Shown: positions 1 through 64,000 of the stretch, piece after piece | Position numbering within the stretch: the stretch's first letter is position 1 | How the letters are laid out: each line of letters starts with the position of its first letter | NCBI GenBank assembly: GCA_016934735.1 | Contig: JAFGSG010000063.1 | Location: 33,361 to 97,360 of the forward strand | DNA: 64,000 nt | Reading direction: 5' to 3' | Source: Spirochaetota bacterium | GTDB taxonomy: Bacteria > Spirochaetota > UBA4802 > JAFGDQ01 | Program-made: the position numbers and the translations under genes | The notes under the pieces: generated by a model | Database searches by the model: none | What the model was told of the DNA's origin: nothing | The model's input: only the letters and a program-made list of their open reading frames with translations

Positions 1-1
1 C

Positions 2-2335
2 AATCCTATACAGACAGTGGTAGTGGACAGAAACGGCAGAATAATAGAGTTCAATAAGGCAAAGGAAACATCCGGGGACAGAATGCCTCAAATAGGGAAT
101 ATAATGTATAAAGAATATGCCGCGCATCATAAGAACGATATGCATAAAGAGCTTATGGAATGCATTACATCCGGGGAAATGCGCGAATATCCCGAGCAGA
201 TCTACAGAGATAAAATTCTGTCCATTAAAATATCCCCATTCGAAGAAGGCGCTATTATCACAACACAGGATATCACTTTGCAAAAAAAAGCCGAAGAGGA
301 ACTTAGAAAAAGCGAAGTAAAATTCAGATTTATAACAGATAACATGCTTGATCTTGTTTCCATGTGCGACAGTGAAGACAGAATGACCTTTAAAAGCCCT
401 TCGCACGAACGGATATTAGGCTATAAAAACAACGAAATCCTTGGAAGAAAAATATATGAGGACGTTTATCCCGACGACGTTGCCGGGTTTAAAGAAAAAA
501 TTCAACTTTTAAAACACAGTTCAAAACCGGACTCCGCGATATACAGGCACAGGCATAATGACGGACATTATATCTGGCTTGAAACATACGGGCACGGCAT
601 TTTTACTCCTGAAAACGAATATATAGGTTCTATATTCTGTTCAAGGGATATTACTGCCCGGAAAAACGCGGAAGAAAAAATAGAACATCTGAATGAACTG
701 CTCTATGCAATAAAAAACGTGGATCAGCTTATTGCTCATGAAAAAAACATAAACAGGCTTCTACAGAGCATCTGCGACTGTCTTATCCAGTCAAGAGGGC
801 ACATGAACGCATGGATAGCATGTGCTGATTCAGGAGACAATATCATTGTAGCGTCTGCCCCGCAATTCAATAGCAAATCTTCAGCCTTTTTTAAAACGCA
901 AAAAAACATCAACTCCTTAAAATGCTTTAACTTAATCAAAGACAACTCTGGAATTGCAATCATCGGCGATATAGCATATTGCGAAGAATGCAGGCTGGTG
1001 GAACAGGACCAGACTGCCGATAGAATGGTTATCAGGCTTGAATACAATAATAAAATATACGGCCTTATGAATGTGGGCGTACTCCCGGAGTTTATACACG
1101 AAGAACAGGAAAAATCACTCTTGGAAGAAGTTGCAGGAGAAATAGCGTTTTGTTTATACAACAGCGAACTTGAAAAAGAAAAAAAAGAACTGCAAAAACA
1201 GCTCTACAGATCAGCCAGGCTTTCCGCTGTGGGGCAGCTTGCCGCAGGAATAGCACATGAATTCAACAACATGCTTTCCGTGATCCTTGGACATACGCAG
1301 CTTTCGCTGGAAGAAGATTCAATTGACGAGATTAAACAATCTTTAAAAGAGATAGAAAAAACAACTAAACGCGGAAGCGGTATTGTAACCAAACTGGCAG
1401 CGTTTGCAAAACCGAAAGAACCTGACTTCAAAAATCAGGACATCCACAGAATTATAGACGAAGTTATTTCATTGCAAAAGAAACAGCTGCATCTGGATTC
1501 CATTATTGTTGAAACAAAATACAATTCAAAGTCAAAAATATCCATGGACCGCGGCCAGATGGAGCAGGTATTTTTAAATCTACTAATAAATTCCATTCAT
1601 GCTATTAAGCCGAAAAGCAGAGGAAAGATAGTAATTACAACTGCTGACATAAACGGAGAAGTAGAAATCCGCTTTTCCGACAATGGAATAGGCATGGACA
1701 AAGAAGTAAAATCAAAGGTTTTTGATCCTTTTTTCACGACAAAAGGCGCGTGGGCCAAAGACGGCCTTGGAATATCCGGAACCGGCCTGGGACTTCCAAT
1801 TACCCATTCCATTATTAAACAGCATAATGGTACAATTACGGTCAAGAGCCAGAAAAACAAAGGCACAACCTTTATTATTTCACTGCCCATTGATATATCC
1901 AGCAGAGTTGCAGAAGAAATACCTGCTTATAATATTCCCAAACAGGATATTGAAAAAATGAAAAGAATGCGTATTCTTCTTGTTGATGACGAATATGAAA
2001 TGACCGATATATTTAAACATCTTTTTAAAAAGGCCGAATTTCAGAATTTCAAGACAGAAAACAACGGGGAAAAGGTTGTGTCTATTTTTAAAGAATTTAA
2101 GCCTGATATTGTCTTTCTTGATATTATTATGCCGCAAATGAACGGAGAAAAAATTTTTAAGGAGATCAAAACTCTCGATAATACTACCCCTATAGTATTC
2201 ATGAGCGGTAAAGTCGATTTTGAAAAAGACGCATACATTGAAAACGGTGCATTCGACTACATTCAAAAACCTTTTGAAATAAACCAAATATATACCATCC
2301 TTAACAAAATCAGAAAGACTGGAGACCAAAACTAA
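2..2335 (+). CDS. Hybrid sensor histidine kinase (PAS-PAS-GAF-HisKA-HATPase_c-REC). Probably 5'-truncated by the window edge: the track start at 17 is GTG and the frame is open to position 2.
   Basis: H-box ARLSAVGQLAAGIAHEFNNMLSVILGH. ATP-lid motifs DNGIGM, FDPFFTTKG, GTGLGLPITHSII. C-terminal receiver RILLVDDEYEM...FLDIIMP with the conserved Asp. Confidence 0.85.
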   Translation, partial: NPIQTVVVDRNGRIIEFNKAKETSGDRMPQIGNIMYKEYAAHHKNDMHKELMECITSGEMREYPEQIYRDKILSIKISPFEEGAIITTQDITLQKKAEEELRKSEVKFRFITDNMLDLVSMCDSEDRMTFKSPSHERILGYKNNEILGRKIYEDVYPDDVAGFKEKIQLLKHSSKPDSAIYRHRHNDGHYIWLETYGHGIFTPENEYIGSIFCSRDITARKNAEEKIEHLNELLYAIKNVDQLIAHEKNINRLLQSICDCLIQSRGHMNAWIACADSGDNIIVASAPQFNSKSSAFFKTQKNINSLKCFNLIKDNSGIAIIGDIAYCEECRLVEQDQTADRMVIRLEYNNKIYGLMNVGVLPEFIHEEQEKSLLEEVAGEIAFCLYNSELEKEKKELQKQLYRSARLSAVGQLAAGIAHEFNNMLSVILGHTQLSLEEDSIDEIKQSLKEIEKTTKRGSGIVTKLAAFAKPKEPDFKNQDIHRIIDEVISLQKKQLHLDSIIVETKYNSKSKISMDRGQMEQVFLNLLINSIHAIKPKSRGKIVITTADINGEVEIRFSDNGIGMDKEVKSKVFDPFFTTKGAWAKDGLGISGTGLGLPITHSIIKQHNGTITVKSQKNKGTTFIISLPIDISSRVAEEIPAYNIPKQDIEKMKRMRILLVDDEYEMTDIFKHLFKKAEFQNFKTENNGEKVVSIFKEFKPDIVFLDIIMPQMNGEKIFKEIKTLDNTTPIVFMSGKVDFEKDAYIENGAFDYIQKPFEINQIYTILNKIRKTGDQN

Positions 2336-2612
2336 CGATTTCGCGGTATTTTAAAAAATACCATACTAACACAACAAATTCATTGCTTAACACTGTAAAC
2401 TATATTGCGTTAATTTATAAATTTTAGTATTAAAATTTATAAATACTTGACAAAGAAATAATTCGTATTTATTTTTGTTCTCATTAAATTAATAGAAAAT
2501 ACTATTTTTATTATTTTGTTGCTTTTTTCGCGATTATTTTTAATATGCCGTTTATCAGCAAGCTTTAATTAAGCGAAGACTCACTATTTTCCCATAGGGG
2601 ACACGTTTTACC

Positions 2613-3950
2613 ATGAGAAATAAATGTGCTGATGCATACCAGGAAGTTCTCTCCACAGGCCGTCTAAACTCCGACAACTACACCTTGGCAGATTTTTACA
2701 CTATAGACAGCGATGACATTTTTACCAAGACTGTACCGTATTATGAATACGTCAAAGATTATAAAGAAAAAAAATACTATTCATATCAACGGCAGCTTGT
2801 TTCTGCATGCAATCATAGAGTAAAAGTGAAAGATCCATGGACCGGTGAAATAAAAGAAATGATAATGATGGGTTCTAATAACTATCTGGGTCTCATCACT
2901 CATCCAAAAGTTGTGGAAGCAGGCATTAATGCATATCAGCGGTATGGTTCCGGCGCAAGTTCCGCACCTCTTTTAAGCGGCACTTATGACATTACCCGTG
3001 AACTCGAGTTAAAGTTAGCAAAGTTTAAAGGCACTGAGGACGCGCTTGTTTTCTCAACCGGTTATTCCGCAAATGTTGGCACTATAAGCGCTCTGCTTAG
3101 GCCCGGTGATGTGGCCATAATAGACAAACTTGATCATGCAAGCATTATTGACGGGTGCAGGCTTTCCGGAGCAGATTTGCGGACATTCAAACACCAGGAT
3201 ATTGACAGCCTTGAAAAATGTCTTGAAACATGCAAAGACAAATATAAAGGAAAACTAATAATAGTCGACGGTGTTTATAGCATGGATGGTGACATTTGCC
3301 CTCTACCCGAAATAAAAAAAATGTCTGATAAATATGATGCTAGACTTATGGTTGATGATGCTCATGCGACCGGCGTTATAGGACTGTACGGGAAAGGTAC
3401 GGCTGAATATTTCAACATGGAAGATCATGTCGATTTGATCTTAGGCACTTTCAGTAAAACTCTCGGGGCTGTCGGAGGCTTTGTTGCCGCTTCAACAAAA
3501 GTAATAAATTATTTACGTTTTTACAGCCGTTCGTATTTCTTTTCTGCAGCTCTACCACCAAACATTTGTGCAACTGTGAAAGCAGCGATCGAAGTTATTG
3601 AAGAACAACCGGAACTTATTCAACAATTGCATAATAATGTTGAATATCTTCATAGCAAGTTGAAGAATCTTGGATTGCGTGTTACTCCTCCCGGAACCGG
3701 AATAATAACGGTCATTCTTAATGATGAAGTAACACTCCGAAAAATGAGCAAAGTAATCCATGAAAAAGGCCTTTTCATTAATCCTTTACCATTTCCGTCA
3801 GTGCCAAGAGGCGAACCGCGCTTTAAATTAAGTTTAATGGCTACGCATACGCAGGAAGCTTTAGACGAAGCAGCGAATATATTTGAAGAAGCGTGTAATG
3901 AATTTGATATTATAGAGTCCAAAGTTTATGCAATGTTAGCATCTGTTTGA
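2613..3950 (+). CDS. PLP-dependent alpha-oxoamine synthase family acyltransferase (BioF/KBL/serine palmitoyltransferase/CqsA-like), with an N-terminal extension of about 70 aa.
   Basis: GSNNYLGL glycine-rich motif. DDAHATGV. PLP-lysine motif GTFSKTLGAVGG. Length 445 aa. RBS agggga upstream. Confidence 0.85.
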   Translation: MRNKCADAYQEVLSTGRLNSDNYTLADFYTIDSDDIFTKTVPYYEYVKDYKEKKYYSYQRQLVSACNHRVKVKDPWTGEIKEMIMMGSNNYLGLITHPKVVEAGINAYQRYGSGASSAPLLSGTYDITRELELKLAKFKGTEDALVFSTGYSANVGTISALLRPGDVAIIDKLDHASIIDGCRLSGADLRTFKHQDIDSLEKCLETCKDKYKGKLIIVDGVYSMDGDICPLPEIKKMSDKYDARLMVDDAHATGVIGLYGKGTAEYFNMEDHVDLILGTFSKTLGAVGGFVAASTKVINYLRFYSRSYFFSAALPPNICATVKAAIEVIEEQPELIQQLHNNVEYLHSKLKNLGLRVTPPGTGIITVILNDEVTLRKMSKVIHEKGLFINPLPFPSVPRGEPRFKLSLMATHTQEALDEAANIFEEACNEFDIIESKVYAMLASV

Positions 3951-3960
3951 ATAATCCTTT

Positions 3961-5364
3961 ATGTATAAAAAAAACTCCAGTGATTTTTCAGCAGACTTTA
4001 TAATTATTGGTTCAGGTTTAGGTGGTCTTATTACCGCTGCATATCTAGCACGTGCAAAATACCGTGTACTAGTTCTTGAAAAAAATAGTGAAATAGGCGG
4101 TAAATGCGCAACACGTACGATAAATGGCTATAGATATGTCATCGGGGCAAATGGTTTCGGAAGCAGAACGGCTAGTATTTTACAAAATTTTGGAATCAAT
4201 ATAAAATGGATTCCAGCTTCATTTCATATCTATGGAAAAAATGGTTCCCTTAAATTTCCCTTCACATTTTTATCTTTCAAAGAACTTAAAACATTTGGAA
4301 TGAATTATTATTCAATTTTAAAAATGTGTGCTAAACTTGGTAAAACGATACTGTTGCCAAGTTTAGCAGGTAAAACATACCGTAATTATATCGATTATTT
4401 AATCGATGAGCCGGATGCAAAAGAGTTATTGTTCCTTGAAGCATGGTATGTCGGATCACATCCCGATTGGTTGTCTGCCTCTGCTTTAAAATTCTTTATG
4501 GGTACCTTCTATGGATTTAATAAACCTATTTATCCATTAAGTGGAGCGCAGGCTATTCCGATAGCACTTTCAGACTACATCAAAATTCATGGAGGTACTG
4601 TATTAACCAAACAGAATGTTACAAAAATTGGCATCGAAAATGGTACAGCAAAAGTAGTTCAGGTTGGTAGAGATTGGTTCTCTGCAAAATATGCAATAAT
4701 CAGCAATGCAGAAACTGCTCAAACACTTTCCATGCTTAACGATAAGAAGGAAATATTTCCAATAAAAAATAATTATTTATCTCCGAAAAGTGCATTCTCA
4801 TTTGCATTATTACTTTTGTCTTTAGATGCTAATAAAGCCCCTAAAACAATCGCTAATCCAAATCCTTCTCTAGAGACCAACTCTCCATTGCTTATCAGGC
4901 CTATATGTGAAATCATTGGTGAGCTAGAAAAAGGGGAAATCAACAATTCTCCGGTTTGTAATCTCGTGTTATCAGATCTTAAAGCGCAATTGATGAGTGG
5001 CGCCCGACTAACACATCTGCCTGTTCATGTATCAATTCTTTGGCCTCAAAAGCTGCAAAAAAAATTAAATCTTAAATCCCTAACTCAATCTATTTTAATA
5101 GAGATAAATAAACGATATCCAGGCTTTGCTGATGCAGTTACATCTTCCCAATGGTTAACCCCAACAGATTATAAAAAACGCTTTGATTTCTCAAGCAATC
5201 CAGCACCGATCCTTGAAACACCAACTTATACTAAACAATCTTGGAAATTGCCAGTAAATGGTCTTTATAATGTAGGTGCAACTGTTTTACCTTCAGGATC
5301 TCATACAGGAACAGCGATTGAATCAGGTCGCTTATGCGCTAAAGATATTTTAAATTACATCTAA
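3961..5364 (+). CDS. FAD/NAD(P)-binding oxidoreductase, phytoene-desaturase / amine-oxidase superfamily.
   Basis: N-terminal Rossmann dinucleotide motif IIIGSGLGGLITAAYLA...VLVLEKNSEIGGK. About 467 aa, as in the CrtI-like family. Starts 10 nt after the AOS stop, so likely co-transcribed. Confidence 0.7.
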   Translation: MYKKNSSDFSADFIIIGSGLGGLITAAYLARAKYRVLVLEKNSEIGGKCATRTINGYRYVIGANGFGSRTASILQNFGINIKWIPASFHIYGKNGSLKFPFTFLSFKELKTFGMNYYSILKMCAKLGKTILLPSLAGKTYRNYIDYLIDEPDAKELLFLEAWYVGSHPDWLSASALKFFMGTFYGFNKPIYPLSGAQAIPIALSDYIKIHGGTVLTKQNVTKIGIENGTAKVVQVGRDWFSAKYAIISNAETAQTLSMLNDKKEIFPIKNNYLSPKSAFSFALLLLSLDANKAPKTIANPNPSLETNSPLLIRPICEIIGELEKGEINNSPVCNLVLSDLKAQLMSGARLTHLPVHVSILWPQKLQKKLNLKSLTQSILIEINKRYPGFADAVTSSQWLTPTDYKKRFDFSSNPAPILETPTYTKQSWKLPVNGLYNVGATVLPSGSHTGTAIESGRLCAKDILNYI

Positions 5365-5419
5365 GTTAGCTTTTTATTTTTTTTCTCTAGTACCATTTAA
5401 TATCAAAAGGATAAAGGCC

Positions 5420-6589
5420 ATGCATGTAAAAGTATATAATAGCATTACAGAAATAGACGAAGAAAAATGGAATGCATTAATAGGGAGAAATCGCATTATC
5501 TGTTCTTTCAAATTTTTACTAGCTGTTGAAAAATCTCATATAAACGATTGTGAATATTACTATCCCGTTGTTTACGAAAATAATCAAATAATAGCTCATG
5601 CATGCACATATTCAATCACTACAGATTTGGATACACTTGCAAAAGGTATAAGTAAAAAAATAATTCAACTAATTCGCTTCTTCTGGAAAAATTTTTTAAA
5701 AATTAAATTTTTAGAGTGTGGTACACCAATAGCAATTGGAAATACAATATCTTTTGCTGAAAATATCGATAAAAAAAAAGCATTAAACATACTAGTGGAT
5801 TGTGTAGAGAAAATCGCAAATAACAGACGTTTAAATATTATTCTTTTCAGAGATTTTTACGAGGATGAAATTAACTTTTTTAACGATTTAAACAAAAAAA
5901 AATATAAAAAAGTAAATAATCTTCCTAATGCAATTCTTAAAGTAAAATGGAATAGTTTTGATGAATATATAAATGATCTCAGAAGTCATTATAGATATAA
6001 ATTTAATAAATATTTAAATAAAATAAAACAGGAAAAAATAAAAGTTGAATTATGTAATGATTTTATAGATATCGCTGAAAATCTTCAAACCTTATGGCAA
6101 AATGTTTATGATAATGCGAAAGAATACAAGAGAGAAATTCTTACAAAAGATTTTTTCATTTATTTGAATTCATATTTAAAAAATAAAGCAAAAATTATAT
6201 TATTGAAAAAAGATTTAAAAATTATCGGATTTGCATTATTATTAATCGATAATGATATCTTAAGGTTTATGTTTTCAGGAATTGATTATAAGTATAACAT
6301 TGAGCACTCTACATATTTTAATTCTCTTTTGTGTATTGTTAATCAAGCAATTATTGAACAAAAAAAAGAAATAGATATTGGCCTTACAACCTACATTCCG
6401 AAAATGAATGTTGGTGCAAAAATCGTAAATTTATATATGTATATAAAACACACAAACAGACTGCTTAATCCATTAATAACCAACCTCTTTACTATCATGA
6501 ATCCAAAAATAGAAATAAAAACAAATAATGTCTTTAAAGAAAAAATTGAAAATAAATTTGCAAAAAAATATTCGTTAATACATAATTAA
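5420..6589 (+). CDS. FemAB-like GNAT acyltransferase (Acetyltransf_6 / BioF2-associated family).
   Basis: About 390 aa. N-terminal EEKWNALI motif and overall layout typical of the FemAB-like GNAT family that is repeatedly found next to or fused with BioF2-like AOS genes. Extremely AT-rich and K/N/I-rich. Confidence 0.55.
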   Translation: MHVKVYNSITEIDEEKWNALIGRNRIICSFKFLLAVEKSHINDCEYYYPVVYENNQIIAHACTYSITTDLDTLAKGISKKIIQLIRFFWKNFLKIKFLECGTPIAIGNTISFAENIDKKKALNILVDCVEKIANNRRLNIILFRDFYEDEINFFNDLNKKKYKKVNNLPNAILKVKWNSFDEYINDLRSHYRYKFNKYLNKIKQEKIKVELCNDFIDIAENLQTLWQNVYDNAKEYKREILTKDFFIYLNSYLKNKAKIILLKKDLKIIGFALLLIDNDILRFMFSGIDYKYNIEHSTYFNSLLCIVNQAIIEQKKEIDIGLTTYIPKMNVGAKIVNLYMYIKHTNRLLNPLITNLFTIMNPKIEIKTNNVFKEKIENKFAKKYSLIHN

Positions 6590-6641
6590 TATAGTCTTAT
6601 AAAAATTACTTAATTATAATGGTTTTTCCGATAAAGATGTA

Positions 6642-8291
6642 ATGATAAATCCATTAAATACAAAAATGGAGCTCAGTGTTCGAGCTACCCATACTTTTTT
6701 TTTGGCTTTTGAAAAGCAATATGGGAAAAGTGAACTGACCAAACTTATTGATGGAACCGGAATGTCTTTGGATTACTTTGATGACGAAAATAACTGGATA
6801 TCATATGATTATTTCTGCCATGTATTAGATAAAATAGTTGATATTTCAGGTGATCCGAATTATGCATATAAACTTGGATTAACAGCAGCTAAAAGTAATA
6901 GCTGGGGACTAATAAAACTAATAATTACAACTTTTGTTAGCTGTACATATACATATAAAAAAGTAATCTCATTAAGTCCGAGATGGGCAAAAAGCGGGAA
7001 ATTTAACTTTTTAAAAATTAAAAAAAATAAGGCAACACTTGAATATAAATTACGAGAAGATTTAAAACAATATAAAAATAATTGTCTTAGCATACAAGGC
7101 CAATTAGCGTCTATCCCTACTTATTATAATCTCCCCCCTGCAAAAATACGCGAACTCCAATGCGCAGCAGATGGAGCAGATTCGTGCATTTACGAAATCA
7201 GCTGGAAAAATCCACCATATAAAAAAATGGGTTTTTATTTTTTTTTAGCAGGAATTGCATTCTCTATACTACTATATTATTTATACCGACATTCATTCAT
7301 TTCATTATCATTTATTCATGCACTGGTATTTATTATTATCCCGGCAGCAGGTTATTCAATATGGAAGCTGATAAACGATAAAGAAACAATTAAGGATAAT
7401 TATAAAAAAATTGAACAACAAAACGAAGTGCTTACAAAACACCTTGAAGAAATTGAAAAGCTTAACGAGATACTTCAAAACAAAGTTGAAGAAAAAACCA
7501 ATGAACTTCTGGCAAGCAATGACGATTTAAGAATGAAGATAACCGACCTTAAAAACAACGAGGATGAATTAATCAGATCGGGTAAAATGTCAATAATTGG
7601 GAAAATTTCCGAGGAAGTTGCGGATAAATTAAAAAAGCCTCTGAATAAAGTGCATAAAATACTGGCAGATGTAACAGGTAAAACTCACGAAGACACCATA
7701 AAGAGCAGTCTTACAGGCGCGCAAAGAGCAGCAGACAGATGTGAAAAAACGCTCAACGAACTTCTATCCTTTTCACATATCGGGAATAATTTATCTGTTC
7801 ATGGAGTAGATGTAAATAAATTAATCGAAGAGTGCGCGAATAAAGCAAATGAACAAATATCCAATCCGGATATCAAAATATGTACAAAATTTACAAATGA
7901 TCTGCCTATAATTTCGGCAGATTATAAGCAGATAGAACAAATTATAATGATTTTTATAACAAACGCTAATGACGCAATTAACGAGGCCTTAAAAAATAGC
8001 AATAAGAAAGAAGGTGAAATCTCAATACAGACATCCTTTCAGGACAATAATATCCTCATTGAAATTAAAGACACTGGATCCGGAATCCCCAACGAGGTAA
8101 TAAAAAAAATATTTGATCCATTTTTCTCCACAAAAAGTACGAGCAAAAGAAAAGGCATGGGCCTTACATTAAGCTATAACTATATTAAACAGCTTGGCGG
8201 AAAAATTGACGTAAAAAGCGATGAAGGCAAAGGTACTACATTTACAATTGCTTTTCCGGTAACGGAAAATAATAATACTTTTATTAAGTAA
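6642..8291 (+). CDS. Membrane-anchored histidine-kinase-like protein with a cytoplasmic XylR-A/V4R-like sensor domain. The phosphoacceptor His is replaced by Asp; the ATP-binding domain is intact.
   Basis: N-terminal ~195 aa ends ...NNCLSIQGQLASIPTYYNLPPAKIRELQCAADGADSCIYEISW, a V4R-like Cys motif. Two TM helices (FYFFLAGIAFSILLYYLY / ALVFIIIPAAGYSIW). DHp helix GKISEEVADKLKKPL aligns gaplessly with the paralog's AGVAHEINNPM. N-box NANDAI, G1 DTGSGI and G2 GMGLTL are present. Confidence 0.75.
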   Translation: MINPLNTKMELSVRATHTFFLAFEKQYGKSELTKLIDGTGMSLDYFDDENNWISYDYFCHVLDKIVDISGDPNYAYKLGLTAAKSNSWGLIKLIITTFVSCTYTYKKVISLSPRWAKSGKFNFLKIKKNKATLEYKLREDLKQYKNNCLSIQGQLASIPTYYNLPPAKIRELQCAADGADSCIYEISWKNPPYKKMGFYFFLAGIAFSILLYYLYRHSFISLSFIHALVFIIIPAAGYSIWKLINDKETIKDNYKKIEQQNEVLTKHLEEIEKLNEILQNKVEEKTNELLASNDDLRMKITDLKNNEDELIRSGKMSIIGKISEEVADKLKKPLNKVHKILADVTGKTHEDTIKSSLTGAQRAADRCEKTLNELLSFSHIGNNLSVHGVDVNKLIEECANKANEQISNPDIKICTKFTNDLPIISADYKQIEQIIMIFITNANDAINEALKNSNKKEGEISIQTSFQDNNILIEIKDTGSGIPNEVIKKIFDPFFSTKSTSKRKGMGLTLSYNYIKQLGGKIDVKSDEGKGTTFTIAFPVTENNNTFIK

Positions 8292-8322
8292 TTTTTTAAA
8301 ATTACGAAAAAATAGCAATTAT

Positions 8323-9945
8323 ATGAAACGCGAAGACCTGGACCCAAAACTCATAAAACTAGAACATAGTGTTAAAGCGATCGGCCATTTACTCCAATCA
8401 TTTGAAGCGGACTATGGCAAGGATGAGCTTGTTAAATTTATGGATAGAACAGGAATTCCGCTTGAATATTTTAACAACAAAAACAACTGGGTAAGCTTCG
8501 ACTATTTTCTGACTTTACTTGACCAACTTGTTGAACACACCGGAAATCCGCAAATAGCTTTTAAATACGGTTTAAACACTGTAAAATACGGCGATACATG
8601 GGGAATACTGAAAACACTTTTTACTATAATACCCTCACCCATGTATATGTATAAATCCGCAATTAGATTTAATGGCAGATATAGTAAAGTAACCATAAGT
8701 AAAATAAATGAACTAAATAAAAATAAAGTTATAATTGAATTTGGTTTTAAAGAAGGTTATAAAACTAATGTGAATAATTGTCTCAATATACAAGGAAGCC
8801 TTGTATCTCTACCAACATATTTTAACATGCCTGTTGCTGAAGTAAAAGAACTGCAATGTGCTGCCAAGGGCGCAGACACATGTGTTTACGAAGTAACATG
8901 GCAGGAAATAACCAATAAAAAAAATAAATTTTTTTCTTTACTTACGGGCATCTTTGCCGTATACTTATTGTACGCTGTAATCAATTGGTTCGGTTTAGAT
9001 ATAAACACATTAATTAAAATAATATTGTGTGCGATTCCAATCGCGTTCTACAGCGTGGGCCGCGCCATTGATTACAAAATGACAATACGCGACAACATGG
9101 AGGTAGCACAGGACCAGAACAAGGCGACAATTGAATCTCTGGAAAATGTTCAGGAAATAAACGAAGAACTTCAGAGAAACATCGACCGGAGAACCCAGGA
9201 ACTAAAAATTACCAACAGAAAACTTGCAGAAACAGTGATCCTCATACAAAAAAGCGAGCAAGACCTGCTGACAGCGGAAAGAATGGCAGGCATAGGACAG
9301 CTTGCCGCAGGCGTGGCCCACGAGATCAATAATCCAATGGGTGCTGTAAGAAACTACCTGCAGGATGTTCTGGAAGATATCCCTGATAATGATCCGCGGA
9401 GACAGGCTCTTATAGAAGCGGAGAAAGCCACAAAAGAAAGTAAGATATTAATAAACGACCTCCTGTCATTTTCAAGGACTTATGAGAATTTATATATTGT
9501 CGATATTGACGTTAACGAAGTACTGGAAAGGATCTGCGAGAGAATCAAGTTTTCAAATTTAAATATTAAAATTAATAAATACTTGACTCCCGGCATTCCT
9601 TTGATAAAATCAGACCAGATGCAGGTGAATCAGTCATTAAACAACATAATTCTAAATGCCTGCAACGCTATAAAAGAGAATGGATTGATCGCGGTAAGGA
9701 CTTCGTCCGGTCCGGAAGGCATCCATATCGAAGTAACAGATAACGGAGAAATAATTCCGCCGGATCTACTGGATAAATTTTTTGACCTGTCCGGTATGGA
9801 ATTTAAATGGGTGGGAAGAAAAGACCTTGAAATCGCGATGAGCTACAGCATAATTAAACGCTTTAACGGAGATATAACAGTAAGCAGTTCAGTTGAGAAC
9901 GGCACAATATTTAAAGTTCTAATTCCTTATATAATTAAAGTATAA
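8323..9945 (+). CDS. Paralogous membrane-anchored sensor histidine kinase with an XylR-A/V4R-like sensor domain. H-box intact; ATP-binding G1/G2 motifs degenerate.
   Basis: Sensor domain ...NNCLNIQGSLVSLPTYFNMPVAEVKELQCAAKGADTCVYEVTW. TM hairpin. H-box ERMAGIGQLAAGVAHEINNPMGAV. G1 reads DNGEII (second Gly lost). The G2 region reads GRKDLEIAMSYS instead of GxGLGL. Confidence 0.75.
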   Translation: MKREDLDPKLIKLEHSVKAIGHLLQSFEADYGKDELVKFMDRTGIPLEYFNNKNNWVSFDYFLTLLDQLVEHTGNPQIAFKYGLNTVKYGDTWGILKTLFTIIPSPMYMYKSAIRFNGRYSKVTISKINELNKNKVIIEFGFKEGYKTNVNNCLNIQGSLVSLPTYFNMPVAEVKELQCAAKGADTCVYEVTWQEITNKKNKFFSLLTGIFAVYLLYAVINWFGLDINTLIKIILCAIPIAFYSVGRAIDYKMTIRDNMEVAQDQNKATIESLENVQEINEELQRNIDRRTQELKITNRKLAETVILIQKSEQDLLTAERMAGIGQLAAGVAHEINNPMGAVRNYLQDVLEDIPDNDPRRQALIEAEKATKESKILINDLLSFSRTYENLYIVDIDVNEVLERICERIKFSNLNIKINKYLTPGIPLIKSDQMQVNQSLNNIILNACNAIKENGLIAVRTSSGPEGIHIEVTDNGEIIPPDLLDKFFDLSGMEFKWVGRKDLEIAMSYSIIKRFNGDITVSSSVENGTIFKVLIPYIIKV

Positions 9946-10016
9946 CCTTTTAACAATTTGTCGGATGTGGTTTTGTTCAATGCAAAATTGAACTATACTC
10001 AATAAGTTCATAAAAT

Positions 10017-10042
10017 AGCCCGGCCTTAGAGGGCTTTATGTT
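10017..10042 (+). terminator. Possible rho-independent terminator after the tandem kinase genes. Hand-derived coordinates, +/- 2 nt.
   Basis: agccc-ggccttaga-gggct stem-loop followed by ttatgtt. Confidence 0.35.
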
Positions 10043-10131
10043 CTTACTCAGTATATATTGCTATATATAATAGTTTATGCAAATGCCGGCAGAACACAAT
10101 TTAGTCAATCTTTGACACCCGGCCTGGTTGG

Positions 10132-10163
10132 TATTCCTTTTCACAGAAGCCGGAAAAGGAATA
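10132..10163 (+). promoter_or_regulatory. Perfect 10-bp inverted repeat (tattcctttt ... aaaaggaata) with a 12-nt spacer, about 50 bp upstream of the REC-PAS-HK-REC gene. Candidate operator or leader hairpin.
   Basis: Read directly: tattcctttt cacagaagccgg aaaaggaata. A TTGACA hexamer lies about 20 bp upstream. Confidence 0.3.
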
Positions 10164-10213
10164 TATCTTAGCGGATATATTTTACTTTAATGATTATTTC
10201 GAGGAATTAGAAA

Positions 10214-12127
10214 TTGAGTATTAAAAAAGAAGAACGAGTTAACCTCCTTTTAATCGAAGATGATATCGATTTTAAAACTTCATTAGCAAACCGACTTGCT
10301 AAAAATGACTGCAATGTCACAGCTGTCGGGTCTGCAGAAGAAGCGCTGGAATTAGTCGGTTCCGGAAACTACGAGGTAATAGTTTCCGATATTAAACTGG
10401 AAGGAATGGACGGGCTGGAATTTCTTTCCAGGATTAAAAAAATCAATGAAGATTTGCCCGTCATTCTCGTAACCGGGTATGCCAATCTTGATACGGCAAG
10501 ACAGGCGGTTGCCCTGAATGCCTATAACTATCTTCTTAAACCTCTGGAAAATATTTCCGATATACTGATACCAATTAAAAACGCCGTTCAAAGTTATAAG
10601 CTTCAAATCGAAAATAAAACACTAAAAGAACATTACGAAAATATTGTAACAAGTGTTCCTGACGGGATTTTAACAATAAACAGCTCTACTTTAAAAATTG
10701 AATCCGTAAATAAAACATTTTTGAAAATATTCAATACATCTGAAAAAGAAGTGCTGAATAAAAAAATTGATAAAATATTTGATAAAGAAGTTACTGATAA
10801 AATAAAATATCTCATGGAATCGCTCGGCCTGGACGGGAACGCTCTGTCTTTCGAGTGGCTCACATTAAACCAGAACGAAAAAATATTCTGGGCGAATATC
10901 ACGCTAAAAAGAGCTGTAATCGGCAAGAAGGAAAGCATCCTCATGGTTGTCTCGGATATCACCAATTTAAAGCGGGCGGAAGAAGATAAAAAAGAACTGG
11001 AAGTACAGTTCATCCAGATGCAGAAACAGGAAACTATCGGAAGCCTTACGGGAGGGATAGCACACGAATTCAACAATATACTTTCAATAATTTTGGGGCA
11101 TGCTCAGCTTTCTTTAAGTGAAAATGCCAGTCCTGAACTGAAAAAATCACTGACAGAAATTGAAAAAGCAACCATGCGCGGAAGCAGTTTAGTCGAGAAT
11201 ATGACTACATTCGCAAGCCCAAACCAGCCGGCTTTAATACCGCAGGATATCCGGGATAGCATTGACAGCGTTCTGCAGATGCAGGACAGGCAACTGCGTT
11301 TTCAGAATATTGAAATCGAAAAAAATTATTCCAATGAACTCGTTGCGCTATTCGATTCCGGTCAGATGGAACAGGCTATCTTAAATTTATTAATAAATTC
11401 CATGCATGCCATAAAACCGAAAGGGAAAGGCAAAATCTCAATAACCGTCCGCGATCTGGAAAATTCTATTGAGATAATCTTTCAGGATACCGGGATAGGC
11501 ATGAGTCAGGAAACGCAGGAAAAAATATTTGATCCTTTCTTTACAACCAAAGGCGCATACTCAAAAGACGAACATGATATATCCGGAACCGGATTGGGAC
11601 TCTCAGTAACAAATGCGATAATTAATCAGCATCATGGCTCAATTTCGGTTGGGAGCGAAGTGAATATCGGAACTACATTCAGAATAGGCATCCCTGCGGC
11701 AAAAACAGCCCTTGAAGAAAAAATAATAACGGCTGAATTATCACAAAACATCAACATGGAAAAGATCAGAAACCTCCGTATACTGCTTGTAGAAGATGAA
11801 GACGAAATAGTTAAATTGCTGAAACTAGTTTTTAAAAAGGCCGGATTAAAAAATTTTTTAATTGAACAAAACTCCAAAAAGGCAGTGAAAGCCTTTATTG
11901 ATTTTAACCCGGATATTGTTTTTATTGATCTGATAATGCCGGAAATGAACGGGAAACAGGTTTTTGAAGAAATAAAAAAAATAAATGAAAAAGTGCCTCT
12001 TGTGCTTATGAGCGGAAAAATTAATATAAAAAAGGAAGAACTTTCACAAATGGGTTCTTATGATTATATAAAAAAACCGTTCAATATAAACGATTTATAT
12101 AAAATCCTTGATAGAGTATCTTTATAA
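10214..12127 (+). CDS. Hybrid two-component protein REC-PAS-HisKA-HATPase_c-REC.
   Basis: N-terminal receiver LLLIEDD...VIVSDIKLEGMDG. H-box GSLTGGIAHEFNNILSIILGH. DTGIGM/GTGLGLSV. C-terminal receiver RILLVEDEDE...FIDLIMPEMNG, very similar to the C-terminus of the first kinase. Confidence 0.85.
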   Translation: MSIKKEERVNLLLIEDDIDFKTSLANRLAKNDCNVTAVGSAEEALELVGSGNYEVIVSDIKLEGMDGLEFLSRIKKINEDLPVILVTGYANLDTARQAVALNAYNYLLKPLENISDILIPIKNAVQSYKLQIENKTLKEHYENIVTSVPDGILTINSSTLKIESVNKTFLKIFNTSEKEVLNKKIDKIFDKEVTDKIKYLMESLGLDGNALSFEWLTLNQNEKIFWANITLKRAVIGKKESILMVVSDITNLKRAEEDKKELEVQFIQMQKQETIGSLTGGIAHEFNNILSIILGHAQLSLSENASPELKKSLTEIEKATMRGSSLVENMTTFASPNQPALIPQDIRDSIDSVLQMQDRQLRFQNIEIEKNYSNELVALFDSGQMEQAILNLLINSMHAIKPKGKGKISITVRDLENSIEIIFQDTGIGMSQETQEKIFDPFFTTKGAYSKDEHDISGTGLGLSVTNAIINQHHGSISVGSEVNIGTTFRIGIPAAKTALEEKIITAELSQNINMEKIRNLRILLVEDEDEIVKLLKLVFKKAGLKNFLIEQNSKKAVKAFIDFNPDIVFIDLIMPEMNGKQVFEEIKKINEKVPLVLMSGKINIKKEELSQMGSYDYIKKPFNINDLYKILDRVSL

Positions 12128-13537
12128 AGAATTCAGATATCCCTCTATTCCCTGAGCAGCCTGCCTTCCCTGCGAGATTGCCCTTACAACAAGCGAAGCT
12201 CCGGATGCAGAATCTCCTGCTGCGAAAATTCCGTCGATATTCGTCATATAATCCGCGTTAACTTTAATATTGCCCCGTGAATCAGTGCTAATCCCCATAT
12301 TCTTAATCAGTTCATGCTCAGCATGAAGAAATCCCATAGCGAGAAAAACAATGTCGGCTTTTATAGCAATATCAGTTCCGGGCAACTCTCTCATTCTATA
12401 GGAATATTTTTCATCGTAATACCATTCAACCTGCACTGCTGTGATGCTGCTAACTCTCCCGTTATCCCCATCGAATCTTTTTGTCAATATATTCCAATAT
12501 CTTTCACAGCCTTCTTCGTGAGAGCTTGATGTCTTTAAAAGTTTAGGCCAAAGCGGCCACGGTTCATCATCTGTTCTGTGCTCCGGCGGCTTAGGCAAAA
12601 GCTCTATCTGTGTTATATTTGCAGCGCCCTGCCTGTTTGCGGAACCGACACAGTCTGAACCCGTATCGCCGCCGCCTATAACCACAACGTTTTTATTATA
12701 TGCCCTTATGAGTTCCTGTTCGGGAATTACATCGCCTCTCACGATCTTATTCTGCTGGGTAAGATATTCCATAGCAAAATAAATACCGGTCAAGTCCCTG
12801 CCGGGTATCTCAAGGTTCCTCGGTTCACGCGCGCCGATTGTCAGACAAATTGCATCAAACTCGTCTTTTAATTTTAAAATATCACTGCCTATCCTCACAC
12901 CGGTTTTAACAATAAGACCTTCCTGTTTTAATATATTCACCCGCCTGTCAATTATGTTTTTGTTGAGTTTAAAATCCGGAATACCGAACCTTAAATAACC
13001 GCCGACACTGTCTTCAGCTTCATAAAGTACAACCGTATGCCCTGCTTTGTTTAAAATATCCGCACACGCAAGGCCTGCCGGGCCGCTGCCTATTACAGCT
13101 ATCCTTTTACCTGTCCTATTCTTCGGCGGCCTTGGCACAACATAACCCTCTTTGAACGCTTTTTCGATTACAAAAAGCTCATTATTTCTTATGGTTACCG
13201 CCTCGTCATTAATTGAAAGCACACATGATGCTTCGCACAAAGCAGGGCAAACGCGGCCGGTAAACTCAGGAAAATTATTTGTCTCCTGTAAAATTCCATA
13301 TGCTGCCTTATAATCTCCCCTGTAGATCATATCCTGCCACTCAGGCATCATATTCGAGACCGGACAGGCCCAATGACAGAAAGGGACTCCGCAATCCATG
13401 CACCTGGAAGCCTGAAGCTTTCTGGCCTGCTCCGGAAGTTCCTGTTCAACTTCATGATAATCCCTGACACGCTCCTCTATAGGCCTGTAGCCGCCTTCTT
13501 CCCGTTTTATGTTTAAAAAACCTGACGGATTACCCAT
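12122..13537 (-). CDS. gltD: Glutamate synthase (NADPH) small subunit.
   Basis: GRVCPALCEASCVL Fe-S motif. FAD/NAD(P) Rossmann motifs IAVIGSGPAGLACA and VVVIGGGDTGSDC. Its start overlaps the gltB stop. Confidence 0.85.
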   Translation of the reverse strand: MGNPSGFLNIKREEGGYRPIEERVRDYHEVEQELPEQARKLQASRCMDCGVPFCHWACPVSNMMPEWQDMIYRGDYKAAYGILQETNNFPEFTGRVCPALCEASCVLSINDEAVTIRNNELFVIEKAFKEGYVVPRPPKNRTGKRIAVIGSGPAGLACADILNKAGHTVVLYEAEDSVGGYLRFGIPDFKLNKNIIDRRVNILKQEGLIVKTGVRIGSDILKLKDEFDAICLTIGAREPRNLEIPGRDLTGIYFAMEYLTQQNKIVRGDVIPEQELIRAYNKNVVVIGGGDTGSDCVGSANRQGAANITQIELLPKPPEHRTDDEPWPLWPKLLKTSSSHEEGCERYWNILTKRFDGDNGRVSSITAVQVEWYYDEKYSYRMRELPGTDIAIKADIVFLAMGFLHAEHELIKNMGISTDSRGNIKVNADYMTNIDGIFAAGDSASGASLVVRAISQGRQAAQGIEGYLNSL

Positions 13538-16500
13538 TAGAATATTTCCTCCAATTGCTCTTCTTCCCTGATCTTCTTGAGCTTCTCATCGATCATAGAA
13601 ATTTTTATTTCATTCATAGCGCGTTTGTATTCAAACGAAATTACTTTGATAAACTTAGGAAGATAATCATACCAGTTCTTGAGTATATCTTTCGCGTTGC
13701 TGCTGTCCGTGTATTTAATATGTTTCTGAAGCAATTCCAGTATAAAATCCTGATCTTCATAATCCCTTACCTGTGACAATTCAACCATACCCTTGTTGCA
13801 GAAATAATCAAAATTGCCGTCCCTGTCCAATACATATGCAATCCCACCGCTCATGCCTGCTGCGAAGTTGCGGCCCACTCTGCCAAGCACTATTATGCGT
13901 CCGCCGGTCATGTATTCTGCGCAATGATCGCCGGTACCCTCAACAACCGCTGTTGCGCCGCTGTTTCGCACGCAGAAGCGTTCGCCCGCTATGCCGCGGA
14001 TAAAGGCTTCTCCCCCAGTAGCGCCGTATAGTACGGTGTTGCCGACTATTATGTTCTCCTCAGCTTTAAAGACTGAATCCCGCGAAGGCGTAACTATAAG
14101 CCTGCCGCCGGAAAGCCCCTTGCCGAGATAATCGTTGGAATCGCCTTCAAGGCGGAATGTGATTCCCTTTGCAAGAAAAGCGCCGAAGCTCTGCCCGGCA
14201 CTTCCGCGGAACACGCATTCAATGCTGTTGTCCGGAAGTCCGGCGTCACCGTATTTCCGGGAGATCTCATATGAAAGCATGGCGCCTGTAGCGCGGTCCG
14301 TATTGCTTACCTGCATTTCAATGTTTATCCGGCTTCTGTTTTCATCGCTCATTGCCGGCTTTGACTTTTCAATTAGCACTTTATCGAGAACATTTTCAAT
14401 CTTGTGTATCTGACATTCAATGCAGTAACCAGTATTCCTTCCGGCTTCCGGGGATCTGTAAAGTATCCCGGAAAGATCGACTTTCCCTGCTTTCCAGTGA
14501 TCAATATTTCTTGATATTAAGAGATCGGTTCTGCCGATGAGCTCATCAAATCTCCGTACTCCTATCATGGCCATAATCTCGCGTACTTCCCGCGTTAAAA
14601 ATGTAAAATAATTGATAAGATGCTCCGGCCTGCCTTTAAATCTTTTTCTTAGCTCAGGGTCCTGAGTGGCTATACCGACAGGGCATGTATTTATATGGCA
14701 TTTTCTCATCATCACGCATCCGAGGGAAATGAGCGTTCCTGTTCCGAAACCGAATTCCTCTGCACCCAGAAGCGCTGCAATGACAATGTCCCTGCCTGTT
14801 TTTAACTGACCGTCCGTCTGTAGGCGCACTCGTCCCCTGAGATTATTCCGGACTAGGGTCTGATGCGTCTCTGACAGGCCGAGCTCCCATGGCAGTCCCG
14901 CATGCTTTATTGAGCTTAAGGGGCTTGCGCCTGTGCCTCCGTCGTATCCGCTTATTAGAATATTGTCAGCATGCGCCTTGGCAACCCCGGCTGCGATAGT
15001 GCCTACTCCGGCTTCCGAAACGAGCTTAACGCTTATCCGCGCATTCGGATTGGCGTTCTTAAGATCGAATATCAGCTCCGCAAGATCCTCTATCGAATAA
15101 ATGTCATGATGAGGAGGAGGCGAAATTAGAGTAACACCCTGTGTGGAATAGCGCGTCTTTGCTATTATTCTGTCTATCTTGTGTCCTGGAAGCTGGCCGC
15201 CCTCGCCCGGCTTCGCTCCCTGAGCGATCTTAATCTGGATCTCATCCGCATTTGCAAGGTAATTGCTGGTCACTCCGAATCTGCCCGAAGCTACCTGCTT
15301 TATCGCGCTTCTGGCAAATGAGCAATCCTGACGCATAAGGAATCTACCCGGATCCTCTCCGCCTTCCCCGGAATTGCTTCTTCCGCAGATAGCATTCATG
15401 GCAACACCGATAGTTTCGTGCGCCTCCCTGCTTATCGACCCGTAAGACATTGCGCCTGTTGTCAGGCGTTTCAGAATACCGGGCAACGGTTCAACTTCCT
15501 CGACAGGAATCGGATTGTTCTTAAAATCAAGCAGACCTCTGATGACATGAGGCCTACGGTTGCTTTCATCCACAAGCCCGGAAAACTCTTTATACCTAGC
15601 GTAATCCGACGTGCGCACTGCCCACTGCAGAAGGCGTATTGTATCCGGGGTCCACGCATGCCTCTCGCCGCTCTTTCTGTACTGATACACACCCTGTGAT
15701 TCAAGAGAGGATATTTTTTGATAAGCTGATTCATGTTTCATCAGAGATTCTTTTGCAATTTCCTTTATTCCTATACCACCAATCCTTGAATCTGTTCCAG
15801 AAAAATATTTATCTATAACTTCTTTTCCAAGTCCCACTGCTTCGAATATCTGCGCACCCCGGTAGCTCCTAAGAGTGGAGGTACCCATTTTAGACAGCAC
15901 CTTCAGGAGACCCTTGTTTACAGCCTTGATATAATTATCAACCGCATGCTCACTGTCAATATCAGAAGATAATTTTCCACGTTTATATAAATCCTCTACT
16001 ACAGCGATCGCGCCATAAGGATTCACAGCGTCTGCGCCGTAACCGAAAAGAAGGGCAAAATGCATCACTTCCCTGGGTTCCGCCGACTCTATTACTAGCC
16101 CGGCCATTGTTCTCTTCCTGGATCTTATAAGATGATGATGCACACCGGCGCATGCAAGAAGAGACGGAACGGGCGCTTTATCGCAGCCGGTTTCCCTATC
16201 AGATATTATTATGATGGTATTTCCGCTATCAATACTTTCCTCTGCTTCAGCACACATCCTCTCGATAGCAGCTTCAAGACCGGATACGCCGTCACTGACA
16301 TTGAATGTTGCATCAATTACCGCTGGTCTGAAATTGGAATTGTTTATGTTTTTCAGCTTCTGAATATCCGGCTGAGAAAAAACCGGACTTGTAAATTTAA
16401 TTACCCTGCAAAGCTCCGGATCCCCGGATAGAATGTTTGTATATGAACCTATGAAACTGGTTAATGTCATGACAAGTTCTTCGCGTATTGAGTCAATGGG

Positions 16501-18072
16501 AGGATTTGTAACCTGCGCGAACATCTGCTTAAAATAATTGAACAAGGGCTGGGGCTTATCGGAAAAAACTGCAAGCGGAGTATCTGTTCCCATTGACCCT
16601 GTCGGTTCCTGGGCAGTCTGAGACATATGCAGAATAATGGTCTCGATATCTTCCCTCGTATACGCATTAACAATTTGCAATTCGAGCAGCTTAGTGCCGG
16701 AAATCTCAGCCGGAGGCTCATCTTTAGACATAATTTCCGAAAGAATGATTCTGTTCTCCTCAACCCATTTTTTATAGGGCTGCTGATGTGAAATTATGTC
16801 CTTGATCTCTTTATCGGGTATTATCCTTCCCTCCTCTGTATCGACGAGAAGCAGTTTGCCTGGCATAAGGCGTCCTTTGTAAATGATATCTTCCGGCGCA
16901 AATGTCTGCACCCCGACTTCCGAGCCCATTACGATCAGGTCATCTTTTACGATATAATATCTTGACGGCCTGAGACCGTTGCGGTCAAGAGTACCGCCTA
17001 CATACCTTCCGTCGCTGAATACAATAGAAGCCGGCCCGTCCCACGGCTCCATGAACGACGCGTGATATTCATAAAAATATTTTAGATCGTCAGGAATGGG
17101 GTTTTTATCATTCCAAGATTCCGGGATAAGCATCATTATAGCATGTGGAAGCGACCGGCCGGTCGCAGCAAGCATTTCAAGAGCATTATCAAGCGAAGCT
17201 GAATCGCTTTTACCAGGCTCAATTACAGGAAGAATTTTTTTTATACCGCTGCCAAATGGATCAGATTCAAAAAATGATTCCCTCGCCTGCATCCAGAACC
17301 TATTTCCTTTTATAGTATTTATTTCGCCGTTATGTGCAAGAAGCCTGAAAGGCTGAGCAAGGTCCCATGACGGGAATGTGTTCGTGCTGAATCTCGAATG
17401 AACAAGTGCGATCGAACTCGAAATCCTGTCAGATCTTAGATCCCGATAATATCTTTTCAGCTGTGAAGGCATCAGCATGCCTTTATACACAATAGTCTTT
17501 GAAGACAGGGAAGGGATATGGAACAGAGCCTTTTGTTTTAAATCAGAATGCCTGATTTTATTTTCAATTGACTTACGTATTATATATAATTTTCTCTCAA
17601 AAACATCCTGCTGAAGAGACCTCCCCGCAACGAACACCTGTTTGATAACGGGTTCAGAGCGTTTTGCAATTTCTCCAATAACGGAATTATCGACTTCTAT
17701 GTCTCTCCATAGTATTATTTTCTGACCTTCTTCTTCAGCTGCCTTATTGAATTCAGCGATACATTCCTCAGCCTCCCCGGAATCCCGAGGCAGGAATACA
17801 AGGCCTGTGCCGTACGATCCTGATCCGGGAATATTCTTTATTTCCTGTTTGTAAAATTCATGAGGGATCTGTAAAAGAATACCGGCGCCGTCGCCTGTCT
17901 TATTGTCAGCACCTTCCGCGCCCCTGTGCTCCATCCTCTCAAGCACTTCAAGCCCGCGCCTGATAATATTATTCGATTTTTCTCCTTTTATATGCGCTAC
18001 AAATCCGATTCCGCAGGAATCGTGCTCGTAGTCATTACTGTAAAGTCCTCTTGTAGTATTTCCCGGCATCAT
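13537..18072 (-). CDS. gltB: Glutamate synthase large subunit (Ntn amidotransferase, FMN/Fe-S and GXGXG domains).
   Basis: N-terminus ...[15 protein letters not shown] with the Ntn Cys. 1511 aa. Canonical large-subunit motifs throughout. Confidence 0.9.
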
Positions 18073-18236
18073 AATTTTATCACTTCGATTTTTAATAATT
18101 CCTTTATATTTAAAAATAATGGTACAATTTAATTATAGACAACATTATCTTAACAAGACAAATTTATATTGTCACTGTTGAAATAATTATATTTTACAAA
18201 AACATAAAATCAAACTAATTTTAAGGCAAATTAACA

Positions 18237-18270
18237 AAAATGCCTGCTGTTATAATGCAGCCGGCATTTT
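18237..18270 (-). terminator. Rho-independent terminator downstream of the amidotransferase-GXGXG gene. It separates the upstream operon from gltBD. Coordinates +/- 2 nt.
   Basis: aaaatgcc-tgctg-ttataa-tgcagcc-ggcatttt hairpin (8+4 bp) with T-tracts on both sides. Confidence 0.55.
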
Positions 18271-18305
18271 AAGCACCGCTTTTTATATGTTATTTGTTTT
18301 TTGTT

Positions 18306-20951
18306 CTACTCCCCTTCCCCGTATTCTTCATTCATTTCAAATTCATTGCTGGATAACACCGATGTTTTTATTGCCGATATTGTCCGGTAAACATCCCGGG
18401 GGTTCATTTTTTTCCCGTGTACATTCAATATATGATCATCTATTGATATTCCGAAAAGCCTTTCATTCTCCTTTAAATAGGGTAAAATCAATTCCCAGTC
18501 ACGGTTGGTAAAAGGCGATATTATTCCGCCGTTCAGTTGTTCATCGACAATTTTTTTAAACGGGTCGCGAACAAAAATCGCCCCGCCGGATGCGAGAGAA
18601 AACAGGTTCGAGCCCGGATAAGGGACATCCTGCGGTATTACGTTTCCGTCTTTATCAAACGCAAGCCCGTTAAGTATCACAAACCCGCCGCCATTGTACG
18701 GGTCTCCCGCCATAAATGATTCCGCGAGAAAATCGAGCGCGGTGCCGTTTATGACAACTCTGGGCTTCCCGACTGCATTAATAAGCGGACGTCCGGCAGC
18801 ATTGCCGAGAACATACACTTCACCGCCCTTTGCTCCGTACATAAATGTCTGTCCGACATCGCCGTAAATAACAAGTTTGCCCGACATCATAATCTGGCCA
18901 AGCTGGTCCTGTGCGTGTCCATGAACATGTACTTCAAGCCCGTCGATCCCTGATGCCAGATAGTCACCGCTGGAGCCGTACGAATCAATGCGCACACCGT
19001 TTGAATCTGATCCCAGGCCGCAGCCGAGAAAGCGCTGGCCGCGCTGGCCAAAGCAGATAAATTTCTTCCAGCCCAGGCTGTTTGCTCTTGATATTATCCC
19101 GGCAAATGAATTATCCCCTTCGGGATCGAATCCGTTCGCGTCCGCCACCAGAATTTTTTCGTCTTTTAATGGTGCGCGGAGCTTATTGCGCGAAGCAAAA
19201 TCTATTCTGCTGAAAATTCCTGATGGAATGCCGTTCATAACCGGTACAGATCTGTAAATAGTATCCAGTGCTTCAGATAGTATCTGCAGAACGGAGCGAT
19301 GACTTTTCTGCCCTGTGTCGTAACGCCTGTCAAAAAGCAATGTTAAAAGCTGTATTGCGGATTCTTTGACGGAATCGGATTTAGAAATCTCAATAAGCAT
19401 ATTGATATATGCTGCGATCTGAATATAATCCCATTTTAAAAAAGCATCCTTTGTAATTTCGAACAGCTTTTCAATATTGCCTTCTTTAAGAAGTTCTCCG
19501 GTTTCGGATTGTACGGAACTTTCGACTTTCACCGGGGAACATTCTTTTGTAAAATCGTTCGGCCTTTTATTTTTAGGCACATCTATGACGCGGCCGAACT
19601 TGTCTGTGCAATTGAGGCTCATTTTTCCCGGTGATGTTTCAGAGACAGTAAAAATAAAAGCGCCTCCGTCCGTATAGCTGCCCCCGCGCGCGTTCCAGTA
19701 ATTATCCGCGACGATCCCGAACCTTTTATCTTCTTTAGCCAGGCTTTCAAGGGTTGCGTCAATGGCCTGCTTTTCAGAACAGATAAGGCCGATTTCCACT
19801 TCGCCCTTCTGCAGGGCAAACACCTGAGGCCTTAGCATAGCCGTATCGGTGATGCCGATAAGCTGATACTGGCTGTTTTTCACATCTGTACGCGCGATGA
19901 TAAAAAACCAGGGGCCGTCCGGCGAGCCGTGTATATGAGTGTTCTGTATCTGGCGGTATATCTGCTTTTTCTCATCAGGCAGGTTGTCGAAATCCATTTC
20001 GCTTGTCGGCGCAAAAGCTTCAATAATATATTCAAGAGGATAGCCGTATATCCTGTTCAAAAGATCAAAGACCAGGATGGACACTTCGGTATCGGTTAGG
20101 AATAACGGGAACACATTCCGCTGTTTAAGATATTCGGATATGGAATAATAGTTAGCGAAATCCCCGTTATGGACGAGCGCTTCATCAAGGCCTATGAACG
20201 GGTGCGCGCCTCCCGGATGCCACATACGGCCCTTTGTCGGATAGCGCTGGTGGGCTATCCATATATGAGCGTCGAAATTCTCAAGTTTGTAATACTGCGC
20301 GACCTGTTCCGCGTAACCCACGATCTTGAGTATCATCATATTCCTGCCGTGGGAGAGTATAAAGGCTTTCTTATCCGTTATCGCACTGTACATCGCGTAA
20401 TTCAGCTTATAGGAATTCTGATAAATGAATTCTTCCTCCGTCCTGTCCATGCCGAGCATTTCCAGGCGGCGCTCTTTTCTGAAGGCCGAAAGCACTTCAG
20501 GTTTAACGCGCACAAAATACCTTTTTACCTGCGGAGGCTTAACTTCCAGGCCTTTTATATCCCGGTAATCGTCAATTGTCTCAACATAAGCCTCATGATC
20601 CACCCTGAAAAACGGCTTTATATACCTTGACTCCATTTCTCCGGTAAATGATTCATCAAGAATGGCTACCTGCAGCAAAAAATCTTCATCAAGCGTTTTA
20701 CGGTCAACTCCAAGCTTCCCGGGGCTCAGTCCTACCGCGGCCAGCCCGCCGCCTTTGCCGTTGCCCCTGTTATGCATCTGAATGGAAGGCTCAAAAATAT
20801 GCTTTCCGCTTACGGGGATATTACACGCAAACCCGGTAACCCCGCAGCCACCCTCCCCGGTTTCAAGTTCTTCTCTGCTGACTTTCTCCGCTGAATAGGG
20901 CAGTTCCTTTCGGCTTCTTAATATTTCGCGTGCGAAATTACGATTACTCAT
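18306..20951 (-). CDS. Fusion protein: class-II (Ntn) glutamine amidotransferase domain plus glutamate-synthase GXGXG domain. Equivalent to archaeal-type GltS domains 1+3.
   Basis: N-terminal region GGCGVTGF...HNGDFANYY is GATase-2-like. C-terminal QRGQRFLGCGLGSDSNGVRIDSYGSSGDYLASG...GGEVYVLGNAAGRP carries the GXGXG repeats. RBS gaggt upstream of the start. Confidence 0.75.
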   Translation of the reverse strand: MSNRNFAREILRSRKELPYSAEKVSREELETGEGGCGVTGFACNIPVSGKHIFEPSIQMHNRGNGKGGGLAAVGLSPGKLGVDRKTLDEDFLLQVAILDESFTGEMESRYIKPFFRVDHEAYVETIDDYRDIKGLEVKPPQVKRYFVRVKPEVLSAFRKERRLEMLGMDRTEEEFIYQNSYKLNYAMYSAITDKKAFILSHGRNMMILKIVGYAEQVAQYYKLENFDAHIWIAHQRYPTKGRMWHPGGAHPFIGLDEALVHNGDFANYYSISEYLKQRNVFPLFLTDTEVSILVFDLLNRIYGYPLEYIIEAFAPTSEMDFDNLPDEKKQIYRQIQNTHIHGSPDGPWFFIIARTDVKNSQYQLIGITDTAMLRPQVFALQKGEVEIGLICSEKQAIDATLESLAKEDKRFGIVADNYWNARGGSYTDGGAFIFTVSETSPGKMSLNCTDKFGRVIDVPKNKRPNDFTKECSPVKVESSVQSETGELLKEGNIEKLFEITKDAFLKWDYIQIAAYINMLIEISKSDSVKESAIQLLTLLFDRRYDTGQKSHRSVLQILSEALDTIYRSVPVMNGIPSGIFSRIDFASRNKLRAPLKDEKILVADANGFDPEGDNSFAGIISRANSLGWKKFICFGQRGQRFLGCGLGSDSNGVRIDSYGSSGDYLASGIDGLEVHVHGHAQDQLGQIMMSGKLVIYGDVGQTFMYGAKGGEVYVLGNAAGRPLINAVGKPRVVINGTALDFLAESFMAGDPYNGGGFVILNGLAFDKDGNVIPQDVPYPGSNLFSLASGGAIFVRDPFKKIVDEQLNGGIISPFTNRDWELILPYLKENERLFGISIDDHILNVHGKKMNPRDVYRTISAIKTSVLSSNEFEMNEEYGEGE

Positions 20952-21002
20952 GAAAAAACCTCGCTATATAACAGGTATGCGATTCACAAATGTTGTTTAT
21001 AT

Positions 21003-22538
21003 TCACAGTTCCAATATCCCGTTAAGTTTCCGGTTATGTATATGATCAATATGCGCAATAAGGTCCGTGCGCCCCGTGAGCTCAGTCACGCTTTTCATGT
21101 TAAGCCGCTTCAGTATGCGCATGAGCTGCCGCCGCCATGAAATATACATGTTTATGATGCGCTGAGTGCCCCATTCCAGGTTCATCAGATTAGTAAGTTC
21201 TTCGTCAGTCGTCGCTATGCCGCGCGCGCATCCCCTGCCGGATTCGCAGTGATGACAGCGTATGCACTCAAGCGCCACAAGATCGGCAGTGCCTATACAT
21301 ATTCCATCGGCTCCCATTGCTATTGCCTTTGCCATATCATATGCAGACCGTATGCCTCCGCTCGCAATGACTGTTATCTTATTGCGTATTCCTTCGGATG
21401 TAAGGAATTTGTGCACTTTGGGAATCGCGTATTCAATCGGCATCGCGATGTTCTTCTTGGCAATTTCCGGAGCCGCGCCTGTTCCCCCGTAGCTTCCGTC
21501 AAGATGGATGATATGCGCCCCTGCGTAATACGCGCCGACCGCCACCATGTCGACATCTGTCGGAGTGGACACTTTGATCGATACAAGCGTCTTCGGATTT
21601 ACTTCTTTTATCCAGTCCACGTGTTTCTTGTGATCTTCAACTGAATACACGCTGTGAAACGGAAAAGGAGAAAAAAGAGCAGTCCCTGGCACTGCCTGCC
21701 GCATGGCTGCTACACGCGGAGTCACCTTGTCACCCAGCAGGTGTCCGCCGAGGCCCGGTTTTGCTCCCTGTGCGTATTTGAATTCCACAATACGGACTCG
21801 TTTTATAGTTTCTTCCTTAACACCAAAAAGGCCGGTAGCTACCTGCGTGATTATATGATCGCTATATGGTATAAGTTCTTCGGGGAATCCTCCCTCGCCC
21901 GTGCAGCAGAACGTGCCCAGGTTTGTCGCAGCCCTAACACGAGAGAGCATTGTTACTATGCTGACAGAACCGAAAGACATCCCGCCCAGATATACGGGGA
22001 TCGGGATTGTTACTTCAGGCCTTGAGTCCTGTGAGTGGTTCAGATCTATAGCAGTTGAAATCCCGTCCAGGGATTCATTTTTAATATCATCCTCTTCCTT
22101 TTTGCTTTTTTCAGGGAAAAGTATTCCAATTTTATCGAATCCGCCGCCCGAATTGCCTGTTTTATAATTCAGATTAGCCGGCAATTCCCCTGAGGCAGCC
22201 ATATTCCATGTGGACGCAAGCAGTTCCGCGGGCCAGCGGCGGTCGCCAAGTACTTCAAACGAAGGATTTAATCTGAGTGATATTGCCTTTTCCGGGCATT
22301 TATTAACGCAATAATAATCATTTTTTGAGCAATCATATCCGATGCACAGATGATCGGATAAAGCTTTCGGTCTTTTCATTCCGGATTTAAATACAGCGTA
22401 AGGACAGACTTCAATGCATTTCCCGCAATTAGTGCAGGCCTTGTTTATAGTAATGAGATATTTTCCAAGAGCGTTGCGGAACCGGCTTGGCATTTCCTTT
22501 ACTTCAGGGAAAATAAAAGTTACTTTATTACTTGCCAT
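21003..22538 (-). CDS. Archaeal-type glutamate synthase domain-2 protein: N-terminal 2x[4Fe-4S] ferredoxin plus FMN-binding GltS TIM barrel.
   Basis: CTNCGKCIEVCP and CVNKCP cluster motifs. FMN-domain motifs AQGAKPGLGGHLLGDKVT, HLDGSYGGTGAAP and VIASGGIRSAYDMAKAIAMGADG. Confidence 0.8.
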   Translation of the reverse strand: MASNKVTFIFPEVKEMPSRFRNALGKYLITINKACTNCGKCIEVCPYAVFKSGMKRPKALSDHLCIGYDCSKNDYYCVNKCPEKAISLRLNPSFEVLGDRRWPAELLASTWNMAASGELPANLNYKTGNSGGGFDKIGILFPEKSKKEEDDIKNESLDGISTAIDLNHSQDSRPEVTIPIPVYLGGMSFGSVSIVTMLSRVRAATNLGTFCCTGEGGFPEELIPYSDHIITQVATGLFGVKEETIKRVRIVEFKYAQGAKPGLGGHLLGDKVTPRVAAMRQAVPGTALFSPFPFHSVYSVEDHKKHVDWIKEVNPKTLVSIKVSTPTDVDMVAVGAYYAGAHIIHLDGSYGGTGAAPEIAKKNIAMPIEYAIPKVHKFLTSEGIRNKITVIASGGIRSAYDMAKAIAMGADGICIGTADLVALECIRCHHCESGRGCARGIATTDEELTNLMNLEWGTQRIINMYISWRRQLMRILKRLNMKSVTELTGRTDLIAHIDHIHNRKLNGILEL

Positions 22539-23925
22539 TTATTAACCCCTTTATCCCCATTCCGGAAAATATTTCTTTTTCGAGTTCTTCAAAGAACATT
22601 GCCCTGCCCATTTCCCCGCGCATGCGTCTTATTTCCCGTATGCCCATTGCTCCCATCACCTCAAGGAGCTGGTTATGCCAGCCCGAAATAAGATTTCTTA
22701 TACGTGAAGCGCCCCAGGCATAGTCAATATTCTCAAGATCAACCGGACACGAAATCCCCTCTGTGCAGCGCCTGCATACCCTGCATTCCATCGCAACAAG
22801 CAGGGGGATGTCCACGGCGACTGCGTCAGCTCCGCAAATAACGAGTTTTGCCACATGCTCGGCCATTGCTACCCCACCTGATCCAATTAGCGTGACTTCA
22901 TCCCGAAGGCCGGCTTCAATTAAATGGGAATGTATCTGCCTGATCCTGTCCTTTATAAATAAAGGATCTTCGGCCTTTCCCATCCCGTTCTCGTTTGCTG
23001 TTAAATGTATAACTTCAGCTCCTTCCTTTGCGAGGGCGGCCGCCCGGACAGATGCGTTGCGGCTCAATCTGAATCTTATAAATATTACCAGGGCGGGATT
23101 GATTTTTTTTAAATGCTCCTGAATTGCCATTACGTTCCCGCTGTCCGGCAATTCGATGATTTTTAAACGCCGTATCATCTCTTTGCTCAATTTTAATACA
23201 TCATCATCGGCAAACAGTATTATATTTGGAACATATTCATCCATATCCGTCATAAAATCCGCCTGATGGATGACTGCAAAGGTACGTGTATTTCTTGCGG
23301 CTTCAAGAAAGGCAAGGTTGATTCCTTTCCCGCCGGGAGACCATGGTAATACATCAAATATAACCGGCAGCGGTATTTCAACAAGCGGCGGAGGAGACGA
23401 TATAAGTTTTCCGCCGGAATCAAACTCCAGAGACATTAGCTTCCTTCCAAGGTCAACAGTCGTACTGATATATTCGCGCCCATGAATGCCATCCCTTGTG
23501 GGACGTACAATCTCAGACATGTCCGTCCACATTGCGTCGAATCCCGGGCCCGAAAACGGGCCATGGTAGCCGCCCCCTGAAACCGGGACTCGTCCGTTCT
23601 CAGCCTGGTTCCAGATATTTTCAATGATCTCGGGAGTCCAGTAATTATCGCCAAGGGCTTTATACAAAGGATTGATTGATTTCTGTATAAGACGGTTAGG
23701 GCAGTTCTGGACGCATCTGAAGCAATCCATACAAGCCGTATCCAGGGAATCAAGCATTTGGCGCGAATCGAGACTTCTTTTTTCGTATACTTTATAAACG
23801 CAGTCCTTCTTAACGCAGCGCGCGCATTTTAAACAGCCTTCCTCCCATGCTATGATCCCGGCTTTGGTGATTGGCTTAAATCTGGCAGGAGTTGGTGATG
23901 TCAGAATATGATATTTGTGCGCCAC
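22528..23925 (-). CDS. Second, more divergent ferredoxin plus GltS-like FMN-domain paralog. GTG start; overlaps the downstream gene by 11 nt.
   Basis: CLKCARCVKKDC and CMDCFRCVQNCP cluster motifs. C-terminal LIGSGGVAMAEHVAKLVICGADAVAV resembles the GltS FMN-domain motif. Strong RBS aggagg. Confidence 0.65.
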   Translation of the reverse strand: MAHKYHILTSPTPARFKPITKAGIIAWEEGCLKCARCVKKDCVYKVYEKRSLDSRQMLDSLDTACMDCFRCVQNCPNRLIQKSINPLYKALGDNYWTPEIIENIWNQAENGRVPVSGGGYHGPFSGPGFDAMWTDMSEIVRPTRDGIHGREYISTTVDLGRKLMSLEFDSGGKLISSPPPLVEIPLPVIFDVLPWSPGGKGINLAFLEAARNTRTFAVIHQADFMTDMDEYVPNIILFADDDVLKLSKEMIRRLKIIELPDSGNVMAIQEHLKKINPALVIFIRFRLSRNASVRAAALAKEGAEVIHLTANENGMGKAEDPLFIKDRIRQIHSHLIEAGLRDEVTLIGSGGVAMAEHVAKLVICGADAVAVDIPLLVAMECRVCRRCTEGISCPVDLENIDYAWGASRIRNLISGWHNQLLEVMGAMGIREIRRMRGEMGRAMFFEELEKEIFSGMGIKGLINGK

Positions 23926-23935
23926 TTATATCCTC

Positions 23936-24859
23936 CTAATCCACGTCAGGCCTTTGAGCAAGACCTGCTTCTCTTACGATCTCCGGCACTGCATCTTCCC
24001 ATTCAATGGCCATGATATGAACACCATGCACCCCTTCAATTCCTTGTAATTCTTTGATAAGTTCAATGGTAATTTTAATTCCTTCTTTGCGCTGGTCGCC
24101 GGCAGGAACCGATTTCATTCGTTCTATGATCTCCGCAGGCACATCTATGCCTGCTACGTTTTTGCTCATATATTCAGCCATCCGGGCGGATTTGAGCGGG
24201 GTAATACCGCCCAGAATGAATACCTTCTTATGAAGACCGCGCTCCCTGATCTCGACCATCCATTCTTTAAATCGCCCGATATTATAAATGCACTGGGTCT
24301 GTATGAACTCCGCCCCGGCAGCGACTTTCTTGGCCAGACGCGCTGCCCTGTAATTTAATGGATCAGCAAATGGATTCTCAGCGGCACCGATAAAAAGATC
24401 AGGCGGCAGCGTAAGTTTTTCACCTCCGAGTATTACTCCCTGATCTCTCATTTTACGAACCGTCTGGATAAGTTGGATCGAATCTAGGTCGAATACTCCC
24501 TTTGCCTGCGGCTGGTTCCCGAAAGACTGATGATCGCCTGTCAGACAGAGAATATTGCGCAGCCCGAGAGCAGAGGCGCCCAGAATATCCGATTGAAGCG
24601 CAATGCGGTTGCGATCGCGGGTTACCATCTGAAGCACCGGCTCCAGTCCTTCATTTTTCAGCAGCACGCATGAAGCCATGCTGGAAAGCCGGACGACACC
24701 CGTCTGGTTATCTGTCACATTGACGCTGTCCACGAATCCTTTCAGCGTCTTTCCTTTGTCCTGAACGGCCTTCGGGTCTGCTCCTTTCGGCGGGCCGCAC
24801 TCGGATGTCACGGCAAAATGGCCCTTTTCCAGTATTTTTTTTAACCGGCTGCTTGTCAT
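23936..24859 (-). CDS. metF: Methylenetetrahydrofolate reductase. The start is placed at an internal Met that has an RBS and an ATGA overlap with the metV stop. The track ORF extends to 24913.
   Basis: MTHFR TIM-barrel motifs FAVTSECGPPKG, VNVTDNQTG and CLTGDHQS. gagagagg RBS before the Met at 24859. Confidence 0.8.
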   Translation of the reverse strand: MTSSRLKKILEKGHFAVTSECGPPKGADPKAVQDKGKTLKGFVDSVNVTDNQTGVVRLSSMASCVLLKNEGLEPVLQMVTRDRNRIALQSDILGASALGLRNILCLTGDHQSFGNQPQAKGVFDLDSIQLIQTVRKMRDQGVILGGEKLTLPPDLFIGAAENPFADPLNYRAARLAKKVAAGAEFIQTQCIYNIGRFKEWMVEIRERGLHKKVFILGGITPLKSARMAEYMSKNVAGIDVPAEIIERMKSVPAGDQRKEGIKITIELIKELQGIEGVHGVHIMAIEWEDAVPEIVREAGLAQRPDVD

Positions 24860-25521
24860 ATGCTTTGATCCTCTCTCATTATTTTCCTGGGGCCCTTGCC
24901 CATCTTTGACCAATCCACAGGTTCATATATCTTTTCGAGCCTGCCGAGCTCACCCTTTTCTTCCAGCCGCGTAATAATGAGATTCCACGCACATGGCAGT
25001 TCCGGATCTACTTCGCAGTTGCCGTCTTTTGATCCGCCGCAGGGTCCGTTAAAAAGACTCTTTGAGCACCGGGTGACCGGGCAGATTGCCGCGAAATCCC
25101 CCAGCTTGCAATCGCCGCATGCCCTGCAGTTTTCGATCCATAATCCGGGTTCTTTTGTCTGTCCGATAAAAGTTGTATTCAGGGCAGGAAAAATTTTTGC
25201 AACAGGAAAAATTTCGGCAAGAGCCTGAACGCCGGCGCCGCATCCAAGCGAGAGTACTGCTTCATAATTTTCTATGATGCCGGTAAGCTGGTCGATGAAT
25301 TCATAAACGCATTGCCGGTCAATTGTCATTTCCTTTATCTCGATTTCCCGCTTTCTGTTTTTTGCATCAATACGAAGAGCCGAAGCGAGCAGCCCTACTT
25401 CTTTCTCGCCCCCGGATGCGCACTCCGCTACGCATGTACCGCAGCCTACAATTAGGATTTTTTTGAATGGAGCGATCATTCCCCTGATCTCTTCCATGGG
25501 TTTTCTTACGGCAGTAATCAT
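24856..25521 (-). CDS. metV: MetV-type Cys-rich MTHFR-associated subunit (MTHFR_C domain).
   Basis: Multiple Cys motifs: CGTCVAEC, CRACGDCKLGDFAAICPVTRC and CGGSKDGNCEVDPELPC. Lies immediately upstream of metF, as in acetogen metVF operons. Confidence 0.65.
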   Translation of the reverse strand: MITAVRKPMEEIRGMIAPFKKILIVGCGTCVAECASGGEKEVGLLASALRIDAKNRKREIEIKEMTIDRQCVYEFIDQLTGIIENYEAVLSLGCGAGVQALAEIFPVAKIFPALNTTFIGQTKEPGLWIENCRACGDCKLGDFAAICPVTRCSKSLFNGPCGGSKDGNCEVDPELPCAWNLIITRLEEKGELGRLEKIYEPVDWSKMGKGPRKIMREDQSI

Positions 25522-25642
25522 TGCTTTACTCCTCGCAGTGTCTTTTAATAAATCATCTTAACTGATTTTCCCATTCCTAAAAGCATAAACGAATCGATAA
25601 AACAGTTAATTATTATAATATTATAAATAACAGTCAAAGCTT

Positions 25643-26023
25643 TCAGCCAAGTAATTCACGTGTTAGTTTATCAACTGTATAATTATTCCCGGCTTTGAGA
25701 CGGATAAGCTCAAGCATTCCGCGTTCAAGTCCGATTTCTTCGATCAAGTTCTGCGTATATAACAGTCTTTTTCGTGCGCGGATATTACCTTCTCTATAGC
25801 GGCACGCCCCTTCCGGGCATGTGACAACATAAACCTTATCCGCGCCGGATTCAATCGCGCGCATCAGGTGCAGCGGTTCTATCCGTCCGCTGCATGGAAT
25901 CGGAAAAAATCTGATCTGAGGTCCGAATTCTTTTTCAATGGAACGCCGGTTAACATCCTGATTTTTATCTATCTGCTGGCAAAAGAAAATTGCGTATTTT
26001 TTTCCTGCATTCGTTTTCTTCAT
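25643..26023 (-). CDS. mvhD: MvhD/FlpD-like [2Fe-2S] hydrogenase-delta-type electron-transfer protein.
   Basis: PCSGRIEP...GADKVYVVTCPEGACRYREGN signature of the FlpD/MvhD family. 126 aa. Confidence 0.7.
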   Translation of the reverse strand: MKKTNAGKKYAIFFCQQIDKNQDVNRRSIEKEFGPQIRFFPIPCSGRIEPLHLMRAIESGADKVYVVTCPEGACRYREGNIRARKRLLYTQNLIEEIGLERGMLELIRLKAGNNYTVDKLTRELLG

Positions 26024-26839
26024 AAATATACCGTTATAATTATTTCATTTATGTTTAAAAAAAGACGTCCTCAAAGACGCCCGTAGTATATAATAAAATT
26101 ATGCCAATTTTACGGATTCCCTCTGGATCAGCCTCCGGTGATAACGTACTGACCTCCATTCGGCGCCAGTGGAAAATTTTATTTCAAAGCGCTATCACGA
26201 ATCAATTGAAGAACAATCCCGATCCAAACTTCGGGCTATTTCCCATTGAAATAAATTAATATAACACTCTTATTGTATTTATTAAAGTTTAATATTAACA
26301 CAATAAAATAGACTGGTAAACAAAAATATTAAAATACAGAGAGTCTGTTTTCCTTTGTATTATATTATCCAGATCTTTTCAAAATAAACAGATTTACAAC
26401 CGAAAAAACTTTAAAATATTACAGCCATGTTAATTTTTTATTCCGCTATAATACCACCGGTTTTACCGGTTGTTGTTTATTATCTGTTTCAAAATGATTA
26501 ATACGAGCAGGTTATTAACTGGATAAATGTCAAATTATCAGGATTTAAAAAAATAAGGCTGAGTGGCTGCGTAAATGGAATTATTAATGGATATTTATAT
26601 AATAAAATATCCTAAATATAAAAAAATATCTTCTGGAAAAGTATTAAGTTTTTCTGCTCCGTTGGTATCATAATTCTCTTTTCTCTGAATTTTGTTCTTT
26701 TAATATGTGCGTTTATTATTTACAGATGGTAATATCGATAAAATTTTTTGGTAAGTCGAATAAAAAATAAACCCCCGCTAAAAGAGGAGGTTTATTTTTT
26801 ATTTATAATAAGATAGTTTCTCTTATTTTAAAAATTAAT

Positions 26840-28195
26840 TTATACAATCCCCCCAGCAAGCATTGCCTTCGCAACTTTAACAAATCCGGCAATGTTGGCG
26901 CCCATTACATAGTCGCCTTTTTTACCGTATGTCTCAGAAGCGCTCAGGCATGCCTTGTGGATATTCTTCATGATTTCCTTCAGCCTGGAATCAACTTCTT
27001 CTCTGCTCCATGAAAGCCTCATGCTGTTCTGCGACATCTCAAGTCCTGATGTGGCCACTCCGCCTGCATTAGCAGCTTTTCCCGGTCCATAAAGTATGTT
27101 GTTATCCTGATAAATCTTGATTGCGTCAGGAGAAGATGGCATATTTGCACCCTCTGAAACACAAATACATCCGGTCTTAGCCATATTCTCTGCATTCTTG
27201 CCGCTGATTTCGTTCTGGGTAGCGGATGGGAATGCAACATCGACCTTTATTCCCTGTTCTCTTAAAACGTCCCAAACACTCAGGCCGTTGAAATATTTTA
27301 CTTTATATTTATCTGCATATTCTTTTATTCTTCCGCGTCTTATATTCTTCAAATCCATTATAAAATTCAGCTTATCGCCGTCGATTCCTTTCTCATCAAT
27401 TATTGTACCGTCAGAATCGCTGAGTGATATGACCTTGCCGCCAAGCTGGCTGACCTTTTCAACCGTATATTGAGCAACATTGCCTGAGCCGCTTACGGCA
27501 CAAACCTTGCCGTTAAGGTCCTTCCCTCTCGTCGCCAGCATTTCAGCTGCAAAATAAGTAGCGCCGTATCCGGTAGCTTCCGGTCTGATAAGACTTCCGC
27601 CGTATTCAAGCGCTTTGCCGGTCAATACGCCAGTATGCTCATTAACTATTTTTTTATAATATCCGAACATGAATCCGATTTCGCGTCCGCCTACTCCGAT
27701 GTCGCCCGCAGGCACGTCAATATCGGGACCGATATATTTAAATAATTCGCGCATAAATGACTGAGTAAACCTCATGACTTCCATGTCCGATTTGCCCTTT
27801 GGATCGAAATCCGAGCCTCCCTTTGCTCCGCCCATCGGAAGCGTTGTAAGCGAATTTTTAAAGATCTGTTCGAATCCCAGGAATTTGATAATGCCCAGGT
27901 TTACCGACGGATGGAATCTGAGACCTCCCTTATATGGTCCGATTGCATTTGTAAACTGCACTCTAAAACCTCTGTTAACCTGCACTTCTCCCTTATCGTC
28001 AACCCACGGCACGCGGAACATAATTACCCTGTCCGGCTCAACGATTCTTTCATAGATCTTTGCCTTAACAAACTCCGGATGCTTTGCAATAGTCGGTTCA
28101 AGCGTATACATTACTTCTTCAACAGCCTGATGAAATTCCTTTTGCTCCGGATCTCGTTTCTTTACTTTGTCGATTATTTCATTGATTAATGACAT
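26840..28195 (-). CDS. gdhA: NADP-specific glutamate dehydrogenase.
   Basis: GGAKGGSDFDPKGKSD and Rossmann motif GSGNVAQY. 451 aa. Confidence 0.9.
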   Translation of the reverse strand: MSLINEIIDKVKKRDPEQKEFHQAVEEVMYTLEPTIAKHPEFVKAKIYERIVEPDRVIMFRVPWVDDKGEVQVNRGFRVQFTNAIGPYKGGLRFHPSVNLGIIKFLGFEQIFKNSLTTLPMGGAKGGSDFDPKGKSDMEVMRFTQSFMRELFKYIGPDIDVPAGDIGVGGREIGFMFGYYKKIVNEHTGVLTGKALEYGGSLIRPEATGYGATYFAAEMLATRGKDLNGKVCAVSGSGNVAQYTVEKVSQLGGKVISLSDSDGTIIDEKGIDGDKLNFIMDLKNIRRGRIKEYADKYKVKYFNGLSVWDVLREQGIKVDVAFPSATQNEISGKNAENMAKTGCICVSEGANMPSSPDAIKIYQDNNILYGPGKAANAGGVATSGLEMSQNSMRLSWSREEVDSRLKEIMKNIHKACLSASETYGKKGDYVMGANIAGFVKVAKAMLAGGIV

Positions 28196-28565
28196 TTCTT
28201 AATCCTTTCCTTGATTTACTTAAAATTTTTACTCGTGATGGGGAAAAAACCTGCTCTTTCAACAGGATTTCATTTAACCTCATGCTACTGACGAATATTA
28301 TATAATATATTGATCATCCATAAAAATTCATTTGCCGCCCCTGTCAACAAATATAGCCCCCCACAATACACCGATTTGTTACAATTATGTTAAATTTTAA
28401 TCTATTTGTAATATTAATTATTTATTTATTTCCAATATAGTAAAAGTTAATTTACCGGTTATTATTATAGATTTAACCGAATTAAAAATATTATTATATC
28501 TTCCATGCAATAATACTTATTGCCACAAAGAAAAAACTGTATAAGTAGTAATAGAAAATTATAAA

Positions 28566-31151
28566 ATGAAATCGATAATTACAGTAAGTACAGGTATCAA
28601 TGGCCTTGATACAATATTGAACAATCTCCATCTGGGCGATAATGTCGTTTGGCAGGTTGATTCCATAGATGATTACAAGCATTTTTTAACTCCATATATT
28701 GACAATGCACTTCAGCAAAACAGAAAAATAATTTATTTCAGATTTGCAAATCATGAACCGCTGATCAATGACAACGGCCGCATCCATATCTTCAATCTCA
28801 ATGCATATAGCGGATTTGAGTCCTTCTCAAAAAAAATTTATACCATTATCACGGAAATGGGCGAGGAAGTGTTTTATATTTTTGATTGTCTGTCATCGCT
28901 TCTTTCCGCCTGGGCCACAGATCTGATGATCGGCAACTTCTTTGTTATTACATGTCCATATCTTTATAAATTAAATACTCTTGCATATTTTGCCATATAC
29001 CGTAACTGTCACAATTATAAAACCATTGCAAGAATCAGAGAGACAACCCAGGTACTTATCGATGTATACAGTGCTGACAATAATTTTTATGTACATCCGC
29101 TTAAAGTAGAAAACCGTTATTCTCCCACAATGTTTTTTCCGCATCTTAACAAGGGCAATGAATTTATTCCGATAACAAATAGCAATGATGCAGTCAATTT
29201 TATTAATTTCATTCAAAAAAGAGACTCTGAGAGCACTCTCAGAAATCTGGATTTCTGGGACCAGCTTTTTCTTGATGCTGAAAATTTATTAAAAACGCAT
29301 GCATCGCCTGAAGAGAAAAGAACAATGGTGGAACAGCTCTGCAGAATGATGATAGGCCGCGATGAAAGAATATTAAAGCTTGCAAATGATAATTTTTCAC
29401 TCGAGTTTATGCTTAATTTAAAAGACCGCCTTATAGGTACAGGATACATCGGCGGAAAATCCGTGGGCCTTCTCATTTCCAGAATGATCCTTCAGAATGA
29501 TGCCGAACGCGACTGGAATAGCCTTCTCGAGCCTCACGACTCCTATTATATCGGTTCAGATGTTTTTTATTCATATATTGTACAGAACGGCTGGTGGGAA
29601 CTATTCATGAAGCAGAAATCACCTGAGCATTATTTTGAAGCGGGATTCGAGCTTCAGAAAAAAATGCTCGATGGGGATTTCCCTGATCAGATAAAAGAGC
29701 ATTTACAATACGTTATAGAATACTTCGGCCAGTCTCCGATCATAATCCGTTCAAGCAGTCTTCTTGAGGACGCGTACGGGAATGCCTTTGCAGGCAAATA
29801 TGAGAGCTTTTTCTGCGTAAACCAGGGTTCGCCCCAGCAGAGGTACAAGAACTTTACGGCAACCATGCGCAGGATATACGCAAGCACGATGAATGAAGAC
29901 GCTCTCTCGTACAGACTGCAGCGCGGACTCGATCAGATGGACGAACAGATGGCGCTTCTCGTCATGCGTGTATCCGGCACTCATCATAAACATTACTTTT
30001 TCCCTGATATCGGCGGTGTAGGTTTGTCGTATAATACGTATGTGTGGAACAGCAGCATCAAGCCGGAGTCCGGGATGCTGAGGCTTGTTTACGGGCTCGG
30101 AACGCGCGCAGTAGGCCGTGTTGAGGGGGATTATCCGCGCATCGTCGCACTCGATTCTCCGGAAAAACTTCCCATTGCAAACGACGACATAAGAAGATTT
30201 TCCCAGCATAAAGTGGATGTTCTGGACATAATGGAAAATACGTTAAAAACAGTGGCCTTTGACCATCTGTTGGATGAGGACCTCAACTTAAATCTTGACT
30301 ATATTGCGGAGAAAGATCTGGACGCAGTTCGGAAAATGAAAGATATGGGCATTGAGGGCAAAGAACCGTGGATCATTAATTACAGGCGTTTGTTCAGCGA
30401 TCTGTCCTTTACCGATGATATGAAACAAATGCTTAAAAAACTTGAGAAGATTTATAATTATCCGGTTGATATTGAATTCACAGTAAATTTCAGTTCACAG
30501 GATCGATGCAGGATAAACCTTCTTCAGTGCAGGCCGCATCAGATCGCAGGTATGGATGGCCATGTGAAAATACCGGCCGATATTCCGCCGGAAAAAATTA
30601 TTTTCAAATCAAAGAGCAATTTTTTAGGAGGCAGCGTTTCCAGGCCCATCAAACAGATTATATATATTGATCCTTCCGGTTATAACGCACTGACAATAAC
30701 GGAAAAGCATGATATCGCTCGCCTCGTAGGCAAGCTGAACAGACAGATAACCGACCGCGAAAACCGCCAGACAATGCTTCTCGGCCCCGGGCGCTGGGGT
30801 ACTACAACACCCTCGCTCGGCGTGCCTGTGCGTTTCGCGGAAATCAACAATGTGAGAGTGCTGGTGGAAATCGCGCGCATGAGCGAAGACATCATGCCGG
30901 AGCTTTCTTACGGGAGCCATTTTTTTCTTGATCTGGTTGAGACTAATATTTTTTATATTGCCCTTTTCCCCGAAAACAAAGAAGTATTCTTTAATATTGA
31001 TTTTTTAAACAGTCAGAATAATAAATTAGCAGATCTTGTTCCCGACGACAAACATTACGAAAATATAGTAAGGGTCTATGACTTTCCTTCATTAAGAATA
31101 CAGATCATGTCGGATATTATATCACAGGATATAGTATGCTTTATTAAATAA
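28566..31151 (+). CDS. PEP/pyruvate-binding (PPDK_N, ATP-grasp-like) domain protein with a degenerate, Walker-A-less KaiC/RecA-like N-terminus.
   Basis: Central motif IIIRSSSLLEDAYGNAFAGKYESF is the PPDK_N signature. N-terminal TGINGLDTIL...GDNVVWQVDS resembles KaiC/RecA but has no GxxGxGKT. No His-swivel (GGRTSH) motif is visible. Confidence 0.55.
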   Translation: MKSIITVSTGINGLDTILNNLHLGDNVVWQVDSIDDYKHFLTPYIDNALQQNRKIIYFRFANHEPLINDNGRIHIFNLNAYSGFESFSKKIYTIITEMGEEVFYIFDCLSSLLSAWATDLMIGNFFVITCPYLYKLNTLAYFAIYRNCHNYKTIARIRETTQVLIDVYSADNNFYVHPLKVENRYSPTMFFPHLNKGNEFIPITNSNDAVNFINFIQKRDSESTLRNLDFWDQLFLDAENLLKTHASPEEKRTMVEQLCRMMIGRDERILKLANDNFSLEFMLNLKDRLIGTGYIGGKSVGLLISRMILQNDAERDWNSLLEPHDSYYIGSDVFYSYIVQNGWWELFMKQKSPEHYFEAGFELQKKMLDGDFPDQIKEHLQYVIEYFGQSPIIIRSSSLLEDAYGNAFAGKYESFFCVNQGSPQQRYKNFTATMRRIYASTMNEDALSYRLQRGLDQMDEQMALLVMRVSGTHHKHYFFPDIGGVGLSYNTYVWNSSIKPESGMLRLVYGLGTRAVGRVEGDYPRIVALDSPEKLPIANDDIRRFSQHKVDVLDIMENTLKTVAFDHLLDEDLNLNLDYIAEKDLDAVRKMKDMGIEGKEPWIINYRRLFSDLSFTDDMKQMLKKLEKIYNYPVDIEFTVNFSSQDRCRINLLQCRPHQIAGMDGHVKIPADIPPEKIIFKSKSNFLGGSVSRPIKQIIYIDPSGYNALTITEKHDIARLVGKLNRQITDRENRQTMLLGPGRWGTTTPSLGVPVRFAEINNVRVLVEIARMSEDIMPELSYGSHFFLDLVETNIFYIALFPENKEVFFNIDFLNSQNNKLADLVPDDKHYENIVRVYDFPSLRIQIMSDIISQDIVCFIK

Positions 31152-31207
31152 AAACATCTGACAGATATCCCGGTATACAGCTGTCCGTTTCATTCACAGG
31201 CAGACTA

Positions 31208-31864
31208 TTATATACCCATTAGCCCCAACAATTTCTCCGGCTTATCAATTATTTGTTTTGCTCCGTATCTGGTCAGATCATCCTTGCTTCGATACCCCCA
31301 CAAAACCCCGACAGGATACATCCCTGCATTGACTGCAGTCTGCATGTCTGTACCGCTGTCTCCGACAAAAATCATCTGTGCTGGATTTGATGAAAGCTTT
31401 TCTGCAATAACGAGTGCAGCAGATGGATCAGGTTTTTTAGGGATGCCCGGCATTTCTCCCCGCACATCATTAAAATAATCGCTGCCGAAAAAATGCTGCA
31501 CCATCTGCACTGTAAATACATGCAGTTTATTGGATAATACTGCTGTTTGTATTTGATTGGCTTTCAGCTTATTTAAAAGCTCCGGAATGCCTCCATAGGC
31601 CTTTGTTTTTTTAGTCCAGTTGTCGCTGTATATATTGCGAAAATTTGAAACACATCTTTTTACCAGTTCTTCACTTTTGATGTCAGGAGGGAGTGCGCGA
31701 GTAACCAGATTCTCAACGCCGTTTCCTACTAATTGCAGATATGTTTGAATATCATGAACCGGATAGCCCATGGATTTGAGTGTATCATTCATTGAATCGC
31801 CGAGATCCTGTATTGTATCCAGGAGTGTTCCGTCAAGATCAAATATAATGGCCTTATATTTCAT
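31208..31864 (-). CDS. HAD-superfamily phosphatase (phosphoglycolate-phosphatase-like).
   Basis: Motif I IIFDLDGTLLDT. About 218 aa. C-terminal GDSGTD motif. Confidence 0.75.
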   Translation of the reverse strand: MKYKAIIFDLDGTLLDTIQDLGDSMNDTLKSMGYPVHDIQTYLQLVGNGVENLVTRALPPDIKSEELVKRCVSNFRNIYSDNWTKKTKAYGGIPELLNKLKANQIQTAVLSNKLHVFTVQMVQHFFGSDYFNDVRGEMPGIPKKPDPSAALVIAEKLSSNPAQMIFVGDSGTDMQTAVNAGMYPVGVLWGYRSKDDLTRYGAKQIIDKPEKLLGLMGI

Positions 31865-31951
31865 GCCGCGACTTTAAAGTCCATAGATAAAATGAGTCAA
31901 TTATACCGGCTCTTCTGAACCTATAGATAAATAAAATTCTATCAGATTCGG

Positions 31952-34900
31952 TCATTTAATATCTTTATGATAAGCCTGTATTGATTTCACATCCCCAACA
32001 CCGTTCTTCTTTAAATATTCCCTGATACCCTCCGCTGCAGCTTTTGCAGCAGCTGTTGTTGTTATGTACGGGATCTTATACCTGATAGCCGCTTTTCTGA
32101 TGTAGGAATCGTCATACATACCGCTTTTCCCGATAGGCGTATTGATAATCAGATCGATCTCTTTATTGTGTATGGCATCTACAATATTAGGTCTTCCCTC
32201 GTATACTTTTTTAATATGAACAGAAGGAACTTTATTGTCAGCTAAAAATTTATACGTATGCTCAGTCGCCAGTATATTAAAGCCTGCCTTGTTAAGCGTA
32301 CGCGCCGTTCCAAGAATATCCTTCTTGTCCCTGTCTGTCACGGTAATAAGCACATGACCGCCAAGAGGCAACCTCTGCCCCGCAGCTTCCTGAGATTTAA
32401 AATAGGCGGCTCCAAAAGAATCCGCAATTCCGAGGACTTCTCCCGTTGATTTCATTTCCGGCCCAAGAGTCGGATCAACTTCCGGAAACATATTAAATGG
32501 AAACACGGACTCTTTAACACCGATGTGGGAATACGTTTTCTGCTTAAGCTTCATATCTTTCAATTTTTTCCCCAGCATAAGCTGTGTTGCGATGCGGGCC
32601 ATCTGCACCCCTGTTACCTTCGATACCAGCGGAACTGTTCTGCTTGCCCTTGGATTTGCTTCAAGAATGTAAACCGTATCATGTGCTATGGCGTATTGAA
32701 TATTCATAAGCCCCACTACCTTTAATTCCACCGCCAGCTTCCTTGTGTATTCATTGATTGTCTGAATATGCTTTTTTGAAAGAGTGCCCGGAGGAATGGC
32801 GCAGGCGCTGTCGCCTGAGTGAATGCCGGCCAGTTCAATATGCTCCATAATCGACGGAACAAATGCGTCCTCTCCATCTGCTATCGCGTCGGCTTCTGCT
32901 TCGATCGCATCTTCCAGAAATTTATCGATCAGTATCGGACGGCCGGGCGAAATATCAATGGCCGCGTTGATGTATGCAGTCAACATATCCTCATCGTATA
33001 CAATTTCCATACCTCTTCCGCCAAGCACATACGACGGCCTTACCATGAGAGGGTATCCGATTTTGTGTGCAGCAGATAATGCTTCCTCTATGTTCACTGC
33101 AGTGTCGCTCTCCGGCTGAGGTATGCCGAGCTTGTCTATGACGTTCTTAAAGCGCTTTCTGTCTTCAGCAAGGTCAATGCTTTCGGTAGATGTACCGAGT
33201 ATCTTTACGCCCGCATCCTCTAGCTCCTTTGCTATATTAAGAGGTGTCTGCCCCCCGAATTGAACTATAACGCCCACAGGCATTTCGTTTTGATATATGC
33301 TGAGAACATCTTCCACTGTCAGAGGCTCAAAATATAGCTTATCTGATGTATCATAGTCGGTAGATACTGTTTCCGGATTGCAATTAACCATAATCGATTC
33401 ATATCCTTCATCACGCAATGCAAACGCGGCATGAACACATGTATAGTCAAATTCAATTCCCTGCCCTATCCTGTTCGGTCCGCCGCCGAGTATCATCACT
33501 TTTGGTTTATCGTCAACCTTAACCTCATTAATAGCATTATATGTTGAATAATAATAGGCAGCGTCAGCTCCACTCACTGGCACTGAGCACCAGGCCTCTG
33601 ATTTGCCAAGAAATATCCTCTTATCTCTTATTTCATCCTCGCGAAGTCCGAGAATCTGCGCCAGGTATCTGTCGGAAAAACCGTCTTCTTTAGCCTTAAC
33701 CAGCAGATTGTCAGGAGGTATCTTCCCTTTATGTTTTAACAGCTCTTCTTCAATGTCCACCAGTTCTTTCATTTGTCCGATAAACCAGTGTTTGATTTTT
33801 GTTTTCTCAAACAGCTCATCTACAGATGCGCCTTTTCTCAAGGCCTCATACATGATGAACTGCCTTTCCGATGATGGCTCTTTCAGCAGAACCATGAGTT
33901 CGTTAAGCGGAAGCTGATTAAAATTTTTAGCGAAACCAAGGCCGTAGCGCTTATTCTCAAGCGACCTTATCGCTTTCTGAAATGCCTCCTTATAAGTCTT
34001 ACCAATGCTCATTACCTCTCCGACAGCTTTCATCTGTGTTCCGAGTCTGTCCTCTGCTTCCTTGAATTTTTCAAACGCCCAGCGCGCGAATTTTATTACT
34101 ACATAGTCCCCGGAAGGGACATAGTTATCAAGTGTGCCGCCGCGATAGTACGGGATATCTTTCAGAGTGTAACCGCCTGCCAGTTTCGCTGAAATGAGCG
34201 CTATCGGAAAACCTGTTGCCTTTGAAGCAAGCGCAGATGAGCGCGATGTTCTCGGATTTATCTCAATAACAACAATACGGCCGTCAGCAGGATTATGGGC
34301 GAACTGCACGTTTGTACCGCCGATAACCTGAATTGCTTCAACGATCCTGTACGAGTACTCCTGGAGTTTCCTCTGCAGGTCTTCGGAGATCGTAAGCATT
34401 GGAGCGGAGCAGAATGAGTCACCTGTATGAACACCCATAGGATCGATATTCTCAATAAAGCAAACTGTAATCATTTTATTGTCAGCATCGCGCACAACTT
34501 CAAGTTCCAGTTCCTCCCAGCCGATTACCGATTCCTCAATAAGCACCTGGCCGATAAGGCTGGCAGATATTCCTCTGCTGACTATTGTGCTGAGTTCTTC
34601 CTTGTTGTATGCAATTCCCCCACCCGTGCCTCCCATTGTGTAAGCAGGCCTTACGATTACAGGAAATCCCAGCTTTTCAGCAATCGCCAGTGCCTCTTCG
34701 AATGAATATGCAAGCTCACTCACCGGCATGGGAATGCCTAATTTATTCATGGTTTTTTTGAACTCGCTTCTGTCTTCGCCGCGTTCAATTGCATCCGCCT
34801 GAACACCTATTATGCTAACTCCGTATTTCTCAAGTATGCCCCGTTTTGCGAGTTCCGCAGACAAATTCAGCCCGGTCTGTCCGCCAAGATTTGACAGTAA

Positions 34901-35167
34901 ACCTTCGGGCTTTTCTTTCTTGATTATTTTTTCAAGCACTTCAATTGTAAGGGGTTCAACATACGTAGCATCGGCCATTCCGGGATCAGTCATTATTGTG
35001 GCCGGATTTGAATTGACCAGAACTATCTTGTAGCCCGCAGATCTAAGCGCCTTGCAGGCCTGGGTTCCGGAATAATCAAATTCGCATGCCTGGCCTATAA
35101 TAATCGGGCCCGATCCGATGATTAAAACTTTATTTATACCGTTGATTTTTTTTATCTGTTGTTTCAT
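31952..35167 (-). CDS. carB: Carbamoyl-phosphate synthase large subunit. The start is placed at an internal Met with an RBS (aagga). The track ORF extends to 35209.
   Basis: Duplicated ATP-grasp halves, IIGSGPIIIGQACEFDYSG and ILGGGPNRIGQGIEFDY. C-terminal MGS-like domain. About 1070 aa. Confidence 0.9.
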   Translation of the reverse strand: MKQQIKKINGINKVLIIGSGPIIIGQACEFDYSGTQACKALRSAGYKIVLVNSNPATIMTDPGMADATYVEPLTIEVLEKIIKKEKPEGLLSNLGGQTGLNLSAELAKRGILEKYGVSIIGVQADAIERGEDRSEFKKTMNKLGIPMPVSELAYSFEEALAIAEKLGFPVIVRPAYTMGGTGGGIAYNKEELSTIVSRGISASLIGQVLIEESVIGWEELELEVVRDADNKMITVCFIENIDPMGVHTGDSFCSAPMLTISEDLQRKLQEYSYRIVEAIQVIGGTNVQFAHNPADGRIVVIEINPRTSRSSALASKATGFPIALISAKLAGGYTLKDIPYYRGGTLDNYVPSGDYVVIKFARWAFEKFKEAEDRLGTQMKAVGEVMSIGKTYKEAFQKAIRSLENKRYGLGFAKNFNQLPLNELMVLLKEPSSERQFIMYEALRKGASVDELFEKTKIKHWFIGQMKELVDIEEELLKHKGKIPPDNLLVKAKEDGFSDRYLAQILGLREDEIRDKRIFLGKSEAWCSVPVSGADAAYYYSTYNAINEVKVDDKPKVMILGGGPNRIGQGIEFDYTCVHAAFALRDEGYESIMVNCNPETVSTDYDTSDKLYFEPLTVEDVLSIYQNEMPVGVIVQFGGQTPLNIAKELEDAGVKILGTSTESIDLAEDRKRFKNVIDKLGIPQPESDTAVNIEEALSAAHKIGYPLMVRPSYVLGGRGMEIVYDEDMLTAYINAAIDISPGRPILIDKFLEDAIEAEADAIADGEDAFVPSIMEHIELAGIHSGDSACAIPPGTLSKKHIQTINEYTRKLAVELKVVGLMNIQYAIAHDTVYILEANPRASRTVPLVSKVTGVQMARIATQLMLGKKLKDMKLKQKTYSHIGVKESVFPFNMFPEVDPTLGPEMKSTGEVLGIADSFGAAYFKSQEAAGQRLPLGGHVLITVTDRDKKDILGTARTLNKAGFNILATEHTYKFLADNKVPSVHIKKVYEGRPNIVDAIHNKEIDLIINTPIGKSGMYDDSYIRKAAIRYKIPYITTTAAAKAAAEGIREYLKKNGVGDVKSIQAYHKDIK

Positions 35168-35504
35168 TCGTGAATATTCCTTTTGGTTGGGAGGGATTTT
35201 GCGAAGCATACTAATAAAAATCTATCAAGGGAGTCAAGTAAAACTTTTTTATTATTTTATACGAAAAGCAGCTTGACAGGATTTACATGTTTTCCTGAGA
35301 TTACTAAAATAATAGGTCTTAAGTTATTCCGTTAGTTCGGCTGCAGGGGATATTTGTCACTTATTAAAAATATACTGCTTCTGCCGGAATTACAATTTTT
35401 GTCTGGTTTAACCAGTTTAAGCTTATTATTAATTATTTTGCAAAATATTAAATATTGTAGTATAATAATTTAATTTTAATTCTGACTTTTTATAGGAGTA
35501 AATA

Positions 35505-36353
35505 ATGCATAAAGAAAATAAACAGAGTGGATTTTCAGGAGCTTCCAAATATGTCCTGGATGAAGAGCTTGCCAAGATCGTAAATATTTCGATGGCACTC
35601 GAAATGCCCCTGCTGCTCAAGGGAGAGCCCGGTACGGGGAAGACAATGCTGGCTCACGCAATTGCCGAAACCACAAACATGAAGCTAATCATTCTTAATG
35701 TTAAATCGAGTATGAAGCTTATCGACGCTCTTTATCAATATGACACTCTTACTCGCTTGAATGACAGCCGCTTCGGCGATTCAAAAAGAGACGTCAGCAA
35801 TATCGAGGAATATATCAAGATGGGCAAGATAGGACAAGCTTTTACTTCAGACGAAAGAGTGATTCTCCTAATAGATGAAATCGATAAGGCCGACACGGAT
35901 TTTCAGGATGACATGCTGGATGTCCTTGATCAGATGCAGTTTGACATTATTGAGATTGACAGGACCATGAAAGCAAAACACCGCCCTGTCATAATCATTA
36001 CATCGAATGCAAAAAAAGATCTCTCCGATCCGTTTCTCGGACGCTGCAATTTCCATCACATCGCGTTCCCCGAACCGGATATGATGAGAAAGATAGTACA
36101 GGTACATTTCCCGAATATCGATAAGGAATTGCTTGACAGCGCAATAAAAACCTTTTACCGCCTTCGCGAAATAAGAGGCATCGAAAAAAAACCCGCAACC
36201 CGCGAACTGATCAACTGGATAAGAGCTCTTAAGGCAGATCCCGATTTTAAAATCAAGGACCTTAAAGGCGATATGCCGTTTCTGGGAATCCTGTTTAAAA
36301 AAAGCCCTGACTATATGACTGCACAACATACTGTTGCACGGTTTAAGGATTAA
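35505..36353 (+). CDS. MoxR/CoxD-like AAA+ ATPase.
   Basis: Walker A GEPGTGKT. Walker B LLIDEIDKAD. About 280 aa, typical of MoxR. Confidence 0.75.
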   Translation: MHKENKQSGFSGASKYVLDEELAKIVNISMALEMPLLLKGEPGTGKTMLAHAIAETTNMKLIILNVKSSMKLIDALYQYDTLTRLNDSRFGDSKRDVSNIEEYIKMGKIGQAFTSDERVILLIDEIDKADTDFQDDMLDVLDQMQFDIIEIDRTMKAKHRPVIIITSNAKKDLSDPFLGRCNFHHIAFPEPDMMRKIVQVHFPNIDKELLDSAIKTFYRLREIRGIEKKPATRELINWIRALKADPDFKIKDLKGDMPFLGILFKKSPDYMTAQHTVARFKD

Positions 36354-36361
36354 ACAGTAAT

Positions 36362-37555
36362 ATGTTTATAGATTTCTTTTTTTTACTAAAAAAAGTAGGC
36401 ATTCCTGTTTCACCGACCTCTTTTTTAAGGCTTCATAAAGCTTTAAGCATGGGTATAATCAATTCCACTGATGATTTTTATACAGGCGCCCGCTCCATAC
36501 TTGTGAAAAGTGAAAAATATTTCGACCTCTACGATCAGGTTTTCGCGCATCAATTTAAAGGCGTTGAGTTAAAGGAGCCGGAAGAATTTGAATTAACCGA
36601 GATAGCACAAGCCATGCTTCAGGAATGGCTGAAGGACCCGAAGGGGCTCGCGAACGCACTGGGCATAAACATGGATGAACTTAAGCATTTAAGCCCTGAA
36701 GAGTTGATAAAATACTTTCTCGACCGTTTGAAAGAACAGACCGGAGAACATCACGGCGGGAAAAAATGGATCGGCACAAGAGGTTTTTCCCCGGTCGGCC
36801 ATTCAGGATATCATCCTGGTGGCATGAGAGTAGGCGGAGTATCCATGAATAAATCGGCAATTAAGGTTGCAATGGACCGGAGATACCGCGATTACTCACA
36901 GATGGGACCGATGACACCGTCACAGATAGGCGAGGCACTTAAAAGACTGCGCAACATGGTCCCGCACGGCCCAAAGGACAGGATAAATATCGATAAGACT
37001 ATTTACGAAACCATGAAAAAAGCCGGCGAGATCGAAATAATATACGACCGCAGTTTAAAGGACAGGCTCAAAGTAATACTTGCCATAGACAACGGCGGGT
37101 GGTCAATGGATCCTTATATTGAACTGGTACAGACTCTTTTTAATTACGCGCGCGCCCAATTCAAAGACATTAAAACATTTTTCTTTCACAACACAATTTA
37201 CGATTACCTGTGGGAGGATCCGCAAAGACGCTCAAGACCGTTCCCGGTCGATGATTTAGTTCGGCTCGACCCTGAAACAAGATTCATAATATTGGGGGAT
37301 GCGAGCATGGCTCCCTATGAGTTGACATATACTGACGGATCAATCCATATGGAAGAGCGGTCCGGAAAGCCCAGCGATGAAAGATTAAGATTTATTGCTA
37401 AAACATTCCCGCATTCAGTCTGGATAAATCCGGTAATATCCGAAGAATGGAACTACACCCATACGATCCATCTTATACAGCAGATATTCCCGATGTTCGA
37501 ACTGACTCTTGAAGGTCTAGAGAAAGCGGTTAGTTATATAATGAAAAAGAACTGA
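36362..37555 (+). CDS. VWA-domain protein, CoxE-like partner of the MoxR ATPase.
   Basis: Immediately downstream of the MoxR gene (8-nt gap). N-terminal MFIDFFFLLKK.GIPVS...LR pattern and C-terminal VWA-like region LAIDNGGWSMD. Confidence 0.55.
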   Translation: MFIDFFFLLKKVGIPVSPTSFLRLHKALSMGIINSTDDFYTGARSILVKSEKYFDLYDQVFAHQFKGVELKEPEEFELTEIAQAMLQEWLKDPKGLANALGINMDELKHLSPEELIKYFLDRLKEQTGEHHGGKKWIGTRGFSPVGHSGYHPGGMRVGGVSMNKSAIKVAMDRRYRDYSQMGPMTPSQIGEALKRLRNMVPHGPKDRINIDKTIYETMKKAGEIEIIYDRSLKDRLKVILAIDNGGWSMDPYIELVQTLFNYARAQFKDIKTFFFHNTIYDYLWEDPQRRSRPFPVDDLVRLDPETRFIILGDASMAPYELTYTDGSIHMEERSGKPSDERLRFIAKTFPHSVWINPVISEEWNYTHTIHLIQQIFPMFELTLEGLEKAVSYIMKKN

Positions 37556-37593
37556 TAAATATACTGATGCGAAAGAAGGTTTATCAATAAAAA

Positions 37594-38322
37594 ATGCTTC
37601 ATCTAAAAAGCGCTACACTGCATCCGGAAATATTTCCATCCGAAGAACTGTACCCTTTCAATCTTCAGGTACTTCAAAATTTAAGGCTGATTGAATTCAC
37701 TGATCCGGTCACATTATTTGCAGGTGAAAACGGGACAGGCAAGTCCACATTCCTGGAAGCACTAACTAAAAAATGCGGGATACATATCTGGAAAGATGCC
37801 GAAAGATCCAGATCAAGCCACAGCCCCTATGAAGGGAAGCTGTATAATTTTCTTTCGCTGGACTGGACAAACGGGCCGGTGCCGGGTACATTTTTCGGGG
37901 CAAGCATATTTCAGCATTTTGCATGCATGCTCGACGAATGGGCTGCCGCAGATCCGGGACAGTTTTACTACTTCGGGGGCAAGTCCCTTTTAACGCAGTC
38001 GCACGGGCAGTCGCTAATGTCGTTTTTCAGAAACCGCTACAGCATAAAAGGGCTTTATTTTCTCGATGAACCGGAAACAGCCCTGTCTCCCCGCAGTCAG
38101 CTTGAGTTGCTCGATATTATTATAAAAAGCGGCAGGGAAAACGCTCAATTTATTATAGCTACGCATTCTCCAATCATTCTTGCATGCCCGGATGCAGTTA
38201 TATACAACTTTGATGATTCAGCAGTTAAACAAATAAATTATGAAGATTCTTCCCATTACAAAATCTATAAAAGTTTCATGGAAGATAGGAATAAATTTTT
38301 AAAAAATAAAAAATTAAGCTAA
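37594..38322 (+). CDS. Small ABC/AAA_21-type P-loop ATPase (predicted ATPase, COG3910-like).
   Basis: Walker A GENGTGKST. Walker B/D-loop FLDEPETALSP. H-motif IATHSP. 242 aa. Confidence 0.6.
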   Translation: MLHLKSATLHPEIFPSEELYPFNLQVLQNLRLIEFTDPVTLFAGENGTGKSTFLEALTKKCGIHIWKDAERSRSSHSPYEGKLYNFLSLDWTNGPVPGTFFGASIFQHFACMLDEWAAADPGQFYYFGGKSLLTQSHGQSLMSFFRNRYSIKGLYFLDEPETALSPRSQLELLDIIIKSGRENAQFIIATHSPIILACPDAVIYNFDDSAVKQINYEDSSHYKIYKSFMEDRNKFLKNKKLS

Positions 38323-38337
38323 TTATTTATATTTATT

Positions 38338-39297
38338 TTAATCCTGCTCGCTCGGTGTACTGCCTGCAAATGTATGATCAAGAGCATCCGGATTATAAGC
38401 AACAGGGGGGTGATAGTATTTGAAGAATGTTGAGAATCCTCTACGCCACGAACCTTCAGGGATAACGCTTTCGGAAACTATACTTAGATTGAACGCAAAT
38501 CCTATATAAGCATGCCTTGTTTTATAACGATAACTAGAATCTGAAAACCAGTAGCCCCTGGTGTAATAACCGAAATCTATCTGGAAAAATTTTGCCGGTG
38601 TATCCTGAATGTACGGAATCCCGCTCATCTTAAGAGCCAATAAAAATTTTTGCCCTGTAACATCGCTTGTAAATTCTAGCCATTTCTCCGGCCTTTGATT
38701 CCTGTGATCTTTAGAAGGCCAGTATTCCATCTGAAATCCTATCAACCTGTCAAGCGGAGGATACATATCCAATGCCATTGCAATAATGCCGCCTCCCAGA
38801 TTCCACACCATATCTCCCCATGCAAATCCGTATGTGTCCCCGAAACCATCCCCGATCTCAATGCCAAGACCCATCAATTGCCCGAAGAGAAAGCCTTTGA
38901 AAGCTGCCCAGTTCGTCGCATCGCCGCTCTTCTCAAAAGCGTAAGAGCCGACTCTGGAAATCAAATATATGCCCCAGGTATGACCGAGCTTATCTGCTCC
39001 GCCTGTATACGAGTCCTGCTCCAATCCCCATCCGTCATTTTCAAAATGCCATTTGGATGCAGTCCCCCAGCCCCATGCGCCTATTCCCCAGCCGATAATT
39101 ATTACAGGCACACTTCCGAAAAGCCAGTACTCGGTAGCATAGCTCTTTTTAACAGGAAACTGTGTTTCATCCACGGCCTGCTCCTGGAGAAGCGTCTGTT
39201 CTTCTGCCAGAGCCTGTGAATTCCCGTATGCAAAAATTAAAATTATTAAAACTGCTGAGAAAAATTTAATAGTCATATTTTTCTTCATGTGTGTCAC
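38338..39297 (-). CDS. Secreted Trp/Gly-rich hypothetical protein.
   Basis: Signal peptide MKKNMTIKFFSAVLIILIFAYGNSQALA. W/G-rich repeats GWGIGAWGWG and GFAWGDMVW. Confidence 0.5.
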   Translation of the reverse strand: MTHMKKNMTIKFFSAVLIILIFAYGNSQALAEEQTLLQEQAVDETQFPVKKSYATEYWLFGSVPVIIIGWGIGAWGWGTASKWHFENDGWGLEQDSYTGGADKLGHTWGIYLISRVGSYAFEKSGDATNWAAFKGFLFGQLMGLGIEIGDGFGDTYGFAWGDMVWNLGGGIIAMALDMYPPLDRLIGFQMEYWPSKDHRNQRPEKWLEFTSDVTGQKFLLALKMSGIPYIQDTPAKFFQIDFGYYTRGYWFSDSSYRYKTRHAYIGFAFNLSIVSESVIPEGSWRRGFSTFFKYYHPPVAYNPDALDHTFAGSTPSEQD

Positions 39298-40385
39298 ATT
39301 TCATTTCCCGCTGAATTATCTTTCTCAATATTATTAAACTTATCCTGGCTGTCATTGGCAAATCCGATTATATTAAGACTGATCTTAGCAAATAACCTGA
39401 AATCGATTCCAGGGGGCTCCATTCCGTATAAATTTGAAGTGAACATTACATCAACGATTTCCTTGTATCTTAACAGATTATAATCGAATCTTATACGGTT
39501 AAGAAAATTTTTCCTTTTTAAATAAAAAATATGCGAATCCTGATGGAAATAATTATGATTGTAAAAACACTGATAAGATAACTCAAAGCTATTTCCGGAA
39601 TAGCCGAACATGCCACTCCCGGCATGCCCATAAGTGGATGCTTCAAAATTCTGTGAAAAGGTGCTTAAATAATACGCCGCCTCAATAAAAAATCCCTTGT
39701 AGATAAATCCTAGAACCGGTGAGTTTACAATATCCTGTTCAATCCTAACCGGATGAGTATCTTTATTAAGCTGTCCTCCTTTGTGATGATAATGATCAAA
39801 AAATTTGTAATAAAAATATTCCGAAAAATTATGTTTCAAAAGAAGACCTGCAGTAAATTCTTCCGGATGTTCTTCAGTGTCAAGTCTGATCCAGTCGAGA
39901 AAAACAGAAACATCAATTGTTTTCTTATGCAAAGTAAATTTTAATCCGGATGATACCGGTCTTTGCTCAAAGAAGAGAAATTCATTGTAAATCGTATTCG
40001 AATAACGCATTAAATTAGGAAAATTCCCGATAATAAATTCCGAGTCGTTCCATGGGAAAAATACCGCATTTATATAAGGATACATTTTTTCAGGTTGTTT
40101 ATCTTTACCATACTGTACATAAATATGTTTATACCAGCCTCCGGCATTAACCTGAAGGGGCGCAGTACTCACCTGAAGGTATGGTATAAATATATGGCCG
40201 AGGTTGGTCCTGCCAGGATAAGGATGGTCATCGTACTCAAGATTGGCAAGATCGATATACTGATCCAGTTGTATAGTTATTGAATTAATATGTTCCGAAG
40301 TAAAAATTTCAGCAAATAAATGAGGATATGATAAAAAATAAATAATAAAAAAAATAATTATTTTTAATTTTACTGGATTTGACAT
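39294..40385 (-). CDS. Secreted Tyr/Phe-rich hypothetical protein.
   Basis: N-terminal hydrophobic signal KLKIIIFFIIYFLSYPHLFA. No recognisable catalytic motif. Confidence 0.45.
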   Translation of the reverse strand: MSNPVKLKIIIFFIIYFLSYPHLFAEIFTSEHINSITIQLDQYIDLANLEYDDHPYPGRTNLGHIFIPYLQVSTAPLQVNAGGWYKHIYVQYGKDKQPEKMYPYINAVFFPWNDSEFIIGNFPNLMRYSNTIYNEFLFFEQRPVSSGLKFTLHKKTIDVSVFLDWIRLDTEEHPEEFTAGLLLKHNFSEYFYYKFFDHYHHKGGQLNKDTHPVRIEQDIVNSPVLGFIYKGFFIEAAYYLSTFSQNFEASTYGHAGSGMFGYSGNSFELSYQCFYNHNYFHQDSHIFYLKRKNFLNRIRFDYNLLRYKEIVDVMFTSNLYGMEPPGIDFRLFAKISLNIIGFANDSQDKFNNIEKDNSAGNEM

Positions 40386-40482
40386 AAAGGATTTCTTTTC
40401 ATTATTCTTTCAAATGATTATACCCGGCTTTTTTTACAAGACTATAAGTTATCACAAAAATAAATTTTTTCCTGATAATAAT

Positions 40483-41646
40483 TTAGTGCGCATCCTTATG
40501 AATATTGTCAATAATAGCCTGTACAGCCGGATTTATAAATACGATGCTGACTTTATAATCACCGTCAAAACAGCGGTCAAGGGCGCGGTTTATTATCCGC
40601 ATCGGATCAAGCAGAAATGAAAAAATTGTGCCGTAAACGCTGTTGGGCATACAATTTTCAATGTATATGCTGGTCTGATGGAACGCCTCGCCCGCGAGTG
40701 CTCCACCGAATGCAGTAAAGACCATGTCGTTGCCGGAAGTCTGCTCGCGCCATTCACCGATATACTCCCAAATTAAGCTGCCGGTGAATGCCCACGCGGT
40801 TGAAGCAAGTATTCCATACTCATTGCTGCGCGCAGTCTGATAATAAACTGCGCCGGCATAAATATGATAGATCGTATTTGTCCTGAACGCGTTCGAATCC
40901 CAATACCAGCCGTCGCGGAAGCGCGGTCCGACGTCTTTCCACCTGTATTTATAACGCCAGTCTTCCATGTTAGCATCTTTATTGATCCAGTAATTTGCCA
41001 TGCCTACTCCTGTTAATAAAGTAAGTTCGCTGAGAGTTCTTACGAAACGATGAGTAGGTGAAAATCCGGTATTGACGATAAGTTCATAGCCGCTTACATT
41101 CGATATATTGTCATCTTCATATATCACACTTACTTTCTCGATAGCGCCGGGAAAGCCAGCCGTACCTGCTTCAGCAAGGGCATCAGGGATCGTTGAAGTT
41201 CGCACTGCCTCTGCAAAGGCGATCATGCTACGGATGGACTTTTCTGTGCGGTAGGTATCTTCACGCGGCACATCCCATCCGATCAGGACATTACGCTTAA
41301 ACGAATCAACAGAAAACAGATTAAACGAAGCCGGTTTGGCACCGTCCTTTTCTTTTTCTTTTAAACCGCTCATAAGAGAGAAATCGAAGTTAGTATAGGT
41401 TCGCTTGCTATTGATATCAGAAAACGGGATATATTCTGCTGAAAAATTATTACCGGTAAAAAACCCGGAATCGAGCATTGTTTTCAGCACAGGAAAATTC
41501 ACCGCAGTATCGGTTAAAATAATCTTCCTGCTTTTACTGTCTTCAGCATAGGCGCAATACGCGCTAAACGCAATGAACAGTAATATTGATACTGTCTTAT
41601 ATAGATAAAATTTAAATAAATGGCCTTGCACTCTGTATTGCTCCAT
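40483..41646 (-). CDS. Secreted Trp-rich hypothetical protein; possible paralog of the 38338-39297 gene.
   Basis: Signal peptide. W-rich segments WRYKYRWKDVGPRFRDGWYWDSNAF, similar in character to the 38338 gene product. Confidence 0.45.
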   Translation of the reverse strand: MEQYRVQGHLFKFYLYKTVSILLFIAFSAYCAYAEDSKSRKIILTDTAVNFPVLKTMLDSGFFTGNNFSAEYIPFSDINSKRTYTNFDFSLMSGLKEKEKDGAKPASFNLFSVDSFKRNVLIGWDVPREDTYRTEKSIRSMIAFAEAVRTSTIPDALAEAGTAGFPGAIEKVSVIYEDDNISNVSGYELIVNTGFSPTHRFVRTLSELTLLTGVGMANYWINKDANMEDWRYKYRWKDVGPRFRDGWYWDSNAFRTNTIYHIYAGAVYYQTARSNEYGILASTAWAFTGSLIWEYIGEWREQTSGNDMVFTAFGGALAGEAFHQTSIYIENCMPNSVYGTIFSFLLDPMRIINRALDRCFDGDYKVSIVFINPAVQAIIDNIHKDAH

Positions 41647-41648
41647 AC

Positions 41649-42974
41649 CTAAAAATAATTTCTAAATTCGATTATTAGCCGGTTCCAGTCATGAGTCCTG
41701 GTTTTATCATAAAGCATGCTCTCTATCTTCCAACGCTCATACTGAATGCTCATTATGACATCAGAAGTAATATAATACCCCATAGATCCCTTGAATATAT
41801 GAAGCATATCATATAAATCATCCGAGATAACCGGAAAGAAAAAATAATAATTATAACCGGCTTCAAAACGGAATCCGTAAACATGATCCGCACAAAGTAC
41901 AAGCCGTACGGGCAGAGTATAACTGAAGTAGTAATTCTGTTTGCGATACTTTATTGAACGAAATGCCGGGCTCATGTCCTGTTCTTCCTCTTCTGTAATA
42001 CCTGCATAGAAAAGCGAAGAAGGTCCGACGCCCATTCCTGCTCCCAGCATTATTCCTGCCGAATATAAAGCCGGCCCGTTCCTACGGGAAATGAGCATAT
42101 TCAACTGTAAAGCGCGCCAGATCGCGTATTGAATATAAGGCTGCGTATGCGTAACAGGCCTGTCCCATTTCATAGTTGAGTCGCTGAAGCCCGGCCTGAA
42201 ATATTCAAGGCCATTAAAAAAACCGTACATGAAACGCGTGCCGTGTTCTGCTGAACCGAAATATTTATTTTTACCGTAAATCAGCAAATCAATATTGAAA
42301 AAATTTTCCCGTACTATGCTTGCCCAGTCTAAATAAACATTAAAGGCCGTATAATCGCCGAAGGCAAGAGTCGTGTCCCTGAGCAATATCCTTGCCGAAG
42401 GATCGTATTCAAGCTGCCAGGACAAATGCAGGTTCCCCTTGGCATATGCAGGAAAAAACTCTCTGCCGTCATGAGTACGGGAATAACCGAATGAGAATAT
42501 AGAGGAAAAAGCCCTGCGGAAATCGCCAATGCCCTTCTCCGCCGCTGCGAACGGTACAACTACGGAAAGAGCATGTTCGCGCAGACGGCTGTCATCACTG
42601 ACAATACTGCCCGGAAGCCTTAAGACTTTCTGCGTCTGTACTCCATTCTTACTAATCGCAACTGTAAAATTATAAAGCCCGGCATCATATACAGTCTCAA
42701 TCTTCAACAGCATCTCGTCATAACGGCCCCCCAGCCGGAAAGCCATTATTTGACTGCCGTCTATCGTTGTGATCCATCCGAATTTTTTTAAAAAATCACT
42801 GCATTGATTTACTAAATATTCAGTTCTCTCTTCAGGGGAAACAATCTTTTTTTGGGTAATTTCTTTGTTAATTGCCGATTCTTTGGACTCTGGATATAAA
42901 GGAACACTATTGAATAAAAGAATAAAAGAGATCAAAAAAAATAGACTTACTTGAATCGCGGATTTCATTTTCAT
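41649..42974 (-). CDS. Putative outer-membrane beta-barrel protein.
   Basis: Signal peptide MKMKSAIQVSLFFLISFILLFNSVPLYP. Alternating aromatic strands. C-terminal ...EFRNYF with a terminal Phe, typical of OMP beta-barrels. Confidence 0.45.
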   Translation of the reverse strand: MKMKSAIQVSLFFLISFILLFNSVPLYPESKESAINKEITQKKIVSPEERTEYLVNQCSDFLKKFGWITTIDGSQIMAFRLGGRYDEMLLKIETVYDAGLYNFTVAISKNGVQTQKVLRLPGSIVSDDSRLREHALSVVVPFAAAEKGIGDFRRAFSSIFSFGYSRTHDGREFFPAYAKGNLHLSWQLEYDPSARILLRDTTLAFGDYTAFNVYLDWASIVRENFFNIDLLIYGKNKYFGSAEHGTRFMYGFFNGLEYFRPGFSDSTMKWDRPVTHTQPYIQYAIWRALQLNMLISRRNGPALYSAGIMLGAGMGVGPSSLFYAGITEEEEQDMSPAFRSIKYRKQNYYFSYTLPVRLVLCADHVYGFRFEAGYNYYFFFPVISDDLYDMLHIFKGSMGYYITSDVIMSIQYERWKIESMLYDKTRTHDWNRLIIEFRNYF

Positions 42975-43057
42975 TTTTATAAAATAATTTTTTCATAACC
43001 TTATGCTTTTATTTCTGGTGATTGGTATTAATTTCGCATGATAATGTCAATAACTTT

Positions 43058-44056
43058 TCATACGCGCGGCTGAGCATCAACATTAAGATCGTCTGTAATG
43101 TCCGCATAAAAATATTTACAGGCTATGCCTGCCACCATTGCTGCATTATCTGTACAGAGCACAGGCGAAGGTATTATAAGTCTTTCATCTTCAGCTTTTG
43201 CCTCATGAAGCATGACCCTTAATCTGCCGTTAGCAGCAACGCCCCCTGCAATGACAATATCTTTTATGTTGTATTGCCTTGCCGCTTTGTATACTTTCCG
43301 GGCGAGAATTTCAAGGGCTCTTTCCTGAAAACTATACACTATCCCGGCTTTATCCGCATTGGGATTTTTCTTAATATAATTTACGACAGCGGTCTTTAAA
43401 CCGCTGTAGCTGAACCGAAAGTCCGTAGAATCCGCCAGGATTTTCGGGAATAGCTTTTTTTTAGTTTTTGACTGCGAAGCCAGTTTCTCGATGATCGGCC
43501 CCCCGGGATAGCCCAGATTCAGGTACTTGGCAACTTTATCGAAAGCTTCACCTGCGGCATCGTCAGCTGTTCTGCCGAGAAGTTCCATATCCCCGATACC
43601 TCTGACAATATATAGATTTGTGTTTCCTCCTGATACGAGAAGGCCCATGAAGGGATAAACAGGTTCTATTCCTTCTAGAAAAGGTGCATAAAGATGAGCT
43701 TCAAGATGATTGACCGCAATCAAAGGAATGCGAAGAGAATATGAAACAGCTTTTGCCGACTGGAGAGCAATGAGAAGCGAACCAACCAGACCCGGCCTTG
43801 CAGTCGCGGCTACATACTTAAGGCCGGAAAACTTTACACCTGCTTCTCTTAAAGCGATTTTTATAATTTTATTTATTACTTCAAGATGAGCCCTTGACGC
43901 GATTTCAGGCACAACGCCGAAATATTCCCTGTGAAGATCAATCTGACTTTTTATAATATTAGAAAGAATCCGTTTCCCGTTAAGTACAACCGAAGCGGAA
44001 GTTTCATCACAAGAGCTTTCAAGGCCAAGTCCGACAATATCTTTTTTCAGTTCCAT
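43058..44056 (-). CDS. tsaD: tRNA N6-adenosine threonylcarbamoyltransferase.
   Basis: N-terminus ILGLESSCDETSASVV. Kae1/YgjD-family motifs. 332 aa. Confidence 0.9.
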   Translation of the reverse strand: MELKKDIVGLGLESSCDETSASVVLNGKRILSNIIKSQIDLHREYFGVVPEIASRAHLEVINKIIKIALREAGVKFSGLKYVAATARPGLVGSLLIALQSAKAVSYSLRIPLIAVNHLEAHLYAPFLEGIEPVYPFMGLLVSGGNTNLYIVRGIGDMELLGRTADDAAGEAFDKVAKYLNLGYPGGPIIEKLASQSKTKKKLFPKILADSTDFRFSYSGLKTAVVNYIKKNPNADKAGIVYSFQERALEILARKVYKAARQYNIKDIVIAGGVAANGRLRVMLHEAKAEDERLIIPSPVLCTDNAAMVAGIACKYFYADITDDLNVDAQPRV

Positions 44057-44072
44057 GTATTACACGGCAGCA

Positions 44073-45446
44073 TTAAATACTATTAATTATCCTGACCGCT
44101 TCTACAAGCTGATTATCGAACTCAAGGTCATAAAGAGGGCTTTTTGCAAATTTATTCATCTCACGTTTTAAAATAAATCCGGCACTTCTTTCCGAAACAA
44201 AATATTTCTTTTCTTTAAGCAATGCCATAAATTTTGCCCGGGTCGTATGGCTGTATTCTTTATAATCTTTCAAAAAATCTTCCATGATTTTTTCTTTATA
44301 AATTTGTTTTATAATTTCAGATTCCTCTTTGGATATTTCCTCAGCCTTGACAGCATAATCCGGAGTAATGCCTTTCCCGTGTATGGAAATCCCTGAAGGA
44401 GTGTAATATTTTGCTATGGTAAGCGTAACACCGATATTATCGTTAAGATTAAAAAACTTCTGAACAGATCCCTTGCCGAAAGTTTTAGCGCCGACAAGCT
44501 TCCCTCTGTTATTGTCTTTCATTGCTCCTGAAAAAATCTCCGAAGCTGAAGCGCTTCCGTTATTTACAAGTACTATCAACCTCCCTTTATAAAGAGGCTC
44601 GATCTCCGACCTGAACTCGGAAACATTTGCCGTGCCTTCTCTTCCCTTGGTCGAAACAATCAATTTGTCTTTTTCAAGGAAATACTCACTGATCTTTATG
44701 GCTTTATCCAGAAGCCCTCCCGGATTATATCTCAGATCCACAATTACTCTTTCAACTCCGTTTTTCCTGAAACTGATTAAAGCTTCTTCAACATCTTTTG
44801 CAGTCTGCTCACTGAACACTTTAATTTTCAAATACCCGATCTTATCGTATTCCTTTAATATACCATAAGCAACTGTTTCAATTTTAATCGGCGCTCTTTC
44901 AATTATAAAATCAATAGGCTCATTATATCCTGCGCGTCTGATCGTCAATTTCACTTTTGTATGCGGCAGACCTTTTATCATCTTTATAATATCGGATAAT
45001 TCCTTATCCTTAGTGGACACATCATCTATTTTAACGATCACATCTTCGGATAATATGCCGGCATTCATCGCGGGCGTATCTTCAATCGGAGATATGACAA
45101 CTATCTCGCTGTCCTTTATGGTCACCTCTATACCAACCCCGACAAACTTTCCTGTTGTGTCTTCTTTTAAGGCAATGTAAGCATCTTCATCCAGAAATCT
45201 GGAATAAGGATCATTAAGCGAGCTTATAATTCCGCGTATAGCGCCATAAAAAATATTTTTATTATTCGGTATTTCTACGAAATTTGTCTTTATTGTCTGG
45301 TATACCTGATGAAAATAATCAAGATACCTGTGCGCAGGCTCTTCTTCAGCTCTAACCTGAGCCGATATATTTATACCGAAAAATACGCCAAATAAAAAAG
45401 TAATTACAGCCAGATGTATCTTTAATTCTTTTATTCGTTTAATCAT
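44073..45446 (-). CDS. ctpA: Carboxyl-terminal processing (tail-specific, S41) protease with PDZ domain.
   Basis: S41 catalytic region LVNNGSASASEIFSGAMKDNNRGKLVGAKTFGKG. Signal peptide. Confidence 0.85.
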   Translation of the reverse strand: MIKRIKELKIHLAVITFLFGVFFGINISAQVRAEEEPAHRYLDYFHQVYQTIKTNFVEIPNNKNIFYGAIRGIISSLNDPYSRFLDEDAYIALKEDTTGKFVGVGIEVTIKDSEIVVISPIEDTPAMNAGILSEDVIVKIDDVSTKDKELSDIIKMIKGLPHTKVKLTIRRAGYNEPIDFIIERAPIKIETVAYGILKEYDKIGYLKIKVFSEQTAKDVEEALISFRKNGVERVIVDLRYNPGGLLDKAIKISEYFLEKDKLIVSTKGREGTANVSEFRSEIEPLYKGRLIVLVNNGSASASEIFSGAMKDNNRGKLVGAKTFGKGSVQKFFNLNDNIGVTLTIAKYYTPSGISIHGKGITPDYAVKAEEISKEESEIIKQIYKEKIMEDFLKDYKEYSHTTRAKFMALLKEKKYFVSERSAGFILKREMNKFAKSPLYDLEFDNQLVEAVRIINSI

Positions 45447-45493
45447 ATAGCCTCAATTTCAAATTATGTTTATATGAACTTTGTTCTCAGATT

Positions 45494-45763
45494 TTATTCG
45501 ACAAATATCTTATTATATTTGTCATTATGATTTTTCTTCATGAATGCTTTAAATTCTTCAATGGTAAAATTATTCGCTGATAAAAGCTCAGCCAGTATTT
45601 TTTCTCTCTGGGAAATCGACTGTTTCTCATCAAAGCTTTCCTCAAATTCCCTGCGCAGATATTCCTGCCATAGAATAGAAAATTCTTTTTCTGTCAGACT
45701 TTTTTTTGAGCAGCCCGACAAGGCAATTATGGCGACCATAAGCATAATCATGGTTTTTTTCAT
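45494..45763 (-). CDS. Small lipoprotein, hypothetical.
   Basis: Lipobox LSGCSKKS after a hydrophobic signal. Confidence 0.4.
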   Translation of the reverse strand: MKKTMIMLMVAIIALSGCSKKSLTEKEFSILWQEYLRREFEESFDEKQSISQREKILAELLSANNFTIEEFKAFMKKNHNDKYNKIFVE

Positions 45764-45885
45764 ATTATTCCTTCTGTGAAATTATTTCTTAATGATAAAA
45801 TATTTATAAATTTAATAAATTATTCATTTCCGATTAATAATAAGATAATACATAACCTGTGTCAATGCATTTTGTTTCCAGTTGC

Positions 45886-46491
45886 TCACTGCTCTTCATT
45901 CCTTAGAATAATTGACGAAAATCGTGTCAGGATTGAGGCAGTCATTCCCCATATTTCAAATCCATTGTATGAATAATAGTAAACCTTTCTGTGTTCCCCG
46001 TCAAAAAAATAATCTTCAACCTTATAATATTCTTTATTGTAAAAAATAGAAAGGGGAGCTTCAAAACATTCTTCGATCTCGTCTGCATTTATTATATAGT
46101 CATACGGATATTTGATTGAGCCTATAAATGTATGAACATGAAAATCAGATATAGAAATTATTTCATCAAACTCTCCGATGATTTCTATATCGCCTGGTTT
46201 GATACCTGTCTCTTCATACGTTTCTCTTAAAGCTGTATCCAGAAAGCTTCTATCGATCTTTTCCACTGCTCCGCCCGGGAATGAAATCTGTCCTTTGTGG
46301 TTACTGACACTCTGTGTTCTCTTCGTTAGAAAAACATGAGCTTCGTTATTTTTATTCAATAAGAGCATCAGTACAGCAGCAGAAACCGAACCACTTTTCT
46401 CAACTTGTAATTTTTCTCTATTTTCAAGCCTGCGTTTTATTTCCTTTTTAAAATCGGTAAAATAATTTTCATTAGTAAAATACAAATTCAT
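45886..46491 (-). CDS. NUDIX hydrolase (CoA-pyrophosphatase-like).
   Basis: Nudix box GGAVEKIDRSFLDTALRETYEETGI. Confidence 0.75.
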   Translation of the reverse strand: MNLYFTNENYFTDFKKEIKRRLENREKLQVEKSGSVSAAVLMLLLNKNNEAHVFLTKRTQSVSNHKGQISFPGGAVEKIDRSFLDTALRETYEETGIKPGDIEIIGEFDEIISISDFHVHTFIGSIKYPYDYIINADEIEECFEAPLSIFYNKEYYKVEDYFFDGEHRKVYYYSYNGFEIWGMTASILTRFSSIILRNEEQ

Positions 46492-46693
46492 TTATAATCT
46501 CCAAAATATTAAGAACAATCGTTATAAACGAAGGACTAATTGTCAAGTTTGATTATACTTGTATGCCAATCCGGCTTACAAATTTCCGACAGGATTACTA
46601 TTTCAAGATAACAAATAAAAATAATCTTGAATTTTCATAGCAAATACTAATCAATTACTTAATAATTTTTAATTACTATTTTATCCGGAGATA

Positions 46694-47221
46694 TTGATGT
46701 TTATTAACGATGACAAAACGTACGGTTTAACAAAATACGCCAAGCTGCTGATAGTCTTCGCGGGTTTAATCATTGGATTTATTATATCAAGGGTATTTTT
46801 TATTGTGCCATTTACCGCGCAGGACAATTCAATGAATCCGAATATTGCCAAAGGCGATTATTTATTAATTTTAAAAATCACTTCCCCGGAAGAAGGCGAT
46901 ACAGTATTGGTTAAAAGCCCCGTAGAGCCAGGCAGGGTAATTTTAAAACGATTGATCGCAAGAGGAGAAAAGATCATTGAGATAAAAAATAAAAAAACAT
47001 TTATTAATAATATTGAATTTATTCCGAAATGGAATCTGCAATCAATAGACAAACGTGTTTTCCCGGAATATTTTAATCACAGAGATAACTTGCCGCAAAT
47101 AAAAATATTAAAAAGCGAGATTTTTGTAATGGGAGATAATTTTGATTATAGCTTCGACAGCCGCAATTTTGGCGCGATAGACGAAGGCCAGATTATAGGG
47201 AAAATGATATATAAATTCTAA
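46694..47221 (+). CDS. lepB: Signal peptidase I.
   Basis: Ser motif QDNSMNPNI. Lys box GDYLLI. GDNFDYSFDSRNFG. Confidence 0.8.
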   Translation: MMFINDDKTYGLTKYAKLLIVFAGLIIGFIISRVFFIVPFTAQDNSMNPNIAKGDYLLILKITSPEEGDTVLVKSPVEPGRVILKRLIARGEKIIEIKNKKTFINNIEFIPKWNLQSIDKRVFPEYFNHRDNLPQIKILKSEIFVMGDNFDYSFDSRNFGAIDEGQIIGKMIYKF

Positions 47222-47224
47222 TTT

Positions 47225-48787
47225 TTACTCCCACTCAATTGTGCTCGGTGGTTTTGAAGAGATATCATAAACAACCCTGTTGACTCCCTTGACTTCGTTT
47301 ATGATCCTGTTCGAGATTGTCCTTAAGAGGCCTTCAGGCAAATACGCCCAGTCCGCTGTCATTGCATCCACCGATGTCACCCCCCTGATTGCAATTACGT
47401 TTTCGTAAGTGCGTTTATCACCCATTACGCCAACGGACTTTACAGGTAAAAATACTGCAAAAATCTGCCACAGTCTATCGTATAATCCGGCTTTTTTTAT
47501 TTCACCAACAAGTATATCATCCGCGTTCTGAAGAATCCCGATTCTTTCCTTTGTTACGTCTCCTATGATCCTGATTGCAAGACCCGGCCCCGGAAACGGA
47601 TGTCTGTATATTATTTCATCCGGCATTCCAAGCTCTTTACCCAGAATCCTGACTTCATCCTTGAACAATTCTTTCAGCGGCTCAATTACCCTGCCTGATT
47701 TTATCAGCTTAAGTACTTCCGGTACCCGGTTATGATGGCTCTTAATAGTATCCGACGGGCCCTTGGTAGATACAGACTCGATTACATCAGGGTACAGAGT
47801 ACCCTGCGCGAGAAAATCGAACTGTCCGATCTTCCTTGCTTCCTGTAAAAATACCTTGATAAACTCCCTGCCGATTATCTTTCTTTTCCTTTCCGGATTT
47901 TCGACACCCTTGAGTTTCCTTAAAAATCTCTCCGACGCGTCAACATAAATTATATTTAAATCAAGATTCTCTTTAAATCTTTTAATGACGATCTCCGCCT
48001 CATTTTTTCTGAGCACGCCGTTGTTCACAAAAACCGGGAACAGCCTGTCTCCGACCGCCTTTTTTAAAAGCACTGCCGCGACCGATGAATCCACGCCGCC
48101 CGAAAGCCCAAGAAGAACGCTTCCGTTCCCGACCTCCTTTCTTACCGAGTCTATCGCCTGCGCAACGAACGACTTCATCGACCAATTGCCCCTGAATCCG
48201 CATATATCGAAAAGAAAGTTTTTCAGTACTTTTTTCCCGCTCACGGTATGATATACTTCAGGATGAAACTGTACACCGTAAATTTTTTCTTTGCTGTTTT
48301 CTATTGCAGCAACTTCCGCATTTTTTGAGCTTGCAAGGATTTTGAATCCGGACGGTGGAGCCGTAACCTTATCGCCATGGCTCATCCACACAGTCTCTTT
48401 TGACTTTAAACCTTTGAATAAAGAGGATTTTCCCCTGATATCTATTACCGCCCTGCCGTATTCTTTTTGGTTCGAAGCTTCCAGCTTTCCGTGAAAAGCG
48501 TCTGTTATAATATAAAGCCCATAGCATATTCCCAGAACTGGAATGCCGAGCTTGAATATCCCGGCAGAAATACGCGGCGCATTCTTTTCATATATTGAAG
48601 AAGGTCCGCCTGAAAGAATTATAGCCCCAGGATTTTCATCTTTAATTCTTTCTAGAGAATAATTATATGGGACTATCTCTGCATAGACCTTCAATTCACG
48701 AACCGATCTGGCAATTAATTGCGTGTATTGCGAACCGAAATCAAGAATGCAGACTTTTTCATCAGCTTTTGCTGCAGGTATTGTCAT
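47225..48787 (-). CDS. guaA: GMP synthase (glutamine-hydrolysing).
   Basis: GATase-1 domain plus ATP-pyrophosphatase motif LSGGVDSSV. C-terminal ...IEWE. Confidence 0.9.
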   Translation of the reverse strand: MTIPAAKADEKVCILDFGSQYTQLIARSVRELKVYAEIVPYNYSLERIKDENPGAIILSGGPSSIYEKNAPRISAGIFKLGIPVLGICYGLYIITDAFHGKLEASNQKEYGRAVIDIRGKSSLFKGLKSKETVWMSHGDKVTAPPSGFKILASSKNAEVAAIENSKEKIYGVQFHPEVYHTVSGKKVLKNFLFDICGFRGNWSMKSFVAQAIDSVRKEVGNGSVLLGLSGGVDSSVAAVLLKKAVGDRLFPVFVNNGVLRKNEAEIVIKRFKENLDLNIIYVDASERFLRKLKGVENPERKRKIIGREFIKVFLQEARKIGQFDFLAQGTLYPDVIESVSTKGPSDTIKSHHNRVPEVLKLIKSGRVIEPLKELFKDEVRILGKELGMPDEIIYRHPFPGPGLAIRIIGDVTKERIGILQNADDILVGEIKKAGLYDRLWQIFAVFLPVKSVGVMGDKRTYENVIAIRGVTSVDAMTADWAYLPEGLLRTISNRIINEVKGVNRVVYDISSKPPSTIEWE

Positions 48788-49320
48788 TCCTTCCCCTTCA
48801 GATCATTTATATATTTCATATAACCCTTTGCATTCAGATCTTTGTTCTTTGCATCAATATTATCCGCCATATTTTCTCTGTATCCGGCTAATTTTAAGGA
48901 ATATTCTTCATTGTTTAAAGCTAAAATGCTCAAAGCGAAAAGAGCAGCATTTCCCCCGCCGGCCTTGCCCGAAGGCATTGCAGCTACCGGTATACCTGAA
49001 GGCATCTGAATAATAGAAAGGATGGAATCAAGACCTCCTGCAATGTTTGTCTCAATCGGCACACCGATTACGGGAAGAACAGTATATGCTGCCACAACCC
49101 CCGGAAGATGAGCCGCACCGCCTGCGGCAGCAATAATTACGCTTATACCGCGTTCTTTAGCCGACCTGACCCATTCTTTGGTTTTATCCGGTGTCCTGTG
49201 AGCAGATGATATTACAATCTCGAAATTAACTCCGAATTTTTCAAGTATGTTAAAGCATTCCGAAATCCTGGGCAGATCGGAATCACTGCCAATAATGACA
49301 CCGATTTCAGGCATAAACAC
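48784..49320 (-). CDS. purE: N5-carboxyaminoimidazole ribonucleotide mutase.
   Basis: IGVIIGSDSDLP and AGGAAHLPGV motifs. Overlaps the guaA start by 4 nt. Confidence 0.85.
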   Translation of the reverse strand: MFMPEIGVIIGSDSDLPRISECFNILEKFGVNFEIVISSAHRTPDKTKEWVRSAKERGISVIIAAAGGAAHLPGVVAAYTVLPVIGVPIETNIAGGLDSILSIIQMPSGIPVAAMPSGKAGGGNAALFALSILALNNEEYSLKLAGYRENMADNIDAKNKDLNAKGYMKYINDLKGKE

Positions 49321-49564
49321 CTCACAAAAATTTAATTATTTTCCAGGCTGAAAAATTGATTATTCGTTAATTTAATCCTGTTAAAAAAACAATACTAAAT
49401 AATATTTTAAAAAAATTCTGTAAAGAATTTTATTCATCCGTTTATAATCTATTTTATGAAAAATGTCTTGCATTTTTCATAAAATTTTTAAATACATACG
49501 GAACTTAAAAGACGAACAAAGTAACATCTTAACCGCGACTATTGCTGTCAGAAAAAGGAGAACG

Positions 49565-50620
49565 ATGAAAATAATATCATATTTTTATAAATTTATCTTT
49601 ATTTTAATTTGCATATCCCCCATAACCGGCTGTTCAAAAGATGCTGCAGATAAATTAAATGACAGCATAGAATTATACAGCCATGAAGATACTACAAAAG
49701 CAAAGATCCGCATAGAAGACTCACTGATCAATTCAGCTCTTATTAGAAAATTTAAAGGACATATCTTTTCATATGGAGAAAATATTATATTTTACAGACA
49801 GAAGAAAACGCTTTATTTTGCCTATCCGCAGGAATTCGATATTGAAATAAATGAAAACTATAACCTGATAAGTTATGATCCCGAACCTGATCAACTGGGC
49901 TTATCTAACGGATATGACATTAAAATATATACTTCCAAAGGTAAACTAATAAAAACATGCGGCCCAGCACCGGATGATAAGTCCATAAAATCTTTTACCA
50001 TTAGCAATAATAATATTTATTATTACAAAGATAAAAAAATCTATGCTTACGATCTGGTATCGGATGATGTAAAACTATTGGCAAACGACAAATCCGCAAA
50101 TGCTTTCAATAAGGAAGCGTATAATGTTAAATTTTATAAAACAGAAAATTTATTGGGTATTGTTACCGGGATTGCAGGCAAATATTATTTAAACGTTTTA
50201 GATTTAAATAACAATTTAATGATATTAACTGATTTAAATATGGCCTCTTCAAAACTATATTTTCAGAATAATGAATTATTTTTAATCAGAGGAAGCGCCG
50301 GCAAATATTTATTAGCCAGGCTTTCTCTTCCATCAAAAAAAATACAAAATCTGTTTGAATTTAAAAATTTAACCGATATTGAATTTTTCGCAGCCGGATT
50401 ACTATTTGAAGACAATGATGGATTAAAACTCATTGAATATGGAAAACCATATAATTATAAAATTCCTTTCCGGTACGGATTATCCGGACAGTGCGGAGGC
50501 AGGCCTGTTATAATATATTTGGATGAATATTACATAATTGATCCGGCAGTATTTTTAGAAAAAATTACTTTAATAAATAATAGGATACCTTCTCTTTTTG
50601 AAGAGACAGTTAAAAAATAA
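49565..50620 (+). CDS. Lipoprotein, hypothetical (Tyr-rich). The start is placed at the internal Met with an aaggag RBS. The track ORF starts at 49463.
   Basis: MKIISYFYKFIFILICISPITGCS lipobox. No recognisable enzyme motif. Confidence 0.45.
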   Translation: MKIISYFYKFIFILICISPITGCSKDAADKLNDSIELYSHEDTTKAKIRIEDSLINSALIRKFKGHIFSYGENIIFYRQKKTLYFAYPQEFDIEINENYNLISYDPEPDQLGLSNGYDIKIYTSKGKLIKTCGPAPDDKSIKSFTISNNNIYYYKDKKIYAYDLVSDDVKLLANDKSANAFNKEAYNVKFYKTENLLGIVTGIAGKYYLNVLDLNNNLMILTDLNMASSKLYFQNNELFLIRGSAGKYLLARLSLPSKKIQNLFEFKNLTDIEFFAAGLLFEDNDGLKLIEYGKPYNYKIPFRYGLSGQCGGRPVIIYLDEYYIIDPAVFLEKITLINNRIPSLFEETVKK

Positions 50621-50766
50621 CAGGAATGTCTTCTTAGTCTTCTTAATTGTATATAGTTCAACCAGTTTACAGTACTACCTGATATTATTATTCGGACTCA
50701 TGCCGACACATGCGAGTAACGAACGCAAATTTTCGCGTAAGATAGTTCGCTGATAACTAAATGACA

Positions 50767-51222
50767 TTATCTGTTCCTCCACTCTCTCTGCATTTCTCGG
50801 TCCACATCCCTTTTCTGAATTGCCCTTCTTTTATCATACTTCGCTTTTCCTTTTCCCAATCCCAGCAGGACTTTTATTTTCCCGTTCTTAAAATACATCT
50901 GAAGCGGGACAAGAGTCAGCCCCTTTTCCTTTAATTTTCCCGTTAGCCTTTTTATTTCCTGTTTATGCAGCAATAGTTTTCTATCCCTGAGCGGTTCATG
51001 ATTAAAACGGTTGCCTTTCTCGTATTCTGAAATATTAACATTCACAATGAACATCTCACTGTTTATAATTCTCGCATAACCGTCTTCGATGTTAGCTTTT
51101 TTCATACGAAGAGCTTTTACTTCAGTTCCGGTCAGTACAATACCTGCCTCAAATGTATCCAGTATTTCGTATTCAAACCGCGCTTTTTTATTATTCACAA
51201 TCTGCACAACTTTTTCCTGCAT
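50767..51222 (-). CDS. smpB: SsrA-binding protein.
   Basis: N-terminus NKKARFEYEILDTFEAGIVLTGTEVKALR. 151 aa. Confidence 0.9.
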   Translation of the reverse strand: MQEKVVQIVNNKKARFEYEILDTFEAGIVLTGTEVKALRMKKANIEDGYARIINSEMFIVNVNISEYEKGNRFNHEPLRDRKLLLHKQEIKRLTGKLKEKGLTLVPLQMYFKNGKIKVLLGLGKGKAKYDKRRAIQKRDVDREMQREWRNR

Positions 51223-51405
51223 CAGAGCTTCTCCGTAAAAAATTTAAATAACTTTTAAATATCCGATAAGCAGGTGCAATTTACAACTATAAAATTTATA
51301 AAATAAAATAAAACAGTATCCGATTATTATTTTGACATTCTTAATAATTTAGAATATAATTTTTTATAAAAATTGTTATCCTGCTCTTGATTACATAAGA
51401 AACTT

Positions 51406-52983
51406 ATGTTAGAGAATACTGATAAAATCCTGAAAGTGCTTATTGTCGAAGATCAAAAATCAAGTGATATTTTTTTAACTGAACTTTTATTAAAGTCAAA
51501 AAGCTATACTTTTGCCATTGAGTCCGTGGATTCTCTCTCTACCGCTATTGAAAAACTGGAGACCGTCAAATTTGATATTATACTTCTGGATCTGAACCTG
51601 CCGGACAGCACAAATCTGAATACACTGAATGCCATAATTACGAAAAATCCTTCAGTACCCATTATTGTAATAACAGGTAAATATGCAGATGATATAAGTT
51701 CCCAAGCAATTTCGTGCAGAGCACAGGACTTTCTCGTTAAGGGAGATTTTGACGGCAACCTGCTTGATAAAACAATAGGTTTTGCAATTGAGCGGAAAAT
51801 TTTAGAAAGGAATATGATCAATAAAGAACGGGAATTCAGAATGATGATCGAAAACGGATCGGATATAATTTCAATAATCGGCACTGACGGACTCATTTTA
51901 TATAAAAATCCGTCTGTAAAAAACCAGCTTGAATATGACCCGATTGATTTGATAGGCAGAAATATTTTCAGATTCATCCATCCTGATGACAAGCAAATAC
52001 TGATAAACGAATATACTGGCCTTATAAAAAACCTATATTCCACTCTTGTGAAGGAATATAGATTTAAAACTAAAAATAATTCATGGCGCATACTGGAATC
52101 AAAATTTAACCCCATATTTGATGAACACGGCAGCGTGTCGTGCGTAATTATTAATTCAAGAGATATAACTGAACGGAAACAAGCTGAAGATGAAATAAAG
52201 ACACATAAAAACAATCTTGAGGAATTAATTAAAGAACGGACTTTTGAGCTTATGTATTCGCGGGAAATGTCGGAAGCTGCCAATAGGGCAAAAAGCGAAT
52301 TTATTGCCAACATGAGCCATGAGCTTAGAACTCCCCTGAATTCGATAATCGGATTCTCCAAATTAATGGAAACAGGATATAATCCTGATACTTATTATGA
52401 TTATCTCGATAACATAAAAAATTCGGGGTCCCGTCTTCTTGAAATGATTAATAATATTTTAGACCTTATTAAAATTGATGCCGGAAAAATTAAATTCAAA
52501 AAAAGGCCTGTTAGAATAGATACAATTATTAATTCCTGCATTAATACCATCAGAGAAACAACAGAAATGAAAAATCGAAGAATAGAATATATAAACGATA
52601 ACGGCAATCCGGAGATTCTCGGAGATGAAAGCAGACTGGAGCAAATGTTCCTACAGCTTCTATCCAATGCCGTTAAATTTACACAAAATGATGGCCTTAT
52701 AAAAATCGACAGCCGAATAAAAAGTAAGTCTATTGAAGTCAATATTACCGATAATGGAATAGGGATAAAAACAGAATTCCAAAGTCGCATTTTTAACGCG
52801 TTTCAAATGGGGGAACTGGGATTAATTCGGGAAAATAAGGGAGCAGGCATTGGCCTGAGTATTGTAAAAAAAATTATCGATGCCCACGACGGATTGATCT
52901 CAATAATAAGCAAAGAAGGCAAAGGCAGCACATTCATAATCACTATTCCCATAATCACAGCGCAAGTCACGAATCATCATTAA
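51406..52983 (+). CDS. Receiver-PAS-histidine kinase (REC-PAS-HisKA-HATPase_c).
   Basis: Receiver VLIVEDQ...LLDLNLPDS. H-box FIANMSHELRTPLNSIIGF. GAGIGLSIVKKII. Confidence 0.85.
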   Translation: MLENTDKILKVLIVEDQKSSDIFLTELLLKSKSYTFAIESVDSLSTAIEKLETVKFDIILLDLNLPDSTNLNTLNAIITKNPSVPIIVITGKYADDISSQAISCRAQDFLVKGDFDGNLLDKTIGFAIERKILERNMINKEREFRMMIENGSDIISIIGTDGLILYKNPSVKNQLEYDPIDLIGRNIFRFIHPDDKQILINEYTGLIKNLYSTLVKEYRFKTKNNSWRILESKFNPIFDEHGSVSCVIINSRDITERKQAEDEIKTHKNNLEELIKERTFELMYSREMSEAANRAKSEFIANMSHELRTPLNSIIGFSKLMETGYNPDTYYDYLDNIKNSGSRLLEMINNILDLIKIDAGKIKFKKRPVRIDTIINSCINTIRETTEMKNRRIEYINDNGNPEILGDESRLEQMFLQLLSNAVKFTQNDGLIKIDSRIKSKSIEVNITDNGIGIKTEFQSRIFNAFQMGELGLIRENKGAGIGLSIVKKIIDAHDGLISIISKEGKGSTFIITIPIITAQVTNHH

Positions 52984-53010
52984 TTCATTAATTTATACGG
53001 AGATTAAATA

Positions 53011-54285
53011 ATGACCGCAAAAACGGAGAAACTATCAACTAATAGCCAAAATATAATTCACCCTAAAAATCCCATTTTAATACTTGAAGATGTGAAGGAA
53101 AATCAGATTCTCTTAAAAGAGCTTTGCAGGAATATGGGGCTTCCCAGCGAAATCGCAGAAAACGGGCAGGAAGGGCTTGACATCATTGAGGAAAAAACTT
53201 TTTCCATTTTTATTGTAGATTTAATGATGCCTGTAATGGACGGAAAAACATTTATTAAAAAGCTTAAACAAAAAATACCCAATGCAGTTATACTTATTCA
53301 AACCGCACTGGACTCCTCTGAAACCATCATAGAAATCATGAAATTAGGTGTTTTTGATTATATTATCAAACCATTGGATCCTGAAGTATTCCAGAAAGTT
53401 ATTAAAAAAAGCATTGAATACAAACATCTGAAAGATATGGAAAAAGACTTAGCAGACAGTGCGCCGCTTAAAATACGCAATCAGCTCGAATGGCTTAATT
53501 ACAAAGAAGACAGGAGAATAACTGCAAAGGATTATGCCGAGATTAAATCAATATATAATCTAAAAACTTCATTAATGCAGGGAAAGGGATTCGGATCTCT
53601 TCTCAGCATAATTGATATTATTCTAAACACAAAAAAAGAAAAGGGAGCAGATTACTTAATAAATAAAGAATTACTTGATCTGCTGCTTGATAATTACGAA
53701 ACATGCAACACCCAGTTGAACTGGCTTCATGAAATTTCAAATTTACTCGAAAACTTATTTGTTGTAAAAGAAAGCGACTCAGCTGAATTAATCGCAGCAA
53801 TACCCGGCATGTTAACTGAAGTTGCTCCTTACATGAAGAATAAAAATCTAAAAATAACATTCCCTGAGCTTAATACAAAGTGCAGATTGAATTTAAACCT
53901 TGAAAAAATGTCTTTAATAATTGAGGAACTTATTATCAATGCCTATAAATATTCCGTCACCGGAAGCGTTATCAATATATTTTCTTATATTAAAGAAGCA
54001 TATTTATGGATTTGCGTAATGAATGAAGTAAGTGAAAAACCATATGGCGGGATTCCCCAAAAATACGAAAAGCTTGTTCTTGAACCGTTTTTCAGAGTAG
54101 CGCCTCCTGACGAAAGCATCAGCAAAGTAGAAAAATTCAGCCTCGGCCTTGGATTAACGGTTGTCGATAACATAACCAGAAAGCATGGCGGCTTGTTCCT
54201 GATACAGGATGTCAGAAACCATATAGACAATCAGACCAAACTCAGCGTGCTTGCACAAATTATGCTACCTGTTGTTGTTGAATAA
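53011..54285 (+). CDS. Receiver domain protein with a C-terminal HATPase_c-like domain and no recognisable H-box.
   Basis: Receiver ILILEDV...IVDLMMPVMDG. C-terminal GLGLTVVDNITRKHGG ATP-lid-like segment. No HExxxP motif in the linker. Confidence 0.65.
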   Translation: MTAKTEKLSTNSQNIIHPKNPILILEDVKENQILLKELCRNMGLPSEIAENGQEGLDIIEEKTFSIFIVDLMMPVMDGKTFIKKLKQKIPNAVILIQTALDSSETIIEIMKLGVFDYIIKPLDPEVFQKVIKKSIEYKHLKDMEKDLADSAPLKIRNQLEWLNYKEDRRITAKDYAEIKSIYNLKTSLMQGKGFGSLLSIIDIILNTKKEKGADYLINKELLDLLLDNYETCNTQLNWLHEISNLLENLFVVKESDSAELIAAIPGMLTEVAPYMKNKNLKITFPELNTKCRLNLNLEKMSLIIEELIINAYKYSVTGSVINIFSYIKEAYLWICVMNEVSEKPYGGIPQKYEKLVLEPFFRVAPPDESISKVEKFSLGLGLTVVDNITRKHGGLFLIQDVRNHIDNQTKLSVLAQIMLPVVVE

Positions 54286-54292
54286 AACAATG

Positions 54293-56248
54293 TTAGCTAT
54301 AACCTCCGGATGAAATAACTTTACGCAAACTGTTTTTTACAGCGAATATCCCTCCAAATGATATTAAAATTGTTCCAAGCCAGACAAGCCACACGAACCT
54401 TTTAAATGATACCTCTACTATAACGGCATCCGGATGGACAATTGTATTTACCCCAAGCTTTTTCAGCTTGCCATCAGCGCCTGTTTTTTTCTCAATTCCA
54501 CCCGGGCTTCCTTTATATTCCACGGGGGATATATAAATATCTTTAAAAAATCCATAATCTACATAAGGCTCTCTGATAATAGTATCCATCTTTTCGCATA
54601 TATAGTAAGGAGTTTGTATTTCATTTACTTTCTTATTTTTAAGATACTCAAATTTTAATTTGTCTAATCCCGGCTTTTCCAAACCCTTAAAAATTAATTT
54701 TATTGAACCTATCTCGGATTCAATATTTTTTATCAGAATTTTTTGAATTGAATATGAATGCAGATTCGAACTGATTATGCCGAGAATCAAAAGTCCAAGT
54801 CCAAGATGCGCCAAACGCGATGCTGCTGAATAAGACGATCTTTGCATTACAATTTCCGGAACATGCTGAATTATTATAAAAAAAGCCAGAATTGATAAGA
54901 TATAAGAAGATAAATCTGATGTATAAAAAAGATTGAAAAACACTCCGCAGACAAGAGACAGAAAAGATATTATTATCAGACTGATAAACCTTCTCTTTTT
55001 CGGAGTCCTGTAAATTCCTGCGATGATTATTGTTGCTAAAATTAATATTCCGAAAGGCTTTGAAATACCATTATAGAATTTCACGGTTACGGCAGATGCA
55101 TTTGTTAAAAAAATTTGCGATATAACAGGCATTGAAGTTCCGATTAAAACAAAAAACGAATAAAATGAAAGCAGGATAATCCCATAATTTACTATATTAA
55201 TTTCTGATAATATTTTATCTTCAAACGGAACTGTTTTAATATTCCGGCATCTTATTAATAACAAAGAAATGCCAACAATAAAAAAGATAAAAATATATAA
55301 TAATAACCAGCTATTTGACTCAAGTCCGCTGAATGAATGGACGGAAAAATCGGATAATATTCCGCTTCTTGTAAGGAAAGTGGCATAAAAAACCAGCACA
55401 AGGCTTATAACAGCGAGAAAAAGGTTCGTTTTAATTAATAGATCCTTCTTTTTTTGCAGAATAAGCCCATGCATCAGCGCAATCATTGTCAGCCATGGTA
55501 TAAGCGACGAATTCTCAACCGGATCCCAGCCCCAGTACCCGCCCCATCCGAGAACCTTATATGCCCAGTAAGCTCCGAGGAATATTCCGATACCGAGGCT
55601 TGCCACGCAAAAAACTACCCACTTATACGTTTTCAATACCCAATCCGAATAATCATTTCTTATAAGTCCCGCTATTGCGTATGCAAACGGAACACTGGCA
55701 GATGCGTATCCCAGAAAAAGCACAGGAGGATGAATTATCATCCATGGATTTTGCAGCAGAGGATTCAGCCCTGACCCATCAACCGGAATTTGGTTAGGCA
55801 AAATATTGATATTAGTCTGCCATATGGATTCAAAAGGACTATGCTTGAATAAAAGAATTAATAAAAATATTTGAGTCAGAATAATAACAGACGATACTAT
55901 ATCTGAAAAATCATCTTTTATTCTTTTAATTATTGCGCCGATTATAAAAAGAAAAAATACCCACAGAAGAAATGTGCCCTCCTGTCCTGCCCAGAAGGCA
56001 GCAGCCTTATAAATAACATGCAAATCTTTAGATGAATAATTATAGACATAGCTGAAATCAAATCTGTCTGTAAGGAATGCCGTAAAAAGAAGAACTACTG
56101 AAAAAGCAATCAACAAACCGGATGCATAAAATAATATATCCAATGCTTTTGGATATTCTTTTTTTAAAACGAGAATTATACAATTAAAAACAAACAGGAT
56201 CGAAGACACTACAAGCGAAGACACAATTAAAAAAGTACCGATATGCAT
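54293..56248 (-). CDS. ccmF: Cytochrome c-type biogenesis protein CcmF (haem lyase component).
   Basis: WWD domain GWGGYWGWDPVEN. 651 aa polytopic membrane protein. Confidence 0.8.
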   Translation of the reverse strand: MHIGTFLIVSSLVVSSILFVFNCIILVLKKEYPKALDILFYASGLLIAFSVVLLFTAFLTDRFDFSYVYNYSSKDLHVIYKAAAFWAGQEGTFLLWVFFLFIIGAIIKRIKDDFSDIVSSVIILTQIFLLILLFKHSPFESIWQTNINILPNQIPVDGSGLNPLLQNPWMIIHPPVLFLGYASASVPFAYAIAGLIRNDYSDWVLKTYKWVVFCVASLGIGIFLGAYWAYKVLGWGGYWGWDPVENSSLIPWLTMIALMHGLILQKKKDLLIKTNLFLAVISLVLVFYATFLTRSGILSDFSVHSFSGLESNSWLLLYIFIFFIVGISLLLIRCRNIKTVPFEDKILSEINIVNYGIILLSFYSFFVLIGTSMPVISQIFLTNASAVTVKFYNGISKPFGILILATIIIAGIYRTPKKRRFISLIIISFLSLVCGVFFNLFYTSDLSSYILSILAFFIIIQHVPEIVMQRSSYSAASRLAHLGLGLLILGIISSNLHSYSIQKILIKNIESEIGSIKLIFKGLEKPGLDKLKFEYLKNKKVNEIQTPYYICEKMDTIIREPYVDYGFFKDIYISPVEYKGSPGGIEKKTGADGKLKKLGVNTIVHPDAVIVEVSFKRFVWLVWLGTILISFGGIFAVKNSLRKVISSGGYS

Positions 56249-56279
56249 AAAGAATTCTCCGAAAAATTAAAACCGCACC

Positions 56280-56654
56280 CTATTGAACCTTGCTGTATTT
56301 TGAAGGACATTTAACCAAAATTTTATTTGCTTTAAAAATATTTTTCTCCCTGATGTAACTCCCCTGCACCACTATTTGATCCGCTTCCTCCATATTGTTG
56401 GGTTTTACACCTTTATACTGTACATTTAATAAATAACCATCAGCATCGTTAAGATTAAAAATTAAAAATCCTTCTTCGTATTTTATCAGCTTTAATTTAT
56501 TGATTTTTCCAATCACCTGAACATGATTTCCTGACTCAATTGCTTCTTTAAACGATACATAAGGCGTAATTATATTATCCATCGAATAAATCGAATAAAG
56601 TGCAATGCCTGCGCTTAAAATTAAAATACAAATTATGATTATTTTATTTCTCAT
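56280..56654 (-). CDS. ccmE: Haem chaperone CcmE, variant with a C-terminal CxxxY haem-binding motif.
   Basis: N-terminal TM anchor plus OB-fold length. C-terminus ...ILVKCPSKYSKVQ, i.e. C-P-S-K-Y where E. coli has H-D-E-N-Y. Confidence 0.7.
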   Translation of the reverse strand: MRNKIIIICILILSAGIALYSIYSMDNIITPYVSFKEAIESGNHVQVIGKINKLKLIKYEEGFLIFNLNDADGYLLNVQYKGVKPNNMEEADQIVVQGSYIREKNIFKANKILVKCPSKYSKVQ

Positions 56655-56868
56655 CCAGCTTTTTTTCTAATCCTTTCACTTTTCTGTTTAAATAAAAAAG
56701 ATACAGGCTAAGTGCGATCCATGTCAATAGAACTATCAGCATCACCTTAAAGATCACTGCACTGTTATCTGCGGAATTGATTGTGCCGGAATCAGCAGCA
56801 AGAAAATCCTTTAATAAAAAGAAAACAACAACAGTAAAGATAATTATAATATGATCAATTCTTTTCAT
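56644..56868 (-). CDS. ccmD: CcmD-like small single-TM protein.
   Basis: 74 aa. One TM helix. Positioned between ccmC and ccmE. C-terminal charged tail. Confidence 0.45.
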   Translation of the reverse strand: MKRIDHIIIIFTVVVFFLLKDFLAADSGTINSADNSAVIFKVMLIVLLTWIALSLYLFYLNRKVKGLEKKLDEK

Positions 56869-57526
56869 ATTCTTTTTCTTTGATCCTTTGATGAATTTTT
56901 GACAATCTGCCGGCTATGGAAAGCAAATAAAAAAATAAGAAAGTAAAACTCACTGATGATGCTAATAAAGTAATTTTCATTCTATCATCTAATTTAACTG
57001 CAATATCCGGATTAATTATTGTATCTGGATGAAGAGACGTATATACTCTGGGAACGATAAATATTAAAAACGGTACAGCGGCCATAGCGATAACAAGATA
57101 TGATGATGCAAGCTTTCCACGGGAAGGATTATCCGCGAGGGCAGTGCTAAGGCTGAAATACGCAACATATATTAGCAGTAGAATAATAATCGAAGTCTGG
57201 CGGGGATCCCAATTCCAGTACGCGCCCCAGCTTATCTTTGACCATAGTGAGCCTGTGATTACTGTCAGGATCATAAAAATCATTCCTAAAACCGCGGAGT
57301 TATACGCCTTCTCATCAATAAGAAAAAATTTTTTTTTCTTATCATACAAATATATTATTGAATAAACTCCTGAAATAATAAAAGCAAGAGTAGATACCCA
57401 GGCTAGCGGAACATGAAAATATAATATCCTGCCCGCATCTCCCAGGATTTCAGCAGGCGGCGCCCACATGAAAGCCAGGTAAATTGAAAGCGGCATCAGA
57501 AAATAAAAAAAATTTAATATTATCAT
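56855..57526 (-). CDS. ccmC: Haem exporter protein CcmC.
   Basis: WWD motif WGAYWNWDPRQTS. About 220 aa, multi-TM. Confidence 0.8.
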   Translation of the reverse strand: MIILNFFYFLMPLSIYLAFMWAPPAEILGDAGRILYFHVPLAWVSTLAFIISGVYSIIYLYDKKKKFFLIDEKAYNSAVLGMIFMILTVITGSLWSKISWGAYWNWDPRQTSIIILLLIYVAYFSLSTALADNPSRGKLASSYLVIAMAAVPFLIFIVPRVYTSLHPDTIINPDIAVKLDDRMKITLLASSVSFTFLFFYLLSIAGRLSKIHQRIKEKEYEKN

Positions 57527-57580
57527 TCTAATTAGAATTTAACCGTAACTGTTCAGGTATCCTTAGCAGTTGCATTTAAT

Positions 57581-58285
57581 CTATTCTTCAAGCCAAATGT
57601 GTGCAAATAATAAATACGATATTACCGTAATTACTACGGAATATGCAAACAGAAAAATAATATTATTACTGCCCTCGCAGCCGGTTTTACTTAAGGCAAT
57701 AAATGTAGAGTCGACTGATGTCCAGATGACGGGAAGGACAACAGGGAAAGAAATAACAGTAAAGAGCGGCCCTTTACCTTTCGCTTTTGCAGTTATAGCT
57801 GCCAGTATGGCAGTCGAGGCCGACATCGCAAGGCCGCCCGCGAACATTGTTAAGATAAAAGAACTCAGCGATTTAATGTCCAGCTGTAAAAAAAATATAT
57901 ATAAAGGAATTATTACAATCTGTAAAATTAAAAATAAGGTGACATTAAACAAAAGCTTTGAAGCAAAAATAACATCCGGCTTTGCGTTTAATCTTAAAAA
58001 AAGCGCAGTCTCCTGTTCCTCTTCTCTTGTAAAAATATGCGGAAGCCCGCTCATCGCGCTGAAAAATAATATTATCCATAATATTATTGCCTGAATTTTT
58101 TGAGGAATCAGAATACCGCCTGATGCAAGACTTATTGAAAGAGTAGAAATTACAGCGAACGAAATTGATACATAGATAGAATATCGGTTTCTGAATTCTA
58201 CCATGTAGTCTTTTTTAAGATTCTCAAAAACGCGTTTTTTCAAGATTGATCCTGCTATCACAAATGCCAGCCTCTTCATTTTCAT
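57581..58285 (-). CDS. ccmB: Haem exporter permease CcmB. The start may be at an internal Met near 58204, because the track ORF overlaps ccmA by 62 nt.
   Basis: About 6 predicted TM helices. Position after ccmA. Confidence 0.65.
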   Translation of the reverse strand: MKMKRLAFVIAGSILKKRVFENLKKDYMVEFRNRYSIYVSISFAVISTLSISLASGGILIPQKIQAIILWIILFFSAMSGLPHIFTREEEQETALFLRLNAKPDVIFASKLLFNVTLFLILQIVIIPLYIFFLQLDIKSLSSFILTMFAGGLAMSASTAILAAITAKAKGKGPLFTVISFPVVLPVIWTSVDSTFIALSKTGCEGSNNIIFLFAYSVVITVISYLLFAHIWLEE

Positions 58286-58868
58286 TAAATGCGATAATTA
58301 CGATCTTTTGAGATTTAACAGATTCTACAAGAGAATATACAGCATCCTTTCCATTATTGTCAAGGTTTGAAGTTGGTTCATCAAGAATCAGTATATGCGG
58401 ATTATGAAGGAAAGCGATTATTAATCGCATTCTTTGCTTCATGCCGGAAGAATAATATTTCAGTCTTTTATTCCTGTCATTGTATAAATCAAATTTATTC
58501 AGAAGACCGTTAAATCGTTCCACAAAACATTTTTTATTATTGCTATTGCTGATAAATGAATTAAATGCAAATTCGAGATTCTCAAGAGCGGTCAGCTCTC
58601 CATAAGGATTTATTTTCGGACTGGAGAAACCAATGTGATCCCGAATGCAGGATATTCCCGCTTCAGTGCCGTCTGCCTCGCATATCAGTTCACCTGATGT
58701 CGGCTTCTGTATACCCGCGATTATCTCCAGTAAAGTCGATTTGCCTGAACCATTCTGTCCGATTACCGCAAGTGATTTCGATGTACTTATTGAGAATTCC
58801 ATATTTTGAAATACGGTATGACTGCCGTATCTCTTTGCGAGGCTCTTTGCTTTAATATTTACTAACAT
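58224..58868 (-). CDS. ccmA: Haem exporter ATP-binding protein CcmA.
   Basis: Walker A GQNGSGKSTLL. ABC signature SSGMKQR. Walker B LILDEP. Confidence 0.8.
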   Translation of the reverse strand: MLVNIKAKSLAKRYGSHTVFQNMEFSISTSKSLAVIGQNGSGKSTLLEIIAGIQKPTSGELICEADGTEAGISCIRDHIGFSSPKINPYGELTALENLEFAFNSFISNSNNKKCFVERFNGLLNKFDLYNDRNKRLKYYSSGMKQRMRLIIAFLHNPHILILDEPTSNLDNNGKDAVYSLVESVKSQKIVIIAFNENEEAGICDSRINLEKTRF

Positions 58869-58929
58869 TTGTTAAATCGACTTTTTAATTTTTAGCAAAT
58901 CCCTGTTTCCGGAAGTATTAATATAAAAT

Positions 58930-58955
58930 GGGCTGTTAAAAGGTTTCAACAGCCC
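58930..58955 (-). terminator. Rho-independent terminator after flgE. Coordinates +/- 2 nt.
   Basis: gggctgtt-aaaaggtttc-aacagccc, an 8-bp perfect stem with an A/T-rich flank on both sides. Confidence 0.5.
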
Positions 58956-58989
58956 ATCATTAAAATTAAAATTTATAACTCAATAATAC

Positions 58990-60363
58990 TTACCTTTTAA
59001 GATTTATCAGTTCCTGAAGCATCTGATCCGATGTCACTATTGTTCTCGAGTTAGCCTGGAATCCGCGCTGTGTAATAATCATGTCGGTAAACTGCTCGGA
59101 AAGATCAACGTTAGACATTTCAAGCGTCCCTGCCGCTATCTTGCCTCTGCCCGCTTCCGAAGCAGCACCGATGTTCGGCGTGCCGGAGTTATTCGATGTT
59201 TCGAAGAGATTCTCGCCGTTAGCAGTCAGCCCGCCCGGATTTGTAAATACCGCCATACCTACCTGGCCTATAGTTTCCTTTGTGCCGTTGGAATACACTC
59301 CTGTTATAACACCGGAATCATCAATATTGAATGCCTCCATGTATCCCATGGTAAACCCGTTCTGCTCAACTGCTTTTGTAGTTGATGGGCTGGAGTATTG
59401 AGTAATGCCCTCAACAAGTCCTGCCTTGCCTAAATCCATTGCTATATTTCTGACAGTAGGATCCCCGGCGACCCTGTATTTAAAATTAACCGCTATGCTA
59501 CCCTGGTTTAGTTCGTCCGGGCTTCCTTCATCCGCTGCGGAGATAAGCCTTCCGTCAGGAGAAAAGCGCAGATTCATCCTGTTGGATGTATTAGTCTGGT
59601 CCGGCTGGTTTGCTCCCGCGGTTACATCAAGAGTAACGGGGCCGATAGAGCCTGTAATTGCAGCTGATGCAGTCCACTGATTGGGCGCTGTTTTCCAGAA
59701 TGTAAGAGTAAGCCTGTGCGGATCACCCAGCTTGTCATACACATCAATGTTGGTAGTTACTCCTGCCGAAGCCCTCATCGCACCTGTGGCATTCAAAGGT
59801 ATCACAGGCATCTTGGAATCAAGATTACATTTATATTTTATATAATCAGTTTCTTTTGCTTCAACCTTTCCGTAAATAGGTACTATTAAATCTTCTACAG
59901 TTCCGGAAGTATTAACGACTTTTTCGCCTCTTTCGTTTCTTGTTGCCATCCAGCCCTGAACCCTTAATCCGTTTGCCGGACTTACCATTGTACCGTCTTT
60001 ATCCAGCGTAAAATTTCCGGCTCTTGTATAGTATTTTTTATCGCCCTTTGCTGTTATAAAAAAACCGTCACCTGATATTGCCAGGTCAGTCTGATTGCCT
60101 GTTGTCTGCAGGCTTCCCTGAGTGAAAAGCCTGTCAATCGAAGCTATCATCATTCCAAGGCCGACCTGTTTTGGATTCACGCCTCCCTTATTCTCTTCCG
60201 GCTTCGCTGCGCCTGCGATGGTCTGCGACAGCATATCCTGGAAAGTTACTCTGCTAGTTTTAAACCCGTATGTGTTTACATTGGAGATATTGTTGCCGAC
60301 AACGTCCATCCTGGTTTGATGGTTTTTTAATCCGGATACACCGGAAAAAAGTGATCTCATCAT
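58990..60363 (-). CDS. flgE: Flagellar hook protein.
   Basis: N-terminus MMRSLFSGVSGLKNHQTRMDVVGNNISNVNTYGFK. C-terminus ...TSDQMLQELINLKR. Confidence 0.9.
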   Translation of the reverse strand: MMRSLFSGVSGLKNHQTRMDVVGNNISNVNTYGFKTSRVTFQDMLSQTIAGAAKPEENKGGVNPKQVGLGMMIASIDRLFTQGSLQTTGNQTDLAISGDGFFITAKGDKKYYTRAGNFTLDKDGTMVSPANGLRVQGWMATRNERGEKVVNTSGTVEDLIVPIYGKVEAKETDYIKYKCNLDSKMPVIPLNATGAMRASAGVTTNIDVYDKLGDPHRLTLTFWKTAPNQWTASAAITGSIGPVTLDVTAGANQPDQTNTSNRMNLRFSPDGRLISAADEGSPDELNQGSIAVNFKYRVAGDPTVRNIAMDLGKAGLVEGITQYSSPSTTKAVEQNGFTMGYMEAFNIDDSGVITGVYSNGTKETIGQVGMAVFTNPGGLTANGENLFETSNNSGTPNIGAASEAGRGKIAAGTLEMSNVDLSEQFTDMIITQRGFQANSRTIVTSDQMLQELINLKR

Positions 60364-60503
60364 GGCGATTTTGCTCCTGAATCAAAAAAAATTTTTAAAA
60401 ATTTATTTCTCTCAATCCCTTCTGGAAGCACGATTTCAAAATGATTTTTCTCAAATCGAACTTCTTCAGGAATTTTGCCCAGCACGTCAGGCGGGACTCA
60501 CTG

Positions 60504-61049
60504 TTAATTAACTTTACCCTGTCCGTCTGCCTTATTAGTATCGTTAGTTTTTATATTATCTTTAGCAGTATTATTATTGCTTTCATTTATTTTTCCGGTT
60601 TTATTATCAGGCTCATTTGTGTAAACAGCATGTATATCATTTAAACCGATTTCCCTTCCGTTTACCGTAAGTCTTATTTCGTTATTTTTATAAAATATAG
60701 AAGTTACAAGACCTTCAACCTTTATGCCGGTTACCGGATCAAATGCCTTTACGTTTTTCCCGAGCAGAGAATACGCTTCCGCTGATCTTGAGGTTTTATT
60801 AAGCTCCTGAACAGATTTGTTTACATTCGTCATCTGCTCCAGCGCGGAGAATTGTGCCATCTGAGATATGAACTCCTTATTCTCCATCGGCTGGGTCGGG
60901 TCCTGATGTCTAAGTTCAGTTACTAATAACTTTAAAAACGCATCCTTATCCAAATTTTCATTCCCAACCTTATTTTTCCTGGGGGAATTCATTATATTGA
61001 TATTTTCATTTTTTATAGAATTGTTAATCACTGCTGTATTATTTTCCAT
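60504..61049 (-). CDS. flgD: Flagellar hook capping / assembly protein.
   Basis: KDAFLKLLVTELRHQDPTQPMENKEFISQMAQFSALEQM. Confidence 0.8.
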   Translation of the reverse strand: MENNTAVINNSIKNENINIMNSPRKNKVGNENLDKDAFLKLLVTELRHQDPTQPMENKEFISQMAQFSALEQMTNVNKSVQELNKTSRSAEAYSLLGKNVKAFDPVTGIKVEGLVTSIFYKNNEIRLTVNGREIGLNDIHAVYTNEPDNKTGKINESNNNTAKDNIKTNDTNKADGQGKVN

Positions 61050-61070
61050 TGATAGCGCCTCCGTTATTCC

Positions 61071-62546
61071 TTATATTATTAAATCGATTTCGCCATTGTG
61101 CACATATAATGAATTCGACTCATATTCCGCACCTGCCGCAACCGTCTGCCTTCTGCCTGCTGAATGTAAAGCAGCTTCTTTGTTAAAATCGAATAACGAT
61201 TTCTTTTCATCTCTGACATTAACATTAAAATTCCCGACAGATATTCCGTCTTCCTGCAGCCTGTCTATTATAGTCTGAATATTTTCAAGAAGGGCTTCTT
61301 TAGCTTCTATGCTGTCCACTAAAAATCTGCCCATTACTACACCATGTTCAAGATTAAGGTTTACATTCACCCTGCCGAGAGATTCGGGATGCAGTCTTAT
61401 GGAAAAGCTCCCGTTGCCGCTGTCCCGAACTACTATTTTCGCGTTCAGCAAAATTGTATTCAGCTCATTGCCGAAAGAATTTCTTTTCTCAGCACCCGGG
61501 TTGCCGCTTTTTTGCAATACACCCGCACCTTCAATATCCTTTTTAAGAAAAGAGAAGCTAAAACTGGATGTGTTATCCCTTGCCTGCGATCCTTCGTTTT
61601 TATCACCAGCCGATATTTCGCTGAATAATTTCTGATTATTTATATCTTTATTTTCATTAAGAGATTCGAAATTTTTACTGATAACATTTTCAAGTTTTTG
61701 ATTATTTAAATGCTGTCTTATCTCATTAACCAGCCTGGAAATCTGTTTTTTTAAAATCCCGATATCTGATGATTCAATAATATTTTCCGGGTCTTTAATA
61801 TTGCGGGCATCATTGCTTCTAAAATTCTTATGGCCTATGCGTGCGTGCGCTGTCTCCAGCAGATTTCTTAATCTTTCGAGCATTTTTTTTAATTCATGCC
61901 CGTTTAAAGCAATGTGCGGATTTTTATCCGTAACAATATTTTTATTATTCTTTTGCTCAAGAAAATCTTTTAATTCCGAAAGCGTTGTCCTGATATCCTG
62001 GATCTGCTTCTTGTCAAAATGCAGGCCCTTAATCAGATTTAATAAAAAATTAATCTCTTTCAGCAGTACAGGAATATCATCACGAATATCTTCATTTTGA
62101 TTTTTTATTGTATTTTCCTGAGCGTTTTTCTGTATTCTTTCCTTTTGTTCTAATTTATCTTCGCTTTTATTTTTACTTTTTACGCCCGGTTCAGCATTAT
62201 CTGTTTTATGAATATCTTCCTGCCCGCTACTATGAAAACTATTATTTCCTCTAATTGTTTTATCATCATCTGCAATTTGTCTATTCCCGCCTTTAATTGA
62301 TGTATCCAGTCTTTCAAACGACGGATTTTCCGAATTATTTTTGTCTATATTAGATATGTCATTCTTTTCATGATTGATTATTTGATTCTCATTTGAATTT
62401 ACGCTGTAAAGATTATCCTGAAGAAAGCTGTCGAAACTCCGGGATGAGGCAGATAAATCTTTAATTAATCCGTTGAGATCCGACGGAGATGCCGAAGCTG
62501 AATTTCCTAAAGACTTTAATATACTGATACTGGAACAATACTGCAT
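61071..62546 (-). CDS. fliK: Flagellar hook-length control protein.
   Basis: Low-complexity N/K-rich body. Conserved Flg_hook C-terminal region SFSIRLHPESLGRVNVNLNLEHGVVMGRFLVDS. Position upstream of flgD-flgE. Confidence 0.7.
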   Translation of the reverse strand: MQYCSSISILKSLGNSASASPSDLNGLIKDLSASSRSFDSFLQDNLYSVNSNENQIINHEKNDISNIDKNNSENPSFERLDTSIKGGNRQIADDDKTIRGNNSFHSSGQEDIHKTDNAEPGVKSKNKSEDKLEQKERIQKNAQENTIKNQNEDIRDDIPVLLKEINFLLNLIKGLHFDKKQIQDIRTTLSELKDFLEQKNNKNIVTDKNPHIALNGHELKKMLERLRNLLETAHARIGHKNFRSNDARNIKDPENIIESSDIGILKKQISRLVNEIRQHLNNQKLENVISKNFESLNENKDINNQKLFSEISAGDKNEGSQARDNTSSFSFSFLKKDIEGAGVLQKSGNPGAEKRNSFGNELNTILLNAKIVVRDSGNGSFSIRLHPESLGRVNVNLNLEHGVVMGRFLVDSIEAKEALLENIQTIIDRLQEDGISVGNFNVNVRDEKKSLFDFNKEAALHSAGRRQTVAAGAEYESNSLYVHNGEIDLII

Positions 62547-62666
62547 TAAATAATTCCTGTTGTTTATCTCAAATGTAACCAGGTAACGGCTGCAAAACCA
62601 TCACTGATTATTAATATCGATCTGATATATGATAAACTGAATGAAAATTATTTAAAAAATATATTT

Positions 62667-62695
62667 CGGGAACCTTTATTTATTAAAGGTTCCCG
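62667..62695. terminator. Strong bidirectional rho-independent terminator between trxA and fliK. Coordinates +/- 2 nt.
   Basis: cgggaaccttta-tttat-taaaggttcccg, a 12-bp perfect stem with T/A-rich tracts on both sides. Confidence 0.7.
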
Positions 62696-62710
62696 TGAGG
62701 AATTTTTGTT

Positions 62711-63025
62711 TTATTGAAGTTTATTTTTTAATACATTCTCAGGCTGGGTACCAATCATTCTTTCAATCTCTTTCCCGTCTTCAAAAAGAATGAGTGTGGG
62801 TATTGACTGTATGGAATATTTGCCGGCGATTTCCTGATTTTCGTCAGTGTTTACTTTTACGATCTTTGCCTTAATTTCACCGGATTGTGTTAGTTTCTCG
62901 AGTATTGGAGACTGCATTCTGCAGGGGCCGCACCATGGAGCCCAGAAGTCTACAAGCACTTTTCCCTTTGCGTCCAAAACCTCTGTTTTAAAGTTATTGT
63001 TATTTATTTCAGTTAAATTTGCCAT
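62711..63025 (-). CDS. trxA: Thioredoxin. The start is placed at the Met preceded by an aggagg RBS. The track ORF extends to 63043.
   Basis: Active site WAPWCGPC. Confidence 0.9.
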   Translation of the reverse strand: MANLTEINNNNFKTEVLDAKGKVLVDFWAPWCGPCRMQSPILEKLTQSGEIKAKIVKVNTDENQEIAGKYSIQSIPTLILFEDGKEIERMIGTQPENVLKNKLQ

Positions 63026-63159
63026 AAATCCTCCTATTACCAATGTAACATATTTAAATTATCAGTAAAATTATAACAAGTGTCAAATATAATATTACTA
63101 AAACAATGTTAAAAATTACTAACGGAATACGCGATACCGGCCTTCAGATTAAATAAAAA

Positions 63160-64000
63160 TTATCCCATCTTTTCAAGATTCGCATACTTTTCTAAAAATG
63201 TTTTACTTCTGCCGTTAAAGCTTATTGTAAGCTTAATATTGTCGCCATTACCCTTTATGCCTGTCACTATTCCTGTTCCATATTTCGGGTGCATAACAAT
63301 TTCTCTTACCAAAAAACGGCTGCTATTCCTGCTGTCACTGCTATAATTATCATCAACTGTCTCAATCCTGCTGTAACCGGAGTCTGACCTTCCGTAATCA
63401 AACGTGTTCACTGTTCTGGAGGCGAATTCGCCGGAAAAATATTCAGCGGGTTCAAGTAATTCTTCCGGAATTTCGTGTATAAATCTTGAAGGAATTTTAT
63501 ATCTAAGTTCACTGAAGCTTCTCCTCATCCCGGCGTTTGTAATATACAACTTGTTCATGGCACGTGTGATCCCGACATAACAGAGTCTTCTCTCTTCTTC
63601 AAGCCCTTCCTCTGTATCACTTGACATGCTGTGCGGAAATGTTCCATCCTCCATACCTGTTAAAAAGACAACCGGGAACTCAAGGCCCTTCGCGATATGT
63701 ACAGTCATAAGAGTAATTGCTCCTGTTTCATCAACTAGAGCAGGGTCCTCTTCGGATGAAAGAAGTGAAACAGTCTGCAGAAATTCATCCAGCGTTACCC
63801 GCATGTTCATTGCTTCATAATCATAAATACTGTTTAAAAACTCGGCGATGTTCTCAAGCCTTGCCCTGCTTTCAAGCGTATCTTCATCCTCCAGGTTTTT
63901 TTTATAACCGGATGTCTCTATAATCCCGGATACAAAATCTGCAAGGCTTAATTTATCCGGAATATCCTTTGCCGTTTCCATCCCGTCCTTAATAATCTTC
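63160..64000 (-). CDS. UvrD/PcrA-family DNA helicase, C-terminal part. 5' end lies beyond the window; the frame is open to the edge.
   Basis: Motif VI-like LMTVHIAKGLEFPVVFLTG. C-terminal UvrD-type Tudor-like tail. Confidence 0.7.
   Translation of the reverse strand, partial: KIIKDGMETAKDIPDKLSLADFVSGIIETSGYKKNLEDEDTLESRARLENIAEFLNSIYDYEAMNMRVTLDEFLQTVSLLSSEEDPALVDETGAITLMTVHIAKGLEFPVVFLTGMEDGTFPHSMSSDTEEGLEEERRLCYVGITRAMNKLYITNAGMRRSFSELRYKIPSRFIHEIPEELLEPAEYFSGEFASRTVNTFDYGRSDSGYSRIETVDDNYSSDSRNSSRFLVREIVMHPKYGTGIVTGIKGNGDNIKLTISFNGRSKTFLEKYANLEKMG

Follow-up and report, generated by a model that had tools for sequence, protein, structure and literature searches.

Does the gene group at positions 2613 to 9945 encode enzymes for a compound that is sensed by the kinases encoded next to them? 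The original prediction had described tightly spaced, co-directional genes with kinases around them. Within the 64-kb stretch of DNA analyzed here (the window), the open reading frame listing confirmed five closely packed genes on the + strand with unchanged coordinates. The first three encode an alpha-oxoamine synthase (AOS), a flavoprotein of CrtI/amine-oxidase type, and a double-GNAT transferase resembling FemAB; the other two encode membrane histidine kinases that are paralogues of each other (A and B). The intergenic gaps from the AOS gene to the kinase B gene are 10, 55, 52, and 31 nt, and hybrid kinases are encoded on both sides of the five-gene set.

2..2335, + strand: hybrid histidine kinase with PAS, HisKA, HATPase_c, and REC domains (Pfam); 5' end truncated by the window edge
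2413..2475, + strand: candidate regulatory region 5' of the AOS gene (inverted repeat and promoter-like site)
2613..3950, + strand: AOS, PLP-dependent, fold type I, 445 aa (Aminotran_1_2)
3961..5364, + strand: CrtI/amine-oxidase-like FAD oxidoreductase, 467 aa (Pfam and NCBIfam)
5420..6589, + strand: FemAB-like double-GNAT transferase, 389 aa (PF04339)
6642..8291, + strand: kinase A, 549 aa (alignments and motif boxes; fold and Pfam evidence for the N-terminal domain)
8323..9945, + strand: kinase B, paralogue of kinase A with the same N-terminal domain, 540 aa
10214..12127, + strand: REC-PAS-HisKA-HATPase-REC hybrid (Pfam)

Conservation of the gene unit

Apart from the window, 15 non-redundant loci have the GNAT gene next to a gene for a kinase with the same N-terminal domain (P0010 contig, known from gene order and domain content only; L003, L004, L005, L006, L012, L014, L015, L016, L017, L019, L021, L022, L027, and L029), so that the predicted linkage to sensor kinases also holds elsewhere. 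An AOS gene was found at every GNAT-kinase locus with upstream sequence available. The metagenome-assembled genomes (MAGs) carry the labels Spirochaetota/Leptospirales, Omnitrophota, Planctomycetia, Desulfobacteraceae, and Neomarinimicrobiota, which may be unreliable. Some of the parts are fused, which applies to PilZ, AOS, and GNAT in a single 1010-aa open reading frame of L015, to GNAT, N-terminal domain, HisKA, and HATPase in one 912-aa protein (P0074), and to GNAT-PilZ fusions in P0021 and L023. Relatives of the N-terminal domain with at least 41% identity adjoin the GNAT, whereas those with 32% and 24% (L028 and L030) do not. Judged from gene order, the enzymes and kinases are supported as a conserved functional unit, beyond chance association. 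No description of an architecture combining AOS, Fem-like GNAT, and kinase was found in the searchable literature, as the original prediction had supposed.

The flanking genes vary among loci, and L021 is rearranged over both strands, with an acyl-AMP ligase gene adjoining that of the AOS. A Toluene_X/FadL gene (FadL/TodX outer-membrane channel) lies immediately 5' of the AOS gene in five loci (L006, L012, L015, L019, and L022), and REC-(PAS)-GerE regulators are encoded in four (L006, L017, L019, and L022); in the window, FadL is absent, and the vicinity of the cassette has no gene for a DNA-binding regulator. Kinases are absent from the more distant AOS-GNAT pairs (L007, L008, L025, and L033), and distant GNAT loci (L009, L023, and L024) have neither kinase nor AOS. 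By gene content, AOS and GNAT appear to be a biosynthetic unit also without kinases: L033 comprises AOS, FAD enzyme, and a split GNAT, and L008 combines a PKS module with AOS and GNAT, adjoining capsule-export genes.

The upstream hybrid kinase shows synteny in Spirochaete/Leptospirales relatives only, and genes for full-length relatives (1054–1176 aa) precede the AOS gene in the P0010 contig and in L003, L004, and L012. Its listed open reading frame spans 17–2335, yet the frame is open to base 2. It had been described as a PAS-GAF hybrid kinase, of which the PAS domain was recovered; Pfam detected PAS, HisKA, HATPase_c, and REC only, and no GAF domain. Between this gene and the AOS gene, a perfect 14-nt inverted repeat (2413–2426 and 2431–2444) lies immediately 5' of a promoter-like site (TTGACA-17-TATTTT, 2447–2475). 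We regard this region as weak evidence for regulation, because the DNA is AT-rich and matches to the promoter consensus exceed expectation only modestly (59 versus 42.7).

Enzymes and sensor domain

The assignment of the first enzyme to the PLP-dependent AOS family was borne out by Pfam (Aminotran_1_2, 1.5e-61) and by its GTFSKTLG motif, which carries the PLP lysine and can be aligned with the corresponding lysine motif of E. coli Spt, Kbl, and BioF. Alignment A6 shows no variation in the columns of the catalytic His, Asp, and Lys. The best NCBIfam matches each stayed below the cut-off (Spt-CFB 401/640, Kbl 391/460, and BioF 384/426), and the CqsA-type model ranked ninth among AOS models (203 bits, cut-off 428). 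Among PDB entries, Sphingobacterium SPT came first with 299 bits, compared to 122 bits for CqsA, and identity to E. coli BL21 Spt is 37%. These comparisons point to a distinct subfamily that is no equivalog of CqsA/LqsA, Spt, Kbl, or BioF.

The FemAB-like nature of the transferase was likewise confirmed (PF04339, 1.1e-14, 54.8 bits, cut-off 27). Its family is very small (26 clusters at 90% identity) and lacks the CoA-binding motif; by fold, the transferase comes closest to the aminoacyl-tRNA-dependent Fem enzymes. An acylated aminoketone or aminolipid had been predicted as the product; given this fold and the missing motif, "acylated" may have to be read as "aminoacylated". The ceramide synthase bCerS (YghO-like) was considered as an identity for the transferase and rejected as unrelated (hhalign probability 0.14%).

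The flavoprotein (Pfam Amino_oxidase and NAD_binding_8, 1e-14) forms a tight clade with five further members (55–67% identity), four of them apparently on known cassette contigs. The relative next in identity (37%) adjoins the split Fem-like GNAT and the AOS in the kinase-less L033, and the closest non-cassette homologues are encoded amid B12-radical-SAM and ketosynthase genes (L035). It is missing from L004–L006, L012, and L014–L022, where B12-radical-SAM genes sometimes occur in its stead. Its proposed membership therefore stands for the lineage of the window and not for the conserved core, since elsewhere only that one distant cluster has it; by distribution, it would be an accessory tailoring enzyme.

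Kinase A comprises a cytoplasmic V4R-like N-terminal domain (residues 1 to ~195), two TM helices, a coiled coil, a DHp domain, and an ATP-binding domain. Its DHp lacks the phospho-acceptor His (ADKLKKPL), and its ATP-binding domain is intact by motif boxes. Kinase B has an intact H-box (AHEINNP) and degenerate G1 (DNGEII), F, and G2 boxes. In this lineage, the kinase gene has been duplicated into two complementary half-defective copies, which probably pair as a heterodimer, with B phosphorylated by A. As the predicted periplasmic loop has just 8 residues on direct reading of the sequence, sensing would be cytoplasmic or intramembrane.

The kinases had been called V4R-type. A V4R-related domain is indicated by family and fold evidence, but in the window proteins V4R scores only 13–17 bits, below the Pfam cut-off of 31. 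Among the cassette kinases, which share an N-terminal domain of ~190 residues, 11 of 16 matched Pfam V4R and 5 of 16 matched Arabinose_bd, and the best E-values in the wider family were 2e-7 and 3e-8, respectively. Three Cys, and nothing else, are invariant across 56 diverse members; their spacing (148, 174, and 182) is that of the DmpR zinc ligands C151, C177, and C185 (PMC7264223). The predicted model of the domain is of only moderate confidence (pLDDT 68.6, four sequences). The domain is a remote member of the V4R/Arabinose_bd/H-NOX-fold ligand-binding domains, and the Cys triad (Cys3) probably binds zinc. It is also found joined to GGDEF, cyclase, Ser/Thr kinase, and ABC modules.

Downstream, the REC-PAS part of the 10214–12127 hybrid matched the REC-PAS-GerE protein of L017 with 168 bits and the REC-GerE protein of L006 with 154 bits (phmmer). 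By similarity, this N-terminal part corresponds to the REC-PAS-LuxR(GerE) regulators that the Planctomycetia and Omnitrophota cassettes encode, and the hybrid probably receives the phosphoryl group from kinases A and B.

A putative synthase-receptor circuit and its alternatives

We propose, with moderate confidence, that the cassette is a hitherto undescribed module producing a hydrophobic signal together with its cognate receptor, i.e., an autoinducer-like circuit. The AOS would join an amino acid to an acyl thioester to form an alpha-aminoketone, on whose amine the Fem-like transferase would place an aminoacyl or acyl group. The product would optionally be tailored, by the flavoprotein here and by B12-radical-SAM enzymes elsewhere. 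Sensing would take place on the cytoplasmic side of the membrane, through the N-terminal domain of the neighboring kinase, which would pass the signal on to REC-PAS regulators. In many relatives, the FadL/TodX channel would let the compound through the outer membrane, and the enzyme-fused PilZ domains may link synthesis to c-di-GMP. As sensor domain and enzymes are all cytoplasmic, the kinase could also respond to an intermediate inside the cell (homeostasis) and not to a signal from outside. If the proposal is true, a chemical signaling circuit is shared by uncultivated bacteria that carry the labels of five or more phyla.

An envelope-lipid role is a possible, clearly less probable alternative. 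Here, the AOS would act as a serine palmitoyltransferase does and the GNAT would be a non-homologous ceramide-synthase replacement that N-acylates the keto long-chain base, with flavoprotein or B12-radical-SAM enzymes tailoring the alkyl chain, and the kinase would sense lipid or membrane state to regulate synthesis, without cell-to-cell signaling. Spt is the best match of the AOS in all three comparisons, although short of the NCBIfam cut-off. The AOS-GNAT pair near capsule-export genes in L008, its PKS module, the L021 ligase, and the B12-radical-SAM and ketosynthase surroundings of the flavoprotein homologues fit this role. In bacteria, the keto base is N-acylated after Spt (PMC11087976), and Spt-like genes without nearby bCerS/CerR are common in anaerobic MAGs, for which a non-homologous replacement has been proposed (PMC11334938). 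However, the window has no CerR, ACP, or acyl-ACP synthetase, and the rare GNAT family, besides being unrelated to YghO/bCerS, lacks the CoA motif and is nearest in fold to aminoacyl-tRNA-dependent transferases. It would also be unusual for bulk-lipid genes to be strictly linked, or even fused, to genes for a ligand-binding kinase, for regulators of LuxR type, and for FadL.

Unlikely, in our view, is substrate-responsive uptake and conversion, in which an exogenous hydrophobic compound enters via FadL and is sensed by the V4R-like domain, and AOS and GNAT convert or detoxify this compound or its CoA ester. V4R sensors with FadL-family channels are classically catabolic-operon substrate sensors (XylR with XylN; compare TodS/TodX), and by this precedent the ligand could be taken up from outside. 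The five loci with FadL/TodX and the ligase in L021 would agree with this, as does the binding of own-operon substrates by the V4R domains of DmpR and XylR (PMC7264223). Yet most loci, including the window, encode neither a ligase nor any other enzyme for activation, which makes an endogenous acyl donor probable; the window also lacks FadL, and the enzyme-PilZ fusions suggest regulated production. AOS enzymes, moreover, are biosynthetic C–C bond formers.

Membership in the alpha-hydroxyketone quorum-sensing family of CqsA/CqsS or LqsA/LqsS, with which the cassette shares the enzyme superfamily and the synthase-beside-kinase layout, is effectively refuted by the model and structure scores, by the kinase architecture (two TM helices and, in the cytoplasm, a V4R-like domain, as opposed to a CqsS-type multi-TM receptor), and by the additional obligatory transferase; the original analogy holds at the superfamily level only. 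A housekeeping BioF or Kbl lying by chance among unrelated kinases is least probable of all and is refuted by the recurrent gene order: the AOS scores near both cut-offs but falls below them, no bio or tdh genes occur in the whole 64-kb window, and the AOS-GNAT-kinase order is conserved in MAGs labelled as several phyla.

Comparison with known systems

A close parallel to the proposed circuit is CqsA/CqsS of Vibrio and LqsA/LqsS of Legionella, where an AOS-family PLP enzyme likewise stands beside a membrane histidine kinase feeding a phosphorelay; their signal, like the one proposed here, is hydrophobic and stems from an acyl chain. The module differs in the clade of its AOS, its second enzyme, its cytoplasmic Cys3 receptor, its added FadL, LuxR-type REC-PAS regulators, and PilZ fusions, and its occurrence in MAGs with the five labels given above. 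The ceramide pathway of Spt, bCerS, and CerR also has an AOS-derived alpha-aminoketone N-substituted by a cytoplasmic transferase, but one unrelated to that of the window, and it lacks the close coupling to a sensor kinase.

The kinase N-terminal domain shares its fold family with XylR/DmpR/MopR V4R, AraC-type Arabinose_bd (VirS), and H-NOX domains, with sub-threshold to significant Pfam matches, and a small hydrophobic ligand pocket is common to all. Unlike the V4R and Arabinose_bd families, it is not captured by Pfam at gathering score, and it sits on membrane-anchored histidine kinases, whereas those systems have sigma-54 AAA+ or AraC outputs. With the aminoacyl-tRNA-dependent Fem transferases (FemX, FemA, and Sbb17) and MprF-type aminoacyl-PG synthases, the GNAT shares only 7–17% sequence identity, and its acceptor would be a small aminoketone instead of a peptidoglycan precursor or lipid.

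Aminoketone chemistry is also common to the pyrazine/pyrazinone autoinducers (DPO and the AI-3 family; PapD/PapF route), for which we know of no dedicated route by AOS and a Fem-like enzyme. Ring closure of an aminoacyl-aminoketone would yield a dihydropyrazinone, which an amine-oxidase-type flavoprotein could aromatise, as PapF does with dihydropyrazine; by this analogy, the product of the cassette could be a pyrazinone.

Composition of the cassette

Five genes on the forward strand, an enzyme trio followed by two kinases, had been proposed in the original prediction, and the ORF coordinates agree with this arrangement. The genes are separated by only 10 to 55 nt. A GAF domain was also attributed to the hybrid kinase upstream, where Pfam detects none.

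Genes of the cassette and its immediate neighbours (window positions)
ends at 2335, other end cut by the window edge: hybrid kinase upstream of the AOS gene
2613-3950, + strand: alpha-oxoamine synthase (AOS)
3961-5364, + strand: CrtI/amine-oxidase-like flavoprotein
5420-6589, + strand: FemAB-like GNAT transferase (GNAT)
6642-8291, + strand: membrane histidine kinase A
8323-9945, + strand: membrane histidine kinase B
10214-12127: REC-PAS-HisKA-HATPase-REC protein downstream of kinase B

Convergent gltD/gltB genes after the REC-PAS-HisKA-HATPase-REC gene mark the end of the block, and elsewhere the window carries an ordinary set of chromosomal genes (glutamate synthase, gdh, carB, guaA, tsaD, ccmF, flgE, and fliK). 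A second two-component pair lies distant from the cassette (REC-PAS-HisKA-HATPase, 51406-52983; REC-HATPase, 53011-54285), and the scanned window ORFs include no DNA-binding response regulator. The Rfam scan of positions 1-13000 returned neither a riboswitch nor another RNA. Within window 2413-2475, a perfect 14-nt inverted repeat (ATTTATAAATTTTA, 4-nt spacer, TAAAATTTATAAAT) lies directly upstream of the best promoter-like site preceding the AOS gene; the repeat may serve as an operator, but this stretch is rich in AT. G+C content is 29-37% in the cassette and kinases (2001-12000) versus 43-49% in the glutamate-synthase block (12001-26000); since similarly low values (33-39%) recur elsewhere in the window, the difference does not clearly point to horizontal transfer.

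By its sequence, the AOS is a member of the alpha-oxoamine synthase family (PLP fold type I). It matches Aminotran_1_2 (PF00155) at 1.5e-61, K282, H175, D248, and H251 are invariant in an alignment with Spt, Kbl, and BioF of E. coli, and none of the key residues (PLP lysine, stacking His, pyridine-nitrogen-binding Asp) is missing. Scores against the NCBIfam models stayed below the respective cut-offs throughout, which applies to Spt (NF047600, Spt-CFB, 401 bits, cut-off 640; NF047599, 353 and 500; NF047603, 291 and 670), Kbl (391 and 460; 324 and 493), BioF (384 and 426), and the CqsA/LqsA-type equivalog NF005526 (203 and 428). The nearest solved structure is the Sphingobacterium SPT (299 bits), with Kbl-like enzymes next and CqsA at 122 bits. 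Since no curated equivalog cut-off was reached, and given this ranking of structures, we regard the AOS as a distinct subfamily. The proposed analogy to the alpha-hydroxyketone synthases CqsA and LqsA thus holds for superfamily and gene layout but not for the clade. A housekeeping enzyme with biotin or threonine-degradation partners, named beforehand as the finding that would speak against a signal synthase, was not encountered either, as no bio or tdh genes occur among the scanned ORFs of the 64-kb window. The carboxylate-binding Arg was uninformative as a clade signature, both R and K occurring among close relatives.

The GNAT carries a FemAB_like domain (PF04339, 1.1e-14, above the Pfam cut-off) and a tandem GNAT fold, which places it among the FemAB-like double-GNAT proteins of the Acetyltransf_6 clan; its AlphaFold model is confident (pLDDT 91.4). 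The family is very small, with 26 clusters at 90% identity among 5.8 billion proteins. Aminoacyl-tRNA-dependent Fem folds outrank both MprF aminoacyl-PG synthases and acyl-CoA-using tandem GNATs as fold neighbours, and motif A, which binds the CoA pyrophosphate, is missing from the family. On these two observations, we lean towards an aminoacyl rather than an acyl group as the moiety that the GNAT would add. We also considered membership in bCerS, a partner of Spt in the bacterial ceramide pathway, for which yghO of E. coli BL21 has been named as a homologue (PMC9386255). This was rejected, as the GNAT and YghO are unrelated by BLASTP (no similarity) and by hhalign (probability 0.14%). No epimerase-type reductase corresponding to CerR is encoded in the cassette.

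The flavoprotein is a remote CrtI/amine-oxidase relative (Amino_oxidase/NAD_binding_8, 1e-14 in Pfam) and forms a tight clade with five further members (55-67% identity). The next relative (37%) comes from locus L033, which has no kinases; its neighbours there are a Fem-like GNAT in split form and a divergent AOS. Further relatives are found amid B12-radical-SAM and ketosynthase genes. Most cassettes lack the flavoprotein, and some contain B12-radical-SAM genes in its place; because of this and the narrow clade, we consider it an accessory tailoring enzyme. The next-nearest homologue (32%) belongs to a gene cluster (L035 1969-9362 and L036) in which three B12-radical-SAM genes accompany ketosynthases, a 4HBT thioesterase, and a tandem pair of CrtI-like flavoproteins; this cluster looks like an anaerobic lipid-chain-tailoring pathway.

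Linkage and gene fusions in other genomes

We traced the GNAT family into its own contigs, into one genome per species, and into metagenomes, and scored all ORFs against the window proteins. Besides the window itself, 15 non-redundant loci have a kinase with the N-terminal domain of kinases A and B adjoining the GNAT (the contig of protein P0010, which was counted on gene order and domain content, and L003, L004, L005, L006, L012, L014, L015, L016, L017, L019, L021, L022, L027, and L029), so that the expected association of homologous cassettes with sensor kinases elsewhere is confirmed. The metagenome-assembled genomes containing these loci are labelled Spirochaetota/Leptospirales, Omnitrophota, Planctomycetia, Desulfobacteraceae, and Neomarinimicrobiota. 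An AOS was found in every linked locus that has upstream sequence. Neighbouring genes vary from locus to locus, and in L021 the three genes are distributed over both strands, still within 12 kb.

Several partners recur. A FadL/TodX outer-membrane channel gene lies directly upstream of the AOS gene in L006, L012, L015, L019, and L022, and LuxR-type regulators of the form REC-(PAS)-GerE are present in L006, L017, L019, and L022. The first REC-PAS part of the window protein at 10214-12127 is the counterpart of these regulators (168 bits). Other recurring partners are REC-HK hybrids and single REC proteins.

Fusions connect the components further. One ORF of L015 (1827-4859) encodes PilZ, AOS, and GNAT, and GNAT-PilZ fusions occur in protein P0021 and in L023 (2810-4303); PilZ is a c-di-GMP-binding domain. 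The AOS of L021 (14754-16361, - strand) has an N-terminal extension with RRVPR and NISQTG motifs, in which Pfam reports no PilZ at E 0.001, and we do not claim one. In P0074 (912 aa), GNAT, V4R-like N-terminal domain, HisKA, and HATPase form a single polypeptide; as the corresponding two genes overlap in L006, read-through may have produced this fusion as an artefact. P0101 (1234 aa) consists of an unassigned 338-aa N-terminus followed by PilZ, the N-terminal domain, and the kinase, and may likewise result from read-through.

Beyond the close relatives the linkage loosens. Loci with distant GNATs (≤42% identity) retain the AOS in four of seven cases but not the kinase, and carry extra genes such as a YggS-like gene (L007 and L025) or the flavoprotein (L033). 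In L008 (2-5725), a PKS module (ER-KR-ACP, 5' end cut by the contig edge) precedes an AOS and a distant GNAT (31%) that adjoin capsule export genes (Poly_export and two Capsule_synth); the product may be a lipid anchor or sphingolipid-like. Kinases whose N-terminal domain shares ≤32% identity do not adjoin the enzymes (L028 and L030). In L028 (4486-8670), the gene immediately preceding an 809-aa kinase, whose N-terminal domain is divergent, and a REC protein encodes a B12-radical-SAM enzyme that scores 253 bits to its L017 cassette counterpart; neither AOS nor GNAT is present. This arrangement indicates that the sensor domain also pairs with radical-SAM enzymes alone.

Sensor domain and kinase pair

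All cassette kinases comprise about 190 N-terminal residues (the N-domain), two TM helices with a connecting loop of about eight residues, a coiled coil, and the DHp and CA domains. As the soluble N-terminus precedes two TM helices with so short a loop, the N-domain should be cytoplasmic and membrane-tethered, which differs from the multi-TM sensors of the CqsS/LqsS type. The V4R/Arabinose_bd assignment draws on family-level homology, fold, and a Cys3 zinc-site signature. An exhaustive profile search retrieved the N-domain, mostly N-terminal in proteins of 500-1200 aa, in 1602 clusters at 50% identity (711 at E ≤1e-10). This exhaustive HMM search was needed, since a word-indexed, phmmer-type search that used the N-domain by itself yielded no more than two short proteins; a metagenome scan with an alignment of eight N-domain sequences found five loci, and comparison of the isolated sequence with the PDB gave chance matches only. 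In a sample of 56 proteins, the N-domain was fused to histidine kinases in 39, and also to GGDEF domains, class III cyclases, a Ser/Thr kinase, SpoIIE, and an ABC exporter. Eleven of the 56 matched Arabinose_bd (best 3e-8) and five V4R (best 2e-7), the family not being captured at the Pfam gathering score.

Three cysteines are the sole invariant columns in this sample (C148, C174, and C182 in kinase A, where E171 is nearly invariant). They are spaced C-26-C-8-C, exactly as are C151, C177, and C185, which ligate zinc in the phenol-binding V4R domain of DmpR (PMC7264223). Because of the Pfam family matches and the cysteine spacing, the label V4R-type, under which the kinases had been predicted, is right at the superfamily level; at the level of the Pfam family it fails, with 13.5 and 16.8 bits for the window kinases against a cut-off of 31, and the sub-threshold match is to the C-terminal Cys motif.

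The kinases occur as a paralogous pair in two loci.

Paralogous kinase pairs
window 6642-8291: kinase A
window 8323-9945: kinase B
L003 11201-12832 and 12905-14524: the corresponding pair

In paralogue A of both loci, Asp or Ser replaces the phospho-acceptor His (Asp in the window) and the N, G1, F, and G2 boxes are intact; paralogue B has the H-box, and its G1 (DNGEII/DNGDII), F, and G2 boxes are degenerate. Neither A nor B is therefore a canonical HisKA-type kinase with acceptor His and intact N, G1, F, and G2 boxes, whereas in other phyla, where the kinase is single, every box is intact. Judged from these motifs, the pair is a case of complementary degeneration after duplication, which suggests an A-B heterodimer in which B would be phosphorylated by the ATP-binding domain of A. 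The two A-type copies of L004, which has no B, are unexplained by this model. The pair offers a natural example of complementary degeneration within a histidine kinase.

Possible functions of the cassette

We consider it an about even prospect that the cassette constitutes a synthase-receptor circuit. The linkage of the genes, their fusions, the folds, and the motifs are observed; from these we infer chemistry, ligand, and extracellular role as follows. AOS and Fem-like transferase, with optional tailoring, would produce a hydrophobic N-substituted aminoketone derivative, which the V4R-like kinase would read and relay to the REC-PAS regulators. Folds of the V4R/Arabinose_bd type bind small hydrophobic ligands. 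FadL would provide passage of the compound through the outer membrane, and PilZ would place synthesis under c-di-GMP control.

Of the other functions, a ceramide-like envelope-lipid pathway under homeostatic control is possible though unlikely; it is favoured by the Spt-like AOS, by the linkage of distant relatives to PKS and capsule genes, and by the lipid-tailoring context of the flavoprotein's relatives. A substrate-sensing module for uptake and conversion after the XylR/XylN pattern is rather improbable. The curated cut-offs and synteny rule out that the cassette belongs to the CqsA/CqsS family, and likewise that the AOS is a housekeeping BioF or Kbl.

For the synthase-receptor circuit itself, a specific but likewise rather improbable chemistry can be drawn up. 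The GNAT, using aminoacyl-tRNA, would aminoacylate the alkyl aminoketone made by the AOS, and the product would cyclise to a dihydropyrazinone that the flavoprotein would aromatise; an aminoacyl product would allow such cyclisation to a pyrazinone. The V4R-kinase would read the signal, c-di-GMP would gate its production by way of the PilZ fusions, and the circuit would be common to several largely uncultivated phyla.

Omnitrophota, Planctomycetia, Neomarinimicrobiota, and free-living Spirochaetes are mostly uncultured, which is why, to our knowledge, next to nothing is known of chemical signalling in them. The two or three cassette genes are a concrete, clonable target for heterologous expression. 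If the alkyl-pyrazinone chemistry is true, autoinducers of this type would for the first time have a dedicated enzymatic route, with a new class of V4R-domain receptor kinases. In the searchable literature, we found neither a description of an AOS-GNAT-kinase module nor any PF04339 member that has been characterised, and no case in which an AOS is paired with a receptor kinase of the V4R type. Should the cassette be a synthase-receptor circuit, it would tie c-di-GMP directly to signal production and, with its combination of AOS and Fem-like transferase, would be the third enzymatic logic by which AOS-based signals are made; it would also add a new receptor class, i.e., a V4R/H-NOX-fold Cys3 domain on membrane kinases, from a wider family of >1600 clusters. 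We rate the module as such as being of a known kind, a putative AOS-based signal synthase with a sensor kinase, in which the receptor type and the second enzyme would be new.

Follow-up and report, generated by a model that had tools for sequence, protein, structure and literature searches.

Histidine kinases are regarded as homodimers, and their paralogues are thought to evolve avoidance of cross-pairing. Structures suggest that a kinase-active dimer has a single working active site at a time, a feature that symmetric proteins make difficult to examine. The H139N and G313A mutants of NtrB have reportedly been used in trans-autophosphorylation mixtures.

The standard laboratory test of phosphorylation in trans is to mix a His mutant with an ATP-site mutant (PMC5956149). 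In Rhodobacter sphaeroides, CheA3 and CheA4 present a natural split, in which one protein is without the phosphorylatable domain and the other is without the catalytic domain; neither autophosphorylates singly, and phosphorylation occurs only in the mixture (PMC3591291). The His-bearing partner in split kinases is also a phosphatase, and models of such systems give ultrasensitivity or bistability (PMC3591291). In the FasBCAX system of group A Streptococcus, FasB and FasC are encoded by adjacent sensor-kinase-like genes, and two-hybrid experiments detect their hetero-association and no homo-association (PMC12675982, 2025). FasC is called a pseudokinase, with a dispensable kinase domain and a key His, H246, and FasB is the presumed supplier of catalysis in what, together with the response regulator FasA, is termed a "three-component" system (PMC12675982).

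The locus described here lies in a 64,000-nucleotide stretch of DNA from an uncultured Spirochaetota bacterium, which was analysed as a whole and is called the window below. Two adjacent genes, A and B, encode sensor kinase paralogues between a conserved cassette and a hybrid kinase gene. Features are listed by their positions in the window.

2613-6589, + strand: conserved upstream cassette (Pfam, NCBIfam), made up of genes for an alpha-oxoamine synthase (2613-3950), an FAD oxidoreductase (3961-5364) and a FemAB_like acyltransferase-type protein (5420-6589)
6642-8291, + strand: gene A (ORF, 549 aa), a His-less, membrane-anchored sensor kinase paralogue with an intact CA domain
6642-7211, + strand: sensor domain of A (residues 1-190), cytoplasmic and of predicted H-NOX/V4R fold, with invariant Cys148, Cys174 and Cys182
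7227-7352, + strand: membrane hairpin of A, two hydrophobic helices in residues 196-237 (Kyte-Doolittle scan)
7605-7643, + strand: degenerate H-box of A, ISEEVADKLKKPL, with Asp328 at the phospho-His position
7950-8171, + strand: ATP-binding motifs of A, all intact and conserved in 12/12 A-clade proteins, namely the N box IFITNANDAI (7950-7979), G1 DTGSGI (8070-8087), F box FDPFFSTK (8112-8135) and G2 GMGLTL (8154-8171)
8292-8322: A-B spacer of 31 bp, without a terminator-like site
8323-9945, + strand: gene B (ORF, 540 aa), whose DHp is a canonical phospho-acceptor and whose CA domain is remodelled and probably non-catalytic
8323-8907, + strand: sensor domain of B (residues 1-195), of predicted H-NOX/V4R fold as in A, with the Cys triad kept
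8929-9057, + strand: membrane hairpin of B (residues 203-245)
9301-9339, + strand: canonical H-box of B, LAAGVAHEINNPM, with His333 encoded by CAC at 9319-9321
9643-9843, + strand: CA motifs of B, with the N box kept (9643-9672), G1 degenerate (DNGEII, 9739-9756), and F and G2 lost (FDLSGMEF at 9781-9804 and GRKDLEIAMS at 9814-9843)
10214-12127, + strand: REC-PAS-HisKA-HATPase-REC hybrid protein (637 residues, Pfam), the likely phospho-acceptor of B

Sequence features of the tandem kinases

A and B are paralogous along their full length (35% identity across 540 residues, E = 2e-113) and are probably co-transcribed across the 31-bp spacer. They are identical in sequence to P0001 and P0121, respectively. 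Among solved structures, both kinase cores are most closely related to ZraS, which has been described as trans-acting (PMC12314577). The membrane anchor of A is a hairpin of two helices, and its sensor and kinase portions should therefore both be cytoplasmic.

An earlier reading, made from the letters and their open reading frames and referred to here as the sequence-only reading, had claimed that the DHp helices of the two proteins align without gaps and that A has Asp in place of the phospho-His. Both statements are borne out. The helices IGKISEEVADKLKKPL and IGQLAAGVAHEINNPM align gaplessly, and Asp328 of A (GAT, 7623-7625) aligns with His333 of B as well as with the phospho-His of E. coli ZraS, LAAGVAHEIRNPL. 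Where the canonical H-box has AHEINNP, A has ADKLKKP, so that 5/7 residues are changed; because the whole box is rewritten, its state is not explicable by a single-base error. Pfam finds HATPase_c in A and does not find HisKA.

The ATP-binding motifs are arranged the other way round. A keeps the N box, G1 and G2, as had been noticed earlier, and the F box is present too. B keeps the His and, again as first described, departs from the canonical G1 and G2 boxes, and its F box is gone as well: FDLSGMEF at the F-box site and GRKDLEIAMS at the G2 site align to FTPYFTTK and GTGLGLAVVH of ZraS. The proposal that each protein retains what the other has lost, with the catalytic motifs in A and the acceptor His in B, thus holds at the level of motifs, and by this measure neither protein is a self-sufficient canonical HisKA kinase, A failing on the acceptor His and B on a complete CA domain. 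Pfam nevertheless detects both HisKA (4.7e-09) and HATPase_c (8.3e-12) in B. Both N-box Asn residues are kept in B, and the G1 Asp is kept in 11/12 B proteins, suggesting that nucleotide binding by B may persist; B may also have weak autokinase activity. The HExxN phosphatase-type motif is retained in B.

The fold of the sensor domains was assigned by structure prediction combined with a fold search, and the predicted structure corresponds to the H-NOX fold. A sequence search of the PDB with the sensor domain, both as a single sequence and as a profile, gave nothing significant. The sensors of A and B are on average 46% identical (7 genomes). Columns that are invariant or nearly so include W52, S54, N147, C148, P159, P165, A167, C174, C182 and W188, among others, and no invariant His is among the conserved sensor columns. 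The proximal His and the Y-x-S-x-R motif that mark heme binding were not found in the sensor domain, the latter having been sought by eye only. Relative to H-NOX, V4R and AraC-N (VirS/CdpR-type) domains, the sensors of A and B are without a conserved heme-ligating His, and they are set apart by three invariant Cys residues. Their ligand may be a lipid-like product; that the upstream cassette makes a sphingolipid-like compound is a speculative possibility.

Conservation of the pair and its gene neighbourhood

The sequence-only reading had made its proposal depend on orthologous pairs in other genomes, and in relatives both the His loss in A and the G-box losses in B are completely conserved. 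A phospho-His occurs in 0/12 A-clade proteins, the position being occupied by Asn in 10, Asp in 1 and Ser in 1. With Asn in 10/12 and Ser in 1/12, the alternative suggestion that the Asp of A is a phosphomimetic is disfavoured as a property of the family. The same 12/12 proteins all keep N, G1, F and G2, and their H-box has the consensus a-N-K-L-K-K-P. The hydrophobic DHp pattern is retained in A, and a search of the A-clade DHp for an alternative conserved His found none.

In the B clade, the H-box AAGVAHEINNPMGAVR is kept in 12/12 full-length proteins and a glycine-rich G2 is present in 0/12. The remodelled ATP lid is common to all 12 and carries the conserved signatures DNG[ED]IIP and GRK[DE]LxLA. 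In every B orthologue, charged or bulky residues stand in place of the three G2 glycines and of the second glycine of G1.

Bootstrap support is 100% for each of the two clades, and the related kinases outside both are canonical throughout (21/21, with the His and a glycine-rich G2 present). When 1.84 billion cluster representatives were scanned, one further clearly degenerate state came up, P0266, the only one among the matches listed with motif columns aligned. Related loci were also sought with the B-clade alignment, which added two more, both partial and from Leptospirales, and searching for homologues with the sensor profile yielded just 3 fragments. All of the proteins sampled belong to one lineage, so their conservation speaks for two ancestral events and subsequent maintenance, and not for repeated independent origins.

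Orthologues of A and of B were compared in 7 matched genomes. Identity in DHp helix 1 is 0.43 among A orthologues versus 0.82 among B orthologues, and H-box identity is 0.51 versus 0.96. Identity of the CA domain is 0.56 for A and 0.57 for B, indicating that the altered CA domain of B is not visibly decaying. Within A, G1 identity is 0.78 and F-G2 identity is 0.80. Position 295 shows a conserved clade-specific charge reversal, being acidic in A and basic in B, and positions 366-368 are R-C-K in the outgroup, R-C-E in A and E-S-K in B. The charge reversals at these sites are candidate determinants of heterospecific pairing.

In 6 intact loci the gene for A immediately precedes that for B, and in L031, a frameshift-ridden contig, an N-terminal A fragment is upstream of B. 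In the one genome with the two genes apart, GCA_043803405.1, they are on separate contigs, with both types still present. None of the contigs read holds an A-type locus that is demonstrably without B, several of them ending too early to tell. L005, which has two His-less genes and no B, was considered as a counter-example and rejected, B being present on another contig of the same assembly. That genome has a tandem pair of A-type genes with B elsewhere, which indicates that neither co-transcription nor strict 1:1 pairing holds everywhere.

In the window and in the P0004, P0005, P0006 and L003 loci, the gene immediately after B encodes a REC-PAS-HisKA-HATPase-REC protein. B retains its REC-PAS-kinase-REC neighbour where it is separated from A (L006), and hybrid kinases that flank the A-B locus number two. 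On the other side, wherever a locus that was read reaches far enough upstream, the kinase or kinases are preceded by alpha-oxoamine synthase and FemAB_like genes, and this includes L008 and L009, relatives with a single kinase. The middle gene of the cassette varies (oxidoreductase or radical-SAM) and is missing from two loci. In P0244, a FemAB_like-type region is fused to the same kinase type.

The L007 pair has a different combination of features. The His is kept in both copies, and G1 of copy 1 is NNGEE, with Asp changed to Asn. With both His residues present and the G1 of copy 1 damaged, there is no obvious way for this pair to work with one catalytic and one acceptor protein. It is probably early-branching, with moderate support for its placement (38-77% and 70-88%).

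Possible modes of action of A and B

We propose that A and B together make up one sensor histidine kinase that is functionally split into two halves, and give this reading a probability of roughly 55%. A tandem duplication of a canonical H-NOX/V4R-sensor kinase would have been followed by complementary loss. The only competent ATP-binding catalytic domain would be that of A, and B would supply the only phosphorylatable His, a docking surface for response regulators and the phosphatase motif. The simplest assembly, in line with the obligate heterodimer suggested in the sequence-only reading, would be an A:B heterodimer formed through the DHp helices. In it the CA domain of A would phosphorylate His333 of B in trans, and from phosphorylated B the phosphoryl group would move on to a receiver domain in the neighbouring REC-PAS-kinase-REC protein. 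A hetero-oligomer of homodimers would be an alternative assembly. The physical association, the trans-phosphorylation and the downstream target are what we infer from motifs and gene order. Both sensor domains are intact and they differ, so two inputs could be integrated by an A-B complex. Free B could work mainly as a phosphatase, an activity that in split kinases can make responses switch-like.

Sequencing error at the His codon, which the sequence-only reading had named as a hazard, and paralogues turning into pseudogenes deserve next to no weight. The GAT of the window is one base from the His codon CAT, but five of the seven H-box residues of A are changed and not the His position alone, and the His is absent from 12/12 A orthologues in independent assemblies. 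Both ORFs are also intact and full-length in many genomes and conserved along their whole length. Error and decay are refuted by orthologue conservation and by the identity comparison; taken with the adjacency of A and B in six loci, the conserved losses leave a division of labour as the best reading.

A different account, which we regard as unlikely, makes A a pseudo-histidine kinase with a regulatory role, of the DivL, RetS or SkaH type. A would bind ATP and a ligand and would signal only through protein contacts, on B or on the flanking hybrid kinases, and B would be phosphorylated by another kinase or would act mainly as a phosphatase or phosphotransferase. Such a role would suit the absence of an acceptor residue from every A orthologue, the presence of two flanking hybrid kinases and the phosphatase-type HExxN motif kept by B, and RetS-GacS heteromers behave in this way. 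The L007 pair also fits, as neither copy looks fully catalytic and the pair is still retained beside a hybrid kinase. However, the N, G1, F and G2 motifs of A are conserved as a complete set. An active site for phosphoryl transfer would require that set, and less would seem to suffice for nucleotide sensing alone. The exact reciprocity of A and B and their six-locus adjacency would also go unexplained. These two points weigh likewise against the more improbable idea that A and B are independent, with B self-sufficient through an unconventional ATP lid and A serving a function that does not involve a phospho-His: why the His is lost in A only where B has lost its lid, and why the genes continue to be adjacent, would remain without explanation. 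B does keep the Asn residues of the N box and the Asp of G1, its HATPase_c fold is significant in Pfam, and F boxes are not universal among histidine kinases. Yet every B orthologue has lost the three G2 glycines and the second glycine of G1, and work on EnvZ and NtrB is said to have found autokinase activity lost in G2 mutants.

A bolder version of the split-kinase reading, which we offer as a tentative possibility, is that A and B form a hard-wired asymmetric kinase. In this version an obligate A:B heterodimer would have one active site and one acceptor His, and with an H-NOX/V4R-type sensor on each subunit its output would need both subunits and possibly two ligands, as in an AND gate. Free B would be a phosphatase, making the response switch-like; the CA domain of B would have acquired a new role, for example in nucleotide-dependent docking or regulation; and the L007 pair would be an evolutionary intermediate.

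Comparison with described split and degenerate kinases

The A-B arrangement is rare, and its concept has a few known precedents. The sequence-only reading was right to call a split between catalysis and acceptor unusual, although FasB/FasC and CheA3/CheA4 show that it has precedents. These precedents, and a function inferred from sequence, limit the importance of the pair. If the split-kinase reading is true, a natural pair of which one member only catalyses and the other only accepts would be a clean system for studying trans-phosphorylation and dimer asymmetry. It would also inform the partitioning of kinase and phosphatase activities and the origin, by complementary loss, of obligate heteromers from duplicated homomers. 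The pair further draws attention to a small uncharacterised module, in which a cytoplasmic sensor kinase of H-NOX/V4R fold accompanies an alpha-oxoamine synthase/FemAB-like cassette.

RetS-GacS and DivL resemble A and B in that kinase-like proteins without a normal acceptor or catalysis act by contact with another kinase. DivL carries Tyr at the position of the His. Unlike A and B, RetS and GacS are not reciprocal halves, GacS being a complete kinase that is inhibited by RetS.

FasB and FasC are similar to A and B in being encoded by adjacent genes, with one partner bearing the acceptor His and the other presumed catalytic, but they differ in kinase family, sensor type and phylum. FasB may also retain a phosphorylatable His of its own (H284 has been discussed), unlike A. 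The FasB/FasC split is known from deletion genetics, whereas that of A and B is a reciprocal, clade-wide loss of motifs recognised from sequence alone.

CheA3 and CheA4 belong to a different kinase class (P1-P5 architecture) and are missing whole domains, whereas A and B each have the full domain set and have lost active-site motifs alone. The HExxN motif found in B is a criterion for bifunctional split kinases (PMC3591291). With His replaced by Asn, Asp or Ser in A and with G-box defects in B, the pair corresponds, in natural form, to the mixtures of mutants by which trans-autophosphorylation is demonstrated (PMC5956149). However, the NtrB and EnvZ mixtures combine engineered point mutants of one homodimeric kinase, whereas A and B are diverged paralogues that are 35% identical and have their own sensors.

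Motif states of the paired kinases and their relatives

Two adjoining sensor-kinase paralogues, A and B, are homologous end to end (35% identity over 540 residues, E = 2e-113):

6642-8291, + strand: A, ORF of 549 aa
8323-9945, + strand: B, ORF of 540 aa

No terminator-like site was found in the 31-bp spacer between them. Both proteins consist of an N-terminal soluble domain (~190 residues), two hydrophobic helices (residues 196-237 in A, 203-245 in B), a long helical linker, the DHp domain that normally bears the phospho-His, and the ATP-binding CA domain. They are 100% matches to two database proteins on a 119.7-kb contig of a 'Spirochaetes bacterium' MAG.

The motif losses claimed in the sequence-only reading are borne out by alignment. 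Asp328 of A (GAT, 7623-7625) lies opposite His333 of B (CAC, 9319-9321) and, in a second alignment, opposite the phospho-acceptor His of E. coli ZraS. A retains all of its ATP boxes: the N box (IFITNANDAI), G1 (DTGSGI) and G2 (GMGLTL) named in that reading, and also the F box (FDPFFSTK). B keeps its His and an N box (NIILNACNAI), its G1 reads DNGEII, and FDLSGMEF and GRKDLEIAMS occupy the places of ZraS FTPYFTTK and GTGLGLAVVH. Pfam detects a strong HATPase_c domain in A (1.7e-23) and no HisKA domain; B matches HisKA (4.7e-09) and, more weakly than A, HATPase_c (8.3e-12). Because the H-box of A is altered throughout (AHEINNP to ADKLKKP), a single-base error at the His codon is ruled out from the window alone.

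With A and B as queries, a small family was recovered and sorted into three groups (alignment A2). The A clade (12 proteins, 47-65% identity to A) has no His at the phosphoacceptor position, which is Asn in 10 members, Asp in one and Ser in one, and N, G1, F and G2 are retained in all 12. All 12 full-length proteins of the B clade (50-72% identity to B) retain AAGVAHEINNPMGAVR nearly letter-perfect and share DNG[ED]II and GRK[DE]LxLA. The degeneracies are thus conserved in orthologues, and both sequencing error and pseudogene decay are excluded. Every motif is canonical in the remaining 21 members, from Omnitrophota, Elusimicrobiota, Desantisbacteria and others. Each clade has 100% bootstrap support, and each forms one 50% cluster in a profile search of 1.84 billion cluster representatives. 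The only other clearly degenerate protein among listed hits with aligned motif columns is P0266 (570 aa), a more distant family member in which Arg replaces the phospho-His (LAAGMARELNNPL) and N, G1, F and G2 are all gone; it is a kinase-like protein that is dead throughout.

Identity was compared region by region over seven genomes carrying both genes.

Regional identity (within the A orthologues; within the B orthologues)
DHp helix 1: 0.43; 0.82
H-box: 0.51; 0.96
CA domain: 0.56; 0.57
Sensor domain: 0.61; 0.56

Constraint on A has been relaxed or redirected precisely on the helix that normally bears the His. The motif-poor CA domain of B is about as conserved as that of A, and so gives no sign of decay. 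A search of the A-clade DHp domain for an alternative conserved His found none; this domain retains its hydrophobic helical pattern, and its surface has turned Lys- and Glu-rich. Position 295 is conserved as acidic in the A clade and basic in the B clade. At positions 366-368 in DHp helix 2, the outgroup has R-C-K, the ancestral state, A has R-C-E and B has E-S-K. Conserved opposite-charge substitutions fall at A residues 295, 329 and 366-368 (about 7524-7745 in A and 9220-9440 in B). These reciprocal changes are candidates for heterospecific A/B pairing, and no more than that.

Linkage and origin of the pair

Six intact loci have A directly 5' of B: the window, the P0004, P0005 and P0006 contigs, L001 and L003. 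In another locus, L031, an N-terminal A fragment (P0236) precedes B on a contig full of frameshifts; almost all genes 5' of B, A included, are split into short ORFs there (L031:1-8000, ENA contig), which looks like assembly error and not biology. Locus L005 (L005:10001-13384, GCA_043803405.1) carries a tandem duplication of the A-type gene (P0011, P0012) and lacks B. It was dropped as a counter-example, since another contig of the same assembly holds a single B-type gene (P0130, L006:10001-11632). The neighbours of this B, a REC-PAS-kinase-REC gene and gltDB, also border B at other loci. Because B kept company with a receiver-containing protein after the pair broke, we propose the window's REC-PAS-kinase-REC protein (10214-12127) as the acceptor that would take the phosphoryl group from B.

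In loci L008 and L009, a single canonical family kinase occupies the same slot after the same upstream genes; the ancestral state was therefore one complete kinase. Locus L007 (GCA_034190085.1) has a tandem pair (10001-11641 and 11948-13570) branching at the base of the A and B clades. In bootstrap trees, copy 2 falls with B (70% full-length, 88% for DHp plus CA) and copy 1 with A (38% and 77%), and just 2-6% of replicates recover an independent duplication. N, G1 and G2 are already gone from copy 2, whose H-box is perfect. In copy 1 the His and the N, F and G2 boxes survive, and G1 reads NNGEE (Asp to Asn), which makes the activity of this copy itself doubtful. These motif states suggest that catalysis was lost from copy 2 before the His was lost from copy 1.

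Genomic context and sensor domain

The neighbouring genes include:

2613-6589: upstream cassette, also found at L001, L003, L005, L007, L008 and L009, single-canonical-kinase loci included
12122-18072, - strand: gltD and gltB
18306-23925, - strand: further large ORFs

An alpha-oxoamine synthase gene and a FemAB_like gene lie 5' of the kinase or kinases in every locus read with enough upstream sequence. The best NCBIfam matches of the synthase, all below cut-off, are serine palmitoyltransferase, Kbl and BioF. Genes for an FAD oxidoreductase, a B12 radical-SAM enzyme or both usually lie between the two; both are absent from L005 and the P0005 contig, and L007 and L008 have an extra Toluene_X/FadL-type outer-membrane protein. 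The layout recalls that of bacterial Spt-bCerS-CerR ceramide clusters. The FemAB_like gene (5420-6589) has 23.4% GC (GC3 18%), compared with 32-40% in its neighbours and 45-46% in gltBD. Counterparts of the 18306-23925 ORFs in related contigs carry GXGXG and Glu_synthase domains, so that two adjoining gene sets of the glutamate-synthase type may be present in the window.

The representative search also yielded P0244 (912 aa), in which a FemAB_like-type N-terminal region (~370 residues) is fused to the sensor-plus-kinase architecture. The fusion was spotted by eye, through resemblance to the window's FemAB_like protein; as a Rosetta stone, it hints at cooperation between the acyltransferase-like enzyme and the kinase family. 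One may reasonably guess that the signal sensed at the membrane is a hydrophobic product. The N-terminal sensor domain is modelled confidently by AlphaFold (pLDDT 91.8) and has three invariant Cys residues; its alignment contains no conserved heme-ligating His. Pfam V4R matches are below threshold, yet recur in 21 of 23 members.

A candidate split kinase and its alternatives

The best-supported reading, which we infer from sequence, is that A and B form a split kinase, as the sequence-only reading had suggested. A would provide ATP binding and catalysis, and B the acceptor His and a phosphotransfer/phosphatase surface. Among solved structures, both kinase cores are closest to ZraS, which is described as trans-autophosphorylating, and dimers in the kinase-active state have an asymmetric structure in which one CA domain is engaged (PMC12314577). 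The standard test of trans-phosphorylation mixes two mutants, one altered at the His and the other at the ATP site (PMC5956149), and the A/B pair would be the natural equivalent of that mixture. B also retains HExxN, the motif taken as a sign that a split kinase is bifunctional (PMC3591291). This kinship, asymmetry and parallel, together with HExxN, the DHp pattern of A and the charge changes, make a split kinase plausible.

The L007 pair does not fit a simple model of catalytic A and acceptor B. It leaves room, as do the N-box Asn and G1 Asp retained by B, for a regulatory role of A as a pseudokinase, with one of the flanking hybrid kinases feeding B, which would act as phosphotransferase or phosphatase. 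B, with an unusual ATP lid, could also need no partner, but neither the reciprocity of the losses nor the linkage of A and B would then be explained.

The pair is of clear interest to specialists in two-component systems, its functions being those we infer. Its closest precedent is FasB/FasC, whose kinase-like genes lie side by side and whose products associate with each other and not with themselves; the kinase domain is dispensable on the His-bearing partner, and catalysis is ascribed to the other (PMC12675982). The closest mechanistic parallel is CheA3/CheA4 and the split-kinase concept, in which modelling predicts switch-like output if the free acceptor subunit is a phosphatase (PMC3591291). 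Compared with these systems, the novelty is one of form: the two paralogues are both full-length and sensor-bearing, their active-site losses are reciprocal and kept clade-wide, and there is a possible intermediate.

Follow-up and report, generated by a model that had tools for sequence, protein, structure and literature searches.

Tandem spirochaetal histidine kinases with a predicted haem-less H-NOX-like sensor domain, encoded beside a conserved α-oxoamine synthase and acyltransferase-like cassette

The window analysed here, a stretch of 64,000 nucleotides from a Spirochaetota bacterium, carries two adjacent histidine kinase genes, HK1 and HK2, next to a short series of enzyme genes. The locus raises the question of what the two kinases sense, and whether the signal is made next door. 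The genes concerned are all on the same strand:

17..2335, + strand: upstream PAS-HisKA-HATPase-REC hybrid kinase (Pfam), syntenic with the cassette
2613..3950, + strand: α-oxoamine synthase (AOS), PLP-dependent, first gene of the cassette (PF00155, 1.5e-61)
3961..5364, + strand: CrtI/amine-oxidase-family FAD oxidoreductase, a variable accessory gene (PF01593, PF13450)
5420..6589, + strand: tandem-GNAT transferase of the Fem/MprF/NMT structural class (Pfam FemAB_like, PF04339)
6642-8291, + strand: HK1, histidine kinase of 549 aa
8323-9945, + strand: HK2, histidine kinase of 540 aa
10214..12127, + strand: REC-PAS-HisKA-HATPase-REC hybrid protein (Pfam), likely phosphotransfer partner

HK1 and HK2 are tandem paralogues; 36% of their residues are identical over the whole length, and 44% within the N-terminal domain. 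Given the common strand and the short gaps, the genes from AOS to HK2 (AOS, FAD oxidoreductase, tandem GNAT, HK1 and HK2) probably act as one unit. A promoter scan returned one plausible promoter-like site (2447-2475); a terminator scan did not rise above background, and neither scan is informative in the AT-rich DNA of this region.

The first-pass annotation covered 6642-8910, which is the whole of HK1 and the N-terminal domain of HK2. It had described a soluble domain of about 195 aa at the start of both kinases, followed by a two-helix membrane hairpin that leaves sensor and kinase core on the cytoplasmic side. This layout is borne out by the predicted segments:

6642..7226, + strand: HK1 N-terminal sensor domain, predicted haem-less member of the H-NOX/V4R superfamily (aa 1-195)
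7227..7364, + strand: HK1 predicted two-helix membrane hairpin (aa 196-215 and 224-241, 8-residue loop)
8323..8922, + strand: HK2 N-terminal sensor domain, predicted haem-less member of the H-NOX/V4R superfamily (aa 1-200)
8929..9060, + strand: HK2 predicted two-helix membrane hairpin (aa 203-223 and 230-246, 6-residue loop)

The first 195-200 residues of both proteins are hydrophilic. Kyte-Doolittle values over 12 residues stay below 1 throughout residues 1-40, so that neither kinase has a hydrophobic stretch there or, consequently, a signal peptide. The hydrophobic segments, with hydropathy peaks of 1.86 and 2.17 in HK1, are flanked by Lys-rich stretches on their N- and C-terminal sides in both kinases. 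The arrangement is typical of the family: the sensor domain lies at the extreme N-terminus, with no preceding transmembrane segment, in 117 of 122 relatives, and hydrophobic segments follow it directly in 104 of them. Sensor domain and kinase core are thus both predicted to be cytoplasmic. A periplasmic sensor was considered and rejected, in view of the absent signal peptide, the even number of transmembrane helices and the Cys3 metal site of the domain.

The fold of the domain was assessed on an AF2 model of the HK2 copy (pLDDT 94.3). The top 38 Foldseek matches of this model are all H-NOX proteins (E 2e-7, TM up to 0.72), and more distant matches include DmpR and palmitate-bound TRAPPC3 (6aq3, with covalent palmitate). 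Judged from the model, the domain belongs to the V4R/H-NOX fold group, as had been suggested. The structural match of the model to H-NOX, and apparently that to VirS, extends over the full length and is far stronger than that to V4R-type domains; solved V4R domains of the XylR/DmpR type appear to be matched in part. Sequence comparison is much less telling. PDB searches with profiles of 2 and 38 sequences gave nothing significant (the best H-NOX chain, 4u9b, had E 0.78 and aligned over the Cys motif only), and hhalign of the family against the verified Tt H-NOX reached a probability of only 27.7%, over the N-terminal helices, so that it is the structure comparison that carries the H-NOX assignment.

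No Pfam or NCBIfam model scores above its own cut-off for the sensor domain. V4R (PF02830) gives 11.8 bits for HK1 and 15.3-16.8 bits for HK2, short of the Pfam gathering score of 31 bits, and aligns with no more than the final ~22 residues; in relatives it reaches E 1e-6 at best. XylR_N (PF06505) is unmatched in HK1 and HK2 at E<=1, and absent from the families listed for 63 full-length and 38 domain-only relatives. HNOB (PF07700) is unmatched in both kinases and matches one of the 38 relatives, at E 0.19. The 'Arabinose_bd' model (PF12625) is likewise unmatched in both at E<=1, an AraC-type HTH is not among the 25 commonest Pfam families in the 63 relatives, and the output of HK1 and HK2 is HisKA plus HATPase_c rather than such an HTH.

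The domain had originally been read as a XylR-A/V4R-like module. In the strict sense this cannot be maintained, and a strict XylR-A domain was rejected on the missing XylR_N match and the partial fold match. If the domain were nevertheless a genuine XylR/DmpR-type V4R domain, it would sense an exogenous aromatic or hydrocarbon, and the neighbouring enzymes would be unrelated to it. No aromatic-catabolism genes were found near HK1 and HK2, and the strict AOS/GNAT synteny across phyla, described below, would go unexplained. Together with the sub-threshold V4R scores in the window and the much stronger, full-length match to H-NOX and VirS, this makes an aromatic sensor very unlikely.

What stands of the V4R reading is the Cys/Glu/Cys/Cys motif, which resembles that of DmpR. 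The motif string given for it (C.N.QG...) was loose yet essentially correct: the domain ends in NNCLSIQG...RELQCAADGADSCIYEISW in HK1 (aa 146-188) and in NNCLNIQG...KELQCAAKGADTCVYEVTW in HK2 (aa 151-193). The predicted Zn ligands are C148, E171, C174 and C182 in HK1, and C153, E176, C179 and C187 in HK2, in the pattern C-x22-E-x2-C-x7-C. The three Cys residues are the most conserved of the family (96-99% in the alignment), and the remaining ligand column holds E in 68% and H in 24% of sequences; no other column exceeds 11% His. The Cys spacing is like that in S. oneidensis H-NOX, where the metal is bound by C139/H161/C164/C172 (PMC7108781); the DmpR ligands are C151/E172/C177/C185 (PMC7264223). 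As far as can be read from the alignment, the C-terminal motif of the domain is the metal-site signature common to V4R and H-NOX proteins.

The resemblance to H-NOX does not extend to haem. The proximal haem-ligating His of helix αF is absolutely conserved in H-NOX proteins (PMC7108781). In the matching region of the family alignment, the register of which was confirmed by hhalign against the verified Tt H-NOX, no column has more than 7% His, and neither HK1 nor HK2 has one. The haem-propionate motif Y-x-S-x-R, located by alignment to 'YSSPR' of S. oneidensis H-NOX, is not kept either: HK2 has YKTNV and HK1 has LKQYK, and the family shows Y in 38%, Q in 41%, and R or K in 63% at the motif positions. 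A haem/NO sensor was rejected on the loss of both motifs. A true haem-binding H-NOX sensor for NO or O2 would also have to be reconciled with the missing HNOB match and the low hhalign probability, and we regard it as hardly tenable. We propose instead that the sensor domain has lost its haem ligands and keeps a predicted structural Zn(Cys3Glu) site.

The conserved Cys residues may also be taken to mean that the domain is a thiol/redox sensor, in which oxidation of the Zn-Cys3 site would switch the kinase without any small-molecule ligand. There is a precedent in haem-free V. cholerae H-NOX, which controls a kinase and detects oxidants through the Zn-Cys site homologous to this one (PMC7108781), and the three Cys are indeed the best conserved residues of the family. 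However, DmpR with bound phenol has this site too (PMC7264223), and the site does not by itself point to redox sensing. The coupling of the kinases to AOS, GNAT, FadL, fatty-acyl-AMP ligase and ACP genes would be left without explanation, and in locus L020 a multi-TM sensor takes the same position. Redox sensing without a ligand therefore seems unlikely.

The domain family is large, well beyond what chance would give. An exhaustive HMMER search of 1.84 billion proteins, with a profile of the two window copies, found at least 1192 cluster representatives (50% identity) at E<=1e-3, of which 412 pass E<=1e-10, whereas a word-indexed search with the N-terminal domain retrieved no homologue with a single sequence and one protein with a profile. 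The fusion to a histidine kinase, which had been singled out as unusual, turns out to be the rule: HATPase_c is present in 56 of the 63 relatives scanned, and most of the listed relatives are kinases.

If the kinases do not sense gas via haem, the adjacent enzymes offer a clue to the ligand. The AOS has its catalytic-Lys motif (TFSK) at aa 279-282, and falls below every NCBIfam equivalog cut-off: Spt 401 against 640 bits, KBL 391 against 460, BioF 384 against 426, and CqsA-type (NF005526) 203 against 428. Two further Spt models give 353 against 500 and 291 against 670. The closest solved chain is the Sphingobacterium Spt 8guh (299 bits); the CqsA structures 2WK7 and 3HQT score 122 bits. The FAD oxidoreductase, which matches TIGR02734 at 2e-22 (below cut-off), is found by phmmer in only one genome locus, L003, and is also present in L023, where the locus of the window was assembled a second time; in L020 an FAD enzyme is on the opposite strand.

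The remaining cassette is strongly conserved. Among the 11 close loci drawn from genome assemblies, 10 have AOS and Fem-like GNAT genes immediately 5' of the sensor kinase (L003-L012, from Spirochaetota, Leptospirales, Marinimicrobia, Desulfobacteraceae, Planctomycetia and Omnitrophota), and so do L019 (Elusimicrobiota, going by the name that NCBI gives to its GNAT protein) and L024. Altogether the AOS gene adjoins the sensor kinase in 12 related loci besides the window, and the linkage spans seven bacterial phyla. GNAT and AOS are fused in L011 and L012, where a fatty-acyl-AMP ligase and an ACP flank them; L005, L019 and L024 have a gene for a FadL/TodX outer-membrane channel upstream of AOS; and PilZ fusions occur in some cassette loci. 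In L020, the cassette is accompanied by the multi-TM-sensor kinase in place of the H-NOX-like one. The upstream hybrid kinase has orthologues directly 5' of AOS in L001, L003 and L004, and in L005 with FadL between them. On the other side, the REC-PAS-HisKA-HATPase-REC gene adjoins the HK2-type gene in L001, L002 and L003, and other loci have a REC or REC-PAS protein in its place.

The link appears specific to a subfamily, since distant family members (25-29% identity, from Nitrospirae and Archangium) lack the cassette. Similarly, Fem-like paralogues of at most 33% identity reside in capsule clusters without AOS or kinase, which limits the linkage to the orthologous subfamily. It had been suggested that the kinases sense the product of the adjacent cassette. 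The synteny supports sensing of a hydrophobic cassette product, the ligand itself being a matter of inference.

Such a product need not be a signal between cells. It may be a structural membrane lipid, sphingolipid- or ceramide-like, with the kinases providing homeostatic feedback. Bacterial serine palmitoyltransferases are the nearest match to the AOS, the order of AOS and N-acyltransferase parallels that of Spt and bCerS in bacterial ceramide synthesis (PMC11334938), the sensor is predicted to be tethered at the inner leaflet, and the fatty-acyl-AMP ligase and ACP of L011 and L012 resemble lipid pathways. On the other hand, the AOS does not reach the Spt cut-offs, no CerR-like reductase gene was found in 1-12 kb of the window, the FadL/TodX genes of three loci suggest outer-membrane traffic, and the PilZ fusions suggest regulated, conditional production. 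We consider a structural lipid rather unlikely; the biological role of the ligand is all that sets this reading apart from our main proposal.

The kinase cores of HK1 and HK2 have undergone complementary losses:

7614..7640, + strand: HK1 degenerate H-box EVADKLKKP, with Asp328 (nt 7623-7625) in place of the acceptor His
7920..8264, + strand: HK1 ATP-binding domain (HATPase_c, 83.6 bits)
9310..9336, + strand: HK2 canonical H-box GVAHEINNP, with His333 at nt 9319-9321 (HisKA, 36.6 bits)
9613..9927, + strand: HK2 catalytic domain with degenerate ATP-lid (HATPase_c, only 46 bits)

HK1 matches HisKA at E=0.16 only, and has intact N, G1 (DTGSGIP), F (FDPFFSTK) and G2 (GMGLTL) boxes. In HK2, the G1 (DNGEIIP), F (FDLSGMEF) and G2 (KDLEIAM) boxes are degenerate. 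Neither protein therefore combines an acceptor His with intact boxes in one polypeptide, as a canonical HisKA kinase does. His-less H-boxes are also present in L003, L004 and P0001, and the DNG[ED]IIP degeneracy is kept in L001, L002 and L003. The HK1/HK2 split is kept in L001, L003 and one further MAG, in which the two kinase types are on separate contigs (L002 and L004); other aligned family members are almost all canonical. With ATP binding in HK1 and His333 next to a degenerate ATP-lid in HK2, we propose an HK1:HK2 heterodimer, and the complementary loss, read from the motifs, suggests that it is obligate. HK2 retains the Asn of the N box and, in the G1 box, the Asp and the first Gly, and may thus still bind ATP. 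HK1 could also be a non-catalytic modulator instead of a phosphodonor.

Sequence, predicted structure and gene order together lead us to the following proposal. By condensation of an amino acid and a fatty acyl thioester, the enzymes would form a long-chain α-amino-ketone, which the tandem GNAT would then N-acylate or N-aminoacylate to a hydrophobic molecule. The two-helix hairpin would hold the H-NOX-fold domain against the inner face of the membrane, where it may bind the lipid-like product in the cavity that accommodates haem in H-NOX and alpibectir in VirS. Hydrophobic molecules are known from this fold in other proteins: VirS takes up alpibectir in its ligand-binding domain (PMC13234193), and TRAPPC3 carries covalent palmitate (6aq3). 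From the sensor, the signal would travel by way of the hairpin and a coiled coil to the DHp domain. In the spirochaete lineage, the kinase would have been duplicated and its function split, so that HK1 phosphorylates HK2 in trans within the heterodimer and the downstream REC-PAS-HK-REC protein receives the phosphate on its REC domain. We hold this proposal as a whole, from the lipid product of the cassette and the haem-less receptor to heterodimer and phosphotransfer, to be somewhat more probable than its negation. A further generalization is tentative: AOS and Fem-like tandem GNAT, at times with FadL, together with the kinase (H-NOX-like domain, TM hairpin and kinase core) and a REC protein, might form an undescribed, widespread lipid-autoinducer system in Spirochaetota, Omnitrophota, Elusimicrobiota, Planctomycetota, Desulfobacterota and Marinimicrobia, with a receptor for an N-(amino)acylated amino-ketone that is an obligate heterodimer in the lineage of the window.

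Literature searches returned no paper describing the H-NOX-like kinase family or the AOS/GNAT/kinase cassette. The α-hydroxyketone quorum sensing systems CqsA/CqsS and LqsA/LqsS also have an AOS-family synthase of a fatty-acyl-derived signal encoded beside a sensor kinase, and the Legionella LqsA/LqsS-type system has two paralogous sensor kinases. The window is similar in that its AOS-family gene neighbours sensor kinase genes. However, its AOS is not a CqsA orthologue by the bit score given above, the cassette has an extra, obligatory tandem-GNAT step, and in place of a multi-pass sensor of the CqsS type, HK1 and HK2 have only the cytoplasmic H-NOX-like domain and a two-helix hairpin. The pairing of cassette and kinase is a testable candidate for chemical signalling in mostly uncultured phyla with few known signalling systems.

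With respect to the enzymes, the cassette is similar to the ceramide pathway Spt-bCerS-CerR in combining an Spt-like AOS with an N-acyltransferase-type second enzyme (PMC11334938), and the GNAT-AOS fusions of L011 and L012 are reminiscent of M. tuberculosis BioF2 (Rv0032), in which an extra domain is also N-terminal to the AOS (PMC12910592). Unlike in the ceramide pathway, the AOS is below the Spt thresholds, no CerR-like gene was found in 1-12 kb of the window, and the second enzyme is Fem-like (PF04339). We know of no coupling of the ceramide pathway or of BioF2 to a dedicated sensor kinase.

With respect to the sensor, bacterial H-NOX proteins (PF07700; S. oneidensis 4U99, Nostoc 2O09, T. 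tengcongensis 1U55) have haem ligands and an HNOB match that the HK1/HK2 domain lacks, and in V. cholerae and related bacteria the H-NOX is a protein of its own, acting on a kinase partner (PMC7108781, PMC4436077). In contrast, the HK1/HK2 domain is fused in cis to the kinase via a membrane hairpin, and its ligand is predicted to be lipid-like rather than a gas. The N-terminal ligand domains of AraC-type proteins (PF12625; M. tuberculosis VirS 8RCW, P. aeruginosa CdpR 5CHH) differ in output, which in HK1 and HK2 is a TM hairpin and kinase. The A domains of XylR, DmpR and PoxR belong to the same superfamily and share the Cys/Glu/Cys/Cys ligand set (PMC7264223); V4R domains are cytoplasmic and thought to bind hydrophobic ligands (PMC2253512), as predicted here for HK1 and HK2. 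A large family that no profile model captures above its cut-off would thus connect H-NOX, the AraC-type ligand domains (including the drug target VirS) and V4R, and the H-NOX fold, devoid of haem, would have been put to new use as a kinase input in cis.

As to the kinase cores, Yang and Inouye reportedly observed in 1991 complementation between His-less and ATP-binding-deficient EnvZ mutants. As in such trans-phosphorylating dimers, one protomer would supply the catalytic domain and the other the acceptor His. Unlike the EnvZ mutants, the HK1/HK2 split predicted from the sequence is natural, resides in adjacent paralogues and is kept in several genomes. If our reading is correct, HK1 and HK2 are a natural version of the trans-phosphorylation complementation experiment, and could serve as a useful model of a kinase heterodimer.

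The two tandem histidine kinases of the window, HK1 and HK2, are preceded on the same strand, with short gaps, by three enzyme genes:

2613-3950, forward strand: alpha-oxoamine synthase (AOS), PLP-lysine motif TFSK
3961-5364, forward strand: CrtI-family FAD oxidoreductase
5420-6589, forward strand: PF04339 protein (Fem-like tandem-GNAT transferase)
6642-8291, forward strand: HK1, 549 aa
8323-9945, forward strand: HK2, 540 aa

The kinases are paralogues (36% identity overall, 44% across the first ~200 residues). Pfam places HATPase_c at the C-terminal end of both, and a clear HisKA in HK2. The first 195-200 residues of each form a hydrophilic domain, which ends in NNCLSIQG...RELQCAADGADSCIYEISW in HK1 and in NNCLNIQG...KELQCAAKGADTCVYEVTW in HK2, and is directly followed by two hydrophobic helices (aa 196-215 and 224-241 in HK1, aa 203-223 and 230-246 in HK2). 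The gap between the helices is only 6-8 residues, and the hairpins have lysine-rich flanks on both cytoplasmic sides. Hydropathy analysis found no hydrophobic stretch at the N-terminus of either protein, and therefore no signal peptide. The first-pass annotation had thus described this layout correctly. Of 122 relatives, 117 likewise have the domain at the extreme N-terminus, with no hydrophobic segment before it, and in 104 of the 122 one or two such segments follow it (by a crude threshold). On these counts, the order of domain, hairpin and effector is the norm of the family. The topology of HK1, HK2 and the 122 relatives predicts that the sensor domain is cytoplasmic, on the same side as the kinase core, as had been proposed.

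The identity of the domain is less simple than the suggested V4R or XylR-A type. The Pfam V4R profile matches only the last ~22 residues, and below threshold (11.8 and 15.3 bits for HK1 and HK2, versus a cut-off of 31), while XylR_N and HNOB match neither kinase. The NCBIfam search of the domain returned nothing meaningful, and no dedicated model in either library searched (Pfam, NCBIfam) scores above its cut-off. When a profile built from the HK1 and HK2 domain copies was used in an exhaustive HMMER search, at least 1192 cluster representatives scored at E<=1e-3, of which 412 reached E<=1e-10 and 47 E<=1e-30. Among 63 full-length relatives, HATPase_c is present in 56 and HisKA in 53, and some carry GAF, REC, GGDEF, cyclase or HD domains. 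The family is thus large and mostly kinase-linked. Weak matches to PF12625 (the 'Arabinose_bd' N-terminal domain of AraC regulators) and to V4R occur in 18 and 16 of the 63, respectively. When 38 domain-only sequences were used, V4R matched 27 (best 1e-6), PF12625 18 (best 2e-9) and HNOB a single one (E 0.19). By sequence, the domain is intermediate between V4R and the N-terminal domain of AraC.

The predicted structure points to H-NOX. HK2 aa 1-200 was modelled with AlphaFold2 from a 38-sequence alignment, at a mean pLDDT of 94.3 and a pTM of 0.91.

Structure comparison with the HK2 domain model (structure: score; residues)
S. oneidensis H-NOX: 15.6; 173 of 187
Nostoc H-NOX: 14.3; 175
K. algicida H-NOX: 13.5; 172
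M. tuberculosis VirS N-terminal fragment: 13.4; 175
sGC beta1 H-NOX: 12.1; 169
T. tengcongensis H-NOX: 12.0; 163
YslB: 9.7; 117
Bet3: 9.6; 132
DmpR: 9.4; 130
PoxR: 9.0; 132
MJ1460 (V4R): 8.2; 121
CdpR: 7.7; 136

Foldseek agrees: H-NOX structures fill the first 38 places (E 2e-7, TM up to 0.72), and TRAPPC3 with bound palmitate (E 3e-4) and DmpR (E 1e-3) rank far lower. On the strength of both comparisons, the model has a complete H-NOX-type fold, of which V4R proteins have just a part. The match to DmpR, PoxR and MJ1460 is partial; H-NOX and VirS match better.

In H-NOX proteins, the proximal histidine is absolutely conserved (PMC7108781). Across 136 aligned family members, histidine makes up at most 11% of any column apart from the metal site, and at most 7% in the region corresponding to helix alpha-F. 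The register was checked by hhalign against the Tt H-NOX sequence, first confirmed to be identical to 1U4H. The position of the S. oneidensis Y-S-S-P-R motif is occupied by YKTNV in HK2 and LKQYK in HK1, and across the family the Y-x-S-x-R positions show only Y 38%, Q 41% and R or K 63%. The first-pass annotation had left both haem features to be checked; since the proximal histidine is absent and the motif is not kept, haem binding by the domain is very unlikely. The metal site has fared differently. The three motif cysteines show 96-99% conservation; at the fourth position, Glu (68%) and His (24%) predominate. The spacing C-x22-E-x2-C-x7-C matches that in S. oneidensis H-NOX, where zinc is bound by C139/H161/C164/C172 (PMC7108781), and the Cys/Glu/Cys/Cys ligand set is that of DmpR (C151/E172/C177/C185; PMC7264223). 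This suggests a structural zinc site. A fourth cysteine near the N-terminus (consensus ELSCR) is found in 63% of the family; the column is valine in both window kinases (HK2 V17, HK1 V12).

The association of sensor and enzymes recurs. Among 17 related loci in species-representative genomes, 11 have a sensor domain at least 32% identical to that of HK2, and all 11 come from cassette-carrying genomes. At 10 of these loci, which come from Spirochaetota, Leptospirales, Marinimicrobia, Desulfobacteraceae, Planctomycetia and Omnitrophota, the sensor kinase gene is immediately preceded by AOS and the Fem-like GNAT; for the eleventh, L002, the metagenome-assembled genome has the cassette on another contig, L004. 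The remaining six loci, from Nitrospirae and Archangium, are more distant (25-29% identity) and lack the cassette. A second search, seeded with the GNAT (82 homologues), found the arrangement in two further loci, L019, the GNAT protein of which is named Elusimicrobiota by NCBI, and L024. Variants are as follows:

L011 and L012, 5542-9947: fatty-acyl-AMP ligase, GNAT-AOS fusion (804 aa), ACP, then sensor kinase and REC protein
L005, 5912-7117; L019, 4323-5582; L024, 621-1862: FadL/TodX outer-membrane channel gene upstream of the AOS gene
L010, 8521-9981, and proteins P0161, P0182, P0184, P0185, P0188 and P0191: PilZ fused to the GNAT N-terminus
L020, 2698-4356: PilZ fused to the AOS N-terminus (one locus)
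L008 (Planctomycetia), 7415-8761 and 11596-12963; L019 (Elusimicrobiota), 9757-11127; L024, 4233-6993: B12-binding radical-SAM enzymes, recurrent accessory genes
L020, 8122-10671: kinase with a multi-pass membrane sensor and GAF instead of the H-NOX-like domain

The L011/L012 fusion has its extra domain N-terminal to AOS, as in M. tuberculosis BioF2/Rv0032. In L020, the same cassette (AOS/methyltransferase/GNAT) precedes a kinase that has a different sensor module in this position. Fem-like paralogues of at most 33% identity are found in capsule clusters without AOS or kinase. In view of the 10 of 11 loci, the GNAT-seeded loci and the variants, the coupling of enzymes to sensor is specific and conserved. 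The window AOS is nearest to bacterial serine palmitoyltransferases, below every equivalog cut-off, and far from CqsA. The coupling fits a hydrophobic, fatty-acyl-derived product able to cross membranes, and the three FadL/TodX genes, which encode channels for hydrophobic compounds, hint at passage across the outer membrane. PilZ is a c-di-GMP-binding domain, and its fusions suggest that c-di-GMP controls synthesis of the molecule. The radical-SAM enzymes may tailor it, e.g. by methylation.

The cassette and kinase region (2001-10000) has a GC content of 29-36%, versus 43-48% in the flanking glutamate-synthase region (12001-26000). This may reflect horizontal acquisition, but the gene order beside gltD and gltB is conserved in L003. 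The window has two separate sets of glutamate-synthase genes on the reverse strand (12122-18072 and 18306-23925), one a bacterial gltD/gltB pair, the other a group of split genes (GXGXG, Glu_synthase and Fer4-containing proteins) with an MTHFR gene after it.

HK1 and HK2 differ in their kinase motifs:

7614-7640, forward strand: HK1 H-box EVADKLKKP, Asp328 in the acceptor histidine position
7920-8264, forward strand: HK1 catalytic domain, N, G1 (DTGSGIP), F (FDPFFSTK) and G2 (GMGLTL) boxes intact, HATPase_c 84 bits
9310-9336, forward strand: HK2 H-box GVAHEINNP, canonical, His333
9613-9927, forward strand: HK2 catalytic domain, G1 DNGEIIP, F and G2 boxes degenerate, HATPase_c 46 bits

L003 (8297-11620) has a tandem pair with the same split (SSKLKVP with intact boxes; AHEINNP with DNGDIIP). 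L001 has an HK2-type gene with the AHEINNP and DNGEIIP pattern, and an HK1-type gene too fragmented to read. In the metagenome-assembled genome JAZDKB, two His-less copies lie in the cassette (L004, 8237-11647), and a His-bearing copy with degenerate G boxes is on the other contig (L002, 10001-11632), adjoining a REC-PAS-HK-REC gene. Nearly all other family members examined are canonical kinases. Between genomes, orthologues of each type share ~50% identity, against ~35% between the two types, so both the duplication and the functional split are old and have been maintained. That complementary defects are kept in related spirochaete genomes suggests an obligate trans-phosphorylating heterodimer.

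From the observed anatomy and gene associations, we infer a ligand, a binding site, the heterodimer and a phosphotransfer route. The cassette enzymes would build an N-(amino)acylated long-chain amino-ketone, which would partition into or across the inner membrane. This molecule would bind to the tethered domain, in the cavity that haem occupies in H-NOX and alpibectir in VirS (PMC13234193). V4R relatives are proposed to bind hydrophobic ligands (PMC2253512), and the Bet3-type relative 6aq3, a Foldseek match, has a fatty-acyl (palmitate) ligand in the same fold. The hairpin and the coiled coil would then relay a conformational change to the DHp domain. In the window lineage, the HK1 catalytic domain would phosphorylate His333 of HK2 inside the heterodimer, and the phosphate would move to the adjacent REC-PAS-HK-REC protein (10214-12127).

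A literature search of incomplete coverage found no paper describing the kinase family or the cassette. In CqsA/CqsS-type systems, the gene for an AOS-family synthase lies beside that of its receptor kinase. The window system is functionally similar in having an AOS-family synthase gene near its sensor kinase genes, but it differs in both synthase family and receptor type. The domain shares the fold of H-NOX without its defining haem features, is nearest in sequence to AraC 'Arabinose_bd' domains, the output of which differs, and resembles V4R only in its metal motif and in part of the fold. The two-component sensor type and the fold superfamily are known, whereas the haem-less, kinase-fused, membrane-tethered form is new, as is the coupling of the sensor kinase to a new biosynthetic partner.
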